Shown: positions 1-64,000 of the stretch, in pieces
Numbering within the stretch: position 1 is the first letter of the stretch
Layout: each line of letters begins with the position of its first letter
Source: a virus
Strand: one strand, 5' to 3'
Virus record (IMG/VR): IMGVR_UViG_3300027859_000890
Coordinates: 70,167 to 134,166 of that record
Length of the DNA stretch: 64,000 bases
The notes under the pieces: generated by a model
The model's input: the letters and a program-made list of their open reading frames with translations, nothing else
What the model was told of the DNA's origin: nothing
Database searches by the model: none
Position numbers and translations under genes: made by a program

Positions 1-1
1 T

Positions 2-406
2 TTAGATTTTAACTATGTTATTTCAGCACACAATTTACATAACATTGTAGATTGGGTGAAATGGATACACAGTTTTGATACTGAATTTAGATTAGCGTGG
101 AGCGATGTCTATCCAGTTTATAGAGGTATACATATTGGGCACCTACCTACAAAAATACTCAAACCAGTGTATGACGAAATTGAAGCACAAGACTGGGGAT
201 GGAGAGAACAAAAAGATTCTGTGTTGAAATTTATAAAACTTGCTATGGATCAGCCTTTTACAAAAGAAGGTGCTATGAAATTGTATAGAGAAACTGAAAT
301 TTTTGATATGTCAAGAAATCAATCCTATAAAAATTTTCTGTATCATCCAATGGTAGAATATCTCACATCAGTAAAGCAGAAATATTTGACAAAAATCAAA
401 AAATAA
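2..406 (+). CDS. C-terminal part of a radical SAM protein (starts before the window)
   Basis: Frame is open from base 2 (LDFNYVISAHNLHNIVDW...). It resembles the 'TISALNVVDL...D..R' C-terminal region of the radical SAM paralogs at 11-19 kb. Confidence 0.6.
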   Translation, partial: LDFNYVISAHNLHNIVDWVKWIHSFDTEFRLAWSDVYPVYRGIHIGHLPTKILKPVYDEIEAQDWGWREQKDSVLKFIKLAMDQPFTKEGAMKLYRETEIFDMSRNQSYKNFLYHPMVEYLTSVKQKYLTKIKK

Positions 407-414
407 TGTAAAAT
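386..414 (+). promoter_or_regulatory. sigma70-type promoter for clpP
   Basis: TTGACA(386-391), 17-nt spacer, TAAAAT(409-414); AAGGAG SD before ATG 433. Confidence 0.7.
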
Positions 415-432
415 AATAAAAAAGGAGAGCAA

Positions 433-1050
433 ATGCCACTAGTACCTATTGTTGTAGAAAGTGAATCTAAAGGTGAACGCAGTTATGACATTTATAGTAG
501 ACTGCTGAAAGACCGAATTATTATGATGCAAGGTGTTGTTGAGGACACAATGGCAAATCTTATTGTAGCACAAATGCTATTTTTAGAAAGTCAAAATCAA
601 AATAAAGCAATCAAGTTGTATGTAAACAGCCCAGGTGGCAGCGTTACATCAGGACTTGCAATTTATGACACAATGCAATTTGTAAAGACACCTGTGCATA
701 CAATGGTAATGGGTCAAGCCGCAAGTATGGGTAGTTTCTTAGCACAAGCAGGTGAACCAGGACATCGTTATGTCTTACCAGAATCACGCACAATGATTCA
801 TAGGGTAAGTTCAGGCACAAGAGGCACGAGCGGTAGTGTACACGTACAAGAGCTTGAGTTTGAAGATGCACGTAGACATTTTGAAGAAAGCAAACGATTA
901 AACAAACGTCTTACTGAATTATATGTGCGTCATAATACGGCTGAAAAGACATATGAAGAATTATTTGAAACAATGAAATTTGATACTTTTTTAAGTGCAG
1001 AAGAGGCAGTAGAAAATGGACTCGCAGACAAAGTCATCGAAAGTCGCTGA
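433..1050 (+). CDS. clpP: ATP-dependent Clp protease proteolytic subunit
   Basis: [30 protein letters not shown] (Ser), MIH (His), [16 protein letters not shown] (Asp). Confidence 0.95.
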
Positions 1051-1375
1051 TACAGTAGCGGCACTCAAAGGTATTCCTACTAGAGAAGAATTAGTAGAAA
1101 CATTGGGTAAAGAAATAGTTGATGTAACATTTAAGAAGCTAAGTGGTGATGAACGTAAAATGAAATGCACACTTATTCCTAGTATGTTACCACCTGCACA
1201 ACGTGACGATAAACTAAGCCAAACTAAAATACGTAACTTAGAAGAAAAAACCATTGTTGTATGGGCTATAGATATTGAGCCTAGTGCTTGGCGTAGCTTC
1301 CGTTATGATAGAGTTACAGCAGTTGAAATTGATAAGTACTATGGTAACGGAACAGAGGACACAGCAAACTATTGA
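1016..1375 (+). CDS. phage WYL-like/SH3-fold protein
   Basis: VTFKK..G.ER.M.CT ... WRSFRYD motif typical of T4-like phage DUF2693/WYL-like proteins. Confidence 0.65.
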
Positions 1376-1911
1376 TACTTACAACCAAATTAAATTTTGA
1401 TCTTAGCACCTTCTTAAACGCAGATTATGAACAACACAAAGGTAGTTGTATCAGTTATCAGGTGCGTGAACAAGAAGATATTCACAAAACTTTTGGCGGC
1501 TTTCCAGATAGCTACAGTGAAGACAATACTAAGATACAGCAACTATGGTTTGATGACGGTGATGTTGATTATGCTAGTTTAGGCGAAAAATTAAATATAG
1601 ATATAGTCACTGTAAGCAGTATTTTGCAACCACCAGGTAACACAATTACAATGCATAGAGATACATTTTTTAAAATAAAAAATATGTATCCAGATGATAC
1701 TAGGAAAAAAGTACGTGCAAACATCTATTTAGAAGATTGGCAGCCAGGACATATAATACATTATCAAGACACATATAAAGAATGGCAATCAAGCACACAT
1801 TGGCACGCCGGTGAAGGATTTATTTGGGATAGTGATCATTTACACCTAAGTGCAAATGCAGGATTGAAGCCTAAATATACGCTACAAATTTCAGGATTTT
1901 GGAAAATATAG
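1372..1911 (+). CDS. 2OG-Fe(II) oxygenase-like (cupin) protein
   Basis: PPG...HRD (HxD), distal His in HLSANAG, then KYTLQISG. Confidence 0.75.
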   Translation: MILTTKLNFDLSTFLNADYEQHKGSCISYQVREQEDIHKTFGGFPDSYSEDNTKIQQLWFDDGDVDYASLGEKLNIDIVTVSSILQPPGNTITMHRDTFFKIKNMYPDDTRKKVRANIYLEDWQPGHIIHYQDTYKEWQSSTHWHAGEGFIWDSDHLHLSANAGLKPKYTLQISGFWKI

Positions 1912-1912
1912 G

Positions 1913-1941
1913 TTGACAATTATTTGTTAATTTGCTATAAA
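1913..1941 (+). promoter_or_regulatory. sigma70-type promoter
   Basis: TTGACA(1913-1918), 17-nt spacer, TATAAA(1936-1941) with TG extension. Confidence 0.6.
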
Positions 1942-1970
1942 AAAGCATAGGCAATTAAGAAAGGCTTGAA

Positions 1971-2216
1971 ATGTATAAACTATATAAAGCAACAGTGCCA
2001 GCGGCACGTAATCACGTTAAGTGTAAATATCCTTTTCCTGATATGAAAGTAGGACAGGCATTTAATGTTCCCGGCAATGATCCTGCCGCAAAACGCAACA
2101 ACAGTGGAGGCAGTGCAATTTTAAGTGCTGTTTATAGCTGGCAACGTAGAAATGGTGGACAGTTTGCCACTCGGCGTAATCCTGATGACAGTATATCAGT
2201 TTATCGTGTTAAATAA
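1971..2216 (+). CDS. small phage protein, putative DNA-binding
   Basis: KYPF.DM.VG.AF and F.TR....I.VYRV pattern seen in small phage proteins. Confidence 0.55.
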   Translation: MYKLYKATVPAARNHVKCKYPFPDMKVGQAFNVPGNDPAAKRNNSGGSAILSAVYSWQRRNGGQFATRRNPDDSISVYRVK

Positions 2217-2242
2217 ATATAAGCACACAGAGAGAGGCTAAT

Positions 2243-2746
2243 ATGAAAAAACTATTAATTACAACAGCAATTTTAGCAACTACAGCAACGAGCGCAGTTG
2301 CTGACACAGTATACGCACGTATTACAGGTGTTGAACCAAGATACGAAACACGTATACAAAACACACCAACCACACAATGTCAAGACGTACAAGTTCCTAT
2401 TTACGGACAAACACAAGGCAGCGGTGCTAGTGGTGGAGATGTATTAGGCGGTATGATTTTAGGTGGCTTGCTAGGTAAAGGTGTAGCAGGTGACGACAAA
2501 GGTGCGGCAATAGGTGCAATTTTAGGCGGCGTAGTTGCAGCCGACAATAAAAAATCTAAAAAAGTTGTAACTGGTTATCGTACAGAACGTCAATGTACAG
2601 AAGTAATGGCAAGACAGCAAGTTACAGTTGTAAAAGATTTTGTTATTCATTTTGAATGGCAAGGACATAGAGGTAAAGCATATACCTTCAACGATTATCG
2701 TATTGGCGATCAAATACCAGTAGAAGTATCACTAAGAGCAAAGTAA
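2243..2746 (+). CDS. glycine-zipper outer-membrane/periplasmic protein
   Basis: Signal peptide, GGMILGGLLG...GAAIGAILGG zipper, paired Cys; YcfJ-like layout. Confidence 0.75.
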   Translation: MKKLLITTAILATTATSAVADTVYARITGVEPRYETRIQNTPTTQCQDVQVPIYGQTQGSGASGGDVLGGMILGGLLGKGVAGDDKGAAIGAILGGVVAADNKKSKKVVTGYRTERQCTEVMARQQVTVVKDFVIHFEWQGHRGKAYTFNDYRIGDQIPVEVSLRAK

Positions 2747-2946
2747 TGGCTAGTCAAGAAATTTTTACACTACTATATGATATTATAGACAGACTTGAAC
2801 GAATTGAAGAAAAGCTAGACTTTGATTTAGATAACTTACCTGATGATATTGACGAAACATTTGATCGTGTTTTCGAAGATGTTAAGAAACCAAAGCTAAG
2901 TATTGTTCGTACAGATAACGTAGTAGAGTTTGATAAGAATGATTGA
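2746..2946 (+). CDS. hypothetical protein
   Basis: Coupled ORF (TAATG). Confidence 0.6.
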   Translation: MASQEIFTLLYDIIDRLERIEEKLDFDLDNLPDDIDETFDRVFEDVKKPKLSIVRTDNVVEFDKND

Positions 2947-3148
2947 TATTTTAGACATAACCCCAGGCGAAACTTATGCCTGCAAATATAAGTTAGGCGA
3001 GGACAAAGAAGAAAAGTTTGGACTAATTTTACTACGTGATGTAGATCAAAAATTAGTTAAACTTCAGGATTTGTCCTCGTCAGAACAATTTGTTGTTTCA
3101 TTTAATGACATTTGGGACGTTGATGAAGTGGAATGGGTTGATGGCTAA
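2930..3148 (+). CDS. hypothetical protein (likely start ATG 2939)
   Basis: Overlapping ORF in operon. Confidence 0.6.
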   Translation: MIRMIDILDITPGETYACKYKLGEDKEEKFGLILLRDVDQKLVKLQDLSSSEQFVVSFNDIWDVDEVEWVDG

Positions 3149-4611
3149 TGCATTGCTTAATTTTGAGCAATGCTGTTCAACGCTCTCACGGTGGACATAG
3201 AATTGCAAGCCATTTAAGATATTTAGGTTGGGATTGCGAAGTCCTTGACTATTGTCAAATCCTTGATAAAGAAACTATATTAGAGTTTCTAAGACAACGT
3301 ATCAATAAACAAACAAAATTTATAGGCTTTAGCCACATATTCTTATGGTGGCGTAAAGAATTTAAAGAAATTATGTCTTGGGTTAAAAATAATCACCCAG
3401 ACATAATGATAATAAGTGGCGCACAAAACTTCTATACAAAACAGAGCCAGCCGTTGGTTGATTATAACTTTGCAGGATATTCAGAATGGCAACTAGAAAA
3501 GTTTCTAAAATGGAAATTTAGTAACGGTAATCCTATTGAATTAGTTAACGGCAATATAATTAATTGCCACAGTGATGGCGGGGCGGCACCTATGCGTGAT
3601 CCTTTCATAAGATATCAAAAAAGAGATTATTTAATGCCCTGGGAAATGGTAGGTATGGAATTTGCACGTGGTTGTAAATTTGCTTGTGCGTTTTGCGACT
3701 TACCTAATTTGGGAGTAAAAGGTGATTACACTAGAGATGTTAAAAGTGTTGAAGAATATCTGAAATATAATTATGATAACTTTGGTGTACACAAATATTT
3801 GTGTAGTGATGAAACATTCAACGATGCAACAGCAAAAATACAAAAATATGCTGAGGTAGTGCAAAAGCTAGATTTTACACCGTACTTTGTTGGATACATA
3901 AGACTTGATTTGTGGATTGCTAGACCACAAGATAGAGAATTTTTGGAAGCAATGAACTTTGTAGGACAATTCTATGGCATAGAAAGTTTTAATCACGATA
4001 CAAGAAAAGCAGTAAAAAAAGGTATGCATCCTGATAAAATAAAACAGGGGTTGCTTGATGTTCTAGATTTTTATAAAGGTAAATTATATAGAGGTACTGT
4101 TAGCTTAATAGCAGGTTTACCACACGAAACATTACAAACTTTATACGAAACAAAGCAATGGATATTAAAAAATTGGATGCCTCAAAATGTCTATGTTAAC
4201 GCATATCATATTGCTCCCCAACAGGATTCAGTAAAAATAAGTCATATTGATAACAATCTAACAAAATATGGTTATGAAGACACAGGATTACCTTCTCCGC
4301 ACGAAAAACTTCAACTAGTTGGTAATAACATTGCAATGGGTACAGGACAAGATGCTTATCCACACGTAGTTTGGAAAAACAAACATATGACCTATGTACA
4401 GGCAAATAATTTTGCAGCCAGATTTCATCACTCAAACATAGCAAGCGGAATGAAAACTAGTGCGTGGTTGAATCCTGGTCAAGTTGTAACAAACAAACCT
4501 CTTAAAGAATTATTTGATGCACCTCAAGGTAGAATTGTAGGTTGGTATAATCCTTTAAAGAAAGAGTTTCTTCCTAAATATATAGAAAAAAAGTTAGGAC
4601 AATCATTCTAA
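3148..4611 (+). CDS. cobalamin-binding-domain radical SAM protein
   Basis: N-terminal B12-binding-like domain, ARGCKFACAFC (CxxxCxxC), DETFN, GIESF, GLPHET. Confidence 0.85.
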   Translation: MHCLILSNAVQRSHGGHRIASHLRYLGWDCEVLDYCQILDKETILEFLRQRINKQTKFIGFSHIFLWWRKEFKEIMSWVKNNHPDIMIISGAQNFYTKQSQPLVDYNFAGYSEWQLEKFLKWKFSNGNPIELVNGNIINCHSDGGAAPMRDPFIRYQKRDYLMPWEMVGMEFARGCKFACAFCDLPNLGVKGDYTRDVKSVEEYLKYNYDNFGVHKYLCSDETFNDATAKIQKYAEVVQKLDFTPYFVGYIRLDLWIARPQDREFLEAMNFVGQFYGIESFNHDTRKAVKKGMHPDKIKQGLLDVLDFYKGKLYRGTVSLIAGLPHETLQTLYETKQWILKNWMPQNVYVNAYHIAPQQDSVKISHIDNNLTKYGYEDTGLPSPHEKLQLVGNNIAMGTGQDAYPHVVWKNKHMTYVQANNFAARFHHSNIASGMKTSAWLNPGQVVTNKPLKELFDAPQGRIVGWYNPLKKEFLPKYIEKKLGQSF

Positions 4612-4617
4612 ATAAGG

Positions 4618-4646
4618 TTGACTTGCATTGTAAAGTAATGTAAATT
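4618..4646 (+). promoter_or_regulatory. sigma70-type promoter
   Basis: TTGACT, 17-nt spacer, TAAATT; AGGAG SD downstream. Confidence 0.55.
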
Positions 4647-4667
4647 GTTTATGTAGGAGTAAGCAAT

Positions 4668-4853
4668 ATGGACTTTATGAAATTTTACAGTGTTGAAGGC
4701 ACATTTACACAGCCATACAAAACACACGGCACACTTTGGGAAGCAATTCAAACGAATGCAATATGTGACGAAATGGAGTTTCTTGAAACACAGTTGCGTA
4801 CTACTTCGTTAGCATCAAAGATGCTGGATGATATTGGAGTAAAAACAAAATGA
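4668..4853 (+). CDS. hypothetical protein
   Basis: SD AGGAG and intact ORF. Confidence 0.6.
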   Translation: MDFMKFYSVEGTFTQPYKTHGTLWEAIQTNAICDEMEFLETQLRTTSLASKMLDDIGVKTK

Positions 4854-5041
4854 TGGTAATTGGATATAAACCAAATGCAAACTTTGTAGAAGCAAGAAAT
4901 GTAATCAAGAAGCATACAAATTTTAGCATTAGTGACGTGAAACAAATAGTTGATCATATTCGTGAAGGCAATGGCGTAAACTTACCGGATGATTTTGTTT
5001 TACGAGAAGACTTAGAAGACTTGAATTTTACGCTTGACTAA
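4850..5041 (+). CDS. small protein resembling the ribosomal bL12 C-terminal/ClpS-like fold
   Basis: VEARNVIKKHTNFSISDVKQIVD resembles the bL12 'VIK.VR..TGL.L.EAK.LV' helix pair. Confidence 0.4.
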   Translation: MMVIGYKPNANFVEARNVIKKHTNFSISDVKQIVDHIREGNGVNLPDDFVLREDLEDLNFTLD

Positions 5042-5050
5042 ATAGGTTGT

Positions 5051-5141
5051 GGATGGGTGGCTGAGTGGTCGAAAGCGGCTCCCTGCTAAGGAGTTGAACG
5101 TGTAAAGCGTTCCCAGGGTTCGAATCCCTGTCCGTCCGCCA
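5051..5141 (+). tRNA. tRNA-Ser(GCT)
   Basis: GGATGGG/TCCGTCC acceptor stem, CT-GCT-AA loop, long variable arm, GTTCGAATC, encoded CCA. Confidence 0.95.
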
Positions 5142-5146
5142 TATGT

Positions 5147-5221
5147 GGCCCGTTCGTCTATCGGTTAGGACGCAAGGTTTTCAACCTTGAAAGAGGAGTT
5201 CGATTCTCCTACGGGCTACCA
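5147..5221 (+). tRNA. tRNA-Glu(TTC)
   Basis: GGCCCGT/ACGGGCT acceptor, CAAGG-TTTTCAA-CCTTG anticodon arm, TTCGATT, CCA. Confidence 0.93.
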
Positions 5222-5225
5222 CAAT

Positions 5226-5310
5226 GCAGGTGCGATACAGTTGGAGAGGTATGCTGGTCTCCAAAACCAGTGCGTAAGCTGAGCGAGTTCGAATCTCGCC
5301 ACCTGTGCCA
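5226..5310 (+). tRNA. tRNA-Trp(CCA) with atypical long variable region
   Basis: GCAGGTG/CACCTGT acceptor, CTGGT-CTCCAAA-ACCAG anticodon arm, 12-nt variable region, TTCGAAT, G73, CCA. Confidence 0.85.
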
Positions 5311-5313
5311 AAT

Positions 5314-5386
5314 GCGGAATTTCTCCTGGGAGAGGACTCAGCCTTCCAAGCTGATGGAATCGGTTCGAATCCGGTATTCCGCTCCA
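5314..5386 (+). tRNA. tRNA-Gly(TCC)
   Basis: GCGGAAT/ATTCCGC acceptor, TCAGC-CTTCCAA-GCTGA anticodon arm, U73, CCA; short atypical D-loop. Confidence 0.9.
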
Positions 5387-5390
5387 TTAA

Positions 5391-5467
5391 GTGGGTGTGT
5401 CCGGAATTGGTTACGGACCGGATTGCAAATCCGTGTTATGCTGGTTCGAGTCCAGTCACCCACTCCA
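5391..5467 (+). tRNA. tRNA-Cys(GCA)
   Basis: GTGGGTG/CACCCAC acceptor, CGGA-TTGCAAA-TCCG anticodon arm, U73, CCA. Confidence 0.92.
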
Positions 5468-5476
5468 GCACTGATG

Positions 5477-5484
5477 TATAAATA
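5477..5484 (+). promoter_or_regulatory. T4-like late promoter
   Basis: TATAAATA, with 5 nt before ATG 5490. Confidence 0.6.
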
Positions 5485-5489
5485 TCTTT

Positions 5490-5717
5490 ATGTATACAGT
5501 AGAGTTTGAACACGATGAGGTTTGCATAACTGTTATGGACGACACCGGTACCCACGGTGATATTAAAGTGCGGGCATACGAAGACGCAGTCTATATAACC
5601 CAAGATGATGAAGAACTAGATGTGGAGTTTATTTTAGAAATGAATCCACAAATGTGGGATGAACTTATTTCTGCTATACATTCGCCTGAGGGCTGTTTCA
5701 GAATAAAGAGAAAGTAA
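5490..5717 (+). CDS. hypothetical acidic protein
   Basis: ORF directly after TATAAATA. Confidence 0.65.
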   Translation: MYTVEFEHDEVCITVMDDTGTHGDIKVRAYEDAVYITQDDEELDVEFILEMNPQMWDELISAIHSPEGCFRIKRK

Positions 5718-5875
5718 TGTTCAAAGCCGTTAAAGAAACTATTTGGCATCTAACTTGTGGTAAATGTAAAAACTGGTTCACCTATGCAACTATGGAAAGA
5801 ATGTGTATTGATAGATATACTTTTCATTGTCCGCATTGTGGACACAAGGGTGGTTGTGAAATAGAAAAAGATTGA
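5717..5875 (+). CDS. small zinc-ribbon protein (52 aa, not in ORF track)
   Basis: MFKAVKETIWHLTCGKCKNWF...FHCPHCGHKG; two CxxC motifs; TAATG coupling. Confidence 0.7.
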   Translation: MFKAVKETIWHLTCGKCKNWFTYATMERMCIDRYTFHCPHCGHKGGCEIEKD

Positions 5876-5917
5876 CATAATAAGTTCTTTATGTTATATT
5901 TTTTAATGCGATAAATA
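5872..5917 (+). promoter_or_regulatory. tandem sigma70-type and late-type promoters
   Basis: TTGACA(5872), 17-nt spacer, TATATT(5895); GATAAATA(5910-5917); AGGAG SD. Confidence 0.55.
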
Positions 5918-5934
5918 CTCTATAATAGGAGAAA

Positions 5935-6681
5935 ATGATGGGCGGCAGAGTATTTGATGGTACTAGTGATTTTGATCACAATGCTATAGAAGAACTTTTG
6001 GATCTAGTCAATAATAAGATTCTCAAAGGCACAGGAATTGAATGTATTCCTGTGGGCAGTGCCGCAACACCTACACCAGGTAAACGTTCTGGTGATTTAG
6101 ATGTTATTGTTGATGCTAATGCTGTGATAAGCTATTTTAAAAGCACAAATGTAAAAGAAGCAAAACAAGCATTGAGTGATTATATTACCCAAAGAGGTTT
6201 CAATACAAAAGTTATAGGTACAAATGTACACGTACAAATGCCACTTGGCGGCGAAAGTCATCAATTAGATATAATGGTGGTTGATGATGCAGCCGTTGTA
6301 AGTAAATTCCATAAACACGATATTCCACAAGGTTCTAAGTATAAAGGTATACACAAGCAACTTGCTATCGCAAAACTTGCAAAAGCCAAAGGTATGTTGT
6401 GGAGTGCTTGGAAAGGTTTATTTTACCGCACAGAACAAAATAAAGCAGGCGAATTTATTTCTAACGATCTAAATGATATTGCAAAAGCATTGTTAGGAGA
6501 TGCTGCCAATGCTAACGATCTTGGTAGTTTAGAAACAATAATGGCAAAGTTGCCACCACAAGAAGCAGATGCATTAATGGCAGAACTAGAACAAGATCGT
6601 AACTGGAAAACAGAATCATTAGAGTTGAATAGAATTAAACAACTAGCAGGATTAAGTTTGAACAGTGTGAGAATGCTATGA
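5935..6681 (+). CDS. Pol-beta-superfamily nucleotidyltransferase
   Basis: GS.........SGDLDV motif, third Asp in QLDIM; C-terminal ELNRIKQLAGL motif. Confidence 0.7.
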   Translation: MMGGRVFDGTSDFDHNAIEELLDLVNNKILKGTGIECIPVGSAATPTPGKRSGDLDVIVDANAVISYFKSTNVKEAKQALSDYITQRGFNTKVIGTNVHVQMPLGGESHQLDIMVVDDAAVVSKFHKHDIPQGSKYKGIHKQLAIAKLAKAKGMLWSAWKGLFYRTEQNKAGEFISNDLNDIAKALLGDAANANDLGSLETIMAKLPPQEADALMAELEQDRNWKTESLELNRIKQLAGLSLNSVRML

Positions 6682-7802
6682 GATATGCAGAGCTAATTGA
6701 AGCCAAACAACTTGGTAGAGCATTTAACCATTTAGAAGATCTAGTATTTTTCTATGGCAGTGCTGGAACAATTGAAGCTCTAGAACATTTGAAAGACTTT
6801 GCAACACAAGAAGGCAGCAACAGCATTCGTATGAAGTGGGATGGCAATCCGCAGATATATTGGGGTAGAGCAGAAAAAGGCGGTCCGCTTGTATTGGCAG
6901 GACATAATGCTTGGAGCAAAGGTGCTGCCGCTACAAGTGCAGAAGAAGTTGCAGACTTTATTATAAACAAATCAGGTAATCCTAAAACATCAGAAGAAGT
7001 TGCTGCTCGTAGAGAATTTGGCAATAAATTTGCAAGTTTATATGACGACTTTGATAAAGCAACACCAAGTGACTTTGTAGGTTATGTATATGCAGATGGT
7101 TTATTTTTGGATCAACCTACACAAGAGAATGGTGTATATACTTTTTGTCCAAATCCAAAAAGTGAAACTTGCTATCACGTCAAAGCAGACAGCGATTTAG
7201 GAAGACAGATTTCACAAGCAAATATAATGGTTGTTGGACACGCTTATTTTCCAGAGTTTGGTGCAGCAGATGCAACACAGGAACCTATGCAAGATTTTAG
7301 TGCGTTTAATGCCAATCCAAATGTTATTGTTTTAGGACCAGTTTACAATACAAAGCCAGTAAAAGTAAACACATCAGCAATAGATAAAGTAGAATCGTTT
7401 GTCAAAACACACGGACCTAAAATAGATGAATTTTTGGCTAGTGTACCTGGCCTAAGTGATCTAAAAAATATAATTTACACATATGTAAATCAAACAGCAA
7501 AAGCAAAACAATTAGACAGCCTAAGTGAACAGCATTTCTTCCAATGGTTAGAAAGCAGTAAAGTAAGCGCACCAAAACAGGCCAAAATAGGCGAACTAAA
7601 CCAACGTACAAAAGCAATAGGTGCTATATTCGAACTTGTGAAAATGATACAACGTATGAAAGATCAAATTATTGATCAAGTAGAAGGCGAACAAGGAGAC
7701 ATTTGGGACACTAATGGAGAAGGAAGAGTACGTTACGGGGGAATGGATAAACAATTTGGTAATGTTAAATTAGTACCAAGGAAAAGGTGGACACCGTCTT
7801 GA
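6678..7802 (+). CDS. ATP-dependent ligase/RNA-ligase-like nucleotidyltransferase (phage 'HLED' family)
   Basis: HLED, KWDG (motif I KxDG), EGRV (motif IV-like), VKLV (motif V-like). Confidence 0.65.
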   Translation: MRYAELIEAKQLGRAFNHLEDLVFFYGSAGTIEALEHLKDFATQEGSNSIRMKWDGNPQIYWGRAEKGGPLVLAGHNAWSKGAAATSAEEVADFIINKSGNPKTSEEVAARREFGNKFASLYDDFDKATPSDFVGYVYADGLFLDQPTQENGVYTFCPNPKSETCYHVKADSDLGRQISQANIMVVGHAYFPEFGAADATQEPMQDFSAFNANPNVIVLGPVYNTKPVKVNTSAIDKVESFVKTHGPKIDEFLASVPGLSDLKNIIYTYVNQTAKAKQLDSLSEQHFFQWLESSKVSAPKQAKIGELNQRTKAIGAIFELVKMIQRMKDQIIDQVEGEQGDIWDTNGEGRVRYGGMDKQFGNVKLVPRKRWTPS

Positions 7803-8326
7803 GATATAGAGAAATTATAAAAGAAGCAAGCTATAATAATTGGGACCATAAGGAAGCAGTTGATTACAGCAAATTTTTGGAACAAACATTTGGTGCTCCT
7901 GATGAAATGACTGACGAACAAACAGTTTGGCATAACATTGATGGATTCAAACGTGTAGTATGTAGAGATGAATATATCTTACACGGATCACCAGCACCGC
8001 ATTATGATTTTGTATACAGCTATGTTGATATGGAAGTGCCAGAAAGTTTATCAGACGAACTAGCAAAGTGCTCAGGTAGTATACTTATTGACCATTTGAA
8101 GAATGAAGTAGGCGCACGTTGTGGTAGCCTTACAGCAAATGCAACAACACTTAATTTTGTTATGGATGTAGTAGCAGGCAGAGCAGAACCAGAAAAAGAA
8201 GAATACGAAAAGCGTATACTTGGTATGAAAGACAAGTTTGAGCGTGGTATGAAATATACATTAGATTGGTGGCCTGATGAAGCAGGAGATGCGGATCCTG
8301 AAAATCCGTATTATGCTGAGGAATAA
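7799..8326 (+). CDS. hypothetical protein (likely TTG start, MRYREIIKEA)
   Basis: AGGTGG SD, TTGA overlap with upstream stop; in frame with track ORF 7787. Confidence 0.65.
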   Translation: MRYREIIKEASYNNWDHKEAVDYSKFLEQTFGAPDEMTDEQTVWHNIDGFKRVVCRDEYILHGSPAPHYDFVYSYVDMEVPESLSDELAKCSGSILIDHLKNEVGARCGSLTANATTLNFVMDVVAGRAEPEKEEYEKRILGMKDKFERGMKYTLDWWPDEAGDADPENPYYAEE

Positions 8327-8328
8327 CA

Positions 8329-9087
8329 ATGCAATTGCTTGAGTTGACAAATAAGTTTCAGCACTTGGATCCTAATATGTCTAGAGGATTGTACAGTCGC
8401 GGAGACAAAGAGGCAACTAAAGAACTACAAACGTGGTTGAATGATAACGGATATGATTCAGGCAAAGTAGATGGCATTTATGGTCCAGAAACCACTCAAG
8501 CAGTAAGAAACTTTCAAAGCGATGCTGGACTAAAAGTAGACGGCGATGCTGGTAGAGAAACTATTACTATGATAGTAAAAATTGATACAGGCGTTGAACC
8601 ATTACCAACAAAAATTCAAAGAGGTGTTGACCCTGATATCAAAAAACGTGCTAAAATAAGTGCGTGGAAAGCAACAGATGTTGTAAATTTACTTGGACAC
8701 TATGCACAAAAATATAGATTAAACAAAGATTTTGTTATGTCAATTGCACAAAAAGAAAGTAATATGGATCCTATGGCAATAGGTGATAAGAATCTTGAAC
8801 ATAAAGCATATGGCATAATGCAAGTACGTAAGCCAGCAATGGATGAAGTAAATAGTATATACGGTACTGACTATACTGAAGATGACTTAATGGAGTTTAA
8901 TCCACAAGCAATAGCAGAAGTTGGTGTTGGATATCTTGCAGCCGCAAGAGACAAATATGGAGCAAAAACATTTTTTGATGTAGCAGCCACTTACAATGGA
9001 GGTCCAGCAGGTCCTCGTAACCAGCGAGCTAGAAATTATGCGACGGATGTTTTACAAATAATGCAGGAAAGGTCTAGAAGCAGATGA
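8329..9087 (+). CDS. peptidoglycan-binding domain plus lytic transglycosylase (SLT)
   Basis: LQ.WL...GY..G.VDGIYGPET..AV..FQ..GL.VDG; KES, GIMQV and ATYNGG SLT motifs. Confidence 0.85.
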   Translation: MQLLELTNKFQHLDPNMSRGLYSRGDKEATKELQTWLNDNGYDSGKVDGIYGPETTQAVRNFQSDAGLKVDGDAGRETITMIVKIDTGVEPLPTKIQRGVDPDIKKRAKISAWKATDVVNLLGHYAQKYRLNKDFVMSIAQKESNMDPMAIGDKNLEHKAYGIMQVRKPAMDEVNSIYGTDYTEDDLMEFNPQAIAEVGVGYLAAARDKYGAKTFFDVAATYNGGPAGPRNQRARNYATDVLQIMQERSRSR

Positions 9088-9302
9088 ATATAACAGATAT
9101 GGTAGTATTAGTAATTAGTATGTGGGGACAAACAGAATTAGGCGAATGGGTATACATTGGCAATCAATATGTAAACCAAGAACCAATGACACTTGCTGAA
9201 TGCAGTGAATTAATTAGTCCTGACAAATGGGCAAAGTATCAAGAAAATCAGTTTTACAAAATTGAATTGGCTTGCTATTATGCAGGAGAACCTAAAGAAT
9301 GA
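9084..9302 (+). CDS. hypothetical protein
   Basis: Coupled ORF (ATGA). Confidence 0.6.
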   Translation: MNITDMVVLVISMWGQTELGEWVYIGNQYVNQEPMTLAECSELISPDKWAKYQENQFYKIELACYYAGEPKE

Positions 9303-9889
9303 AACTAAGAGAACTTTTCGAAGCGCCAGGCGAAACAGTAGGTCTTATATTTGGAAGATTTAATCCGCCACATAAAGGTCACAAGGCAGCTTGGGAAATG
9401 GCAGCAAAAGAAACACATTGGTATGTAGGTACTAATGCAGGAACAGTTGGTCCTAAAGATCCGCTGCCATCACAAGTAAAAGTTCTTGCAATGGAAACAA
9501 TTATGCCTGAAGTATCAGAACACATTGTTTTCAGTCAAAGTTGGCTCACACTTGCAAGTGAGTTATATTCAAAGCATCCTAATGCAACTCTTGTTCTATT
9601 TACAGACGAAGCTTGGGTGCCAAAAACAATTGCACAATACAATGGTCAAGAAGGTCCACACGGAACCTACAATTTCAAAGATATAGAAACAAAACCTACA
9701 CCAAGATTAAGCAGTGCAACAGCATTGCGTAAAGCAGTATTAGACAATAGTCCAGAGGAGTTTGCTGATGCTGCTGGTGTTCCTGCTGATACTATTATTG
9801 ATGTACCAGGTGAAAACATAACATTCTTTGATATGGTTGCAAAGTACTTAGAACCACATAGAGAAAAACTACTTGCAAAAAAGAAGTAG
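9299..9889 (+). CDS. HIGH-motif cytidylyl/adenylyltransferase-like protein
   Basis: FGRFNPPHKGH, KDPL, SSATALRK. Confidence 0.8.
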   Translation: MKLRELFEAPGETVGLIFGRFNPPHKGHKAAWEMAAKETHWYVGTNAGTVGPKDPLPSQVKVLAMETIMPEVSEHIVFSQSWLTLASELYSKHPNATLVLFTDEAWVPKTIAQYNGQEGPHGTYNFKDIETKPTPRLSSATALRKAVLDNSPEEFADAAGVPADTIIDVPGENITFFDMVAKYLEPHREKLLAKKK

Positions 9890-9901
9890 TTGTTATATAA
9901 T
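9873..9901 (+). promoter_or_regulatory. sigma70-type promoter giving a leaderless mRNA
   Basis: TTGCAA(9873-9878), 17-nt spacer, TATAAT(9896-9901); ATG at 9907 with no SD. Confidence 0.6.
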
Positions 9902-9906
9902 ACATT

Positions 9907-11067
9907 ATGACTCACGGCTTTTTTCTAGCAAACATCAAATCTTACCCCTTCGGACAAACAGCATTAGGCACTGAATTTATAGATCAAGGATTCAGTTTAG
10001 AAAATATGTTTGGGCATTTTGATGACTTTACATTTAGAAACTTTTATAATTTAAACAGAATAGATAAAATTAAGTGCGATACAAATTTTATTATGCTGTC
10101 TGTAAATATGCCTGTGACATATAAAATAAAATTAAGTTTTGACACAATACAAAAAATAAACAATGACACTAACACTTTCTTAGTTATGATAAGCATACTT
10201 GAAGGTGAAATGGATTATGCTAAAATACTAAAAGAACTTTCTAAACAGCGTATTAACAAAGAAAAAGTTATCATAGTAACAAGTTGTTATTCGCATTTAG
10301 AAAACCAGTTTGGCTTAAAATTTGTTTATATAGATTATTGGGAAAGTTTTACAAGATATCATCAACGTTTTTTACCTAATGCAACAGACAGACGTGCAAT
10401 TAATTTAGATGCACAAAAAAAGTTTTTGTGTTTGAATAGAAATCAAAAAGCACACAGGATTTGGTTTTATTTTAATTTATATAGAATGAAAATGCACAAG
10501 CAAAGTCATTCAAGTTATCATTTACCTATACTAGATATACAAGAATACAATAGGATGGCCAGAAGTAGTTTTGTAATGAAATATATTCCCAGCAGTTTAC
10601 ATCCAGAATATCAACATTTTTTGAATCATACATACGAAGGCGCAGTCTTAGATAAATTAAGTTCTGATCCTATTAATTATAATTCAACAATATATGATTA
10701 TTACAACGATAGTCTGTTTAGTGTTGTTACTGAAAGTAGTTTTAGACATACTTTTCTCACAGAAAAAACATTCAAAGCAATTGTACACTGCCATCCATTT
10801 TATGTAATAGGCAACAAACAACATCATTGGCTACTAAGAGAAAACGGTTATCATACATTTGAGGATTTCTTTGGCATAGAAGCAGTAGAAAACTTTGATC
10901 AAGCAAGTGCGTTGTTAAGTAACATTAAATACACTGATATTAGTGAATATAGAAATAAATTAAATAAGGAAACAGTAGATAAATTATATAGTAACTATGA
11001 CAACTTTTACAATAGACTCATTAGCTGGTTGGACATAGAAAAAAGATTGTTAAGAGCCACGAGGTAA
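9907..11067 (+). CDS. putative glycosyltransferase-like protein (GT-B/GT10-like C-terminus)
   Basis: FLCLNR...HR; VVTES...FLTEKTFK.I...PF; GYHTF. Confidence 0.55.
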   Translation: MTHGFFLANIKSYPFGQTALGTEFIDQGFSLENMFGHFDDFTFRNFYNLNRIDKIKCDTNFIMLSVNMPVTYKIKLSFDTIQKINNDTNTFLVMISILEGEMDYAKILKELSKQRINKEKVIIVTSCYSHLENQFGLKFVYIDYWESFTRYHQRFLPNATDRRAINLDAQKKFLCLNRNQKAHRIWFYFNLYRMKMHKQSHSSYHLPILDIQEYNRMARSSFVMKYIPSSLHPEYQHFLNHTYEGAVLDKLSSDPINYNSTIYDYYNDSLFSVVTESSFRHTFLTEKTFKAIVHCHPFYVIGNKQHHWLLRENGYHTFEDFFGIEAVENFDQASALLSNIKYTDISEYRNKLNKETVDKLYSNYDNFYNRLISWLDIEKRLLRATR

Positions 11068-12276
11068 ATGTCAGAGTTTAAAGAAAACTTTTGTATGGCG
11101 CCTTGGACACATATGAGCGTTTGGCAAACAGGAGATGCGTATCCGTGTTGTATATATCATTGGGATATGCCTGTTGATAATATCAATCGCAGTGGACTAA
11201 AAGGTGCGTGGAACAGTAAAAAAATGCGTGAACTTCGTTTACGTATGCTTTCCAATGAGCCAAGCGAAGGTTGTGCTAAATGCACAAACTATGACAAGCA
11301 AGGTATTATTAGTTATAGACATAAGTTCAACACTGAGTATGATCATCACTACAATTTAGTCAAAACAACACAGGAAGATGGCACAGTAGATCAAATGAAT
11401 TTGGCCTACTTTGATATTAGATTTAGCAACTTGTGCAATATGAAATGTAGAAGTTGTGGACCGCATTTCAGTAGTAAATGGTCTGAAGATTTAATAGGCA
11501 AGCCAGAAATAGTACAAATTAACCACCAAGATATGTGGGAAGAAATAGAAGATGTTTTACCTAGCATCGAAGAAGTATACTTTACAGGCGGCGAAAGTTT
11601 GTTTATGCCACAGCATTATAGATTGCTAGATATGCTTATAGAGCGTGGACTCAAACCGAGACTGACATATAACAGCAACGCCACACGCCTAAGTCTTAAA
11701 GGCAAACACATAAAAGATTATTGGCAGCACTTTGATAATATTTTTTATTGTGTAAGTTTAGACCAAGTAGAACGCAAAGCAGAATACACAAGAGCAGGAC
11801 AAACTTGGGATACAGTGTTTACAAACTTGTGTTGGATACGTGATAATTTTGAACACAGTTATGATAAAGGTGTGGTTATACAACCAAACCCAACTATCAG
11901 TGCGTTGAATGTTGTTGACTTGCGTCATATTGTAAATTATCTGTTTGAACACAACATTCCTACTGACTATGATATTAATTTAAGTAATTTGTTGGTTGGT
12001 CCAGAATGGATGAGTTGTACAATATTGCCAGAACAAATTAAAGCAAAAGCAAAAGAAAATATTGAATTACTCAAGCAAGATATTGATAAAAGAAAAATGT
12101 ATCCTCAAAGAAGAGAATTTTTGCATAATGGACTCGACAACATTGTAAACTTTATGTATAATAGTGATGATACACATTTGATACCTGAATTTAGAGTACA
12201 GATGCAAAAAATGGATATGAAGCGTGGCGAAAACTTTTTAAAGGTTTTTCCTGAACTAAAGGATTTGTATGTCTAG
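11068..12276 (+). CDS. radical SAM protein with N-terminal SPASM/twitch-like Cys domain
   Basis: FCMAPW...PCC...C..C; CNMKCRSC; FTGGE. Confidence 0.88.
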   Translation: MSEFKENFCMAPWTHMSVWQTGDAYPCCIYHWDMPVDNINRSGLKGAWNSKKMRELRLRMLSNEPSEGCAKCTNYDKQGIISYRHKFNTEYDHHYNLVKTTQEDGTVDQMNLAYFDIRFSNLCNMKCRSCGPHFSSKWSEDLIGKPEIVQINHQDMWEEIEDVLPSIEEVYFTGGESLFMPQHYRLLDMLIERGLKPRLTYNSNATRLSLKGKHIKDYWQHFDNIFYCVSLDQVERKAEYTRAGQTWDTVFTNLCWIRDNFEHSYDKGVVIQPNPTISALNVVDLRHIVNYLFEHNIPTDYDINLSNLLVGPEWMSCTILPEQIKAKAKENIELLKQDIDKRKMYPQRREFLHNGLDNIVNFMYNSDDTHLIPEFRVQMQKMDMKRGENFLKVFPELKDLYV

Positions 12277-13477
12277 TGTAAAGGAAAACAAACATTTTTG
12301 TATGATGCCTTGGGTACATATGCATCTGTGGCCTGCTGGCTTTACATATCCTTGCTGTATGAGTGATCCAGATTATCCTATAGGCAACACACAAACACAA
12401 ACTTTACAAGACGTTTGGAACGGCGATAAAATGCGTAAAATACGTTTGAATATGTTGTCAGGACAACCAAGTCAAGAATGTAGACGTTGTTATGAACTAG
12501 AAGAAAACGGTATGCAAACATTGCGTAACAGCAGTATCAATAACTTTTCAGAAAAACACTGGCAGAAAGTTATGAACACAGCTGAAGATGGCAGTGCTGG
12601 TGATGTAAATATGGCATATATGGATATACGTTTCAGTAATTTATGTAATTTGAAATGTCGTAGTTGTGGCCCACAGTTCAGCAGTAGCTGGTTTGAAGAT
12701 CACAAACAAATGTATGGAGAACTTAATCATCCTAAAATATTACAAGTGCGTAAAGATATGACTAGTTTTATGGACGAACTTGATCCGTTATTAGAAAGTG
12801 TTGAACGTGTTTATTGGGCAGGTGGCGAGCCACTAATTACAAAAGAGCATTATCATATACTTGATAAATGGATTGATATGGGCAAGACAGATGTCAATAT
12901 GGATTACACAACAAACTTTACACAAATGTATTACAAAAAGAAAACAGCATTTGAATATTGGAATAAGTTTGAACACGTAAGAGTAGCAGGTAGTTTAGAT
13001 GCTAACCACGCACGTGGAGAATATTTACGTAAGAATATGATTTGGGATATAGTTGTACAAAACAGACGCACTATGCTAGAGCAGTGTCCACACGTATACT
13101 TTGAGATAACCCCCACAGTAAGCGTTTATAACGTGTTAAACCTACCAGATTTCCACAAAGAATGGATTGAAGAAGGACTATTAGAACCAGGTAACATAAG
13201 AATCAATATATTGCTTGATCCAACTTATATGAGATTAAGTATATTACCAGAGGAAAAGAAAGATAGAATTAGGAAACGTTACGCAGAACATTTAGATTAT
13301 TTGAAACAATTTAAGAATATAAATCACGTAAAGAATGATTATGAAAGTATTTTAAATTTTATCAATGACGATAGGACTCAAGAAGTTAAAATGTTTTTGT
13401 TTAAAACATTCAAAGTAGACAAACTTAGACAAGAAAATGTGTTTAAGATATTTCCTGAATTAGAAGGTATCGCATAA
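12269..13477 (+). CDS. radical SAM protein with N-terminal SPASM/twitch-like Cys domain
   Basis: FCMMPW...PCC...CRRC; CNLKCRSC; AGGEP. Confidence 0.88.
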   Translation: MSSVKENKHFCMMPWVHMHLWPAGFTYPCCMSDPDYPIGNTQTQTLQDVWNGDKMRKIRLNMLSGQPSQECRRCYELEENGMQTLRNSSINNFSEKHWQKVMNTAEDGSAGDVNMAYMDIRFSNLCNLKCRSCGPQFSSSWFEDHKQMYGELNHPKILQVRKDMTSFMDELDPLLESVERVYWAGGEPLITKEHYHILDKWIDMGKTDVNMDYTTNFTQMYYKKKTAFEYWNKFEHVRVAGSLDANHARGEYLRKNMIWDIVVQNRRTMLEQCPHVYFEITPTVSVYNVLNLPDFHKEWIEEGLLEPGNIRINILLDPTYMRLSILPEEKKDRIRKRYAEHLDYLKQFKNINHVKNDYESILNFINDDRTQEVKMFLFKTFKVDKLRQENVFKIFPELEGIA

Positions 13478-15633
13478 TGGGATTTTTTGAGTACAAAGAT
13501 CCGGATAGAGAAAAGCCAGACAAACCTACGTTTAGCGAAGATAAACACGTTGCGACAATGCAGGTTATACAGCAATACAGCAGACCTGTGCAAAAAGGCT
13601 TGCAAGAGCTTACCATTGAGTATGATGTAAATAGAAAAACAAAAGTATGTTTGTGTTTACTTCCAGAATGGGATCCTAGTTTTCCTCCTTACAATGTAGC
13701 AAAGTTAGCAAGTGCAATAAAACGTGCTGGCTATGCTTGTAAAAGTTTTGATATAAACGTCGATAGTTACAGCAGATTTTTAAATGAGAAATGGAATATT
13801 CCATTTGATCCTTGGAATCCACTACGTGACTGGCATTGGTACAAGGATGAATACTACAAAGATATACATCATCATTTGAAACCTATATTGCTTGAATACA
13901 TTGATGAAATGGAAAAATTTCAACCAGATGTTGTAGGCTTTAGTTTATACTATTGTAATGAAGAACCTTGTAAGTGGATGGCAACAGAAATAAAAAAACG
14001 TATGCCAAATGTAAAAATAATAGTAGGAGGTCCTGCTACACACGCAAGTTATTACAAAGGCGAAGAAATATATGATTATGTTGTTAACGGTGAAGGCGAA
14101 CAACCATTACTACTAATGCTTGCCAGTATTGAAGCAAAAAAGACTATCGAATACAATGAAGATGCTGTAAGTAAAATTGTTAGACAACCTGAGAATCAGC
14201 GTTACAATCTAAGCACACTGCCATTGCCTGATTACAGTGACTTTGACTTCAGCAAGTATAAATTTCCTAATGGTGCTTTGTGTGAAATATCAAGAGGTTG
14301 CATTGCTAAATGTACTTTTTGTGAAGAGACACATTTTTGGAAATACAGACAAAGAAATGCATTTAGCACGTTGAATGAAATTGAACATATGTACTATGAA
14401 CACGGAACAAATGTGTTTTGGTTTATTGATAGTCTTGTAAATGGTAATCTCAATGAGCTACGTGGCTTTGTTAAAGGTGTAGCAGAAAAAGGTTTGGACA
14501 TACATTGGACAGGCTATGCACGTTGTGATGGACGTATGGATGCTGAATATTTTAGAGATTTGAAAGCAGGTGGTTGCGAAGTTCTTAATTATGGTATTGA
14601 ATCAGGCAGTCAAGTTGTGTTAGACGCAATGGATAAAAAAGTAAAAGTAGAAGAAATGGAAGCAAACTTCCGTGATGGCTTTGCTGCTGGTGTTGATGCT
14701 ATGACTAATTGGATTGTAGGTTTTCCAAACGAAGGTCCAAAAGAACTAGAAGAAACACTTACATTTTTATGGCGTATACGTAACCAAGGATTGATAGCAG
14801 TTAGTCAAGGCACAGGCTTCAGCGTTGGTGTTGATACTATTGTAGGACAAAACTTTGAAAAGTTTGAGCTAATGCCTTTTTATTATTACGACCACTGGAT
14901 AAGAAAAGATCTTACAGCAAGCATTGTACATAAACTAATTAAAATGAAAAGTTTTAGTATTTTTACAGACTTCTTACAAACAGATAAAATTTGTAGTTTG
15001 CCTACAAGACACAGTTTACGTGAAAAACATTATAAGATTGAATTCAATGATCCAAATAGATTGAATACTCTTGAGTATGATTTTGAAGAATTCAATTATA
15101 ATATTATTACGCCAGGACTAGGCAACTTTGCAGATAGTCTTGTAAATGAGATATGGCCTTTCTTACGTATACTTTGGAGAACAAAAGGTGGATACAAACT
15201 TTGTTTGAAGTTCCGCAAAGAATGGGAATACGAAGAATGGGGAAACAGAAATGCTGCTCCGTTGGATGCACAATATGATTTTGAAATAGATGATGAAGGA
15301 AATTGGACTGCTGACTTTTGGTGGGATTATCAACAAGATCCATATGATACTTGGGATGACAAATATTGGATTGAAGATGGCAGAGAAAAAATGAGTGTAG
15401 ATCCGTGGAGCCCTGTGTGGGCAATTATGGACTTTACTAGGGATAATGGAAACGCAGTAATACGTGCTAGAAAACTTGCGTGGAAAGGTGACCCAGACAA
15501 AAAAGGCAAAGACCCTTACAATGCTTTTGACAACGATGTATTTAGACAGCACCAAAAAGAGTTTTTTAGATTTAGGGATACTGATTTGAGTTTCAAGTAT
15601 GCTTGGCAAGGCAAAGGACATTGGAATGTCTGA
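13477..15633 (+). CDS. cobalamin-dependent radical SAM protein
   Basis: PPYN, PDVVGFS, VGGP, GEGE, SRGCIAKCTFC, GIESGS, VGFPNE; long Trp/Asp-rich C-terminus. Confidence 0.9.
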   Translation: MGFFEYKDPDREKPDKPTFSEDKHVATMQVIQQYSRPVQKGLQELTIEYDVNRKTKVCLCLLPEWDPSFPPYNVAKLASAIKRAGYACKSFDINVDSYSRFLNEKWNIPFDPWNPLRDWHWYKDEYYKDIHHHLKPILLEYIDEMEKFQPDVVGFSLYYCNEEPCKWMATEIKKRMPNVKIIVGGPATHASYYKGEEIYDYVVNGEGEQPLLLMLASIEAKKTIEYNEDAVSKIVRQPENQRYNLSTLPLPDYSDFDFSKYKFPNGALCEISRGCIAKCTFCEETHFWKYRQRNAFSTLNEIEHMYYEHGTNVFWFIDSLVNGNLNELRGFVKGVAEKGLDIHWTGYARCDGRMDAEYFRDLKAGGCEVLNYGIESGSQVVLDAMDKKVKVEEMEANFRDGFAAGVDAMTNWIVGFPNEGPKELEETLTFLWRIRNQGLIAVSQGTGFSVGVDTIVGQNFEKFELMPFYYYDHWIRKDLTASIVHKLIKMKSFSIFTDFLQTDKICSLPTRHSLREKHYKIEFNDPNRLNTLEYDFEEFNYNIITPGLGNFADSLVNEIWPFLRILWRTKGGYKLCLKFRKEWEYEEWGNRNAAPLDAQYDFEIDDEGNWTADFWWDYQQDPYDTWDDKYWIEDGREKMSVDPWSPVWAIMDFTRDNGNAVIRARKLAWKGDPDKKGKDPYNAFDNDVFRQHQKEFFRFRDTDLSFKYAWQGKGHWNV

Positions 15634-16834
15634 TACTTATTGCGTATATCCATTCATAAATGTGCATACAAACACTGACGGCAGATGTAAATTATGTTGT
15701 CACGTTTATGGCGAAGATTATATAAAAGTAGATGGCAAAGATGCTGTGCTTGGCAAAACAAATTGGAACAATATTTGGAACAGCAAGTATATGCTAGATG
15801 TACGTGCAAACTTACTTTCAGGAAAGAAAGTAAAAGAGTGCAATAGATGTTACGAGCACGAAGAGAAAGGTTTACAAAGCAGTAGGCAATGGGCAAATGA
15901 AAATTATAAACAACCATTATTGCATAGCAACCCTACTCACCTGGAACTTCGGCTCGGCAACAAATGTAATTTAAAGTGCAACAGTTGCTGGAGTGTAAGT
16001 AGTAGTCAAATATACAAAGAACGTAAAAAAATATTAGCAAACGAAACTGTGCCGAAATGGTTAGATGATCAATGGCAACACGAAATAAAAAGTGTAGAAT
16101 CTTTTGATTGGCAGTGGTATGAAACACAAGAGTTTCGTGACTTTGTAGACCAAGTTGCACCAACATTAGAACGTTTGTATATGACAGGTGGTGAGCCAAC
16201 TATGATTGATGCTAATCAGTATGTGCTTGACAAACTTGTAGAAGCAGGTAATACAAAATGTCACGTTGCTTGGACAACAAATATGACAACGTGGCCTGAA
16301 GGATTTTATGACAAACTAGATTTTTTTGACAGCAGCGAAGTGCAGATGAGCATAGATGGTTATGGCGATCACAATATGTACATACGCTATCCAACTGATT
16401 GGAAAAAAGTAGAAGAAAATTTTACAAAAGCAATGACATTGCCTGAAAAAGTACAACTAAAAATTTACTTTGTATATCAAGCGTGGAATGTATTTGATGT
16501 AGATAGGCTAATACGTTGGCTAGAAGAACGACAAACAAGACGTGTAGACTTTGTGCCTATATTCTTAGAACATCCAGATCAACTACACAGTTGCGTATGG
16601 CCAAGAGAAATACAGCACAAAATTATAGGTAAATTATTTACATTGCAAACAACAATGCATAGAGATCCTGTTCAAAGAATCATAAACTACACACAAAACA
16701 CTAATAAATATTCTGCTGAGAATATAAACAGGATGAAACAATTCATTTCAATCAACGACAGATATAGGAAATACAAGTTTGCAGATGTGTTTCCGTTACT
16801 AAATTATATATTGGAAGATGTATGCGAGACATAA
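15626..16834 (+). CDS. radical SAM protein with N-terminal SPASM/twitch-like domain
   Basis: YCVYPF...LCC...CNRC; CNLKCNSC; TGGEP; start refined to ATG 15626. Confidence 0.88.
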   Translation: MSDTYCVYPFINVHTNTDGRCKLCCHVYGEDYIKVDGKDAVLGKTNWNNIWNSKYMLDVRANLLSGKKVKECNRCYEHEEKGLQSSRQWANENYKQPLLHSNPTHLELRLGNKCNLKCNSCWSVSSSQIYKERKKILANETVPKWLDDQWQHEIKSVESFDWQWYETQEFRDFVDQVAPTLERLYMTGGEPTMIDANQYVLDKLVEAGNTKCHVAWTTNMTTWPEGFYDKLDFFDSSEVQMSIDGYGDHNMYIRYPTDWKKVEENFTKAMTLPEKVQLKIYFVYQAWNVFDVDRLIRWLEERQTRRVDFVPIFLEHPDQLHSCVWPREIQHKIIGKLFTLQTTMHRDPVQRIINYTQNTNKYSAENINRMKQFISINDRYRKYKFADVFPLLNYILEDVCET

Positions 16835-17814
16835 AGGCTATAATACCTGCAAAAGATAAATGGGTCAGTTTGGTATGGCAAGTCAACGACTGGTGTAACT
16901 TCCGTTGTACGTATTGTAGTGAATGGAATTGGGCTGGACGTAACAAAAACGAAGATGACATTGATCTGATTGTTACAACATTAGAACGCATTATGCTACA
17001 CTACAAAGACAAAGGATACAAATATTTTAAACTTTATCTCAGTGGTGGTGAGCCTACTTTTTGGAAAGCAATTATTCCTGTTGTAGAAAAGTTTAGAGAA
17101 ATAGCAGAATGGCCTGGTAGTTGTGTAGGTATAAACACAAACTTCAGTAGGCCTATATCTTGGTGGGAAAAGCATCATCATTTGTTTGAAGATGTAGTTG
17201 CAAGTTATCACGCAGAATGGACAAAAGAAGAAAAGTATTTACAAACTTATAAGTTTTTACAAGACAAGAAAAATTATCTTTGCAGTAGAATTATGATGCA
17301 TCACAAATACTTTCAGCAGTGTGTGGATTTTGGAGATAAAATTAAAGACACTTGCGATAATTATATGATTGAATATGCGCCAGTGTATGATGAACTACGT
17401 CCTAGCACTGATCCATATTTTTATGAAGAACAGTGGCAAATGGATTTCTTCAAAACACGCAGTAGTGCAAGACAGCAAGTTATACCAATACACAAAGAAC
17501 CAAACTATGCTTGGGCAAAAGTAATGCACACAGATGATACTGTTACAGATATTGATACAAATGCAATCATTACAGAAGGTAAAAACTTTTTTAAAGGTTG
17601 GACTTGTAACATACACGAAAGTTTACACATACATCCTAACGGTAGGATACAACAAGCAAGTTGCGGTGTTGGACCAATAGTTGGAAATATTGTACAAGGT
17701 AAGTTTGATATAAAATTAAACGAAGCAATTGTTTGTCCTAAAACACATTGTCACTGTGCAGCCGATTTCAACATAAGTAAAGCGAGGCCTGAAAATGTCA
17801 ACCTCATCGCCTGA
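16822..17814 (+). CDS. radical SAM protein with C-terminal Cys cluster
   Basis: CNFRCTYC, SGGEPT, C-terminal C...C...CPKTHCHC. Confidence 0.88.
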   Translation: MRDIKAIIPAKDKWVSLVWQVNDWCNFRCTYCSEWNWAGRNKNEDDIDLIVTTLERIMLHYKDKGYKYFKLYLSGGEPTFWKAIIPVVEKFREIAEWPGSCVGINTNFSRPISWWEKHHHLFEDVVASYHAEWTKEEKYLQTYKFLQDKKNYLCSRIMMHHKYFQQCVDFGDKIKDTCDNYMIEYAPVYDELRPSTDPYFYEEQWQMDFFKTRSSARQQVIPIHKEPNYAWAKVMHTDDTVTDIDTNAIITEGKNFFKGWTCNIHESLHIHPNGRIQQASCGVGPIVGNIVQGKFDIKLNEAIVCPKTHCHCAADFNISKARPENVNLIA

Positions 17815-19120
17815 TACATTTTGCTACCACGCTATGCAAAGTTTTAGCACTCATCCTCACGGACGTAGCAGGCCTTGTTGTTTTAGTAGACAGGAAACAA
17901 GAAAGTTTATGCCTGGTATAAACTTCCAAGATACTCCAGAATACAATGATAAAGTAAATGCAGCTCAAAACATCAGCGAATTTATCAATGATCCTGAGAT
18001 AATGAAAATTAGAGAAGGCTTGTTGAAAGGAGAACAACCAAAAGGTTGTGCTGAATGTTTCAAGTTAGAAAAAGATGGTATACGTAGTTTTAGGCAAACT
18101 TCAAATGAAATATATGAAGAACATATAGATAAAAGTCTAAAGAACGTAAGTGAAGATGGCTTTTTAGATCCAAAAGCAATTACATACTTGGACATTAGTT
18201 TAGGCAATGTTTGTAATTTAAAATGTAGAAGTTGTAATCCTTGGGCTAGTCATAGATGGATTGAAGAAGGTCCTACTGTGCCACACACAGATTGGGATGA
18301 CACAGCATACAAAATTGGTAAACTAAGCAGTACAGATCCTTGGTTTATCAAAGCGTTTGCAGAAGACTTTTTTGATGACGTTTTACCAAATGTAAAAATA
18401 ATAAATTTTATTGGTGGCGAACCTTTGGTTGTCAATGAACACTATACTTGGTTAGAACACATAATAGAAATGGGCTGGAGCCAAAACATTGAGTTACACT
18501 ACAACACAAATGGCACAACTATACCAGATAGGTTGCTAGATATTTGGGATAAGTTTAGAGGTGTAGTTCTAAGTTTAAGTATTGATGCTACAGAAGATTT
18601 AGCATACTATGTTAGATATCCAAGCAAGTGGAAAATAATAAAACGCAATATAGAAAAATTAAAACAATTCAGTAAAACTCGCACAGGAGTAATTGTTCAT
18701 ACGCACGTAACTCTAAGTGTAATGAACTTGCACGACTTGCCTAATGTTTTGAATTGGTGTAAAGAAAACTATGATACTTGGCACTACACTTGGGATTGGG
18801 GTAATCACGGATATCAAAATTGCTTACCGCATTTCAATATTGTAGAATATCCACGCAACCAACACATAAGAAACTTGCCAGAAGAGCGTAAAAAACTTAT
18901 GAACAATATGTTAGAACAGCAACACGCAAAGTTTCAAAATGCTGGCTTGCCAGATTGGGAACAGTGGGCAGTAGATGCAATACTAGGATTGAAAAATCAA
19001 TTAAACGAACAACCCAACGAAGGTGATTGGCAAAAGTACATTAATAATACTAGAGCAAGTGATAGGTTTAGAAAAGTAAACATCATAGATTATATTCCTT
19101 GGATGGAGGAATATATGTAA
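17795..19120 (+). CDS. radical SAM protein with N-terminal SPASM/twitch-like domain
   Basis: FC...RPCC...CAEC; CNLKCRSC; IGGEP; YNTNG. Confidence 0.88.
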   Translation: MSTSSPDTFCYHAMQSFSTHPHGRSRPCCFSRQETRKFMPGINFQDTPEYNDKVNAAQNISEFINDPEIMKIREGLLKGEQPKGCAECFKLEKDGIRSFRQTSNEIYEEHIDKSLKNVSEDGFLDPKAITYLDISLGNVCNLKCRSCNPWASHRWIEEGPTVPHTDWDDTAYKIGKLSSTDPWFIKAFAEDFFDDVLPNVKIINFIGGEPLVVNEHYTWLEHIIEMGWSQNIELHYNTNGTTIPDRLLDIWDKFRGVVLSLSIDATEDLAYYVRYPSKWKIIKRNIEKLKQFSKTRTGVIVHTHVTLSVMNLHDLPNVLNWCKENYDTWHYTWDWGNHGYQNCLPHFNIVEYPRNQHIRNLPEERKKLMNNMLEQQHAKFQNAGLPDWEQWAVDAILGLKNQLNEQPNEGDWQKYINNTRASDRFRKVNIIDYIPWMEEYM

Positions 19121-19743
19121 TGTACATTGTTGCATTTGGCTGCAAAGACTTGGTTGGAAATAAAAATGCAGCATATTTTTTATCAAAAAAATTAGATTGT
19201 AATTATATAGATTGCACTACAGAAACTACAAGTCCACAAAGTATATTTAGAATAGTTACAAAGTATGCAAGTGAACACGAAGACTTCCTTCCTATCATAG
19301 GTTGGAGCAATACAGCAAGTTTACAACTTAGAACAATATACAGTCGTTTAGAATACACAGGCTTCCACGATCCAAACTATTGGAACTACAGTGCTAATGG
19401 CAAAAACTTAAAATTAGAAAACCGTAGACTTGATAGATTCAAAGATGTTTTGTTTGATGAACACTTGGTCAATATACGTTGGTGTAATATTGTTGTTAGT
19501 TTACAAGAATTCTTAAAAAGTTACAAAATAGATTATGTAATGTACAATGTTGAAAATGCTATTGACTGGAATGCAAATACAATGCATATGATAAAATTTA
19601 TAGATAGATCAAAATACATAGGTGTAGAAAATCCTAAGGCTAATATAAAAAAGTATGTAAAGAAACTAGGATATAATTTTGCCACAGACGAAGGTCAAAA
19701 ATGTATTGCTGGTTTACTAAAAGATAAATTGGATAGCAAATGA
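19120..19743 (+). CDS. degenerate SGNH-hydrolase-like protein
   Basis: AFGC, IIGWS..L.R; paralog of 19740 but lacks the catalytic Ser and His. Confidence 0.5.
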   Translation: MYIVAFGCKDLVGNKNAAYFLSKKLDCNYIDCTTETTSPQSIFRIVTKYASEHEDFLPIIGWSNTASLQLRTIYSRLEYTGFHDPNYWNYSANGKNLKLENRRLDRFKDVLFDEHLVNIRWCNIVVSLQEFLKSYKIDYVMYNVENAIDWNANTMHMIKFIDRSKYIGVENPKANIKKYVKKLGYNFATDEGQKCIAGLLKDKLDSK

Positions 19744-20462
19744 CAACTATAGTTGCAATTGGTTGCAGTCATACATATGGCACAAGGCTTGATGGTATTC
19801 AAAGCAGTAGTCTATTCAATATTAATAATAACTTTGCTGCCTTGCTTGCAAAAAGAAACAATTTTAAAATAGCACATTTAAGTCAGCCAGGTGGTAGTAA
19901 TGAATTTATTCATAGACAAACAGTTGATTGGTTAACAAGACATAGAAAACGTGACGAAGATTATATCGTGTTAATTGGTTGGACCAGTCCGTTTAGAATG
20001 GAACTTAGATATCCAGAGGATTCAGATGTTGAACACGCTGCTCTAAGCAAAATAGATATGAAATACTTTCCTGTTAGCATAGGACAGGAACCAGAGATTG
20101 CACAAACAAAACAGTTCAAAAATATACACAGCATATTGCCTATTATGTTTGAAGAAACTAAGGAATATGATATGTGGGCAAGTTATGCACTAGCCACACA
20201 GCGTATGCTACAAAAAAACAAAGTAAAATTTTTGATGTATAATACTTGCGAAGAAATAAAAATTACGCAAAATAATTCAAGTATTATTAATTTGTTTGAT
20301 ACAATAACTTACCTTAATCCTACTACAAAAGATGCTAATTTTTTGTATTGGGGATTGAAAAACGGGTATGAAAAGACAGAATGTTGGCATTTGAAACTAG
20401 ATGCACACATTGCTTGGAGTGAATATTTAGAAAAAGAGTGTAAAAAACTTGACTACTTTTGA
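19740..20462 (+). CDS. SGNH/GDSL hydrolase-like protein
   Basis: GCSHTYG, PGGSN, IGWT..R.E, C-terminal H....H. Confidence 0.65.
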   Translation: MTTIVAIGCSHTYGTRLDGIQSSSLFNINNNFAALLAKRNNFKIAHLSQPGGSNEFIHRQTVDWLTRHRKRDEDYIVLIGWTSPFRMELRYPEDSDVEHAALSKIDMKYFPVSIGQEPEIAQTKQFKNIHSILPIMFEETKEYDMWASYALATQRMLQKNKVKFLMYNTCEEIKITQNNSSIINLFDTITYLNPTTKDANFLYWGLKNGYEKTECWHLKLDAHIAWSEYLEKECKKLDYF

Positions 20463-20477
20463 TAACTGTGTTATAAG
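20449..20477 (+). promoter_or_regulatory. sigma70-type promoter
   Basis: TTGACT, 17-nt spacer, TATAAG with TG extension; AGGAG SD. Confidence 0.5.
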
Positions 20478-20497
20478 TACAAAACAGTGAGGAGAAA

Positions 20498-20701
20498 TTG
20501 ATGTCTAAATATGGTCCAAGAGTTTACGCTAGTGATTTGATAAACACAAAAAATCATTGGGCAGTTGGTGTAGTTTGGAATAGAGAAGGCAGTAAAGGTG
20601 TTTACAAAATAGAAATGCAAGATAAAGGTTTTACTTGTGATTGTCCAGCGTTTAAGAAATGTAAACATATAAAATCAGTAGAGGAGCAGTTCATTGGCTA
20701 A
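20498..20701 (+). CDS. SWIM zinc-finger protein
   Basis: FTCDCPAFKKCKHI (CxCxnCxH). Confidence 0.75.
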   Translation: MMSKYGPRVYASDLINTKNHWAVGVVWNREGSKGVYKIEMQDKGFTCDCPAFKKCKHIKSVEEQFIG

Positions 20702-21872
20702 AAGTGTAGTGAAACGCAAAAAACCCAGAGCAAAACGTAATCTAAATGATTGGGATGTTATACGTGAAGACTGGGGTTGGCAAAAAGCAGGCTATTATAT
20801 CCATTACGAAATTGATAGTAAGCAATGGCTTGTTAAGATAAAAGAGTTTATAAAAAAGAGATATGATAAAAAAGTTGTAACTTCAATCAACAAACTCCCT
20901 GATTGGAAAATTGGTGGTAAAAGTCATTGGGCAACAGCGGCACACTTTGAAGAACATTGGCCAGATAAAATACACGAAGGTTATGTAGGCAAACTAAATG
21001 AATGGATTCTAAAACTTGCAGAAGAAGGTGCAAAAGTAGTAGAAGAAAAGAAGAAAGAAGAAAAAGCAAAAAAGAATGTATATGTTCCTAGCATACAAGA
21101 ACGTATTCGTGATCAAGCATTTCTTGCCTGTGAAGCCATAGAAGAATGGATGGATGGTTTTATTACAGATAATAAAACGTTTGATCCTAAAGGATTTGAT
21201 TTTGTAAAACACTTCGCAAAATATAAAGTTACTCAAGCACACGCAAGAAAAATTAAAGGTTTGTATCAAGGTGAATTAGAAGAAGCATATCTAATACAAG
21301 ATTTGCCAACACCAGGACAAATTAAAAAATGCAAGAATGAACGTGAAGCAGATCAATTACAGCAATTACGCGAAGGCTACAGTCATCTAACAAAAAAGGA
21401 TGCAAAAGCATACTTGACTGCATTAGAGCTACTACACGGCGCTTGTGACGTTGTTATAGACGCCGCTAAAGCAAATCGTAAGCCACGTGCTAAGAAAGCA
21501 CCAAGTAAAGAAAAACTAGTTGCTAAGTTGAAGTATATGTTGCGTGATGACAAACTACAACTTGTCAGTGTAAATCCATTAGATATTTTGGATAGCAAAG
21601 AAGTTTGGGTATACAATGTTAAGACACGTAAACTTGGAAAGTATATTGCAGAAGATCACGCAACTTTGCAAGTTAAAGGTACAACACTATTGCATTTCAA
21701 CGAATTGCAAAGTAAACAAAAAACATTGCGTAAACCTGCAGAAACACTTAAAGAATTTAAGAATGCCGGCAAAGTGCAACTAAGAAAATTTATGGATGAT
21801 ATTAAAACCACTGATATCAAATTAAATGGCAGATTAAATAGTGATACTATTATTCTCAAATGTGTAAAATAA
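20694..21872 (+). CDS. large-phage hypothetical protein
   Basis: Basic protein with C-terminal VKGTTL..F...S.QKTLRKP...NGRLN motif recalled from T4-like phages. Confidence 0.7.
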   Translation: MAKSVVKRKKPRAKRNLNDWDVIREDWGWQKAGYYIHYEIDSKQWLVKIKEFIKKRYDKKVVTSINKLPDWKIGGKSHWATAAHFEEHWPDKIHEGYVGKLNEWILKLAEEGAKVVEEKKKEEKAKKNVYVPSIQERIRDQAFLACEAIEEWMDGFITDNKTFDPKGFDFVKHFAKYKVTQAHARKIKGLYQGELEEAYLIQDLPTPGQIKKCKNEREADQLQQLREGYSHLTKKDAKAYLTALELLHGACDVVIDAAKANRKPRAKKAPSKEKLVAKLKYMLRDDKLQLVSVNPLDILDSKEVWVYNVKTRKLGKYIAEDHATLQVKGTTLLHFNELQSKQKTLRKPAETLKEFKNAGKVQLRKFMDDIKTTDIKLNGRLNSDTIILKCVK

Positions 21873-21875
21873 ATA
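21869..21875 (+). promoter_or_regulatory. late-type promoter
   Basis: ATAAATA overlapping the upstream stop codon. Confidence 0.55.
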
Positions 21876-21883
21876 TATTGCTA

Positions 21884-21923
21884 AGGAGTTCGCCACGAGC
21901 CTCCTATATCAAAAGGCAGGGGA
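21884..21923 (+). ncRNA. preQ1-I riboswitch-like aptamer
   Basis: P1 AGGAG/CTCCT; 12-nt loop TTCGCCACGAGC; tail ATATCAAAA; GGC pairs with loop GCC; abuts SD AGGGGA. Confidence 0.6.
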
Positions 21924-21932
21924 TACATAAAT

Positions 21933-22238
21933 TTGACATTAGAAAAACTTAAAAAACAACTATTGTGGTGGAATAAAGCGGCAGTGGTGGCACCAATCTT
22001 TGTTACTACATTTTTGGTGTTACTGTGGTATGCTTCTATATGTCCGCCCGACCAATTATTTTTAACAGCCTGTGGGCTGTATTTCGCTACCGCAGTAATC
22101 TGGTGGTGGTGGACAATGCGAGGTATAGCATACCTTGTAGCATTGATGCAGAAGATACAGGAAGATATGCTCGAAGCATCAAAAGACCTAAAAAGTATTC
22201 GTAATGAGATACAGGTTGACAACCAATCTACTAAGTAG
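21933..22238 (+). CDS. small two-TM membrane protein with C-terminal coiled coil
   Basis: Two hydrophobic segments; TTG start 9 nt after AGGGGA. Confidence 0.65.
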   Translation: MTLEKLKKQLLWWNKAAVVAPIFVTTFLVLLWYASICPPDQLFLTACGLYFATAVIWWWWTMRGIAYLVALMQKIQEDMLEASKDLKSIRNEIQVDNQSTK

Positions 22239-22244
22239 TATTAT
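22216..22244 (+). promoter_or_regulatory. sigma70-type promoter for queD
   Basis: TTGACA(22216-22221), 17-nt spacer, TATTAT(22239-22244); predicted start near 22251. Confidence 0.7.
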
Positions 22245-22251
22245 TAAACTA

Positions 22252-22310
22252 AGAGGACTATGTGTTCGACCCTCTATAAATATTCCGCACACTCCGTATT
22301 GACAAGGAGT
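22252..22310 (+). ncRNA. preQ1-like pseudoknot leader with anti-SD hairpin
   Basis: P1 AGAGG/CCTCT followed by ATAAA; loop TGTGT pairs with GCACA; ACTCC pairs with SD GGAGT; lies directly before queD. Confidence 0.5.
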
Positions 22311-22315
22311 ATAAT

Positions 22316-22759
22316 ATGAGTTATTACAGTACAAAAACATATGGGCACAACATTGGATTGAGTGCCTGCTTTAGACAACCTAATGCACATTCACATTGCA
22401 AATTTTTACACGGATATAGTTTGCAATTTAAATTTACGTTTTCAGCAATTAATCTTGATGAGCGTAATTGGGTAGTTGACTTTGGTGGCTTGAAGCCGTT
22501 GAAAGCGTGGCTTGAAGAAAAGTTTGATCACAAAGTTATACTAGACGTTGAAGATCCTTTTATGGAGCATTTTGATAATCTTGCGGCAGCAGGACTATGT
22601 GAACTTACAAAGTTTGATGGTGTAGGCGTTGAACGTTTTGCATATCACGCTTGGGTGTTTGCAAATAAACTTGTTGACGAAATGACTGACGGACGTTGTA
22701 AATGCGTTGAAGTAGAATGTGCTGAACACGGTGCAAATTCGGCGATATACAAAGTATGA
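22316..22759 (+). CDS. queD: 6-pyruvoyl-tetrahydropterin/6-carboxytetrahydropterin synthase
   Basis: SHC..LHGYS, WVVDFGGLK, FDHK, E..A, VECAEH..NSA. Confidence 0.88.
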   Translation: MSYYSTKTYGHNIGLSACFRQPNAHSHCKFLHGYSLQFKFTFSAINLDERNWVVDFGGLKPLKAWLEEKFDHKVILDVEDPFMEHFDNLAAAGLCELTKFDGVGVERFAYHAWVFANKLVDEMTDGRCKCVEVECAEHGANSAIYKV

Positions 22760-23181
22760 AGATATTAATATTTGGCCTACCAGGAAGCGGCAAAACAACA
22801 TTGGCAAAATCATTTGCTGAGTTGATAGGTGGAGTACATTTAAACGCTGACGCAGTACGAACCAAATATAATGATTGGGACTTTAGTAAAGCAGGGCGTG
22901 TAAAGCAAGCACAACGTATGCGTCTTTTAGCAGATGGTGTAGTTATGGCAGGCAAAACTGCCATAGCAGACTTTGTATGTCCTACTTACATAACTAGATT
23001 AGAGTTTAATCCTGACTTTACAGTTTGGATGGATACTGTTGATGGTTGTGAATATAATGACACTAATATTTTATTTGAACCACCTGAAAAAGTAGATTAT
23101 CACGTAGGTGAATGGTTCAGTAACACACACGAAGCATTAGAACCTGTCATCAAAAGATGGATGGAAAGAAATGGTGTTTGA
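22756..23181 (+). CDS. adenylylsulfate-kinase-like P-loop kinase
   Basis: GLPGSGKTT, NADAVR, DWDFS..GR, DFVCP, FEPP. Confidence 0.75.
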   Translation: MKILIFGLPGSGKTTLAKSFAELIGGVHLNADAVRTKYNDWDFSKAGRVKQAQRMRLLADGVVMAGKTAIADFVCPTYITRLEFNPDFTVWMDTVDGCEYNDTNILFEPPEKVDYHVGEWFSNTHEALEPVIKRWMERNGV

Positions 23182-23575
23182 TTTTAAAAAACCTACTGTA
23201 CAGTTGTTAGGCAGATGGCAACCTTGGCACGAAGGACATACTGCTCTTTTTAAAAAAGCACTAGAACAAACAGGCCAAGTTGTTATAATGGTGCGTGATG
23301 TAAATGGTGCTGATGCTGGAATGGGCAATAAAGACAATCCTTTTCATATGCGTGAAGTGCGTGGACAAATAGATCGTGCCTTAGAAGCAGAAGGTTATAC
23401 AAACGGTATTGAATATCACGTTATGTTAGTACCAAACATTGTAGACATAAGTTATGGTCGTAAAGTTGGTTACACATTTACAGAACAGGATTTAGGTGAA
23501 GAGATACACGAAATAAGTGCAACCAAAATTAGACGTAGAATGCGCAGAGAAGGTACACTTGAAAAAAGAAAATGA
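23171..23575 (+). CDS. HIGH-motif cytidylyltransferase-like protein
   Basis: GRWQPWHEGH, NPF, ISATKIR. Confidence 0.8.
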   Translation: MVFDFKKPTVQLLGRWQPWHEGHTALFKKALEQTGQVVIMVRDVNGADAGMGNKDNPFHMREVRGQIDRALEAEGYTNGIEYHVMLVPNIVDISYGRKVGYTFTEQDLGEEIHEISATKIRRRMRREGTLEKRK

Positions 23576-24264
23576 ATTACATTATATGTCTAAAATGGGG
23601 AAAGAAATATTCTGCTGAATACGTAAACAAACTTTATGCAATGACGCAAAGGCATTGTAAAGTACCGCACCAATTTATTTGTTTTACTGAAAGCAGAAAA
23701 GACATAGACAAAGAAATCAAAACAATAAATTTACCCACTATAAATTTAGATGGTTGGTGGTTCAAACCTTGGTTCTTTAGTAAAGATTTGCCAATACAAG
23801 GTACAATGTTATATTTTGATTTAGATGTAATCGTATTTAGAAATATAGATAAGTTGTTTGAATACAAACCAAAACAGTTTTGTATCATTAGAGATTTCAA
23901 TAGAAGTATTAGGCCTGGCTTTGATAGAATAAACAGCAGTGTGTTTCGTTTAGAAACAGGAATGTTTGATCCTATATGGAAACAGTTTGAAAATGATCCT
24001 AAATTACATATGCAAAAGAATAGAGGTGATCAAGACTGGATGTACAAAAACATAAGAAACTTCAGTTACTGGCCAGATGAATGGATACAAAGTTATAAAT
24101 GGGAAATGCGTGATAGGAGAGATCTAGCAATACACAAAGGCAAAAGAAACTTTATTGTAGATTCACCGCCTAAAATACTAGATGATTGCAGTGTTGCTGT
24201 ATTTCACGGTGAACCAAACCCATTAGATGCAAATGATACTTGGGTAAGGAATAATTGGGGTTGA
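23572..24264 (+). CDS. GT-A glycosyltransferase-like protein
   Basis: CLKWG.KY...YVN, YFDLD (DxD), NSSV, GDQD, FHGEPNP. Confidence 0.8.
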   Translation: MNYIICLKWGKKYSAEYVNKLYAMTQRHCKVPHQFICFTESRKDIDKEIKTINLPTINLDGWWFKPWFFSKDLPIQGTMLYFDLDVIVFRNIDKLFEYKPKQFCIIRDFNRSIRPGFDRINSSVFRLETGMFDPIWKQFENDPKLHMQKNRGDQDWMYKNIRNFSYWPDEWIQSYKWEMRDRRDLAIHKGKRNFIVDSPPKILDDCSVAVFHGEPNPLDANDTWVRNNWG

Positions 24265-24289
24265 CAAGCACATTTGTTTGTGTTATATT
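24261..24289 (+). promoter_or_regulatory. sigma70-type promoter
   Basis: TTGACA, 17-nt spacer, TATATT with TG extension. Confidence 0.7.
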
Positions 24290-24319
24290 ACTTATATAAC
24301 GTAACACAAAGAGGGTAAT

Positions 24320-24667
24320 ATGACAAACACTATTGAATGGGGCCAAACACCTACTACTAAGCCAATCGTTGAAAAATTAGATGAACTAATACCATTAGAA
24401 GGTATGGTTACTAATCCTGTAAAAAACAAACATTTAGAAAAGTTTCGTAAAGCACAAAATGTTGTTTACGATATTTTTAACAATGGTCTTGGTAACAGAG
24501 GTAAGTCTTTAAAAGTTTTAGGGCTTATGAAATATGATCTTGCACTAGAAGAATACAGAGGTGGCGAGATAATTATGCGAGCTAATTGGGATAGAGTCAA
24601 CGAAGTTGTTGAACAAGCATTTACGCCAATCGTTATGGCGGCAGCAAAGGAACAAGGAATCAAGTGA
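24320..24667 (+). CDS. hypothetical protein
   Basis: SD GAGGG; YDIFNNGLGN motif. Confidence 0.7.
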   Translation: MTNTIEWGQTPTTKPIVEKLDELIPLEGMVTNPVKNKHLEKFRKAQNVVYDIFNNGLGNRGKSLKVLGLMKYDLALEEYRGGEIIMRANWDRVNEVVEQAFTPIVMAAAKEQGIK

Positions 24668-25200
24668 TGCCAAATACTTGGGTCATCAGTGACACACATT
24701 TCAGACACGAAGCAATCCTTACGTTCAAGGACTATGCTGGCAAGCCTCCAAGAGAAGGGTTTGACAATGTTGATCATATGGATCAGCATATGATGGATAT
24801 GTGGAATGAAACTGTTAAGCCTGAAGATACAATATATCATTTAGGTGATGTTTTGTTTGGACACGATAAACTTGAGTGGATGCAAAATAACTTCAAAAAG
24901 TTGCCTGGTAAAAAGTATTTGGTGCTTGGTAATCACGATAACCCAAAGTTTATGGCTATGTTCTTTAAACAGATAATGTTGTGGAAGGACTACAGTGAAT
25001 TAGGGTTATTGCTTAGCCACACACCTGTACATCCAAGCACACTTGCTGAAACACATAGGTTTGGTGATAAACCTGTGTTGAATGTTCACGGACACATACA
25101 TAGTAATCCTTCACCAGAAGGTCCTTACAAATGTGTGAGCGTAGAACAAATAAACTATACGCCTGTCAATTTAGACAGTCTTAGAGAAGGAGTAATGTAA
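24664..25200 (+). CDS. calcineurin-like metallophosphoesterase
   Basis: SDTHF.H, HLGD, GNHD, SH.P, HGHIH. Confidence 0.9.
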   Translation: MMPNTWVISDTHFRHEAILTFKDYAGKPPREGFDNVDHMDQHMMDMWNETVKPEDTIYHLGDVLFGHDKLEWMQNNFKKLPGKKYLVLGNHDNPKFMAMFFKQIMLWKDYSELGLLLSHTPVHPSTLAETHRFGDKPVLNVHGHIHSNPSPEGPYKCVSVEQINYTPVNLDSLREGVM

Positions 25201-25445
25201 TGACTAGACTACAACGTAAATTTTTAGCGAAAATAGCACCGCCATTTGTAATTATGGCTTATGTTGCATTTGTCTTATTGTTGTTTCTTGCATCACCAAG
25301 TGTTTGGTTTGCAGTTGGTGTTATTATACTTTTTCTTATGGTACCACTGTTTGGTTGGTTTTTCTATGAATCTTGGAAAGATGCAAAGTGGGAAATAGAA
25401 AGAGAAAATCAGCAAATGCTGTACGAAATTAAAAAAGATGCTTGA
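25200..25445 (+). CDS. small membrane protein
   Basis: Two hydrophobic helices; coupled ORF. Confidence 0.6.
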   Translation: MTRLQRKFLAKIAPPFVIMAYVAFVLLLFLASPSVWFAVGVIILFLMVPLFGWFFYESWKDAKWEIERENQQMLYEIKKDA

Positions 25446-25758
25446 CGAACACGCCGCAAAACTTTTTGCGAAAAATATTAATATGATGGTGCCGTGGTAT
25501 CTCATGGCATCATATGCCTATTATGAACAAGACGATGCTATCTTTTCAGATGGCTTTTTTGATGATATGGGTAAAACTATGTTAGCCTGTTGGGACGACA
25601 TTGAACACTTTCATAAAGAATTTATTACAAAGGGCGACTTAGAAGCAGGTACTTTTTTAGGTAAGTACCCTAGTAGGGTTGAGGGAGCATTAAAAAGTTT
25701 GCGTGAAGCATACTACACAAAAAGCGGCACAGTTCGCAAGAAACCGAAACTCTCTTGA
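25438..25758 (+). CDS. protein resembling NAD-dependent DNA ligase subdomain Ia
   Basis: SYAYYEQDDAIFSDGFFD resembles the LigA 'YY..D.P.ISD..YD' motif; no catalytic domain. Confidence 0.55.
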   Translation: MLDEHAAKLFAKNINMMVPWYLMASYAYYEQDDAIFSDGFFDDMGKTMLACWDDIEHFHKEFITKGDLEAGTFLGKYPSRVEGALKSLREAYYTKSGTVRKKPKLS

Positions 25759-25783
25759 CAAACAGACACATAGAAAGTATATT
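25755..25783 (+). promoter_or_regulatory. sigma70-type promoter giving a leaderless uvsE mRNA
   Basis: TTGACA(25755), 17-nt spacer, TATATT(25778-25783); in-frame ATG at 25790. Confidence 0.6.
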
Positions 25784-25789
25784 AGTATT

Positions 25790-26911
25790 ATGCAAGACTT
25801 AATTTTTACAAATGTAGAGGACTTCTTACGATCTCAGCAAAAGCGTATAGGCTTTGCTTGTAAGTATCTACATTTCAATCAGAATCAAAAACCTAAAATA
25901 TTAGAGGAAATACAGCGTCCACTTACAGAGAAATGTACAACCGTTGCTTGGCTAAATAGACAAAGTAAGGATGTTGCCGAACAAAGACTGTGGGACATAA
26001 TGGAACACAATGCGGCAGCCGCAAAAAGGTTAGTAGAGTATGTGGGAAGCCTTCCTCCAGAACTTCGTATGGTCCGACTGGGTAGCAATCAGCTTCCTTG
26101 TGCTACCGAGCCTAGCTGGCGCTATTTTTGGTCTTTGCCAGATGTGGTGGCATACGGGGAGAAAGCATACGCAAAAGTGGGAGACGCAGCCAGACGCTTG
26201 GATGTTAGGCTCTCAATGCACCCAGGACAGTTTACGGTCCTTGCAAGTGACAATCCAGAAATCGTCGAAAGGAGCATAGAAGAATTTGAATATCACGCCA
26301 CTCTCATACGGTGGATGGGATACGGTAAGAAGTTCCAGGACTTCAAAAACAACGTCCACATCTCCGGCAGACAAGGTCCAGCCGGTATCAAAGCCGTCCT
26401 TCCGCGCCTCTCGCAGGAGGCAAGAAACACTATTACAATCGAGAACGACGAAGTCAGCTGGGGACTCGAAGCCAGCCTTGAGCTTGCAGACGATCTCGCT
26501 TTGGTGCTAGACATACATCACCACTGGGTGAAAACAGGAGAATACATTGAACCAGATGACGACCGTATTGGAATTATTATCGATAGTTGGCGTGGTGAGC
26601 GTCCTGTCATTCACTATTCTTTATGCCGTGAGGATAACCTACAGAATGCTTCGGCAAGTGTACGACCGGACTTGGACACGTTACTTGAATCAGGACACAA
26701 AAAACAAAAACTAAGAGCACACAGTGATTACTGTTGGAATGATGCTTGCAACGAATGGGCATTGTCGCATTGGGAATGGGCAGACATTATGGTAGAAGCT
26801 AAGATGAAAAACTTGGCAAGCGGACAACTTTACAGTATGACTGAAGAGTCTAAAGAAATGATGGATTTTACATCGTTTGTAAAAGACAACAGTGATTTAA
26901 TGGAAGCATAA
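25790..26911 (+). CDS. uvsE: UV-damage endonuclease
   Basis: RIGFAC, RLSMHPGQF, NVH, IENDE, LDIHHH, HYS, RAHSD, DIMVEAKMK. Confidence 0.9.
   Translation: MQDLIFTNVEDFLRSQQKRIGFACKYLHFNQNQKPKILEEIQRPLTEKCTTVAWLNRQSKDVAEQRLWDIMEHNAAAAKRLVEYVGSLPPELRMVRLGSNQLPCATEPSWRYFWSLPDVVAYGEKAYAKVGDAARRLDVRLSMHPGQFTVLASDNPEIVERSIEEFEYHATLIRWMGYGKKFQDFKNNVHISGRQGPAGIKAVLPRLSQEARNTITIENDEVSWGLEASLELADDLALVLDIHHHWVKTGEYIEPDDDRIGIIIDSWRGERPVIHYSLCREDNLQNASASVRPDLDTLLESGHKKQKLRAHSDYCWNDACNEWALSHWEWADIMVEAKMKNLASGQLYSMTEESKEMMDFTSFVKDNSDLMEA
26040..26279 (+). CDS. candidate overprinted membrane protein in the +1 frame of uvsE
   Basis: ATG start, N-terminal TM-like segment, coincides with a GC-rich stretch of uvsE. 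Confidence 0.35.
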   Translation: MWEAFLQNFVWSDWVAISFLVLPSLAGAIFGLCQMWWHTGRKHTQKWETQPDAWMLGSQCTQDSLRSLQVTIQKSSKGA

Positions 26912-26918
26912 ATACGTT

Positions 26919-27173
26919 ATGAAAAGTAATTTTATATCCTCTATGTATGCAAGAACAAAAATGCAATCACCAACACAAGAAAAAAATCCTAATAGGGTGC
27001 TTGGTGGACTAAAAGGTCAAGGTGTAAACAGTTTTAGTATGTTAGGCGAAGATGGTATTGAAAAAGAAATACCAACACAAGCATATGTACAAGCTCTTGA
27101 AGAAAAATTAAGAACACAAGACTCACGTATTGCAGTTTTAGAAAAACAAATTAGGAGACTATCAAATGGTTAA
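26919..27173 (+). CDS. hypothetical protein with C-terminal coiled coil
   Basis: ATAAATA 4 nt before ATG; NPNRVLGGLKG. Confidence 0.7.
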   Translation: MKSNFISSMYARTKMQSPTQEKNPNRVLGGLKGQGVNSFSMLGEDGIEKEIPTQAYVQALEEKLRTQDSRIAVLEKQIRRLSNG

Positions 27174-27330
27174 AAATTGGATTAAGAAAAGATTAGAAGA
27201 AAAATCAACACTCGATGGAGTACTAATGGTGGCAGCAGGAGCCGCAATCATTATTTTTTCACCACTAACAAAATTAATTGCTTATGGTGCAATCGCTTAC
27301 GGTGCTTGGACAATCTATAGACAGGGATGA
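27166..27330 (+). CDS. 54-aa membrane protein (not in ORF track)
   Basis: AGGAG SD; MVKNWIKKRLEEKSTLDGVLMVAAGAAIIIFSPLTKLIAYGAIAYGAWTIYRQG. Confidence 0.7.
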   Translation: MVKNWIKKRLEEKSTLDGVLMVAAGAAIIIFSPLTKLIAYGAIAYGAWTIYRQG

Positions 27331-28013
27331 AGATAGCTGCCATTGGTTGTAGTTTTACTAACTACGTTTGGCCAACATACGCAGATATACTGCAAGCTGA
27401 TAGATACGGTTTGTCGGGCATAGGCAACGAACGTATATTCTATACATTATGTCATTTATATAAAACAGAACAGTTGCATTTGTATGATGCAGTTGTACTT
27501 CAATGGACATCGCCAGGTAGATTTGATTACCTTACCAAAGACGGATGGACTTTCAATGATGGCAATATAGCATTCAGTGAAGAAAACAAACACATTTGGA
27601 AAAAAATTAAAGAATGGTATAACGAAGATTACGAGTACGATAAATCTGAGAATTATATACACAGTGCAAAAGCAATTTGTGATTCTATAGGTATAAAACA
27701 CTATCATATGTCAATGGTGCATTTAGAAGACTTTGTTGACTTTGCAGATCTACATAGAAAGTATCCAGGCAAATATAGATTCAAATATGCTCCGTGGATC
27801 AATAAACCATTTTTAGATGAACATCCAGATATTCCTGCTCATTTAGATATAGCAGAAGTTGTTGCAGAAAACATAGGCGCCGAAATAAGCGACTTGCTAC
27901 GTACGAAGTGTGAAAAATTTCATAAAAAAATTATGAAAGGAATGGATTTTGCAAGTGTAGAACAAATGTACGATTCACATTTTCCATATAGGCATATCAC
28001 TACTGGCAGTTAG
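27327..28013 (+). CDS. SGNH hydrolase-like protein
   Basis: GCSFT...WPT, GIGN, QWT..R.D, DEHP...H. Confidence 0.7.
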   Translation: MKIAAIGCSFTNYVWPTYADILQADRYGLSGIGNERIFYTLCHLYKTEQLHLYDAVVLQWTSPGRFDYLTKDGWTFNDGNIAFSEENKHIWKKIKEWYNEDYEYDKSENYIHSAKAICDSIGIKHYHMSMVHLEDFVDFADLHRKYPGKYRFKYAPWINKPFLDEHPDIPAHLDIAEVVAENIGAEISDLLRTKCEKFHKKIMKGMDFASVEQMYDSHFPYRHITTGS

Positions 28014-28262
28014 ATTCCAAACTTTCTTTCTGTTTACGCCTTGTTTTTGTGCAAAACGTTTAGCATCACAGTTTTCACATACGTGAAAATAATTATTACT
28101 TAATCTTTTAGGATCCATTTTGCCCCTTTCTCTCGTAAATTCTTTTTCACAATTATCGCATCTAAATACAACCATTGTTTTTTTACGGTTGTATGTGTGT
28201 TGTTTACCTAGTTTACTACGGCGCATATGCCAAGTATCAATCAAATATTCTTTAATATACAT
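27975..28262 (-). CDS. zinc-finger protein
   Basis: CDNC...CENC; TAAATA on the minus strand 5 nt before ATG. Confidence 0.7.
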   Translation of the reverse strand: MYIKEYLIDTWHMRRSKLGKQHTYNRKKTMVVFRCDNCEKEFTRERGKMDPKRLSNNYFHVCENCDAKRFAQKQGVNRKKVWNLTASSDMPIWKM

Positions 28263-28318
28263 AACTATATTTACATTAAGATTATAAAAAGAAGCGATAA
28301 ATATTAGAAAGGAACACG

Positions 28319-28678
28319 ATGAGCATACTTACTTTAACCCCAGCAGCAGAGAAACAGATAGATCTTTTAAGTGAAGAGAACGAATGCTATGGCATTACAC
28401 TAAACATAAAGGGCGGTGGTTGTGCGGGTTTTGAGTATGATTGGGGTACAATAGGTGCGCCAAACGAACTAGAAGAGGGCGATACAGTAGTAAAAACTGC
28501 AAATGGCTGTGCTTTTGTAGTAGGTTCACATAGTTTAATGTTCCTAATTGGAACAGAAGTTGATTACGTAAAAAGTTTAGTAGGATCAAACTTTGAAATC
28601 CGCAATCCTAATGCTCATAGTAGCTGTGGTTGTGGCGTAAGTGTAAACTTTGATATGGATAAGATACCACATTTTTAA
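28319..28678 (+). CDS. iscA: A-type Fe-S cluster carrier (IscA/SufA/HesB)
   Basis: GGGCAGFEY, GTEVDY, NPNA.SSCGCGVS. Confidence 0.92.
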   Translation: MSILTLTPAAEKQIDLLSEENECYGITLNIKGGGCAGFEYDWGTIGAPNELEEGDTVVKTANGCAFVVGSHSLMFLIGTEVDYVKSLVGSNFEIRNPNAHSSCGCGVSVNFDMDKIPHF

Positions 28679-28692
28679 AGATAGGATAAAAA

Positions 28693-31600
28693 ATGGCAAA
28701 ACAAGAGATTGATATTGGTGTAGAGGGTAATGACGGTACTGGTGATAGTATACGTGAAAGTTTTAAGAAGGTAAACGAAAACTTTAGTGAACTATTTGCT
28801 GTATTTGGTTTAGGCGGCACCATTAGTTTTAAGGCTCTGGATGATACACCAGCTGTATATACAGGTAATGAAAGCAGTGTTCCACTAGTAAACACAGAAG
28901 CCACAGGCATAGGATTTTATAGATTTGTAAGTGACAGCGGAGCAAACAGTAATTCTGTAAGCAATCCAAGTAACCTTACAAACAGTGTGTTCTTTAGTTT
29001 TGTAGATGCTGATCCTACTACACCTAATGATAGTGGTACCGTAAAAATTATAATTAATGATCCACATATTGAACGTGATCCAGATCCTCGTATACTCAAT
29101 CCTTTATCAGTAGAAGCACCAGCTGCCTATAGCAATGCACAAAACACAATACTTAGAAACGTATCAGGTGTTGGCGATAGTATTACTACAATGGTTGATC
29201 AATGGAACACAATCCACGATAACCTACCAGCAATAGATAGCGATAATATTTTAATCAGTAAAGGTTACGCTGACGACACATACCTCAATGCAGACGGAGA
29301 CGAATTAACAGGTTTACTAAGTTACGATACAGGTGTAGGTCCTGCTTCAGGTAGAGAAATACCTGCTATGGAAGATGTGATTGCTAGAAATGGTAGTCTT
29401 GAAAATAGAACAATGTTGCAAGATCTTTTTGCAACAGACCATCCTAAACCATTGCAAGGTGCAGGGACACCAAACGGTGATGATGATTTACAGTTTGTAA
29501 CAAAACTATATGTTGACACACAAGGTTATGCATCGCCAACAAATTTATTTGTAAGCACAAAAGGTGATGATTCACAAAAATTTACACCAGCAGGACAAGA
29601 AGGTAGAAGTTTAAACTATTCTTATAAAACTATTAATGCTGCAATGCAAAGAGCAGAAAGAATTATTGAGAGTACACCTTTTGAACCTGGTCCGTATGTG
29701 CAAAGAATTACACATACAAATAATAAATTCAAAAGTGTTGTAGATAATATTACAGGCGTAAGCAGTCCTCCAGGTACAGCACCACAAGCAAGAAATATTG
29801 TTTTAGATAAACTAACACAAATAAGTTATGATACTACAGATTACATTAACACTAACTTTCCAGATTTAGAATACGATGAAGTAATTTGTAGACGAGACAC
29901 CAAACTAATTTTACAAAGTATTGCACTAGATGTAGAAGCAGGTGCAAATGCAAACTACTTAACACGTTGGGCAGGCTTTAGATATAATGCTAACCCAAGT
30001 GGTATTATAGCACAAACTATACAACTTACAGAAACAATTGCAGGTATTAGAAAAGCACAACAGTTGCTAGATGATGAATTTGTAGCCGCTGGAACAATTA
30101 CAAGCACAGTACGTGGTTATTATGGTGATAGATTTGATGAGATTGTTTCATTAATACAAAATCAAGAAGATTTAGATGTAAACACAGTTTATGGCAACAG
30201 CTACACATTTGCTTTTACAAATGGCGGACAAGCAGCAGTTGATCAAGGTGTTGCAGGTAACCCAGATATACGTGCTGGTAAACTTATGGTTGGTGTACAA
30301 AGTGGCGCTAAAGGTATTATTACAGCATACAATAGAGCTGCAACAGGCACAACAGACAGTGTTACAGTACAACTTTTAGAGCCTTTTGATTTTGCTGTAG
30401 GTGAACAATTAGAGTTTGGTAGTATTGTTAGAAATAACCAAGTTACAGTATTTGTAGAAAGTGGTATTTACAACGAACAATTACCTATCAAACTTCCAGA
30501 AAACGTAAGTATAAAAGGTGACGAATTTAGACGTACAGTTATCCGTCCAGCTGAAGGTACCTCATTAAGTAAGTATGCTGATACATATTTTTATAGAGAT
30601 ATTGTGTTTGATGGATTGCCAGCAGCGGATTCTCCACTTGCAACAATAACAAACCAAAGTGGTGCTGATGCAAGTAGGCAGGCAGGCACTTATCAAATCG
30701 CAGCAAACGATTATCTTACCAGCGGTATTGGTCAAGATGCTACATTTACTATTGTTGTCGATGGTACTGGTGCTGCTAGTGTAAGTGTAGGCAATGGCGG
30801 TAATGGTTTTATCATAGGTGAAAAAGTTACTATTGATGACGATGATTTGGGCAGCGGTGGCGGTGCAGCATTAACTTTTAATGTTGCAACAACAGGCGGT
30901 GGATATCACTTTACTCACCCACAAGCTGCAATACAAGGAAAGTATGGTTATCATTATCTAGTAAATAGTGGCGCTACAAAAAATATTGGTACAAACGGCG
31001 CAACAAATCCAGGCAACTTTCCTCAAGCTTCAAACTTGATTGAATTAAACATTGCATACATTGTAGAAGAAACTATTCAATATGTCAATGCTACGTATCC
31101 TTCATTGGTATACAGCGAAGCAAAGTGTCGTAGAGATACACAATTCATATTAGAAGGTTTGGTAAAAGACTTAAAAGCAGGCGGTAGAGATGCAACACTG
31201 GTAAATCAAGGTGCTTATTTTGCAGGTGCAGTAGAAGGACAAGAAGCACAAACTGAAGCGGCAATTTTAAATATTAAATTAATACTTGCAAATGTATTAC
31301 AAAACGATCCTAGTGATCCATATGCAGGCTCAGGATCTGTATCACAAGTTTTTGATAATGATTACACATCTGAAACTGACTCTGCTGTAAATGCAAATAA
31401 CTTGATTGACTGTGTAGCGTTTGCGTTCGACAATGCTTATAATCCACCAAAAGAAAACAAAGAAATGGATGTGTTCTTATGTAACGATGCTACTATTGTT
31501 AGAAACATCACTGTACAAAGACACGGCGGATTTATGATGGTGCTTGACCCTGAAGGTCAAATTTTAACAAGATCACCGTATTGTCAAACAGGTACAAGTT

Positions 31601-34600
31601 TTGCACAATCATTTGGTACAAAACGTGCGTTCAACGGTGGACAATACATTGATGGTTATGCTGCAAATATGCCAGCACAAATTTCAAATGTAACTAATCC
31701 ATTTAAAATTACAGTTTCATCTCCAGCAGGACAAGGTTTGTTTGTTCGTCCACCACCTACACCATTTCCGTTTGTGTTAGCTGGTGCTAGATACCAAGTC
31801 AACGCTATTGAAAGCTATGATAAAACTGCTGGTACAGTTGATTTAATAATTGACGAAACAAGTAATAATGGTAATGGATATACAGGCAGTACTGGCGTAG
31901 ATATTTTTATACAATCAGGTGGTAACAGAAGTATGTTATCAAATGACTTCACACAAGTCAACGACTTGGGTTACGGTATTGTTGCCACAAACAATGCTCT
32001 TACTGAAGCTGTTAGTATGTTTACTTACTACTGTCACACAGGTTATATTGCAAGCACAGGTTCACAGATTAGAAGTTTAGGTGGTAACAACAGTTATGGA
32101 TTTTTTGGTCTAGTATCACAAGGTGCTGACCCAGATGAGATTCCTACAGCCGTTAATCTCAGAGACGATATGGTATTCTCTGCCAAAGTAATTAATATTG
32201 AAGGATATTTAGAATTTAACAGTGCAGTGCCTGGTGGTGTAACAGTTGGTGATACAATTGAGCAACAAGTCACAGGTGCAAGTGCAACAGTATCTGCATT
32301 AGGTGAACAAGGTAAACGTATATACATTACAGATATTATTGGTGAATTCAACGCTGTTGACGATGTTACTACAGATGACAGTGCAACAATATTACAAGAA
32401 CCAGCTGCTGTTGTTTTAGAAAATGTAAGTGCGGATGCAGAAAAACTATTTGTATATGTATATGACTGTACAGGCTTTCCTCTAAATGTCAGTGAGGTAG
32501 AAATTTTACACCCAAGTGGATTGTATCAACCATATGAAGTTACAAACGCACAACAACTTGATTTTAAATTTGGACAGTATGATAAAGTCAATGATGTAAT
32601 AGCTGCCGCATATACTGGTAGTAGCCCGCAAACATCAAAAGCAACTTTCAAAATTACCAAAAGCCATTTGAATGGTTACCAAGTTGATATTTTGACAGGC
32701 GGAGCTGGCTATGCTGCATCAGAAACTTTTCAGGTAGCTGGTAATTTATTAGGTGGTGCAACACCTGCAAACGATGCTACTATTACTGTTGATACTGTAA
32801 ATTCAGGATTGATTACAGGTGTATCAATTACAGGTACAAGTGTTAAAGACGATAGTACGCCAGTGCGTGATAATAGAGTTTATAGACTTAACTTAGGTAC
32901 AGGTATTGAAGGTACAGCAAGTAATGGTTTACAAGAAATTACACCACATAATACTCAATGTATTATTAGGCACAAACAAAACTTTGTTTTAAGTAATTTT
33001 CCTGTGGTAAATCCATCAACTAGACCAAGTACTGCATTCCAATTTACAGATGATACAGATTTAACTTATCGTACTATTGCATTTGGATCAACAATACTTG
33101 CAGGATATAATACAGCGCCTACAGAACGTGTTGTTACTTTTGACAGTAACTTTAGATACATTGATTTGACTGCAAACAATGACTACATTGCTACAGCAGA
33201 AACCAACGGTACGTTTACAGTAGATCCAAACTACACAGATATTCTGGGTGCTGTAACACCGGATGCAGCAAAAACATTTGGTAGTAAAGCTGGAGATAGA
33301 TTTATTATAATCAATCCACTTGATGCAACAAACCAAGCAAGAATAAACAGCGGTGAAATGATATTTGCTTGGGGTGGTAAAGTACACGTTGTAGATGAGT
33401 ATAGTGAATATACATTCAACCCTGGTACAGGTGTTGTTAGTATTGCAATGATCGGAATAAGTGATAAAGCCAACACCGATATTAATTATCCAGCAAGTGC
33501 AGCAGGATTAGGTACAAGTTTAACAAACAGTGCAGGTATAACACTAAAAGGTGGTTTAGTTGCTGGTGAAGATGCTGAAATTACAGTTAACATTAGTACA
33601 ACAAGAGCTACAGGACACGATATGCTTGATATCGGTACTGGAGGATATAACACAAGTAACTATCCAGATCGTATTTTTGGGCAACCATTTGGTACAAGTG
33701 TTGTTAGCACAAACGATGCAATTGATAGTACAGGTAACAAAAGTAAAGCACAGGTCCAAGAACGTAATAAAGGGCGTGTGTTTGCTGTTCTTACAGACCA
33801 AGATGGTTTCTTCCGTGTTGGTAGATTCTTTACAGTTGACCAAGGTACAGGTAGTGTTACATTTAATGCCGCACTTGTTCTTACAAACATTGACGGTATT
33901 GGATTTAAGCGTGGTGTGAGAGTAAACGAATTCAGTGCAGACGATACATTCACAGATGCAAAAGGTGATGCAGTACCTACACAGACAGCAGTTGAAGGAT
34001 ATATAAATGCACGTTTAGGTTTGGATAGAAATGGGCAACCATACACTCCAAAAATTGGACCAGGCTTTTTATCATTAGGTGGTGCTGGATTCAGTGAAAC
34101 ACCAATGCAAGATGTTCTTAATATGGGTAGTAATAGATTAACAAATCTAGCACTTCCTATTACAGGCAGCGATGGTGCAAACAAAACTTACGTAGATAGT
34201 AAAACTGATGAACTAAATGATATTGGTGATGTTACAATCACTGGTACAGGTGGTGGACTATCTGGACAACTATTAATATTTAATGGTTCTGCACAAGGTA
34301 GTGAAAACGCTGATGTAGTTGGTGATATAGGATTTACAAGAACAGCAGCAAATGAACTTACAGCAAGCATTACACCAGGTGTAATTATTAACACTGATAT
34401 CAATGACGATGCAGGAATAGTTCAAAGCAAATTGGCAATGCAATTAACTTCAGCCTTAGCGGCTGCACCAACAGGTACAGCAGAAGATAAGCAAGCAGCA
34501 AGTGGCTTAGCAAGTTTTGATAGTGCAAATTTTGAAGTTACAGATGGTTGGGTAGGTATAAAAGACGGAGGTGTTAGTGCTACAGAAATGGCAGGCACAC

Positions 34601-35250
34601 TTGATTTTAGTGGCAAAAGTGTTACACTACAAGCTGGTGAAATTAGTAATGGCGAACTTGCAAATGACGGTATTACAATTGGTAGTACTGATGTTTCCTT
34701 AGGTGGTACCATTACAGCACTCACAGGACTTACTACAATTAATCATACTGGTAATATCACTGGTCCAGCAAACAGTGGAGCAGACAATGGTGTAAACATT
34801 GGTGCTAACACAAATAGATATAACACAATTTGGGCTACTGTATTCAACGGACAAGCTACTGAAGCACTATATGCTGACTTGGCTGAAAACTATTTAGGTG
34901 ATGCAGATTATGAACCAGGAACAGTTGTTGTGTTTGGCGGAGAAGCTGAAGTTACGTTGTGTAATGAAAAAGGTCAAACTACAGTGGCAGGTGTTGTAAC
35001 TACCAATCCAGCGCATTTAATGAACAGTGCATTAGGTGGCGATAATGTTGTAGGAATAGCATTACAAGGTAGAGTGCCGTGTAAAGTAATTGGGACTGTT
35101 AAGAAAGGGGATATGCTGGTTACAAGTGCCGTGCCAGGATATGCAATAGTTAATAACTCCCCAGGCATAGGACAAGTGCTTGGTAAAGCAGTAGGTACAA
35201 AAGATGACGACGGACACGGTGTCGTTGAACTAGTAGTGGGGAGAGTATAA
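28693..35250 (+). CDS. very large virion tail/baseplate-associated fibre protein
   Basis: gp9/gp10-type N-terminus (NDGTGDSIRESFKKVNENF), beta-helix-like region (SG.Y.E.LP...V.GDEFRR), two CRRD repeats, C-terminal YADLAE domain. Confidence 0.8.
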   Translation: MAKQEIDIGVEGNDGTGDSIRESFKKVNENFSELFAVFGLGGTISFKALDDTPAVYTGNESSVPLVNTEATGIGFYRFVSDSGANSNSVSNPSNLTNSVFFSFVDADPTTPNDSGTVKIIINDPHIERDPDPRILNPLSVEAPAAYSNAQNTILRNVSGVGDSITTMVDQWNTIHDNLPAIDSDNILISKGYADDTYLNADGDELTGLLSYDTGVGPASGREIPAMEDVIARNGSLENRTMLQDLFATDHPKPLQGAGTPNGDDDLQFVTKLYVDTQGYASPTNLFVSTKGDDSQKFTPAGQEGRSLNYSYKTINAAMQRAERIIESTPFEPGPYVQRITHTNNKFKSVVDNITGVSSPPGTAPQARNIVLDKLTQISYDTTDYINTNFPDLEYDEVICRRDTKLILQSIALDVEAGANANYLTRWAGFRYNANPSGIIAQTIQLTETIAGIRKAQQLLDDEFVAAGTITSTVRGYYGDRFDEIVSLIQNQEDLDVNTVYGNSYTFAFTNGGQAAVDQGVAGNPDIRAGKLMVGVQSGAKGIITAYNRAATGTTDSVTVQLLEPFDFAVGEQLEFGSIVRNNQVTVFVESGIYNEQLPIKLPENVSIKGDEFRRTVIRPAEGTSLSKYADTYFYRDIVFDGLPAADSPLATITNQSGADASRQAGTYQIAANDYLTSGIGQDATFTIVVDGTGAASVSVGNGGNGFIIGEKVTIDDDDLGSGGGAALTFNVATTGGGYHFTHPQAAIQGKYGYHYLVNSGATKNIGTNGATNPGNFPQASNLIELNIAYIVEETIQYVNATYPSLVYSEAKCRRDTQFILEGLVKDLKAGGRDATLVNQGAYFAGAVEGQEAQTEAAILNIKLILANVLQNDPSDPYAGSGSVSQVFDNDYTSETDSAVNANNLIDCVAFAFDNAYNPPKENKEMDVFLCNDATIVRNITVQRHGGFMMVLDPEGQILTRSPYCQTGTSFAQSFGTKRAFNGGQYIDGYAANMPAQISNVTNPFKITVSSPAGQGLFVRPPPTPFPFVLAGARYQVNAIESYDKTAGTVDLIIDETSNNGNGYTGSTGVDIFIQSGGNRSMLSNDFTQVNDLGYGIVATNNALTEAVSMFTYYCHTGYIASTGSQIRSLGGNNSYGFFGLVSQGADPDEIPTAVNLRDDMVFSAKVINIEGYLEFNSAVPGGVTVGDTIEQQVTGASATVSALGEQGKRIYITDIIGEFNAVDDVTTDDSATILQEPAAVVLENVSADAEKLFVYVYDCTGFPLNVSEVEILHPSGLYQPYEVTNAQQLDFKFGQYDKVNDVIAAAYTGSSPQTSKATFKITKSHLNGYQVDILTGGAGYAASETFQVAGNLLGGATPANDATITVDTVNSGLITGVSITGTSVKDDSTPVRDNRVYRLNLGTGIEGTASNGLQEITPHNTQCIIRHKQNFVLSNFPVVNPSTRPSTAFQFTDDTDLTYRTIAFGSTILAGYNTAPTERVVTFDSNFRYIDLTANNDYIATAETNGTFTVDPNYTDILGAVTPDAAKTFGSKAGDRFIIINPLDATNQARINSGEMIFAWGGKVHVVDEYSEYTFNPGTGVVSIAMIGISDKANTDINYPASAAGLGTSLTNSAGITLKGGLVAGEDAEITVNISTTRATGHDMLDIGTGGYNTSNYPDRIFGQPFGTSVVSTNDAIDSTGNKSKAQVQERNKGRVFAVLTDQDGFFRVGRFFTVDQGTGSVTFNAALVLTNIDGIGFKRGVRVNEFSADDTFTDAKGDAVPTQTAVEGYINARLGLDRNGQPYTPKIGPGFLSLGGAGFSETPMQDVLNMGSNRLTNLALPITGSDGANKTYVDSKTDELNDIGDVTITGTGGGLSGQLLIFNGSAQGSENADVVGDIGFTRTAANELTASITPGVIINTDINDDAGIVQSKLAMQLTSALAAAPTGTAEDKQAASGLASFDSANFEVTDGWVGIKDGGVSATEMAGTLDFSGKSVTLQAGEISNGELANDGITIGSTDVSLGGTITALTGLTTINHTGNITGPANSGADNGVNIGANTNRYNTIWATVFNGQATEALYADLAENYLGDADYEPGTVVVFGGEAEVTLCNEKGQTTVAGVVTTNPAHLMNSALGGDNVVGIALQGRVPCKVIGTVKKGDMLVTSAVPGYAIVNNSPGIGQVLGKAVGTKDDDGHGVVELVVGRV

Positions 35251-37337
35251 TGGCTATTCAAGTAATCAACGTAGGATCTAGTGCAAACAGCGGTGGCGGT
35301 GATCCGTTACGTTCTGCAATGATAAAAATAAATGAAAATTTTACAGAACTATACAGACGAACTGGTGGAGAGCAAGCACAAACAATTATAGGTGCAGATA
35401 GCACAGTTCTAGTTGATGGACCAAATAGTAGTCTAAATGCAAATGCATTATCAGGCACTGTTCCTACTGACTTAATAAGTTTTTCAGATTTAGCTAATCC
35501 TCCAGATACAATAGCAGGCTTTGGTATTACAGATGCATATACAAAAATACAAGTTTATACAAAACCAGAAGTAGATACTTTACTAGATGCACCTCGAGAT
35601 TTACAAGGAACAGTTGTAGGAGACGATTCTACAGTTCTTATTGATGGAGTCAACAGCACCATTAACGCAGCAGCATTAACTGGTGCTCTACCAGCAATAG
35701 ACGGAAGTGCTTTAACAGGAATTACAGCAACAGCAAATAATCTTGTTGGCGATATGAAAGGTAGTGTGTATGCAGATGATTCAACATTACTTGTAGATGG
35801 TGTAAATGGCACAATAAACTCATCAGCACTTACTAAACCAATTAAATTTAACGACGATGAGAAAGCGATATTTGGTACTGGTGATGACTTACAGATTTGG
35901 CACAACGCATCTAACAGTATTATACAAAATGCCACAGGTCAACTACAATTAAGAGGCAATACTATTAGATTATTAAATGCCGCAACAACCGAAGACTTAG
36001 CTATATTCACTACCGGCGGTAGTGTAGATTTATACTATAACGGTAATAAAAAGTTTGAAACAACCACAGATGGTATTGCCGTCACAGGCAGGATTACAGG
36101 ACTTACAAATCCAACTGCGGCACAAGATGCCGCAACCAAAGCCTATGTAGATGCTACCTCAGGAGGAGGTGGTGGTGGAGGCAGTGCCTTTACCAACATT
36201 GGTGTAGGTGCAGATGACTCTGCTATTAAAAGTATCGGCGAAGGCGAAAGTTTCCTAATACTTGGTGGCACAGGTATTACAACAGCCAGTGATGCAGAAG
36301 GCAACATAACTATTACAGGCGTTGCACAGGATTTTACATTCGCAAGTTTAACAGGTAAACCAACTACACTTTCAGGTTATGGAATCACAGACGGATTACA
36401 ATTAGGTACGAGTGCCACAACTGCTCTTGCAGGTGATACGGCTTTGTTTTCAGGTGCGTTTGCAGATTTAACAAGCAAACCAACTACTATAGCAGGTTAT
36501 GGAATTACAGATGCAAACACTAACGCTGTATCTGCTGTAACAGCAGCTGATTTAGATATGGGTGGTAATAAAGTTTTATTTGCCAATGTGTACAGTAATT
36601 TAGTTGATCTACCATCAGCAAGCACATACCACGGTATGTTTGCACACGTTCACGCAACAGGGCTTGCATATTTTGCTCACGGTGGTGCGTGGATTCCTTT
36701 AGCAAGTGCTGCTACAACACTAGCAGGATATGGAATTACAGATGCACTTGCATCAGGTGGTGCTCTAACTGGTAGTAGTTTAGACACTAACACCATACAA
36801 ACTTCAAGTGGCAATTTGGCCATATCAGCAGACAACTATGTTCAAATAAACAGTGATAACGATGGACAAATTGAAATTGGTACAGCAAGTGGTTTAGGCA
36901 ATGTTCTTATAGGTAACGAGTCCAATGGTACACAGATTAGTATTCAAGGTGAAGTGTTCATTGAAGAACGAGCAAGATTTTTCAAAGGTGCTGAAGAAAA
37001 GTTTGCTACACTAACAGGTAGTACCGGCGTCACAGCAATGGATTGTGCAAATGGACACGTTCATTATCTAACAGGTGCGTCAGGTGATATCACAGCAAAC
37101 TTTACGAACTTAGGCTTAACGGCCGAATACGCAACGAACTTAACAGTAATTATTAATCAGGGTGCTACACCTTATGAAGTTACCGCAGTGCAAATAGCCG
37201 GTGCGGCTCAGACCATTAATTGGCAAGGTGGCTCGGCTCCTACAGGAAACGCAAACGGAATTGATTCATTCTCATTTACGATATTAAATGATGGTGGAAC
37301 TTACGTTGTGCTTGGACAGATGGTAGACTTCACATAA
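35250..37337 (+). CDS. tail fibre protein
   Basis: gp9/10-like N-terminus (GDPLRSA..KINENF); DDST.L.DG x3; TT.AGYGITD-type repeats x4; DAATKAYVD. Confidence 0.8.
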   Translation: MAIQVINVGSSANSGGGDPLRSAMIKINENFTELYRRTGGEQAQTIIGADSTVLVDGPNSSLNANALSGTVPTDLISFSDLANPPDTIAGFGITDAYTKIQVYTKPEVDTLLDAPRDLQGTVVGDDSTVLIDGVNSTINAAALTGALPAIDGSALTGITATANNLVGDMKGSVYADDSTLLVDGVNGTINSSALTKPIKFNDDEKAIFGTGDDLQIWHNASNSIIQNATGQLQLRGNTIRLLNAATTEDLAIFTTGGSVDLYYNGNKKFETTTDGIAVTGRITGLTNPTAAQDAATKAYVDATSGGGGGGGSAFTNIGVGADDSAIKSIGEGESFLILGGTGITTASDAEGNITITGVAQDFTFASLTGKPTTLSGYGITDGLQLGTSATTALAGDTALFSGAFADLTSKPTTIAGYGITDANTNAVSAVTAADLDMGGNKVLFANVYSNLVDLPSASTYHGMFAHVHATGLAYFAHGGAWIPLASAATTLAGYGITDALASGGALTGSSLDTNTIQTSSGNLAISADNYVQINSDNDGQIEIGTASGLGNVLIGNESNGTQISIQGEVFIEERARFFKGAEEKFATLTGSTGVTAMDCANGHVHYLTGASGDITANFTNLGLTAEYATNLTVIINQGATPYEVTAVQIAGAAQTINWQGGSAPTGNANGIDSFSFTILNDGGTYVVLGQMVDFT

Positions 37338-38221
37338 TGCCTTTATTATCAACAACAACAGGTAGTTTTTTTGCAGGACGTAGAGCAAGTGCTTTTGGTA
37401 CTGCTTGGACACCTACATTCTTAGGTGTCAATTTAAGAATGTGGCTCAATCCAAGCGATACCTCAACAACTACTTTTGCGTCTGGCACTAACCAATTAAC
37501 AAACATCTCTGATGCATCAGGGGCAACCACAGCAGGTCAACCCCATATAATCGACATCAACGGCACTCCAAGTAAGGACACAGAAGACAGCAAAGAAATT
37601 ATTAATTTTGATCAAGCTTCAAATGAATATCTCAACAGTACAGGTAGTATTGGTATTGCCAACAGTGGTAACCATTGGGCCATATTCGCAGGCACCATAC
37701 AAGAGCCGAACAACACTAAAGATAGTATATGGAGTTTTGAGACCGCAGAAACACCCAAGCGAGACTATGCCATCAGTTCAGGTGATCCTAGTAACTTTGA
37801 TGGTGAACTGGATCTTGATGGTTTGAGTTCAAACAGGATCAGCAGTAACGCAGGAAACTTGATAGCATTCACAAGTGGCAGTCCTCTCGCGGAAGATACT
37901 CCATTTATAATAGTATGTTACTTTGACAAGACTGACAGTGAAATTGGTGTAAGGATAAACGGGAGCAACGCCTTCACACCAGAAACAGATTACGACAACA
38001 GTATTAAAAGCACAGCAGTAATGAACATATTCAGAAACAGAGGCAGTCAAACCTATGGTGGTAAACTGTTTGAATTTATGGTGTCACAGGGACAACCTGG
38101 CACAGGCAGTGGTGATAAAACTTACATAGAACAAGCAGAAGGTTATCTTGCTCACAAATGGGGATTAACAGGCAGTTTACCTGTAAGTCACCCATATAAG
38201 AGTTCAGCACCAACAGGATAA
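37337..38221 (+). CDS. virion lectin/concanavalin-like (receptor-binding) protein
   Basis: WTP....LRMWL, beta-rich body, EGYLAHKWGL..SLP..HPYK C-terminus. Confidence 0.65.
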   Translation: MPLLSTTTGSFFAGRRASAFGTAWTPTFLGVNLRMWLNPSDTSTTTFASGTNQLTNISDASGATTAGQPHIIDINGTPSKDTEDSKEIINFDQASNEYLNSTGSIGIANSGNHWAIFAGTIQEPNNTKDSIWSFETAETPKRDYAISSGDPSNFDGELDLDGLSSNRISSNAGNLIAFTSGSPLAEDTPFIIVCYFDKTDSEIGVRINGSNAFTPETDYDNSIKSTAVMNIFRNRGSQTYGGKLFEFMVSQGQPGTGSGDKTYIEQAEGYLAHKWGLTGSLPVSHPYKSSAPTG

Positions 38222-38242
38222 ATATAAAAAAGGACATATAGA

Positions 38243-47952: not shown

Positions 47953-48477
47953 TTGGCTATTCACGCAATGATTGACCTTGAAACACTTGATGTGACACCA
48001 CAGGCAAGTGTATTGACAGTGGGCGGCGTAAAATTCGATCCTAATACTTTTATGGAACCATATGACGAATTTTATTTCAAATTAGACATAGATGCACAAA
48101 GTAGCCGTGTTGTCAATGACAGCACAATTGCTTGGTGGAGTACACAAGATAAAAAAGTACAAGAAGAAGCATTTAGTGAAAATGACAGAACACATCCTCA
48201 AGTTTTTTTAGAACACTTGCCTAAATGGATGGTAGGTGTTGACGTACTTTGGGGACACGGATATGGTTTTGATATTACAATCATAGAGGATATGTTGCGA
48301 AATTATGCTAACCCTATTCCGTGGCAATTTTGGCAAGTGCGTGATAGCCGCACATTATTTGCAATGGCAAAAGTAGACCCACGTAAAGCAATGCAAAGTG
48401 ATTTGCATAATGCATTAGCAGATGCATACTTTCAAGCAAAAGGTGTGCAAATGGTATACAAGGAATTAGGTTTATGA
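47953..48477 (+). CDS. DEDDh 3'-5' exonuclease (DexA-like)
   Basis: MIDLETL, W..G..FD, RD.RT, HNALADA. Confidence 0.85.
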   Translation: MAIHAMIDLETLDVTPQASVLTVGGVKFDPNTFMEPYDEFYFKLDIDAQSSRVVNDSTIAWWSTQDKKVQEEAFSENDRTHPQVFLEHLPKWMVGVDVLWGHGYGFDITIIEDMLRNYANPIPWQFWQVRDSRTLFAMAKVDPRKAMQSDLHNALADAYFQAKGVQMVYKELGL

Positions 48478-48704
48478 AAATGAGGATTGAAGGCTTGACA
48501 GATGCTCAGTGTAAAATACTGGATCGTATGTGGGAAGCAGAAACTGTTGAGGAATTATTTGATTTCTTTTCTACTCTTACAGAAGCCGAATACCAAATGG
48601 CGCTAACATTACACGAAATGCTTATGCACGAAATAGGCGAAGAAGAAACTAAAAACGTAACCTTAGCAAAAGAAATGCTAGAAAACATAGGAGTAAAAGT
48701 ATGA
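48474..48704 (+). CDS. hypothetical protein
   Basis: Coupled ORF. Confidence 0.65.
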   Translation: MKMRIEGLTDAQCKILDRMWEAETVEELFDFFSTLTEAEYQMALTLHEMLMHEIGEEETKNVTLAKEMLENIGVKV

Positions 48705-48880
48705 CAGACGGTCCATTCAAAGCAGCCTTTAATGATGACACAGAAGGCGTAGTACGTAGAGAAATTATCACATATCGTGTTAAAGATGGTCAAATGGTAA
48801 AAGAAGAAGCAAGTCGCGATTATTACAAGTCAGGCGATTATCACGATACATCTAATTCTAAGCCTCTTGTGATGAGATAA
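48701..48880 (+). CDS. 59-aa hypothetical protein (not in ORF track)
   Basis: AGGAG SD, ATGA overlap; MTDGPFKAAF...PLVMR; TAATG coupling to the next gene. Confidence 0.7.
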   Translation: MTDGPFKAAFNDDTEGVVRREIITYRVKDGQMVKEEASRDYYKSGDYHDTSNSKPLVMR

Positions 48881-49158
48881 TGCAAGATAGCCCAATAAAC
48901 ACACTCCAACAGTTGATGACAATCACAATGGAAGAGTGTGGCGAACTTACCCAGAGATGTAGTAAAATTATGCGTAAGTTTGAAACTTTAGACTTGATAA
49001 CTGATGAACAACGTGTTAAACTAGTTGAAGAAATGGGTGATGTATTTTGTATGATGGAACTTATGGTTGAACACGGTATTACAGACTGGATTGAACTACA
49101 AGAACGTGCAGACTATAAAGTCGAAAAATTAAAAATGTGGAGTACACTAATAAAATGA
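48880..49158 (+). CDS. MazG-like protein
   Basis: MEECGEL...SK..R...EEMGDV. Confidence 0.7.
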   Translation: MQDSPINTLQQLMTITMEECGELTQRCSKIMRKFETLDLITDEQRVKLVEEMGDVFCMMELMVEHGITDWIELQERADYKVEKLKMWSTLIK

Positions 49159-50069
49159 AAGAACTATGGGTAGAAAAATATCGTCCAAAGACAGTGGATG
49201 GTTATGTATTTAGAGATGATGCACAACGCAATCAAGTAAAAACTTGGATAAAAGATAAAACTATTCCACATTTACTATTCAGCGGCAATGCAGGTATTGG
49301 TAAAACAACACTTGCAAAATTGTTATTTAATGAATTAGATACAAACCCATTAGATATATTAGAAATAAATGCAAGTCGTACAAATTCAGTAGATGATGTG
49401 CGTGATAAGATTGTTGCATTTGTGCAGATGATTCCGTTTGGTGACTTCAAAGTTGTATTGCTAGATGAGGCTGATTATTTGTCGCCAAACGCACAGGCAG
49501 CACTACGTGGTGTTATGGAAGAATATCACAGCACAGCAAGATTTATTTTGACTTGTAACTATCCAAACAGAATTATTCCAGCGATACACAGTAGATGTCA
49601 AGGCTTTCATATTGCAAAAATTGATCAAACAGAGTTTACTGCTAGAGTTGCAGAAATACTAATTACAGAAGGCGTAACTCCAGACTTAGATGTGCTAGAC
49701 ACATATGTAAAAGCAACGTATCCAGATTTACGTAAATGCATAAATATGGTACAGATGAATTCAGTCGAGGGGAAATTAGTTTCACCACAAGAAGGGGACA
49801 CTGGCGAAAGTGATTGGAAACTGGATATGGTGGAACTGTTCAAAGCAGGTAAAATACACGATGCACGTAAATTGTTGTGTGGTACTGTGAGAGCAGAAGA
49901 AATGGAGGAAATATATCGCTGGCTGTATGATAATATTGAATTGTTCGGAACAGATGAACAACAAGATCAAGCAGTGCTAATTATTAAGCAAGGTTTGGTA
50001 GATCATACATTGGTAGTAGATCCAGAAATAAACTTAGCGGCTACATTAATTAGACTAGGAGCCTTATGA
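49155..50069 (+). CDS. clamp-loader ATPase subunit (RFC small/T4 gp44-like)
   Basis: [29 protein letters not shown]. Confidence 0.92.
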
Positions 50070-50407
50070 CATATGTAGTAAATGATCAATGTATCAAGTG
50101 CAAACATATGGATTGTGTAGAAGTGTGCCCCGTAGATTGTTTCTATGAAGGGGAAAATATGCTTGTGATTAATCCAATTGAATGTATTGATTGCGGTGTA
50201 TGTGAACCTGAATGTCCTGCAGATGCAATTCGTCCTGATACAGCGCCGGGTATGGAACAGTGGGTTGAATTTAATCAAAAGTATGCAGACATATGGCCTG
50301 TTATTACTGAAATGCGTCCAGAAGATGTTCCAGAAGATGCAAAGGAATGGCACGGCGTAGAAAACAAAATACAATATTTTAGTGAAGAACCAGGAAAAGG
50401 AGATTAG
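50066..50407 (+). CDS. fdxA: 7Fe/8Fe ferredoxin
   Basis: MTYVV...[41 protein letters not shown]. Confidence 0.92.
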
Positions 50408-50409
50408 TA

Positions 50410-50529
50410 ATGGAAACAATTTTAATGTTAGAATTTTATATTTGGCACGGAGTGCTTATGACTGCTGTTGTTGGCGGTAGTTTTGTTGCAGGATTTTATA
50501 CTGCAAAAAGGAGACAAGATGCTAAGTAA
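50410..50529 (+). CDS. 39-aa single-TM peptide (not in ORF track)
   Basis: GGAG SD; METILMLEFYIWHGVLMTAVVGGSFVAGFYTAKRRQDAK. Confidence 0.55.
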   Translation: METILMLEFYIWHGVLMTAVVGGSFVAGFYTAKRRQDAK

Positions 50530-50728
50530 AAAATGTAGATTACATTTAGAAGAGGTAGGCGAAACTGGCCTACAACATATGGGTAAAGCACTCTTAGTTG
50601 CACTTAAATTACAGTTACTAGTACCTGTGGTTATTATACACAGTGTAGCACCTAGATACTTTACTAAAACAGCAACCAACGTTATGCGGAGTATATTAAA
50701 TGAGCGAACACAAGAGTCTGATAAATGA
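50519..50728 (+). CDS. small hypothetical protein
   Basis: AGGAG SD before ATG 50519; HL..VGET..QH...IIH...P.YF..TA. Confidence 0.65.
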   Translation: MLSKKCRLHLEEVGETGLQHMGKALLVALKLQLLVPVVIIHSVAPRYFTKTATNVMRSILNERTQESDK

Positions 50729-50882
50729 TTTAGTAAGAATTAATGTTCTAGAAGAAGAAATAGAATATTACAAAAGTTTACTACAACCTCACGATACAGG
50801 ACATATTCATACTACAATAGGATTCCTAAGTCAAAGACTATCAAATTTAAAAGGAGAATTAGCTGAATGGCCGTTCGCTTAG
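50700..50882 (+). CDS. hypothetical protein
   Basis: GGAG SD; HDTGHIHT motif. Confidence 0.65.
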   Translation: MSEHKSLINDLVRINVLEEEIEYYKSLLQPHDTGHIHTTIGFLSQRLSNLKGELAEWPFA

Positions 50883-51559
50883 TAAGTTACACACAGCCCA
50901 CAGATGAGTGGAAAGAAGAAGGACTGGAAAACGTACAGGACTTAATTGCATTTTGTGCTAAAGTTTCTAATCCTGCTGCACAAATCAACAAAGAAACCAG
51001 TGAACGTTTGATAAAATATCTAATCAAGCATCAACATTGGTCTCCATTAGAAATGGCAAATGCTGTTTTAGAAATAGACACTACTCGTGATATTGCACAT
51101 CAAATTGTAAGACATAGAAGTTTTGCATTTCAAGAATTTAGTCAGCGTTATGCACAACCTGGAGAAATGGGCGAAGTATTTGTAACAAGTGAAGCACGTC
51201 TACAAGACAATAAAAATAGACAAAATAGTATTGAACTAGATTTAGGTGAAGAAGGCAATGCTGAACTTGTTGTAAAATGGGAAGAAATGCAACAAGATGT
51301 TTGTTTTGCTGCTGGTCGTGCATATGAATGGGCTATTAACAATGGCATTGCAAAAGAAGTTGCAAGAAAAGTATTACCAGAAGGTTTAACTAAAACTAGA
51401 TTATATATGAATGGTACAATACGTAGTTGGGTCCATTATATTGAACTACGTAGTGCAAATGGCACACAAAAGGAACATATGGAAATAGCAAAAGCGTGTG
51501 CAGAAGTTATTGCAGAAATCTTTCCATTAGCTAAAAATATTGATGCCGCCGACCATTGA
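50867..51559 (+). CDS. thyX: FAD-dependent thymidylate synthase
   Basis: HWSPLE, RHRSFAFQEFSQRY, KEVAR.VLP, R.....QKEH. Confidence 0.95.
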   Translation: MAVRLVSYTQPTDEWKEEGLENVQDLIAFCAKVSNPAAQINKETSERLIKYLIKHQHWSPLEMANAVLEIDTTRDIAHQIVRHRSFAFQEFSQRYAQPGEMGEVFVTSEARLQDNKNRQNSIELDLGEEGNAELVVKWEEMQQDVCFAAGRAYEWAINNGIAKEVARKVLPEGLTKTRLYMNGTIRSWVHYIELRSANGTQKEHMEIAKACAEVIAEIFPLAKNIDAADH

Positions 51560-51821
51560 AACTGATATTCACTTTACAGAACGTTTTGCCTGGTGGCCTG
51601 TGCGTAGTACGTTTAGTAAAAAACGTATTTGGTTAAAAAAGTTTTGGTGTGGCGAAATATTTTTTGACGCTATGGGTAGACCGCCAATAAAAGGACAATC
51701 CTGGAAATTACTGTATACAGAAAATGAATATCTAATGTATTTGTTACGTCAAGATAAACCGGAAGTTCAAGGTGAATGGAAACCAAAATATCCTAGGCCT
51801 TGGCCACCTCACTATTGGTAA
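51540..51821 (+). CDS. hypothetical protein
   Basis: RFAWWPVR...IWLK. Confidence 0.6.
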   Translation: MMPPTIETDIHFTERFAWWPVRSTFSKKRIWLKKFWCGEIFFDAMGRPPIKGQSWKLLYTENEYLMYLLRQDKPEVQGEWKPKYPRPWPPHYW

Positions 51822-52009
51822 AATATCTGTATAACGATCGTTGGCGTAAACGATACGCTTTATTACCAAAGTTTGCCAAGAATGGCGATATACTTTGGTT
51901 AGTACATTATTATGAATACATACAATATTACGACTGGCCTCCGCTAAAAGTTAGAAATAAAACAATTTATACGGATGCAGAAGGCATTGTTGCTATGCTA
52001 AAAACATAG
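51800..52009 (+). CDS. hypothetical protein, probable paralog of upstream ORF
   Basis: RYALLP...ILWL..YY. Confidence 0.55.
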   Translation: MATSLLVKYLYNDRWRKRYALLPKFAKNGDILWLVHYYEYIQYYDWPPLKVRNKTIYTDAEGIVAMLKT

Positions 52010-52018
52010 CAACTTTTG

Positions 52019-52738
52019 TTATGCTATATCGCCGTAAATTTCTAATACTTCTTTTACAGCTTCGTGTCTTTCAATATCTCCTTGTTTGAAACTACATACG
52101 TCAATGTGTTTGGTGTCTTTTTGTTGTAACTGTTCGACAAAATCTATTAGCCCATTGTCTTTCAACCTATCTGCTTGCGCTAGATCACCGGTTACTACCA
52201 TTTTGCTTTCTGAGCCAATTCTTGTAAGTAACATTTTCATTTGATTTGGAGTAGCATTTTGCATTTCATCAGCAATAATATATGCGTTTTTAAATGTTCG
52301 TCCACGCATATATGCAAGAGGTGAAATTTCTATTACACCTTCTCTTATCATACCTTCAATTTCGCCTGCATAGAAATACTCTCTAAATACATCAAAAATA
52401 GGTCTTGTCCACGGTGCCATTTTTTCTTCCAGTGTGCCTGGTAAGAATCCTAGATCCTCATCAGCACTTACTGCTGGTCTTGTAACAATAATTTTATCAA
52501 CATCATTTTGTAGAAAACTTTTTACTGCGGCTTGACACGCTAGTAGTGTTTTACCTGTACCCGCAGGACCAATGCCGAATACAATGCTTTTTTCATCATT
52601 CATCAGTGATAGCACATAATTTTCTTGGTTTCTGTTACGGGGGATAATGTCAATACTTTTGTTCTTTTTTGGAAGATAGTTGTTAAATTTTACAACATTG
52701 TTGCTTGCTTGCCTTTTGGCTTTAGCTTTTGCACCCAT
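52019..52738 (-). CDS. phoH: PhoH-family ATPase
   Basis: GPAGTGKT, LGFLPG, AYMRGRT, DEMQN, GD..Q.D; start refined to ATG 52738 after AGGAG. Confidence 0.95.
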   Translation of the reverse strand: MGAKAKAKRQASNNVVKFNNYLPKKNKSIDIIPRNRNQENYVLSLMNDEKSIVFGIGPAGTGKTLLACQAAVKSFLQNDVDKIIVTRPAVSADEDLGFLPGTLEEKMAPWTRPIFDVFREYFYAGEIEGMIREGVIEISPLAYMRGRTFKNAYIIADEMQNATPNQMKMLLTRIGSESKMVVTGDLAQADRLKDNGLIDFVEQLQQKDTKHIDVCSFKQGDIERHEAVKEVLEIYGDIA

Positions 52739-52885
52739 ATAATGTCTCCTTTTTATGGAAGCAGATGAGACCACGCAGGTCCCCCTGCAATTGTATTTAC
52801 ATTGATCACCAAATCATTAAGTGCGTGTTGAATTCTAAACAGGTTAGATTAGTATTATGATAAATATACTAAAGCGAGGACTACT

Positions 52886-53389
52886 ATGGCTGTTTTAGAT
52901 ACTTTAGACGTAATACAAAATTTACAAACTATTCACGAAAACGATAAAGCTTTTACAATTTTAAAAGATTTCGAAAGAGTAATAGATAGTTTAGGTTTAT
53001 ATGTTTTTGAAAATTGGAGCGAAGGCGAACTAGCAGCAGGTCCAAAAATTGAAAGACATTGGGTAACTTGTTCATTTATGTGGCCACGCAAAGATATGCC
53101 AGATCCAGCAGGTGGTAAAATTTTGCTTGATTATGGTTGTAAAATTAATTTTGAAAAAACACATATTATAAAAGCACGACAAATACGCAAGCCAGGAGAC
53201 ATACGTCCAGGTACAAAAAAAGGTAAACTAGACAAAGTGCCAGTTTGGGTAGTAGAAATCAAAATGCCAAAAAGTTTGATATTAGATATCTACAGTGGCG
53301 ATAAAGATTTGTATGATAAAGAAGAGCAACCGAGTGCAGAAACAGTGCAACCTGCTCCTACACAAGAAGAAGTACCAGGAGCAGTATAA
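52886..53389 (+). CDS. phage hypothetical protein (late)
   Basis: GATAAATA and GAGG SD; LKDFERV...NW..GEL..GP. Confidence 0.7.
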   Translation: MAVLDTLDVIQNLQTIHENDKAFTILKDFERVIDSLGLYVFENWSEGELAAGPKIERHWVTCSFMWPRKDMPDPAGGKILLDYGCKINFEKTHIIKARQIRKPGDIRPGTKKGKLDKVPVWVVEIKMPKSLILDIYSGDKDLYDKEEQPSAETVQPAPTQEEVPGAV

Positions 53390-54084
53390 TGGGTTTGAGA
53401 AATGGAGACTTGCGTGATCTATTAAATCCGGTTTTTGAAATAGATAATTTTAAAAGTAAAATGGGTGATGACGAAGATGTTGTTGTAGTAAGTTTTAGTG
53501 TAAGCGAAGCTGCCGCAGCAAAAGATTTAGTAGAATTTATTGAAAAATCATACGATTTTGTTTTAGACGCAGACTCTACTGTAAGTGAACTAGATAATGG
53601 CACTTACAAAGTTTTTGTAGAAATGGAAAGAAACACAAGTGTAAATGAAAACATTGTATCAATGCTGTATGGTATTGGTGAACTTTCAGCTACAGAATCT
53701 TTTAAATTTAGATACTACAAAAACTTCAGCAGTTATGATGCAACTATCGATAATTTGCAAGAAATAGTACCAATTGATGCAAGAACATATAGTTTAACTG
53801 TAATGGAAAATGCAGAAACATTCTTTTCAAGTTTAGCAGGGCAAGTAGACTTTATAGGCGAAAATATTATTATAAAAAAGGTATATGCTGATCCAATAGC
53901 ATTTACTATCAAAGATTTTAATAAAACAGAAGATGTGCAAATCAATGAAAAAATAAACATAGAAGCATATCCTGAAATATTGTTTTTAACTAAATACCTT
54001 GGAGACTACAATGTTACCAAATACGGTGACAAAACGTTAACACTGGAAAACAATGGACATACACTCGTGGTCGAAAGACTATAA
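53389..54084 (+). CDS. phage hypothetical protein
   Basis: Coupled ORF; ID.FKSKMG.D.D. Confidence 0.7.
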   Translation: MGLRNGDLRDLLNPVFEIDNFKSKMGDDEDVVVVSFSVSEAAAAKDLVEFIEKSYDFVLDADSTVSELDNGTYKVFVEMERNTSVNENIVSMLYGIGELSATESFKFRYYKNFSSYDATIDNLQEIVPIDARTYSLTVMENAETFFSSLAGQVDFIGENIIIKKVYADPIAFTIKDFNKTEDVQINEKINIEAYPEILFLTKYLGDYNVTKYGDKTLTLENNGHTLVVERL

Positions 54085-54226
54085 CGGAACATATTGTAAA
54101 AACTGCGGACACCCTGGACATTGTGGTGTACCTAATTATGCTTCACCAAATACAATAATAAAATTATGTGAATCTTGCAGTTGTGAAGCCTGCACCCCGG
54201 AAGTAAAGGAAACTAAAAATGGCTAA
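54053..54226 (+). CDS. 57-aa Cys/His-rich metal-binding protein (not in ORF track)
   Basis: CKNCGHPGHCG...LCESCSCEAC. Confidence 0.6.
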   Translation: MDIHSWSKDYNGTYCKNCGHPGHCGVPNYASPNTIIKLCESCSCEACTPEVKETKNG

Positions 54227-55082
54227 AGAAGATTTTGATTTTGATTTTGAACCGTGGATGGCAGAAGAACTAATCCATAGAAGTGATTGGGAAGATTGGT
54301 ATGAAGCAATGCTTGAAATACTGCCGTTGTGGGATGTCAATACAATACCAAGAGTTGCAGGATTTATTGCACAATGTGGACACGAATCAGGTGGTTTCAG
54401 AGTGCTAAGTGAAAACTTGAATTACAGTGCAAAAGCACTAAATGTTATATTTCCAAAATATTTTAGAAAGGCAGGTAGAGATGCTAACGAATATCATAGA
54501 CAACCTGAAAAAATTGCTAACGTCATTTACGCAAACAGAATGGACAACGGTGATACAGATTCCGGTGACGGGTGGACATTCCGTGGTGGCGGCATTCTTC
54601 AACTCACCGGTAGATACAACTACACAGAATTCGCAGAAGATGTAGAAATGACACCAGAAGAAGCAGTAGATTATGTGCGTACCAAAAAAGGTGCATTAGA
54701 TAGTGCTTGCTGGTTCTGGGATGAAAACAATATTAACAAACACTGTGATAATATGGACATTATAAAAATGACCAAACGTATCAACGGAGGTACTATTGGA
54801 CTAGAAGATCGTAAAAAACATTGGGCACACGCATTAGATGTTTTAGGCGGTGATATGGAAATAGAACCAGAAGAAGAAAAAGAACTTAACACTAACCAAA
54901 CAATACGTCAAGGTTCACGTGGTCCATTAGTAGCAGAAGTACAAGAAAGACTTGATATTTCACCTGCTGATGGTATTTTTGGACCTGGTACTGCACGTAT
55001 TGTTAAAGAGTGGCAAAGTGCAAATGGTCTTGTTGCAGACGGTATTGTAGGACCAAATACACTGGGAAAGTTATTAGGGTAG
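54219..55082 (+). CDS. GH19-family endolysin with C-terminal peptidoglycan-binding domain
   Basis: AQCGHESG, ENLNYS, RG.G.LQLTGR.NY, TKRINGG; DGIFG..T...Q..NGL.ADGIVG. Confidence 0.9.
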   Translation: MAKEDFDFDFEPWMAEELIHRSDWEDWYEAMLEILPLWDVNTIPRVAGFIAQCGHESGGFRVLSENLNYSAKALNVIFPKYFRKAGRDANEYHRQPEKIANVIYANRMDNGDTDSGDGWTFRGGGILQLTGRYNYTEFAEDVEMTPEEAVDYVRTKKGALDSACWFWDENNINKHCDNMDIIKMTKRINGGTIGLEDRKKHWAHALDVLGGDMEIEPEEEKELNTNQTIRQGSRGPLVAEVQERLDISPADGIFGPGTARIVKEWQSANGLVADGIVGPNTLGKLLG

Positions 55083-55093
55083 GTGGTAAAGGT

Positions 55094-55582
55094 ATGGGCT
55101 TGAAACTAGCAGCAGTAATGTTTTTAGTTATGTGTGCTATGGGCGGCATAGGTTATTGGTATTATAATGACACACAAGCCCGTATTGCAATACTAAATGA
55201 AAACAACGCAAAATTAGAAATAGCAGTTGAAACAAACGAGCAAGCACTTGAAAGTTTACAAGCAGACTATGCAAGTGCTCAAAACGAAATATCTAGTTTA
55301 AATAATGCTTATACTGCTATACGTAGACAAAATCAAAAATTAGCAGATAAATTACAAGAAATCGATTTGACAGCAGCAGCCATAGCAAATGCAGATGGTA
55401 TAGAACGTGCAGTAAATAGAGGCACAGAAAATGCTGGTAGATGCTTTGAATTATTGTCGGGGGCAGAACTCAATGAAAAAGAAAGGACAGCAAAAAATGA
55501 CATCGCTTTTAACAAAGAGTGTCCTTGGCTTTACGATACTTATAAGTCTCGCGGCCTGCTCGACGAAGCCACAGCAGATTGA
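55094..55582 (+). CDS. inner-membrane spanin (Rz-like)
   Basis: N-terminal TM then long coiled coil; follows endolysin; overlaps a lipoprotein gene. Confidence 0.7.
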   Translation: MGLKLAAVMFLVMCAMGGIGYWYYNDTQARIAILNENNAKLEIAVETNEQALESLQADYASAQNEISSLNNAYTAIRRQNQKLADKLQEIDLTAAAIANADGIERAVNRGTENAGRCFELLSGAELNEKERTAKNDIAFNKECPWLYDTYKSRGLLDEATAD

Positions 55583-55886
55583 AGTAAGCTCTAAACCAAT
55601 TGAAAAACCAACACTACAGTTGCCTCCAGTTGACGAACTTAATATGCGTAAAGTAGAATGGATAGTAATTAACGAAGGTAATGTAGACGCAGTAATTAAT
55701 AAACTTGAAACAGAAGGACAAGCCTTTGCATTATATGCACTTACAGGAGATGGGTACGGAAATTTAGGTTTGAACTTTTCAGATATACGTGCATTAGTGC
55801 AACAGCAACAAGCAATAATAGCAGCGTATGAAGGTTACTACGAACAAGCAGAAGAAGCAATGGATAATGCTGTGGTTCAAGAATAA
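55497..55886 (+). CDS. outer-membrane spanin lipoprotein (Rz1-like)
   Basis: Lipobox LAAC, Pro-rich segment, overlaps the Rz-like gene. Confidence 0.7.
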   Translation: MTSLLTKSVLGFTILISLAACSTKPQQIEVSSKPIEKPTLQLPPVDELNMRKVEWIVINEGNVDAVINKLETEGQAFALYALTGDGYGNLGLNFSDIRALVQQQQAIIAAYEGYYEQAEEAMDNAVVQE

Positions 55887-56364
55887 TATAATTCTACTTT
55901 TAAGTTTTATATTATTAGGTTGTCAAGTCACTACAGATGATAGTATAGGCACAGCTCAACCGTATGTTGGACTAGAAGAACGTCAACATAGAAAGCAAAT
56001 AAAAGAATTAGTAGGTGTTGATCCGCTGTATACAGAATGGTGTGCAGCGTTTGTAAATGCAGTATTAGCACAGGACAATATTCCAGGCAGTGAATCTGTA
56101 AGTGATAATCCATTATTAGCAAGAAGTTTTTTGAATTGGGGAGATACTGTACAACGCCACGATATACGCCGTGGTGATATTGTTATTTTTCCAAGAGGTG
56201 ATGAAGGGTGGAAAGGACACGTTGGATTTTATGTAGAAACACAAATTTACAACGGCAAAGAATACTGGGTAATTTTAGGCGGCAATCAAGACAATAAAGT
56301 TAGGTATGAAAGATATAATCCGCATAGAAGTATAAGTATAAGAAGGTATAGGGCTGAAAAATGA
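55867..56364 (+). CDS. NlpC/P60-type peptidoglycan hydrolase lipoprotein (TIGR02594-like)
   Basis: LLGC lipobox, WCAAFV, ARSFL.WG, GHVGF, LGGNQ. Confidence 0.85.
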   Translation: MLWFKNNIILLLSFILLGCQVTTDDSIGTAQPYVGLEERQHRKQIKELVGVDPLYTEWCAAFVNAVLAQDNIPGSESVSDNPLLARSFLNWGDTVQRHDIRRGDIVIFPRGDEGWKGHVGFYVETQIYNGKEYWVILGGNQDNKVRYERYNPHRSISIRRYRAEK

Positions 56365-56783
56365 AAAGTCGTTGGCAACGTTTTAAGGAATGGTGGACAG
56401 TAGATCACGTAGTTGATCTTATTGTAGATGCATTACTTTTAATTTGGGAAGTTATTGCAAGTCCTATCCTTATTGTTGTTAGAGTAATTAGACACTTTAT
56501 AGGCGAATGGTTTGTTGAAGGAATCAAAAAAATTATAAAAGGAATCGTGCATTGGTTCCAACGTAAAAGAGAATATCGTAAAGCACACGGATACGGAATA
56601 TTTAGAACTTATTGGTGGTTGATCCTTTCAAGTCCATTTATACTATTTTTCTTGTTTATTTTGCTTGCAATAATTACAGGTATTTCACAAGACCTTACAG
56701 AAATGATCGAATTACTAATACGTGGCTGTGATTCACTTCAGCCTGGTGCAGAACAATACTGGTGTAATACTGATTTATGGTAA
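56361..56783 (+). CDS. membrane protein
   Basis: Two hydrophobic segments. Confidence 0.6.
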   Translation: MKSRWQRFKEWWTVDHVVDLIVDALLLIWEVIASPILIVVRVIRHFIGEWFVEGIKKIIKGIVHWFQRKREYRKAHGYGIFRTYWWLILSSPFILFFLFILLAIITGISQDLTEMIELLIRGCDSLQPGAEQYWCNTDLW

Positions 56784-56807
56784 ATACACATAATAGGAGG
56801 GCTGTTT

Positions 56808-57104
56808 ATGTGGGAAATGATACAAAATATGGCTAGCGATAGAACTTGGATCTATACTAGTATTGCCGGTAGTATTGCAGGTGCAATGGTTTTGGCATAT
56901 TTAAGCACAACAAGAGTAGGACTTTGGGGTTATGCAAAATTTGATCTTATGGTTAACTACTTAGTTGAACGTTGGGGCTTAACTTGGCTGGAACAACCTG
57001 AAGATGCTTGGCGTAAAAAGTATCCAAAAATTACAGCTAAAATAGATTCAATCGAGGCAAGACTAAACAAATTGGAGGGTAAAAATGCCAAGAAAAAAAC
57101 CTGA
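56808..57104 (+). CDS. membrane protein
   Basis: GTAAATA and AGGAGG upstream; TM plus coiled coil. Confidence 0.7.
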   Translation: MWEMIQNMASDRTWIYTSIAGSIAGAMVLAYLSTTRVGLWGYAKFDLMVNYLVERWGLTWLEQPEDAWRKKYPKITAKIDSIEARLNKLEGKNAKKKT

Positions 57105-57558
57105 GGAACTTAAGAGCGGTGGAGCAGCACCTGCACCAAAAGCAGCAACTCCTGCACCAGCACCGGCTCCTACACCAACACCGGCAGCAGCGCCAGCAGC
57201 GGCACCAGTAGCAGCACCTGCGCCTGTTCAGCAAACTTATCATCCTGCTGATATAAATGGAGATGGATGGGTTGATGCTGAAGAAAAAGCAATGGAGTTA
57301 GAATTTAGACGCAAAGCACTTGAAGATGCTGATGCAATGCGTGACGCACAACGTAAAATGGCTTGGTTTGCTTTGTTTGGAATGTTACTATATCCTTTTG
57401 CAGTAGTATTGGCTGTATTTGCAAACTTAGAAACAGCCGGAGATATACTAGGCTCAATGGCAGCAACTTACTTTGTTTCAGTTGCAGCAATAGTTGCAGC
57501 ATTCTTTGGTGGACAAGCATACGCAGGTAAACAATCAAGTTCAAGCAAAAAACGCTAG
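57085..57558 (+). CDS. holin-like two-TM protein with Pro/Ala linker and EF-hand-like loop
   Basis: PA-rich segment, DINGDGWVDAEE, RDAQRKMAW, two TMs. Confidence 0.6.
   Translation: MPRKKPEELKSGGAAPAPKAATPAPAPAPTPTPAAAPAAAPVAAPAPVQQTYHPADINGDGWVDAEEKAMELEFRRKALEDADAMRDAQRKMAWFALFGMLLYPFAVVLAVFANLETAGDILGSMAATYFVSVAAIVAAFFGGQAYAGKQSSSSKKR
57118..57228 (+). repeat. Pro/Ala low-complexity coding repeat
   Basis: GCA/CCA/CCT codon runs encoding AAPAPKAATPAPAPAP... Confidence 0.7.
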
Positions 57559-57577
57559 GGTCTAAATAAGTAATAGT

Positions 57578-58381
57578 ATGGACTATTACAAGCGGTTAGG
57601 TGTTGATAAATCGGCATCTCCTGAAGAACTCAAACGAGCATATAAAAAATTAGCAATGAAGCATCACCCAGACAAAGGTGGTGACCAAAAAATGTTTCAA
57701 GAAATAAATGAAGCATATGACACGCTAAAAGATCCTGATAAAAAGGCTCATTATGATGCTCCTCCTAGACCAGAAATGAATTTCAACAGTCAAAATATGA
57801 ATGATATTTTTGGAGCGTTTTTTCAACAAGGCAGAAGAGTACAAAGGCGAAATCAAGATGTTACTATTAATGTAAATGTTAATTTAGAAGACATTATACA
57901 AGGCAAAAATATTATCGGTAGATATCAGTTACGTTCTGGTGAAGAAGTAGTTGCAAATATTCACGTGCCAGCAGGCATTGAAAGCGGACAAATATTACAA
58001 CTTATGGGCTTAGGTGACAACTATTTTAAACAACTACCAAGAGGAAACTTACTTGCTAAAATAAATGTTAAAAGTCATCCAAAATATGTAAGAGATAGGT
58101 TGCATTTGAGAACATTTTGTAGTATAAATGTATTAGAACTTATTTTAGGCACAGAAACAACTATAGACAAATTAGGAGGAGGCACAATTGCTATTAAGAT
58201 TCCTCCAGGCACACATCCAGGCACAATATTAAGTATTCCAGGTTACGGAATCAAAGATTATAAAACACAACGTACAGGCAACGTGTATGTTGAAGTAAAA
58301 GGAACTACGCCTAAATTAGATAGGTATGAAGATTTAGATAGGATAAGACAGTTAAATGATGAACTTAATTCTCGCACCTGA
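57578..58381 (+). CDS. DnaJ/CbpA-type co-chaperone (no zinc finger)
   Basis: DYY..LGV...AYKKLA..HHPDK J-domain plus C-terminal domain. Confidence 0.9.
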   Translation: MDYYKRLGVDKSASPEELKRAYKKLAMKHHPDKGGDQKMFQEINEAYDTLKDPDKKAHYDAPPRPEMNFNSQNMNDIFGAFFQQGRRVQRRNQDVTINVNVNLEDIIQGKNIIGRYQLRSGEEVVANIHVPAGIESGQILQLMGLGDNYFKQLPRGNLLAKINVKSHPKYVRDRLHLRTFCSINVLELILGTETTIDKLGGGTIAIKIPPGTHPGTILSIPGYGIKDYKTQRTGNVYVEVKGTTPKLDRYEDLDRIRQLNDELNSRT

Positions 58382-58892
58382 TGTGATGTTAGAAAATTCT
58401 GTACGACCGTTTGATGTTACAAATATACATCCAGCGCCAATTGCATTTGATATGATGGACGTAATGCGTAAGCATCACGGTTTAGGACTCAGTGCAAATC
58501 AGGTAGGATTTGACGGACAAATTTTTGTTATGAGAACTATGCTGAATAAACAATATGGCGACATAACTACAGTAATTAATCCAATGATTAAAGGTTTGAG
58601 TAAAGAACTTGAACTAGGTGTTGAAGGTTGTTTGAGTCATCCTGACTTGTTTTTGAAAGTAAGACGTCCTATGAGTTGTATGGTAGAATTTGATACTATT
58701 ACACCAGATGGTAAAAGCGTAATACACGTAGAAACAAAATTTGATGATATTGATGCAAGAATATTCTTGCACGAGTATGATCATTTACAAGGTGTGCAAT
58801 TCATCAATAGAGTGTCTAAATTAAAATTAAACTTAGCAGAAAAGAAAAGACATAAAAAATATAAAAGGAAAGTAAATGGTAGAACCGTCTAA
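58356..58892 (+). CDS. def: peptide deformylase
   Basis: GLGLSANQVG, EGCLS, HEYDHLQG. Confidence 0.93.
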   Translation: MMNLILAPDVMLENSVRPFDVTNIHPAPIAFDMMDVMRKHHGLGLSANQVGFDGQIFVMRTMLNKQYGDITTVINPMIKGLSKELELGVEGCLSHPDLFLKVRRPMSCMVEFDTITPDGKSVIHVETKFDDIDARIFLHEYDHLQGVQFINRVSKLKLNLAEKKRHKKYKRKVNGRTV

Positions 58893-61122
58893 AGAATTAC
58901 AACTTGTATTTGATAAAGTAGTCAAAGACGCAGTAAAACTACGTCACGAGTATGTGACATTAGAACATTTACTATATGCAATGTTGTGTGAAAATAATTT
59001 CAGTGAACTTGTCACAGGATTTGGCACAGACGTTGAATATATTAAAAAGAATTTGGAAAATTATCTCAGAACTAAACTTGATAATATTTTAGTTGAGAAA
59101 GGTAAAGAATATAAACCTGCTAAGACACAAACAGTAGAACGTGTATTGAATAGAGCGTTTACACAAGTATTGTTTAGTATGCGTAATATGATTGAAATAT
59201 CAGATGTATTTTTAAGTATACTAAGTGAAAAGAAAAGTTATGCATATTTTATTACACAGCAGGCTGGTGTAAATAAACAACAATTTGCAGACTATATTAG
59301 CACAGAATTTGATAGAAGTGACGATGACAACCCACAAGAAAATATGGGTATTGCTAATAAAGCACTAAAAGAGTTTACAAGCGACTTAAACAGTCTTGTT
59401 AAAAATAATAAAATTGATCCTATTATTGGACGTAGTGAAGAACTAGAGCAAGTAGCACTTGCACTTGGTAGAAGAAGCAAAAGTAACGTGCTAATGGTTG
59501 GGGAACCAGGTGTAGGCAAGACTGCTATTGCTGAAGGACTTGCATACAATATTGTTCACGGAAGTGTGCCAGAGTTTTTGAAAGAATACAATGTTTATAC
59601 ATTGGATATTGGCAGTATGTTAGCAGGATCAAAGTATAGAGGAGACTTTGAAGAGCGTTTCAAGTTGGTTATTTCTGCATTGCAGAAAAAAGGCAAAACT
59701 ATTATGTTTATTGACGAAGCACATATGATAAGCGGTGCTGGTGCAAGCGGTAGTAACAGTGCAAATGATATGGCAAATATGTTAAAGCCTGCTTTGACTA
59801 AAGGTAACTTGAAAGTTGTTGCAAGTACAACTTGGGAAGAGTATCGTAAGTTCTTTGAAAAAGATCGTGCGTTGATGAGAAGATTTCAAAGGGTAAATGT
59901 TGACGAACCTTCACAAGAAAACACTGTAAGAATACTTAAAGGTATTAAACAATATTATGAAAGTTATCATAATACTACTATTACAGAAGAAGCAATAAAC
60001 GCAGCCGTAAAACTTAGCGTGAAATATCAAACTGATAAAAAATTGCCTGATAAAGCAATAGATTTGATTGATGTTGCTTGTAGTAGATTCAAAGTAAATG
60101 ATCAAGTTGAAAATAAAGTTGTAACTGAAGAAAGTATACAGTTTGAATTAGCAAAAATGATTAACTTGCCTGAAGAACAGGTGAAAGAACGTGAAAGCGA
60201 AAACTTAGCAAACTTAGAAGATAATCTAAAAACAGTTGTGTATGGACAAGACAATGCTATTGAAGATATTGTTGATAAAATCTTAGTAGCACAAGCAGGA
60301 CTAAAAAGTGAAAACAAACCAATTGGTAGTTTTGTGTTTATGGGTCCAACAGGTGTTGGTAAAACAGAACTAAGCAAGCAACTAGCACATCATTTGGGTG
60401 TAAAACTTGTGCGTTTTGATATGAGTGAATTTCAAGAAAAGCACAGTATTAGTAAACTAATTGGCTCGCCTCCAGGTTATGTAGGTTTTGAAGAAGATGC
60501 AGGTCAACTTATTACTAAACTGCAAGAAAATCCAAACTGTGTATTACTTTTAGACGAGATAGAAAAAGCACATCCAGACATAAGCACTATTTTGTTACAA
60601 ATTATGGACAATGGTAGAGTAACAGGCAGTAACGGTAAAGAAGCAGATGCACGTAATGCTACACTTATACTAACTACTAACTTAGGGTCACAAGATGCTG
60701 AGAAAAATGCAATTGGTTTTGGTGAAGATAGCGATAAAGACTACGAAGATACTGACTTTAAAAAATATTTTCCACCTGAGTTTAGAAACAGGCTAGATGG
60801 TGTTATTACATTTGGTAAACTTGACAAGCCAGTAATGATGAAAATTGTAGGTAAGTTTTTACTAGAGCTAAAACAACAAGTACAAGAAAAAGATATTGCT
60901 ATTGACATTACCGACGAAGCTCTTGACTTCTTAGTTGACAAAGGATTCAATCCTAAAATGGGTGCAAGACCGTTACAGCGTGTAATAGATGCACAGATTA
61001 AACGTCCTCTAAGTAAAAAAATACTTTTTGGTGAACTAAAAAATGGCGGAAGTGTTACAATCGATTTCAGAGAAGATGAAATCAAATTAGATTGTTTGGT
61101 AGAAGAAAATGAAACTGTATGA
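58876..61122 (+). CDS. clpA: Clp protease ATP-binding subunit ClpA
   Basis: HEYVTLEHLL N-domain, two AAA modules (GEPGVGKT, GPTGVGKT), no M-domain, IGF loop. Confidence 0.93.
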   Translation: MVEPSKELQLVFDKVVKDAVKLRHEYVTLEHLLYAMLCENNFSELVTGFGTDVEYIKKNLENYLRTKLDNILVEKGKEYKPAKTQTVERVLNRAFTQVLFSMRNMIEISDVFLSILSEKKSYAYFITQQAGVNKQQFADYISTEFDRSDDDNPQENMGIANKALKEFTSDLNSLVKNNKIDPIIGRSEELEQVALALGRRSKSNVLMVGEPGVGKTAIAEGLAYNIVHGSVPEFLKEYNVYTLDIGSMLAGSKYRGDFEERFKLVISALQKKGKTIMFIDEAHMISGAGASGSNSANDMANMLKPALTKGNLKVVASTTWEEYRKFFEKDRALMRRFQRVNVDEPSQENTVRILKGIKQYYESYHNTTITEEAINAAVKLSVKYQTDKKLPDKAIDLIDVACSRFKVNDQVENKVVTEESIQFELAKMINLPEEQVKERESENLANLEDNLKTVVYGQDNAIEDIVDKILVAQAGLKSENKPIGSFVFMGPTGVGKTELSKQLAHHLGVKLVRFDMSEFQEKHSISKLIGSPPGYVGFEEDAGQLITKLQENPNCVLLLDEIEKAHPDISTILLQIMDNGRVTGSNGKEADARNATLILTTNLGSQDAEKNAIGFGEDSDKDYEDTDFKKYFPPEFRNRLDGVITFGKLDKPVMMKIVGKFLLELKQQVQEKDIAIDITDEALDFLVDKGFNPKMGARPLQRVIDAQIKRPLSKKILFGELKNGGSVTIDFREDEIKLDCLVEENETV

Positions 61123-61798
61123 AAGTAAAAAGTTACATTATAACAAGTATCTTTACAAACTTTGTATACGTAATCAATGTGCTACTTTTTTCCGTACTGA
61201 GTTTCAAAAAGAAGGCACACTAAGTTATGCAAAAGGCAAGTTAGATGAATGTAATAGATATCATAATTTTAGAAAACCTCAAATAACATTACCTGTTGGC
61301 AGTAGATTTAAAGAATCTATTGATACAAAACATTATTATGATGCAATAACAATTTACAGACATTTAGTAAGGAATGATGTAGATTACTTAGTGCGAGTTG
61401 AAATGTATAAACTCAATTTATATAGTAATGATAGGAAGTTCTTAACAAGTTTATCAAATAATATCAAAGAAAATTGGGTAGAGTTTTATGAACCCGATCC
61501 TTTACAAATACAATTTTTACAAGAAAATAAAAATGTTATTTTAGTTGACAAAGAACCGCAATATCAATATAAAGTAACACTTGGAAAGAAGTTAGGTACG
61601 CCTAGTTTAGTAAAGTGGATAGACGAAAATCCACACCTAGCTAAAATAGGTGACAAAGCCAAAGAAAGTATTACAAATAGCAGATATGTAAAAGGTTATT
61701 ACTTTTATGTACGTGACGCTAAAACATTACTAATAGCTCAAATGTTAGTTGGGGATAATATACAAAGGATAGAGCAATTAGTTTTTACAGATAAATAG
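61109..61798 (+). CDS. hypothetical protein
   Basis: Intact overlapping ORF. Confidence 0.7.
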   Translation: MKLYESKKLHYNKYLYKLCIRNQCATFFRTEFQKEGTLSYAKGKLDECNRYHNFRKPQITLPVGSRFKESIDTKHYYDAITIYRHLVRNDVDYLVRVEMYKLNLYSNDRKFLTSLSNNIKENWVEFYEPDPLQIQFLQENKNVILVDKEPQYQYKVTLGKKLGTPSLVKWIDENPHLAKIGDKAKESITNSRYVKGYYFYVRDAKTLLIAQMLVGDNIQRIEQLVFTDK

Positions 61799-61802
61799 TA
61801 TT

Positions 61803-62375
61803 ATGCACTATTTAAGTATAACCTTTGCAGACTTTGATCATCAACTTGTAGCAGAAACTGTATCTACTGCAAGTAATGAACTATTAGAAAATGTTAGTGA
61901 ATATACATTAGAAGAAAACAATAATTCTTCTACAGTTACTATTGACACTCCGTTTGCATTGAATGAAAATGAAATAGAAGGAGTAGCAATGAAACTATTT
62001 GAACTTGGACTTAATGATTTCGAAATAAACGCAACGGAAGACTTTGATAATGTAAGTGAAATTACTCTTGAAGACGATCAAGACTTTCACGAATATTTTG
62101 GTTACCCTGGATTTGTTGATGAAGACGGAGTATGGGAAGCAGAATATCAAGGACGTAAAGTTAAACTAGGCAAGCCTATGGCAGGTGATGTAAAGAAGTT
62201 TAAAGTATATGTAAAAAATCCAAAGGGTAATGTTGTAAAAGTAAACTTTGGACAAAAAGGTATGAAAATTAAAAAGAACAATGCTGCAAGACGCAGAAGT
62301 TTTCGTGCCAGACATAACTGCGACAATCCAGGACCGCGTCATAAGGCACGTTACTGGAGTTGTAGAAAATGGTAG
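61803..62375 (+). CDS. hypothetical head-associated protein
   Basis: Acidic N-terminal half; EAEYQGRKV...VNFG...SFRARHNC...ARYWSC domain. Confidence 0.7.
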   Translation: MHYLSITFADFDHQLVAETVSTASNELLENVSEYTLEENNNSSTVTIDTPFALNENEIEGVAMKLFELGLNDFEINATEDFDNVSEITLEDDQDFHEYFGYPGFVDEDGVWEAEYQGRKVKLGKPMAGDVKKFKVYVKNPKGNVVKVNFGQKGMKIKKNNAARRRSFRARHNCDNPGPRHKARYWSCRKW

Positions 62376-62500
62376 ATGGCTATACTGAATACGGATATAG
62401 AGGACTAGAAGAGCTTAAAAAGGCACAAGAAATAATTGAAGAATTAAAAAAAGAGATAGAAGATCTCAAAAAAAGGTTAGAAGAAAATGGTAAAAATTAA
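62369..62500 (+). CDS. 43-aa coiled-coil peptide (not in ORF track)
   Basis: GGAG SD; MVDGYTEYGYRGLEELKKAQEIIEELKKEIEDLKKRLEENGKN. Confidence 0.5.
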   Translation: MVDGYTEYGYRGLEELKKAQEIIEELKKEIEDLKKRLEENGKN

Positions 62501-63011
62501 TGAATTCCACGACATAGATATTCCTAAAGAAATCTATCCAAGTCCAGATTATGACGTTGCGGAAGACTTAAAAATATATATTAGAAACGATCCTATGTTT
62601 TATAGGAAGTCATTTTTTCCTGCGTTTGAAGATTATAAGAAAAGCAAGCAAACAAAAGGCTTGTATGATATGGTCAACAACGGATTGAAAAATTACTGTG
62701 CAAAATATCAATTACCTTTTGCTCCTAATGAACTACTTAATAAACAAGATATCAAAATGATTGTTGGTGAACTTATCAATGACGAAATGGAAGAAGTTAC
62801 CGAAGGCGTTGTGGATTTTGTTAAAGGTATTGGCGATAGAATTATGCACGGTAAAAAAGATCCATTTAAGGATTATATGAGATATGCAAAAAAACGCCTT
62901 AATTACAAAACAGACAAACAGTTGCTCGCTGATATGAGAAGAGAGTTCCCAAGAGCAGCACCAGCAGATTTAGCGAGGGCAATAACACAGGCAAGAAAAG
63001 CGGCAACATAA
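62487..63011 (+). CDS. hypothetical protein
   Basis: DL..Y.RND..FYR..FFP. Confidence 0.7.
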   Translation: MVKINEFHDIDIPKEIYPSPDYDVAEDLKIYIRNDPMFYRKSFFPAFEDYKKSKQTKGLYDMVNNGLKNYCAKYQLPFAPNELLNKQDIKMIVGELINDEMEEVTEGVVDFVKGIGDRIMHGKKDPFKDYMRYAKKRLNYKTDKQLLADMRREFPRAAPADLARAITQARKAAT

Positions 63012-63241
63012 TGGATATCGCCGACTTACAACACCTTGCTGGTATTAAGAATAAATTTACAGGATTTACACCATACGTGCCTGAAAATATAAGTCACACA
63101 GGCACTGAAAAAGCAAGAATACAACGTAAGAATAATATACAACCCGGCGATGAAGAATGGTTCAAATTATGGTTTAGCCGTCCGTACTGGAAAGGACAAG
63201 AGTATCCTCCAGGTTTACGCAGCAGGAAAAAATCAAAATGA
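63011..63241 (+). CDS. hypothetical protein
   Basis: LQHLAGI, NISHTGTEKA, I.PG..EWFKLWF. Confidence 0.7.
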   Translation: MDIADLQHLAGIKNKFTGFTPYVPENISHTGTEKARIQRKNNIQPGDEEWFKLWFSRPYWKGQEYPPGLRSRKKSK

Positions 63242-63573
63242 GAATTTATGATTTAGATGAAGGCGTAGGTAGAATTGTAAAAGGTGTTAACACAACACCG
63301 GATGTAGGACCTAATCAAACCAGTATAGAAGCAGCAAAGTTTGGCTTCAAGGTAGATAAAGATGGACGCCCACCAACACATAAGAAAAAAGTTAAGGGTA
63401 ATAGCACAAATGTATTATATAATTTAGGACTTGCAGAAAATGAAGTTCCACGCTATACTGCTGTTGAATGGGCAATTATGGAAGGCGGACATACATTAGA
63501 TGAAGTTGTGCAAAAACCAAAAAAACCGGGTAGAATATTTGCTGCACTAACAGAGAACGATAATGAAGATTGA
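63238..63573 (+). CDS. hypothetical protein
   Basis: EGVGRIVKGVNTTPDV, E.A.MEGGH. Confidence 0.7.
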   Translation: MRIYDLDEGVGRIVKGVNTTPDVGPNQTSIEAAKFGFKVDKDGRPPTHKKKVKGNSTNVLYNLGLAENEVPRYTAVEWAIMEGGHTLDEVVQKPKKPGRIFAALTENDNED

Positions 63574-64000
63574 AGAATTAGAAAATTTTATCAGCCTCAG
63601 TGAGGAAATAGGATTAAATCCTAATACAGAAATCTATATCGATATGGATGGAGTTCTTGCTGACTTTTTTGGCGAATGGGCTAAACTTATGCAAGTCGAT
63701 CATTTTTCTCAAATTAATAAAAAACACGACATTGATGATGCTCTACAAAAAATAAGAGATACTGACGAATTTTGGTTAAATTTACCTTTATTACCACAAG
63801 CAAAAGATTTACTAGGACTTGTAAAAAAAGTAAAAGGGCAATATTTTATATGTAGTTCACCTTTAGCAGATGATCCAAGATCCGAACCACACAAGCGTGA
63901 ATGGATAAAAAACAATTTATCATTTTTCCCGCCAAAAGATGTGTTTATTACACATAATAAACCAAAGTTTGCCAAAAACGAAGATGGTAGTCCTAACATA
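63563..64000 (+). CDS. HAD 5'(3')-deoxyribonucleotidase-like protein (runs off the window end)
   Basis: MKIEELE...IYIDMDGVLADF...FW.NLP...CSSP...K.EW...KFA; no stop before 64000. Confidence 0.8.
   Translation, partial: MKIEELENFISLSEEIGLNPNTEIYIDMDGVLADFFGEWAKLMQVDHFSQINKKHDIDDALQKIRDTDEFWLNLPLLPQAKDLLGLVKKVKGQYFICSSPLADDPRSEPHKREWIKNNLSFFPPKDVFITHNKPKFAKNEDGSPNI

Follow-up and report, generated by a model that had tools for sequence, protein, structure and literature searches.

Class I preQ1 riboswitches recognise their ligand through a small set of pocket residues, namely the G5-C18 floor, U6, C17 and the last adenine of L3, and the base before the specificity C is U in type I and A in types II and III (PMC11625349). 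Variant ('snuggler') riboswitches are altered forms of a parent aptamer, and the examples drawn on here from the same source are guanine-class variants for xanthine, 2'-dG and 8-oxoguanine (PMC11625349).

Here we describe a leader in a 64,000-nt window (the whole stretch of DNA that was analysed, part of a 134-kb viral record) that is a member of an RNA family absent from Rfam 15 and from the literature searched. The conserved motif is ∼40 nt long and is composed of a 5-bp helix P1, a loop of the form UUCGCCAC-N(1-2)-AGC and a tail of the form N4-CAAAA-GGC, and it ends at or beside the ribosome site. It was gathered in 80 distinct copies from ∼60 uncultured marine phage contigs and from genomes of SAR116 (Puniceispirillaceae), where it lies on a defined strand at a fixed place before start codons and has residues in common with preQ1-I RNAs. 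A sequence-only reading had taken the window copy for a preQ1-I-like aptamer. The architecture and the four published pocket features listed above are indeed retained; however, the Infernal check that it proposed, with the Rfam PreQ1 model, failed to detect the leader.

The leader in the phage window

The leader is located between the genes for a 392-aa and a 101-aa protein, and the features of the region are as follows.

21869..21875, + strand: ATAAATA box resembling a late promoter; the stop codon of the preceding 392-aa gene (TAA, 21870-21872) lies within it
21884..21888, + strand: P1 5' strand AGGAG, motif positions 1-5, with G5 closing the helix (from sequence and covariation)
21889..21900, + strand: 12-nt loop UUCGCCACGAGC (from column counts and alignment with preQ1-I RNAs)
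21901..21905, + strand: P1 3' strand CUCCU (from covariation)
21906..21914, + strand: L3 linker AUAUCAAAA, a variable N4 followed by the conserved C-AAAA (from column counts)
21915..21918, + strand: P2 3' strand GGC (21915-21917) and A35 opposite C8 (from pair counts)
21919..21923, + strand: Shine-Dalgarno-like GGGGA, 9 nt 5' of the start codon, the putative ribosome site (from sequence)
21933..22238, + strand: TTG-initiated gene for the 101-aa protein (two hydrophobic segments; C-terminal tail charged)
22316..22759, + strand: PTPS/QueD-family gene (PF01242, E 1.6e-16), an adjoining gene not shown to lie within the regulated unit

Re-inspection of the letters at 21884-21923 gave the same succession as before, AGGAG, a 12-nt loop, CUCCU and a tail, followed by TTG. 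Within the loop, U6 U7 C8 form L1, G9 C10 C11 the 5' strand of P2, and A12 C13 G14 A15 G16 C17 form L2. The TTG start at 21933 is backed by relatives that carry ATG at the same codon, and the end of the fold adjoins the ribosome site as had been stated, with one base (A) between GGC and GGGGA in the window copy. The window contains 15 ATAAATA boxes, every one of them on the + strand. Those that were checked lie 12-40 nt 5' of gene starts, and the box of the leader, a putative late promoter, lies 64 nt 5' of its start because the motif adds the extra length. A metatranscriptome run (0.11 of sampled words) yielded over 21400-22800 a 183-nt contig that falls inside the PTPS gene, along with 63 nt from a relative, leaving the leader uncovered.

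When five RNAs were aligned, two of them the true preQ1-I RNAs L388 and L389, the residues common to all were G5, U6, U7, C8, G9, A12, C13, A15, C17 and C18 together with the A-run, and the alpha-site residues named in the literature are among these invariant positions (PMC11625349). The G16 of the motif departs from the U or A that types I-III require (PMC11625349). The Rfam model RF00522 gave no match in the window at its gathering threshold (39 bits), none at E ≤ 10 on 201 nt and none at E ≤ 10 on six variant loci; over the record it gave seven weak, chance-level hits (best 13.4 bits), none of them at the leader. As a control, the same model detected L388 (1506-1546) at 53.1 bits and L389 (1506-1547) at 32.9 bits. 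It is quite likely that the motif has either descended from preQ1-I or converged on it.

Recurrence and helices of the motif

The exact 20-mer GGAGTTCGCCACGAGCCTCC was found again in 8 other viral contigs ahead of much more diverged genes, and the match is therefore beyond chance. A looser pattern search returned 64 loci, 62 of which were judged real, further patterns contributed six more contigs (four with different P1 sequences), and among bacterial genome contigs 36 of 44 pattern loci were real, with titles that are nearly all SAR116 or marine Alphaproteobacteria. There is one copy per phage contig and there are 1-4 per SAR116 genome: covariance model R1 gave exactly one hit in each of 32 viral records, and at E ≤ 1e-3 it found 58 hits in one family, spread at 1-4 per genome over 31 of 96 genomes. 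The true preQ1-I RNA L388 obtains just 4.7 bits from this model. With a covariance model from 28 distinct copies the window copy scored 60.9 bits, a partly circular value since it was among the 28 model sequences, and the next best score in the 134-kb record was 12.7 bits. The single copy in the record rules out a repeat or mobile element within the phage. The patterns used for collection fixed many motif bases and thereby produced much of the invariance seen; only the model-based searches left bases free to vary, yet these remain biased.

In 24 of the 33 SAR116 loci with a called ORF the start codon follows GGC by 7-8 nt, and the SAR116 copies carry AGGGAG or AGGAG directly 3' of GGC. Some loci with unrelated loops of 7-10 nt (L001/L032, L062 and L390) keep P1, the A-rich tail and GGC, and given these leaders the loop may be dispensable for some function. 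Column counts over the 80 copies are 80 for U6, 78 for U7, 80 for C17, 80 for AAAA and 71 for the C before AAAA; position 16 is G in 76, A in two and C in two.

P1 is paired in 98.8% of cells across the 80 distinct copies, with compensatory changes in four of its five pairs and with G5-C18 retained in all 80. The P1 covariation score observed in a MAFFT alignment of 28 sequences was reached by 0 of 500 shuffles; for the 80 sequences the score was 0.240 versus 0.070 when shuffled (again reached by 0 of 500), and slid controls gave at most 0.077. Swaps between GC and CG occur in 17 and 19 of the 80 distinct sequences, the outer pair is CG in 50, UG in 17, AU in six and UA in two, and CCUGG/CCAGG stems are found as further variants. 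P1 is thus proven by compensatory changes, and its U-G pairs suit this strand only, which assigns the strand. Conservation and covariation in related phages, whose absence had been set beforehand as the refuting test, are clearly present.

The earlier claim that P2 covaries was not upheld, as GCC/GGC is almost invariant within the motif family. G9-C34 and C11-G32 are found in 80 of 80 copies and C10-G33 in 78 (U-G in the other two), at bases that the collection patterns had fixed. The fourth pair (8-35) is mostly C-A, with G-C in three and C-G in two of the 80 copies, and G8 is accompanied by C35 at L380, L365, L366 and L368. An alternative P2, in which GGC would pair with G16-C17-C18, is broken in four of the 80 and was rejected; pairing with G9-C11 holds in all. 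From these counts we infer P2 (GCC/GGC) of an H-type pseudoknot. The minimum-free-energy fold is unremarkable (z = 0.26), as is expected of a pseudoknot. A switch in which CCUCC of P1 would pair with the Shine-Dalgarno sequence was discarded as a general mechanism, since many P1 3' strands read CUGGG, CUGCU, CCGCG or CCAGG. Taken as a whole, the motif is very probably a real, conserved, strand-specific cis-regulatory pseudoknot. No family in Rfam 15, PreQ1 (RF00522) included, matches it, and no description of it was found in the literature searched, from which a rare variant in published alignment supplements could escape.

Genes behind the motif and their hosts

The first ORFs behind the motif all encode small proteins without assigned function, mostly membrane-anchored, and include a 48-aa 'DLFRNTLATNGLS...TM' family. 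No function and no family above the curated cut-off was obtained for the downstream proteins from Pfam, PHROGs, the ESM Atlas or a search of 5.8 billion proteins; the matches were weak and below threshold, those in PHROGs being to families without assigned function, and the names attached were 'hypothetical' throughout. The 101-aa protein of the window has no Pfam family, a single short PHROGs match to a function-less family (phrog_29055, E 0.0016) and, in the ESM Atlas, 'hypothetical' viral clusters only; its homologues were found at 20 viral and 47 metagenome loci. In a phage GenBank collection neither a 4-kb blastn query nor tblastn with the 101-aa protein gave a match, and the upstream 392-aa protein had distant hits (≤39.5% identity) in large Pseudomonas, Stenotrophomonas, Sinorhizobium and Caulobacter phages. 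The genes that follow the phage copies code for 2-TM proteins, for coiled-coil proteins whose TM segment is C-terminal and for 45-50-aa TM proteins, one of which has weak XhlA/hemolysin-like matches (Pfam E 0.043, PHROGs E 0.0033), and by heuristic ORF calls TTG is the start codon in 13 of the 23 phage ORF groups. The bacterial copies, 1-4 per genome, have no shared gene neighbourhood, and two of them adjoin integrase genes. At L336, a gene for pterin-4a-carbinolamine dehydratase (PF01329) is present ∼280 nt downstream of the motif, a weak exception among the gene contexts.

In the host family, TGT was identified in 81 of 96 genomes, full-length QueC in 0 of 96 and YhhQ in two of 96. Carrying TGT without QueC, members of this family would seem to rely on queuosine precursors taken up from outside.

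Proposed mechanism, alternatives and comparison with known riboswitches

We consider it likely that the leader at 21884-21918 belongs to a preQ1-I-like pseudoknot family of SAR116 and large marine phages that represses translation when folded. The most likely fold of the leader is a compact H-type pseudoknot resembling that of preQ1-I, in which the 5-bp P1 closes with a G-C pair and G9 C10 C11 of the 12-13-nt loop pair with the GGC that follows the A-rich tail. The bacterial fold would end at the ribosome site (AAGG, ∼9 nt 5' of AUG) and the fold in the phage window one base before it, such that the folded leader would block 30S binding and lower translation of the small protein gene behind. 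A small molecule resembling guanine would presumably stabilise the fold and be recognised by C17 and U6 together with the final adenine of L3 and the G5-C18 floor; the candidate ligand is preQ1, preQ0 or a relative. We infer translational control of the small gene by the leader, and across the family the leader probably controls the translation of small membrane-protein genes. The motif is fairly likely to respond to a ligand, and that this ligand is a 7-deazaguanine is a tentative suggestion.

A bolder reading, which we regard as possible though doubtful, is that the motif is a fourth class I preQ1-like type, or a new ligand class on the same scaffold, that serves a SAR116-specific regulon of small membrane proteins and was captured by phages to gate a holin-like 2-TM protein. 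SAR116 bacteria, with TGT and neither QueC nor YhhQ, would then use the small proteins in the uptake of, or response to, scavenged 7-deazaguanine, and SAR116 jumbo-type phages would gate the 2-TM protein by the 7-deazaguanine or purine status of the infected cell.

It is rather unlikely that the leader instead acts independently of a ligand, either as an operator to which a small RNA or a protein of the host binds or as a thermosensor or constitutively formed pseudoknot that throttles translation of small proteins with the potential to damage membranes. It would then be comparable to the leaders of type I toxin and holin genes, and its likeness to preQ1-I would reflect fold or ancestry and not ligand. 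Such an operator would suit targets that are small, mostly membrane-anchored and scattered at 1-4 per genome, occasionally beside integrases, as well as the phage targets described above with their weak XhlA/hemolysin-like match and frequent TTG starts. It would also accommodate the odd-loop variants, which retain just the hairpin, the A-rich tail and GGC, and a motif with neither an Rfam match nor a queuosine gene context. However, the motif is identical to genuine preQ1-I at ten residues of the loop and stem, the four published preQ1 contacts all among them, which is hard to explain with a protein or small RNA as the reader. Moreover, a trans-acting factor would need to be encoded by the host, since the motif is found in hosts and in diverse phages, and the motif has no linked gene that might encode one.

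Adoption of the leader as an ordinary class I preQ1 riboswitch, sensing a 7-deazaguanine from the phage's own que genes and controlling the 2-TM gene within a queD-linked unit, would account for the retained pocket residues and architecture and for the PTPS/QueD-family gene 78 nt downstream of the 2-TM ORF, a pairing conserved among relatives. We consider this improbable. The link to queD, to which the sequence-only reading had drawn attention, proved weak: the 2-TM-PTPS pairing is kept in nearly all of the relatives compared, 60 or more, but the motif is present in only three syntenic members (the window, L029 and L031), and most of these relatives start with ATG 5-8 nt after the box. The PTPS gene is also preceded by a separate TATAAATA box (ATAAATA at 22276) and by an AAGGAG ribosome site of its own. 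Among the ≥100-aa ORFs of the record, which CheckV rates as 37% complete, there was no hit to a further queuosine family (QueC, FolE, TGT/DpdA), and a search for QueC in 50 other phage records with the motif, all fragments, gave none. The bacterial copies precede genes unrelated to queuosine, and none of QueC/D/E/F, FolE, TGT or YhhQ was found in 35 neighbouring ORFs at 14 bacterial loci. The failure of the Rfam model and the G at position 16 likewise speak against an ordinary preQ1 riboswitch. A chance hairpin or a terminator of the upstream gene, as might be suggested by the short stem and the unremarkable folding energy, is scarcely credible and was rejected on the recurrence and covariation of the 80 distinct conserved copies, which show compensatory changes and are always just 5' of a start codon; in addition, no U-run follows the stem.

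If the preferred reading of a preQ1-I-like, translation-repressing family is correct, the motif represents an undescribed branch of one of the best-studied small riboswitch folds, with ∼80 natural sequence variants and a regulon unlike queuosine metabolism. It would also be a rare riboswitch-like aptamer common to the abundant marine SAR116 clade and its large phages. The motif gives uncultured phages a host assignment (SAR116) and points to small membrane proteins as targets. The SAR116 family has an apparent need for imported queuosine precursors, yet the known importer YhhQ is found in just two of 96 genomes. This 40-nt RNA consequently makes two proposals directly testable, sensing or uptake by the host and metabolite-timed late membrane proteins in the phage.

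Of the described systems, type I preQ1-I (RF00522; L388 and L389) has in common with the motif a 5-bp P1 closed by G5-C18, UU after the P1 5' strand, a 12-13-nt loop that starts with UUCG and holds A12 C13, A15 and C17, an A-rich tail with C-AAAA, and a location directly 5' of the ribosome site. The motif differs from type I in having CC in place of AA at positions 10-11 and G at position 16, where type I uses U for a second ligand. Its tail is GGCA, whereas that of type I is CUA(A/G)G; the motif thereby loses the C that is conserved in the type I tail and instead gains the potential for three G-C/C-G pairs. Its gene context lacks queuosine genes. Type III, known from gamma-proteobacterial yhhQ leaders and from an E. 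coli structure (PMC10622847), resembles the motif in its 4-5 conserved adenines directly 5' of the P2 3' strand, in the inclusion of that strand in an AAGG ribosome site and in a variable linker between P1 and the A-run. It also has one pocket, translational control and a salvage setting, features proposed for the motif, for which salvage is plausible because the host family has TGT without QueC. Type III departs from the motif in that its loop is shorter and rich in pyrimidines, its P1 3' strand is preceded by AC and its P2 is GGA/UCC; it regulates yhhQ, a gene that is rare in the host family and never behind the motif. Like the snuggler variants, the motif retains a parent scaffold with a few conserved positions changed and a wholly different gene association; unlike them, its changes are in the pocket ceiling and at position 16, away from the specificity base.

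Leader RNA at the window site

The gene preceding the PTPS/QueD-family gene encodes a 101-amino-acid protein and begins with a leader RNA whose segments match, one by one, the description given by the sequence-only reading, which had proposed a phage preQ1-I riboswitch.

21869-21875 (+), ATAAATA box, containing the TAA stop codon of the upstream 392-amino-acid gene (21870-21872)
21884-21888 (+), 5′ strand of stem P1, AGGAG
21889-21900 (+), loop, UUCGCCACGAGC
21901-21905 (+), 3′ strand of P1, CUCCU
21906-21914 (+), tail, AUAUCAAAA
21915-21917 (+), GGC, followed by one A
21919-21923 (+), GGGGA
21933 (+), TTG start codon of the 101-amino-acid ORF, which has two hydrophobic segments
22316, start of the PF01242 (PTPS/QueD-family) gene, which has its own TATAAATA box and an AAGGAG ribosome site

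ATAAATA occurs 15 times in the window, always on the + strand. The boxes checked are 12-40 nt upstream of ORF starts, whereas the box at 21869-21875 is 64 nt from its start codon, so this leader exceeds the usual length by approximately the size of the motif. The word itself is avoided outside positions at which it serves as a signal (15 observed versus 33 expected from shuffles). The minimum free energy of the leader is not better than that of shuffled sequences.

An Rfam 15 scan of the window returned only four tRNAs, and at E≤10 over 201 nt no match overlapped the element. The four tRNA genes form a cluster at 5051-5464, one of them long-armed (88 nt). The Rfam PreQ1 model (RF00522), which the sequence-only reading had put forward as a check, failed to recover the element, with seven chance-level matches of at most 13.4 bits in the 134-kb record and none at the site.

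Recurrence of the motif and covariation in its stem

Conservation in related phages, on which the riboswitch proposal had been made to depend, is present, as the motif recurs across many viral contigs. The exact 20-mer GGAGTTCGCCACGAGCCTCC occurs in eight further viral contigs, where it precedes much more diverged genes. Looser pattern searches gave 64 loci, 62 of them real, and corrected patterns added six contigs, four with a different P1 (AGCAG/CUGCU in two, CCCAG/CUGGG and CGCGG/CCGCG). Scanning prokaryotes at one genome per species yielded 44 loci, and the 36 that are real belong, by record title, to SAR116, Puniceispirillaceae and other marine Alphaproteobacteria.

A covariance model, R1, made from 28 distinct sequences found a single copy in the record containing the window, at 60.9 bits against 12.7 for the runner-up. 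It found exactly one in each of 32 other viral records and two to four in each of five bacterial genomes. At E≤1e-3 it matched 31 of 96 genomes of one GTDB family, with 58 hits. Sampling 151 genomes of the order gave hits in 25, and 24 of these had already come up in the family search; the sole newcomer, L390, is an odd-loop variant. One good copy (L327, 795-837, − strand; 53.2 bits) is followed by sequence resembling that of its paralogues, and no start codon was found in the usual place behind it; it may be a dead copy.

In a MAFFT alignment of the 28 sequences, P1 is 99.3% paired, four of its five pairs change on both sides, and its covariation score was reached by none of 500 shuffles. The larger set of 80 distinct sequences (from 94 hits) was aligned to the model and hence leans toward it; there P1 is 98.8% paired, 17 and 19 sequences carry GC↔CG swaps, the outermost pair is CG in 50, UG in 17, AU in 6, UA in 2 and unpaired in 5, and slid controls score 0.077 or less. 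The order-sample search added CCUGG/CCAGG stems, and the U-G pairs of P1 are compatible with this strand only. P2 (G9 C10 C11 with G32 G33 C34) is possible in every one of the 80 copies; C10 is U, with wobble retained, in two. The covariation expected by the sequence-only reading is seen in P1, with compensatory changes beyond all shuffles; P2 scarcely varies. Four related loci combine G at position 8 with C35; in two, C8 lies opposite G35. A caveat throughout is that the 'invariant' bases were in many cases preset by the collection patterns. Bases were free to differ in the model-based genome searches only; in these C8, C10, A12, C13, G16 and C27 vary, while G5, U6, G9, C11, A15, C17, C18, AAAA and GGC show no variation in hits of at least 29 bits.

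Variant leaders were found at three places:

L001, 2950-3000 (same contig as L032)
L062, 1440-1500
L390, 1501-1541

They retain a GGAG/CUCC hairpin, an A-rich tail and GGC; their loops of 7-10 nt (CAAAAGC, ACAUCAGC, CCUGGUUUAA) are unrelated, and R1 matches them weakly or not at all. They may represent decay of the full motif or, alternatively, a simpler variant in its own right.

Genes associated with the motif

Relatives of the 101-amino-acid protein mostly have no such leader. Among 19 readable viral loci, 17 start at an ATG 5-8 nt past a TAAATA box without any leader, and in L001 the leader is a hairpin whose loop has 7 nt. Among 47 metagenome loci, the window's element is present in L029 and L031 only; L032 and L062 carry the short-loop variants and L030 and L068 other short leaders. 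Heuristic ORF calls gave a TTG start in 13 of 23 distinct motif-led phage ORF groups and GTG in two; the leaderless relatives of the window's gene start with ATG.

The first ORFs behind the motif are all small and without assigned function, and neither Pfam, PHROGs, Atlas nor a large protein search provided one. In SAR116 they include 43-81-amino-acid proteins whose N-terminus is conserved and which have a basic stretch and a single transmembrane segment at the C-terminus, a 52-72-amino-acid soluble family, and others. In phages they comprise the window's two-transmembrane family, two coiled-coil families, one of which has a transmembrane segment at the C-terminus, and 45-50-amino-acid transmembrane proteins. 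No queuosine-pathway family was found among 35 neighbouring ORFs at 14 bacterial loci; integrases adjoin the motif at two of these loci, and at L336 a pterin-4a-carbinolamine dehydratase lies ∼280 nt downstream.

QueC, FolE and TGT were not found among the ORFs of at least 100 amino acids in the 134-kb record (37% complete by CheckV). None of 50 further phage records with the motif, which are all fragments, yielded QueC. Host-like genes are abundant in the record (G000:C1:1-70000, L384-L387 and window 433-61119; ∼37% of the genome by CheckV): COX1, COX2 and CtaG; curli CsgF, CsgG and a curlin repeat; heme oxygenase and bilin reductase; GAPDH; IMPDH/GMP reductase; a CHASE2 adenylate/guanylate cyclase; ClpP, ClpS and a ClpB-like ATPase; DnaJ, peptide deformylase, Hsp20 and a plastocyanin-like protein; and RNR, ThyX, PhoH and UvdE. 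Seven radical-SAM genes (Pfam), an unusual density for a phage, lie in a row within 3148-19120. Two of them carry a SPASM domain at the N-terminus and one has a B12-binding domain; two genes that are DUF6071-like or unknown come next.

In the host family, TGT is encoded by 81 of 96 genomes (∼500 bits) and YhhQ by two, and full-length QueC by none (best match 25.5 bits, profile positions 2-63, in ORFs of other sizes). In one SAR116 genome the TGT gene is reported in two pieces with a TGA between them (G001:C6:237398-238461). Judged from gene content, the family looks like a salvager that depends on imported queuosine precursors. Such dependence makes a sensor for a compound of this type plausible, though it does not demonstrate one.

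Relationship to preQ1-I riboswitches

The leader RNA is a genuine cis-acting element, and its architecture is that of preQ1-I. Two preQ1-I RNAs detected by the Rfam model, L388 at 53.1 bits (above the cut-off) and L389 at 32.9 bits, were aligned with the window copy, one phage copy and one SAR116 copy. All five share G5, U6, U7, C8, G9, A12, C13, A15, C17, C18 and the adenine run, which bears out the sequence-only reading on the hallmark residues (U6 U7 C8, C17 and G5-C18). The class I alpha-site, as described in PMC11625349, consists of a specificity C before the 3′ strand of P1, U6, the last L3 adenine and the G5-C18 floor, and the motif keeps all four. A guanine-like candidate ligand would be the most economical explanation of these conserved pocket residues. 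The start codon lies 7-8 nt past GGC in 24 of 33 SAR116 loci with a called ORF, and the folded element would sit where 30S binding would be hindered.

The shared pocket residues uphold the architecture seen by the sequence-only reading. Its picture of an ordinary preQ1 riboswitch, linked to the queD of the phage, is very unlikely. The order of the 392-amino-acid gene, the two-transmembrane gene, PTPS and a glycosyltransferase-like gene is kept in nearly all of more than 60 relatives, where the contig reaches, with or without the motif, and the queD-like neighbour thus fails to account for it. An operator that is ligand-free or read by a protein is a stronger contender, if still a fairly unlikely one; in its favour are a regulon foreign to queuosine, the variants with odd loops (L001/L032, L062 and L390) and G16. 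The base before C17 is this G in 76 of 80 copies, whereas in types I-III it is U or A according to PMC11625349.

Our literature search, with the alignments of McCown et al. 2014 and supplements outside the comparison, found no description of the motif. It differs from preQ1-I in its tail (GGCA versus CUA(A/G)G) and at loop positions 10-11 (CC versus AA), changes that provide three G-C/C-G pairs able to replace the second-ligand region of type I. As in type III (PMC10622847), the adenine run leads directly into an AAGG usable as a ribosome site. R1 gives L388 only 4.7 bits, and by either model, R1 or Rfam, the motif and preQ1-I are separate families. Descent from preQ1-I or convergence on it is the probable origin of the element, and the motif is best classed as a family of probable preQ1-I-like pseudoknots in SAR116 bacteria and their phages.
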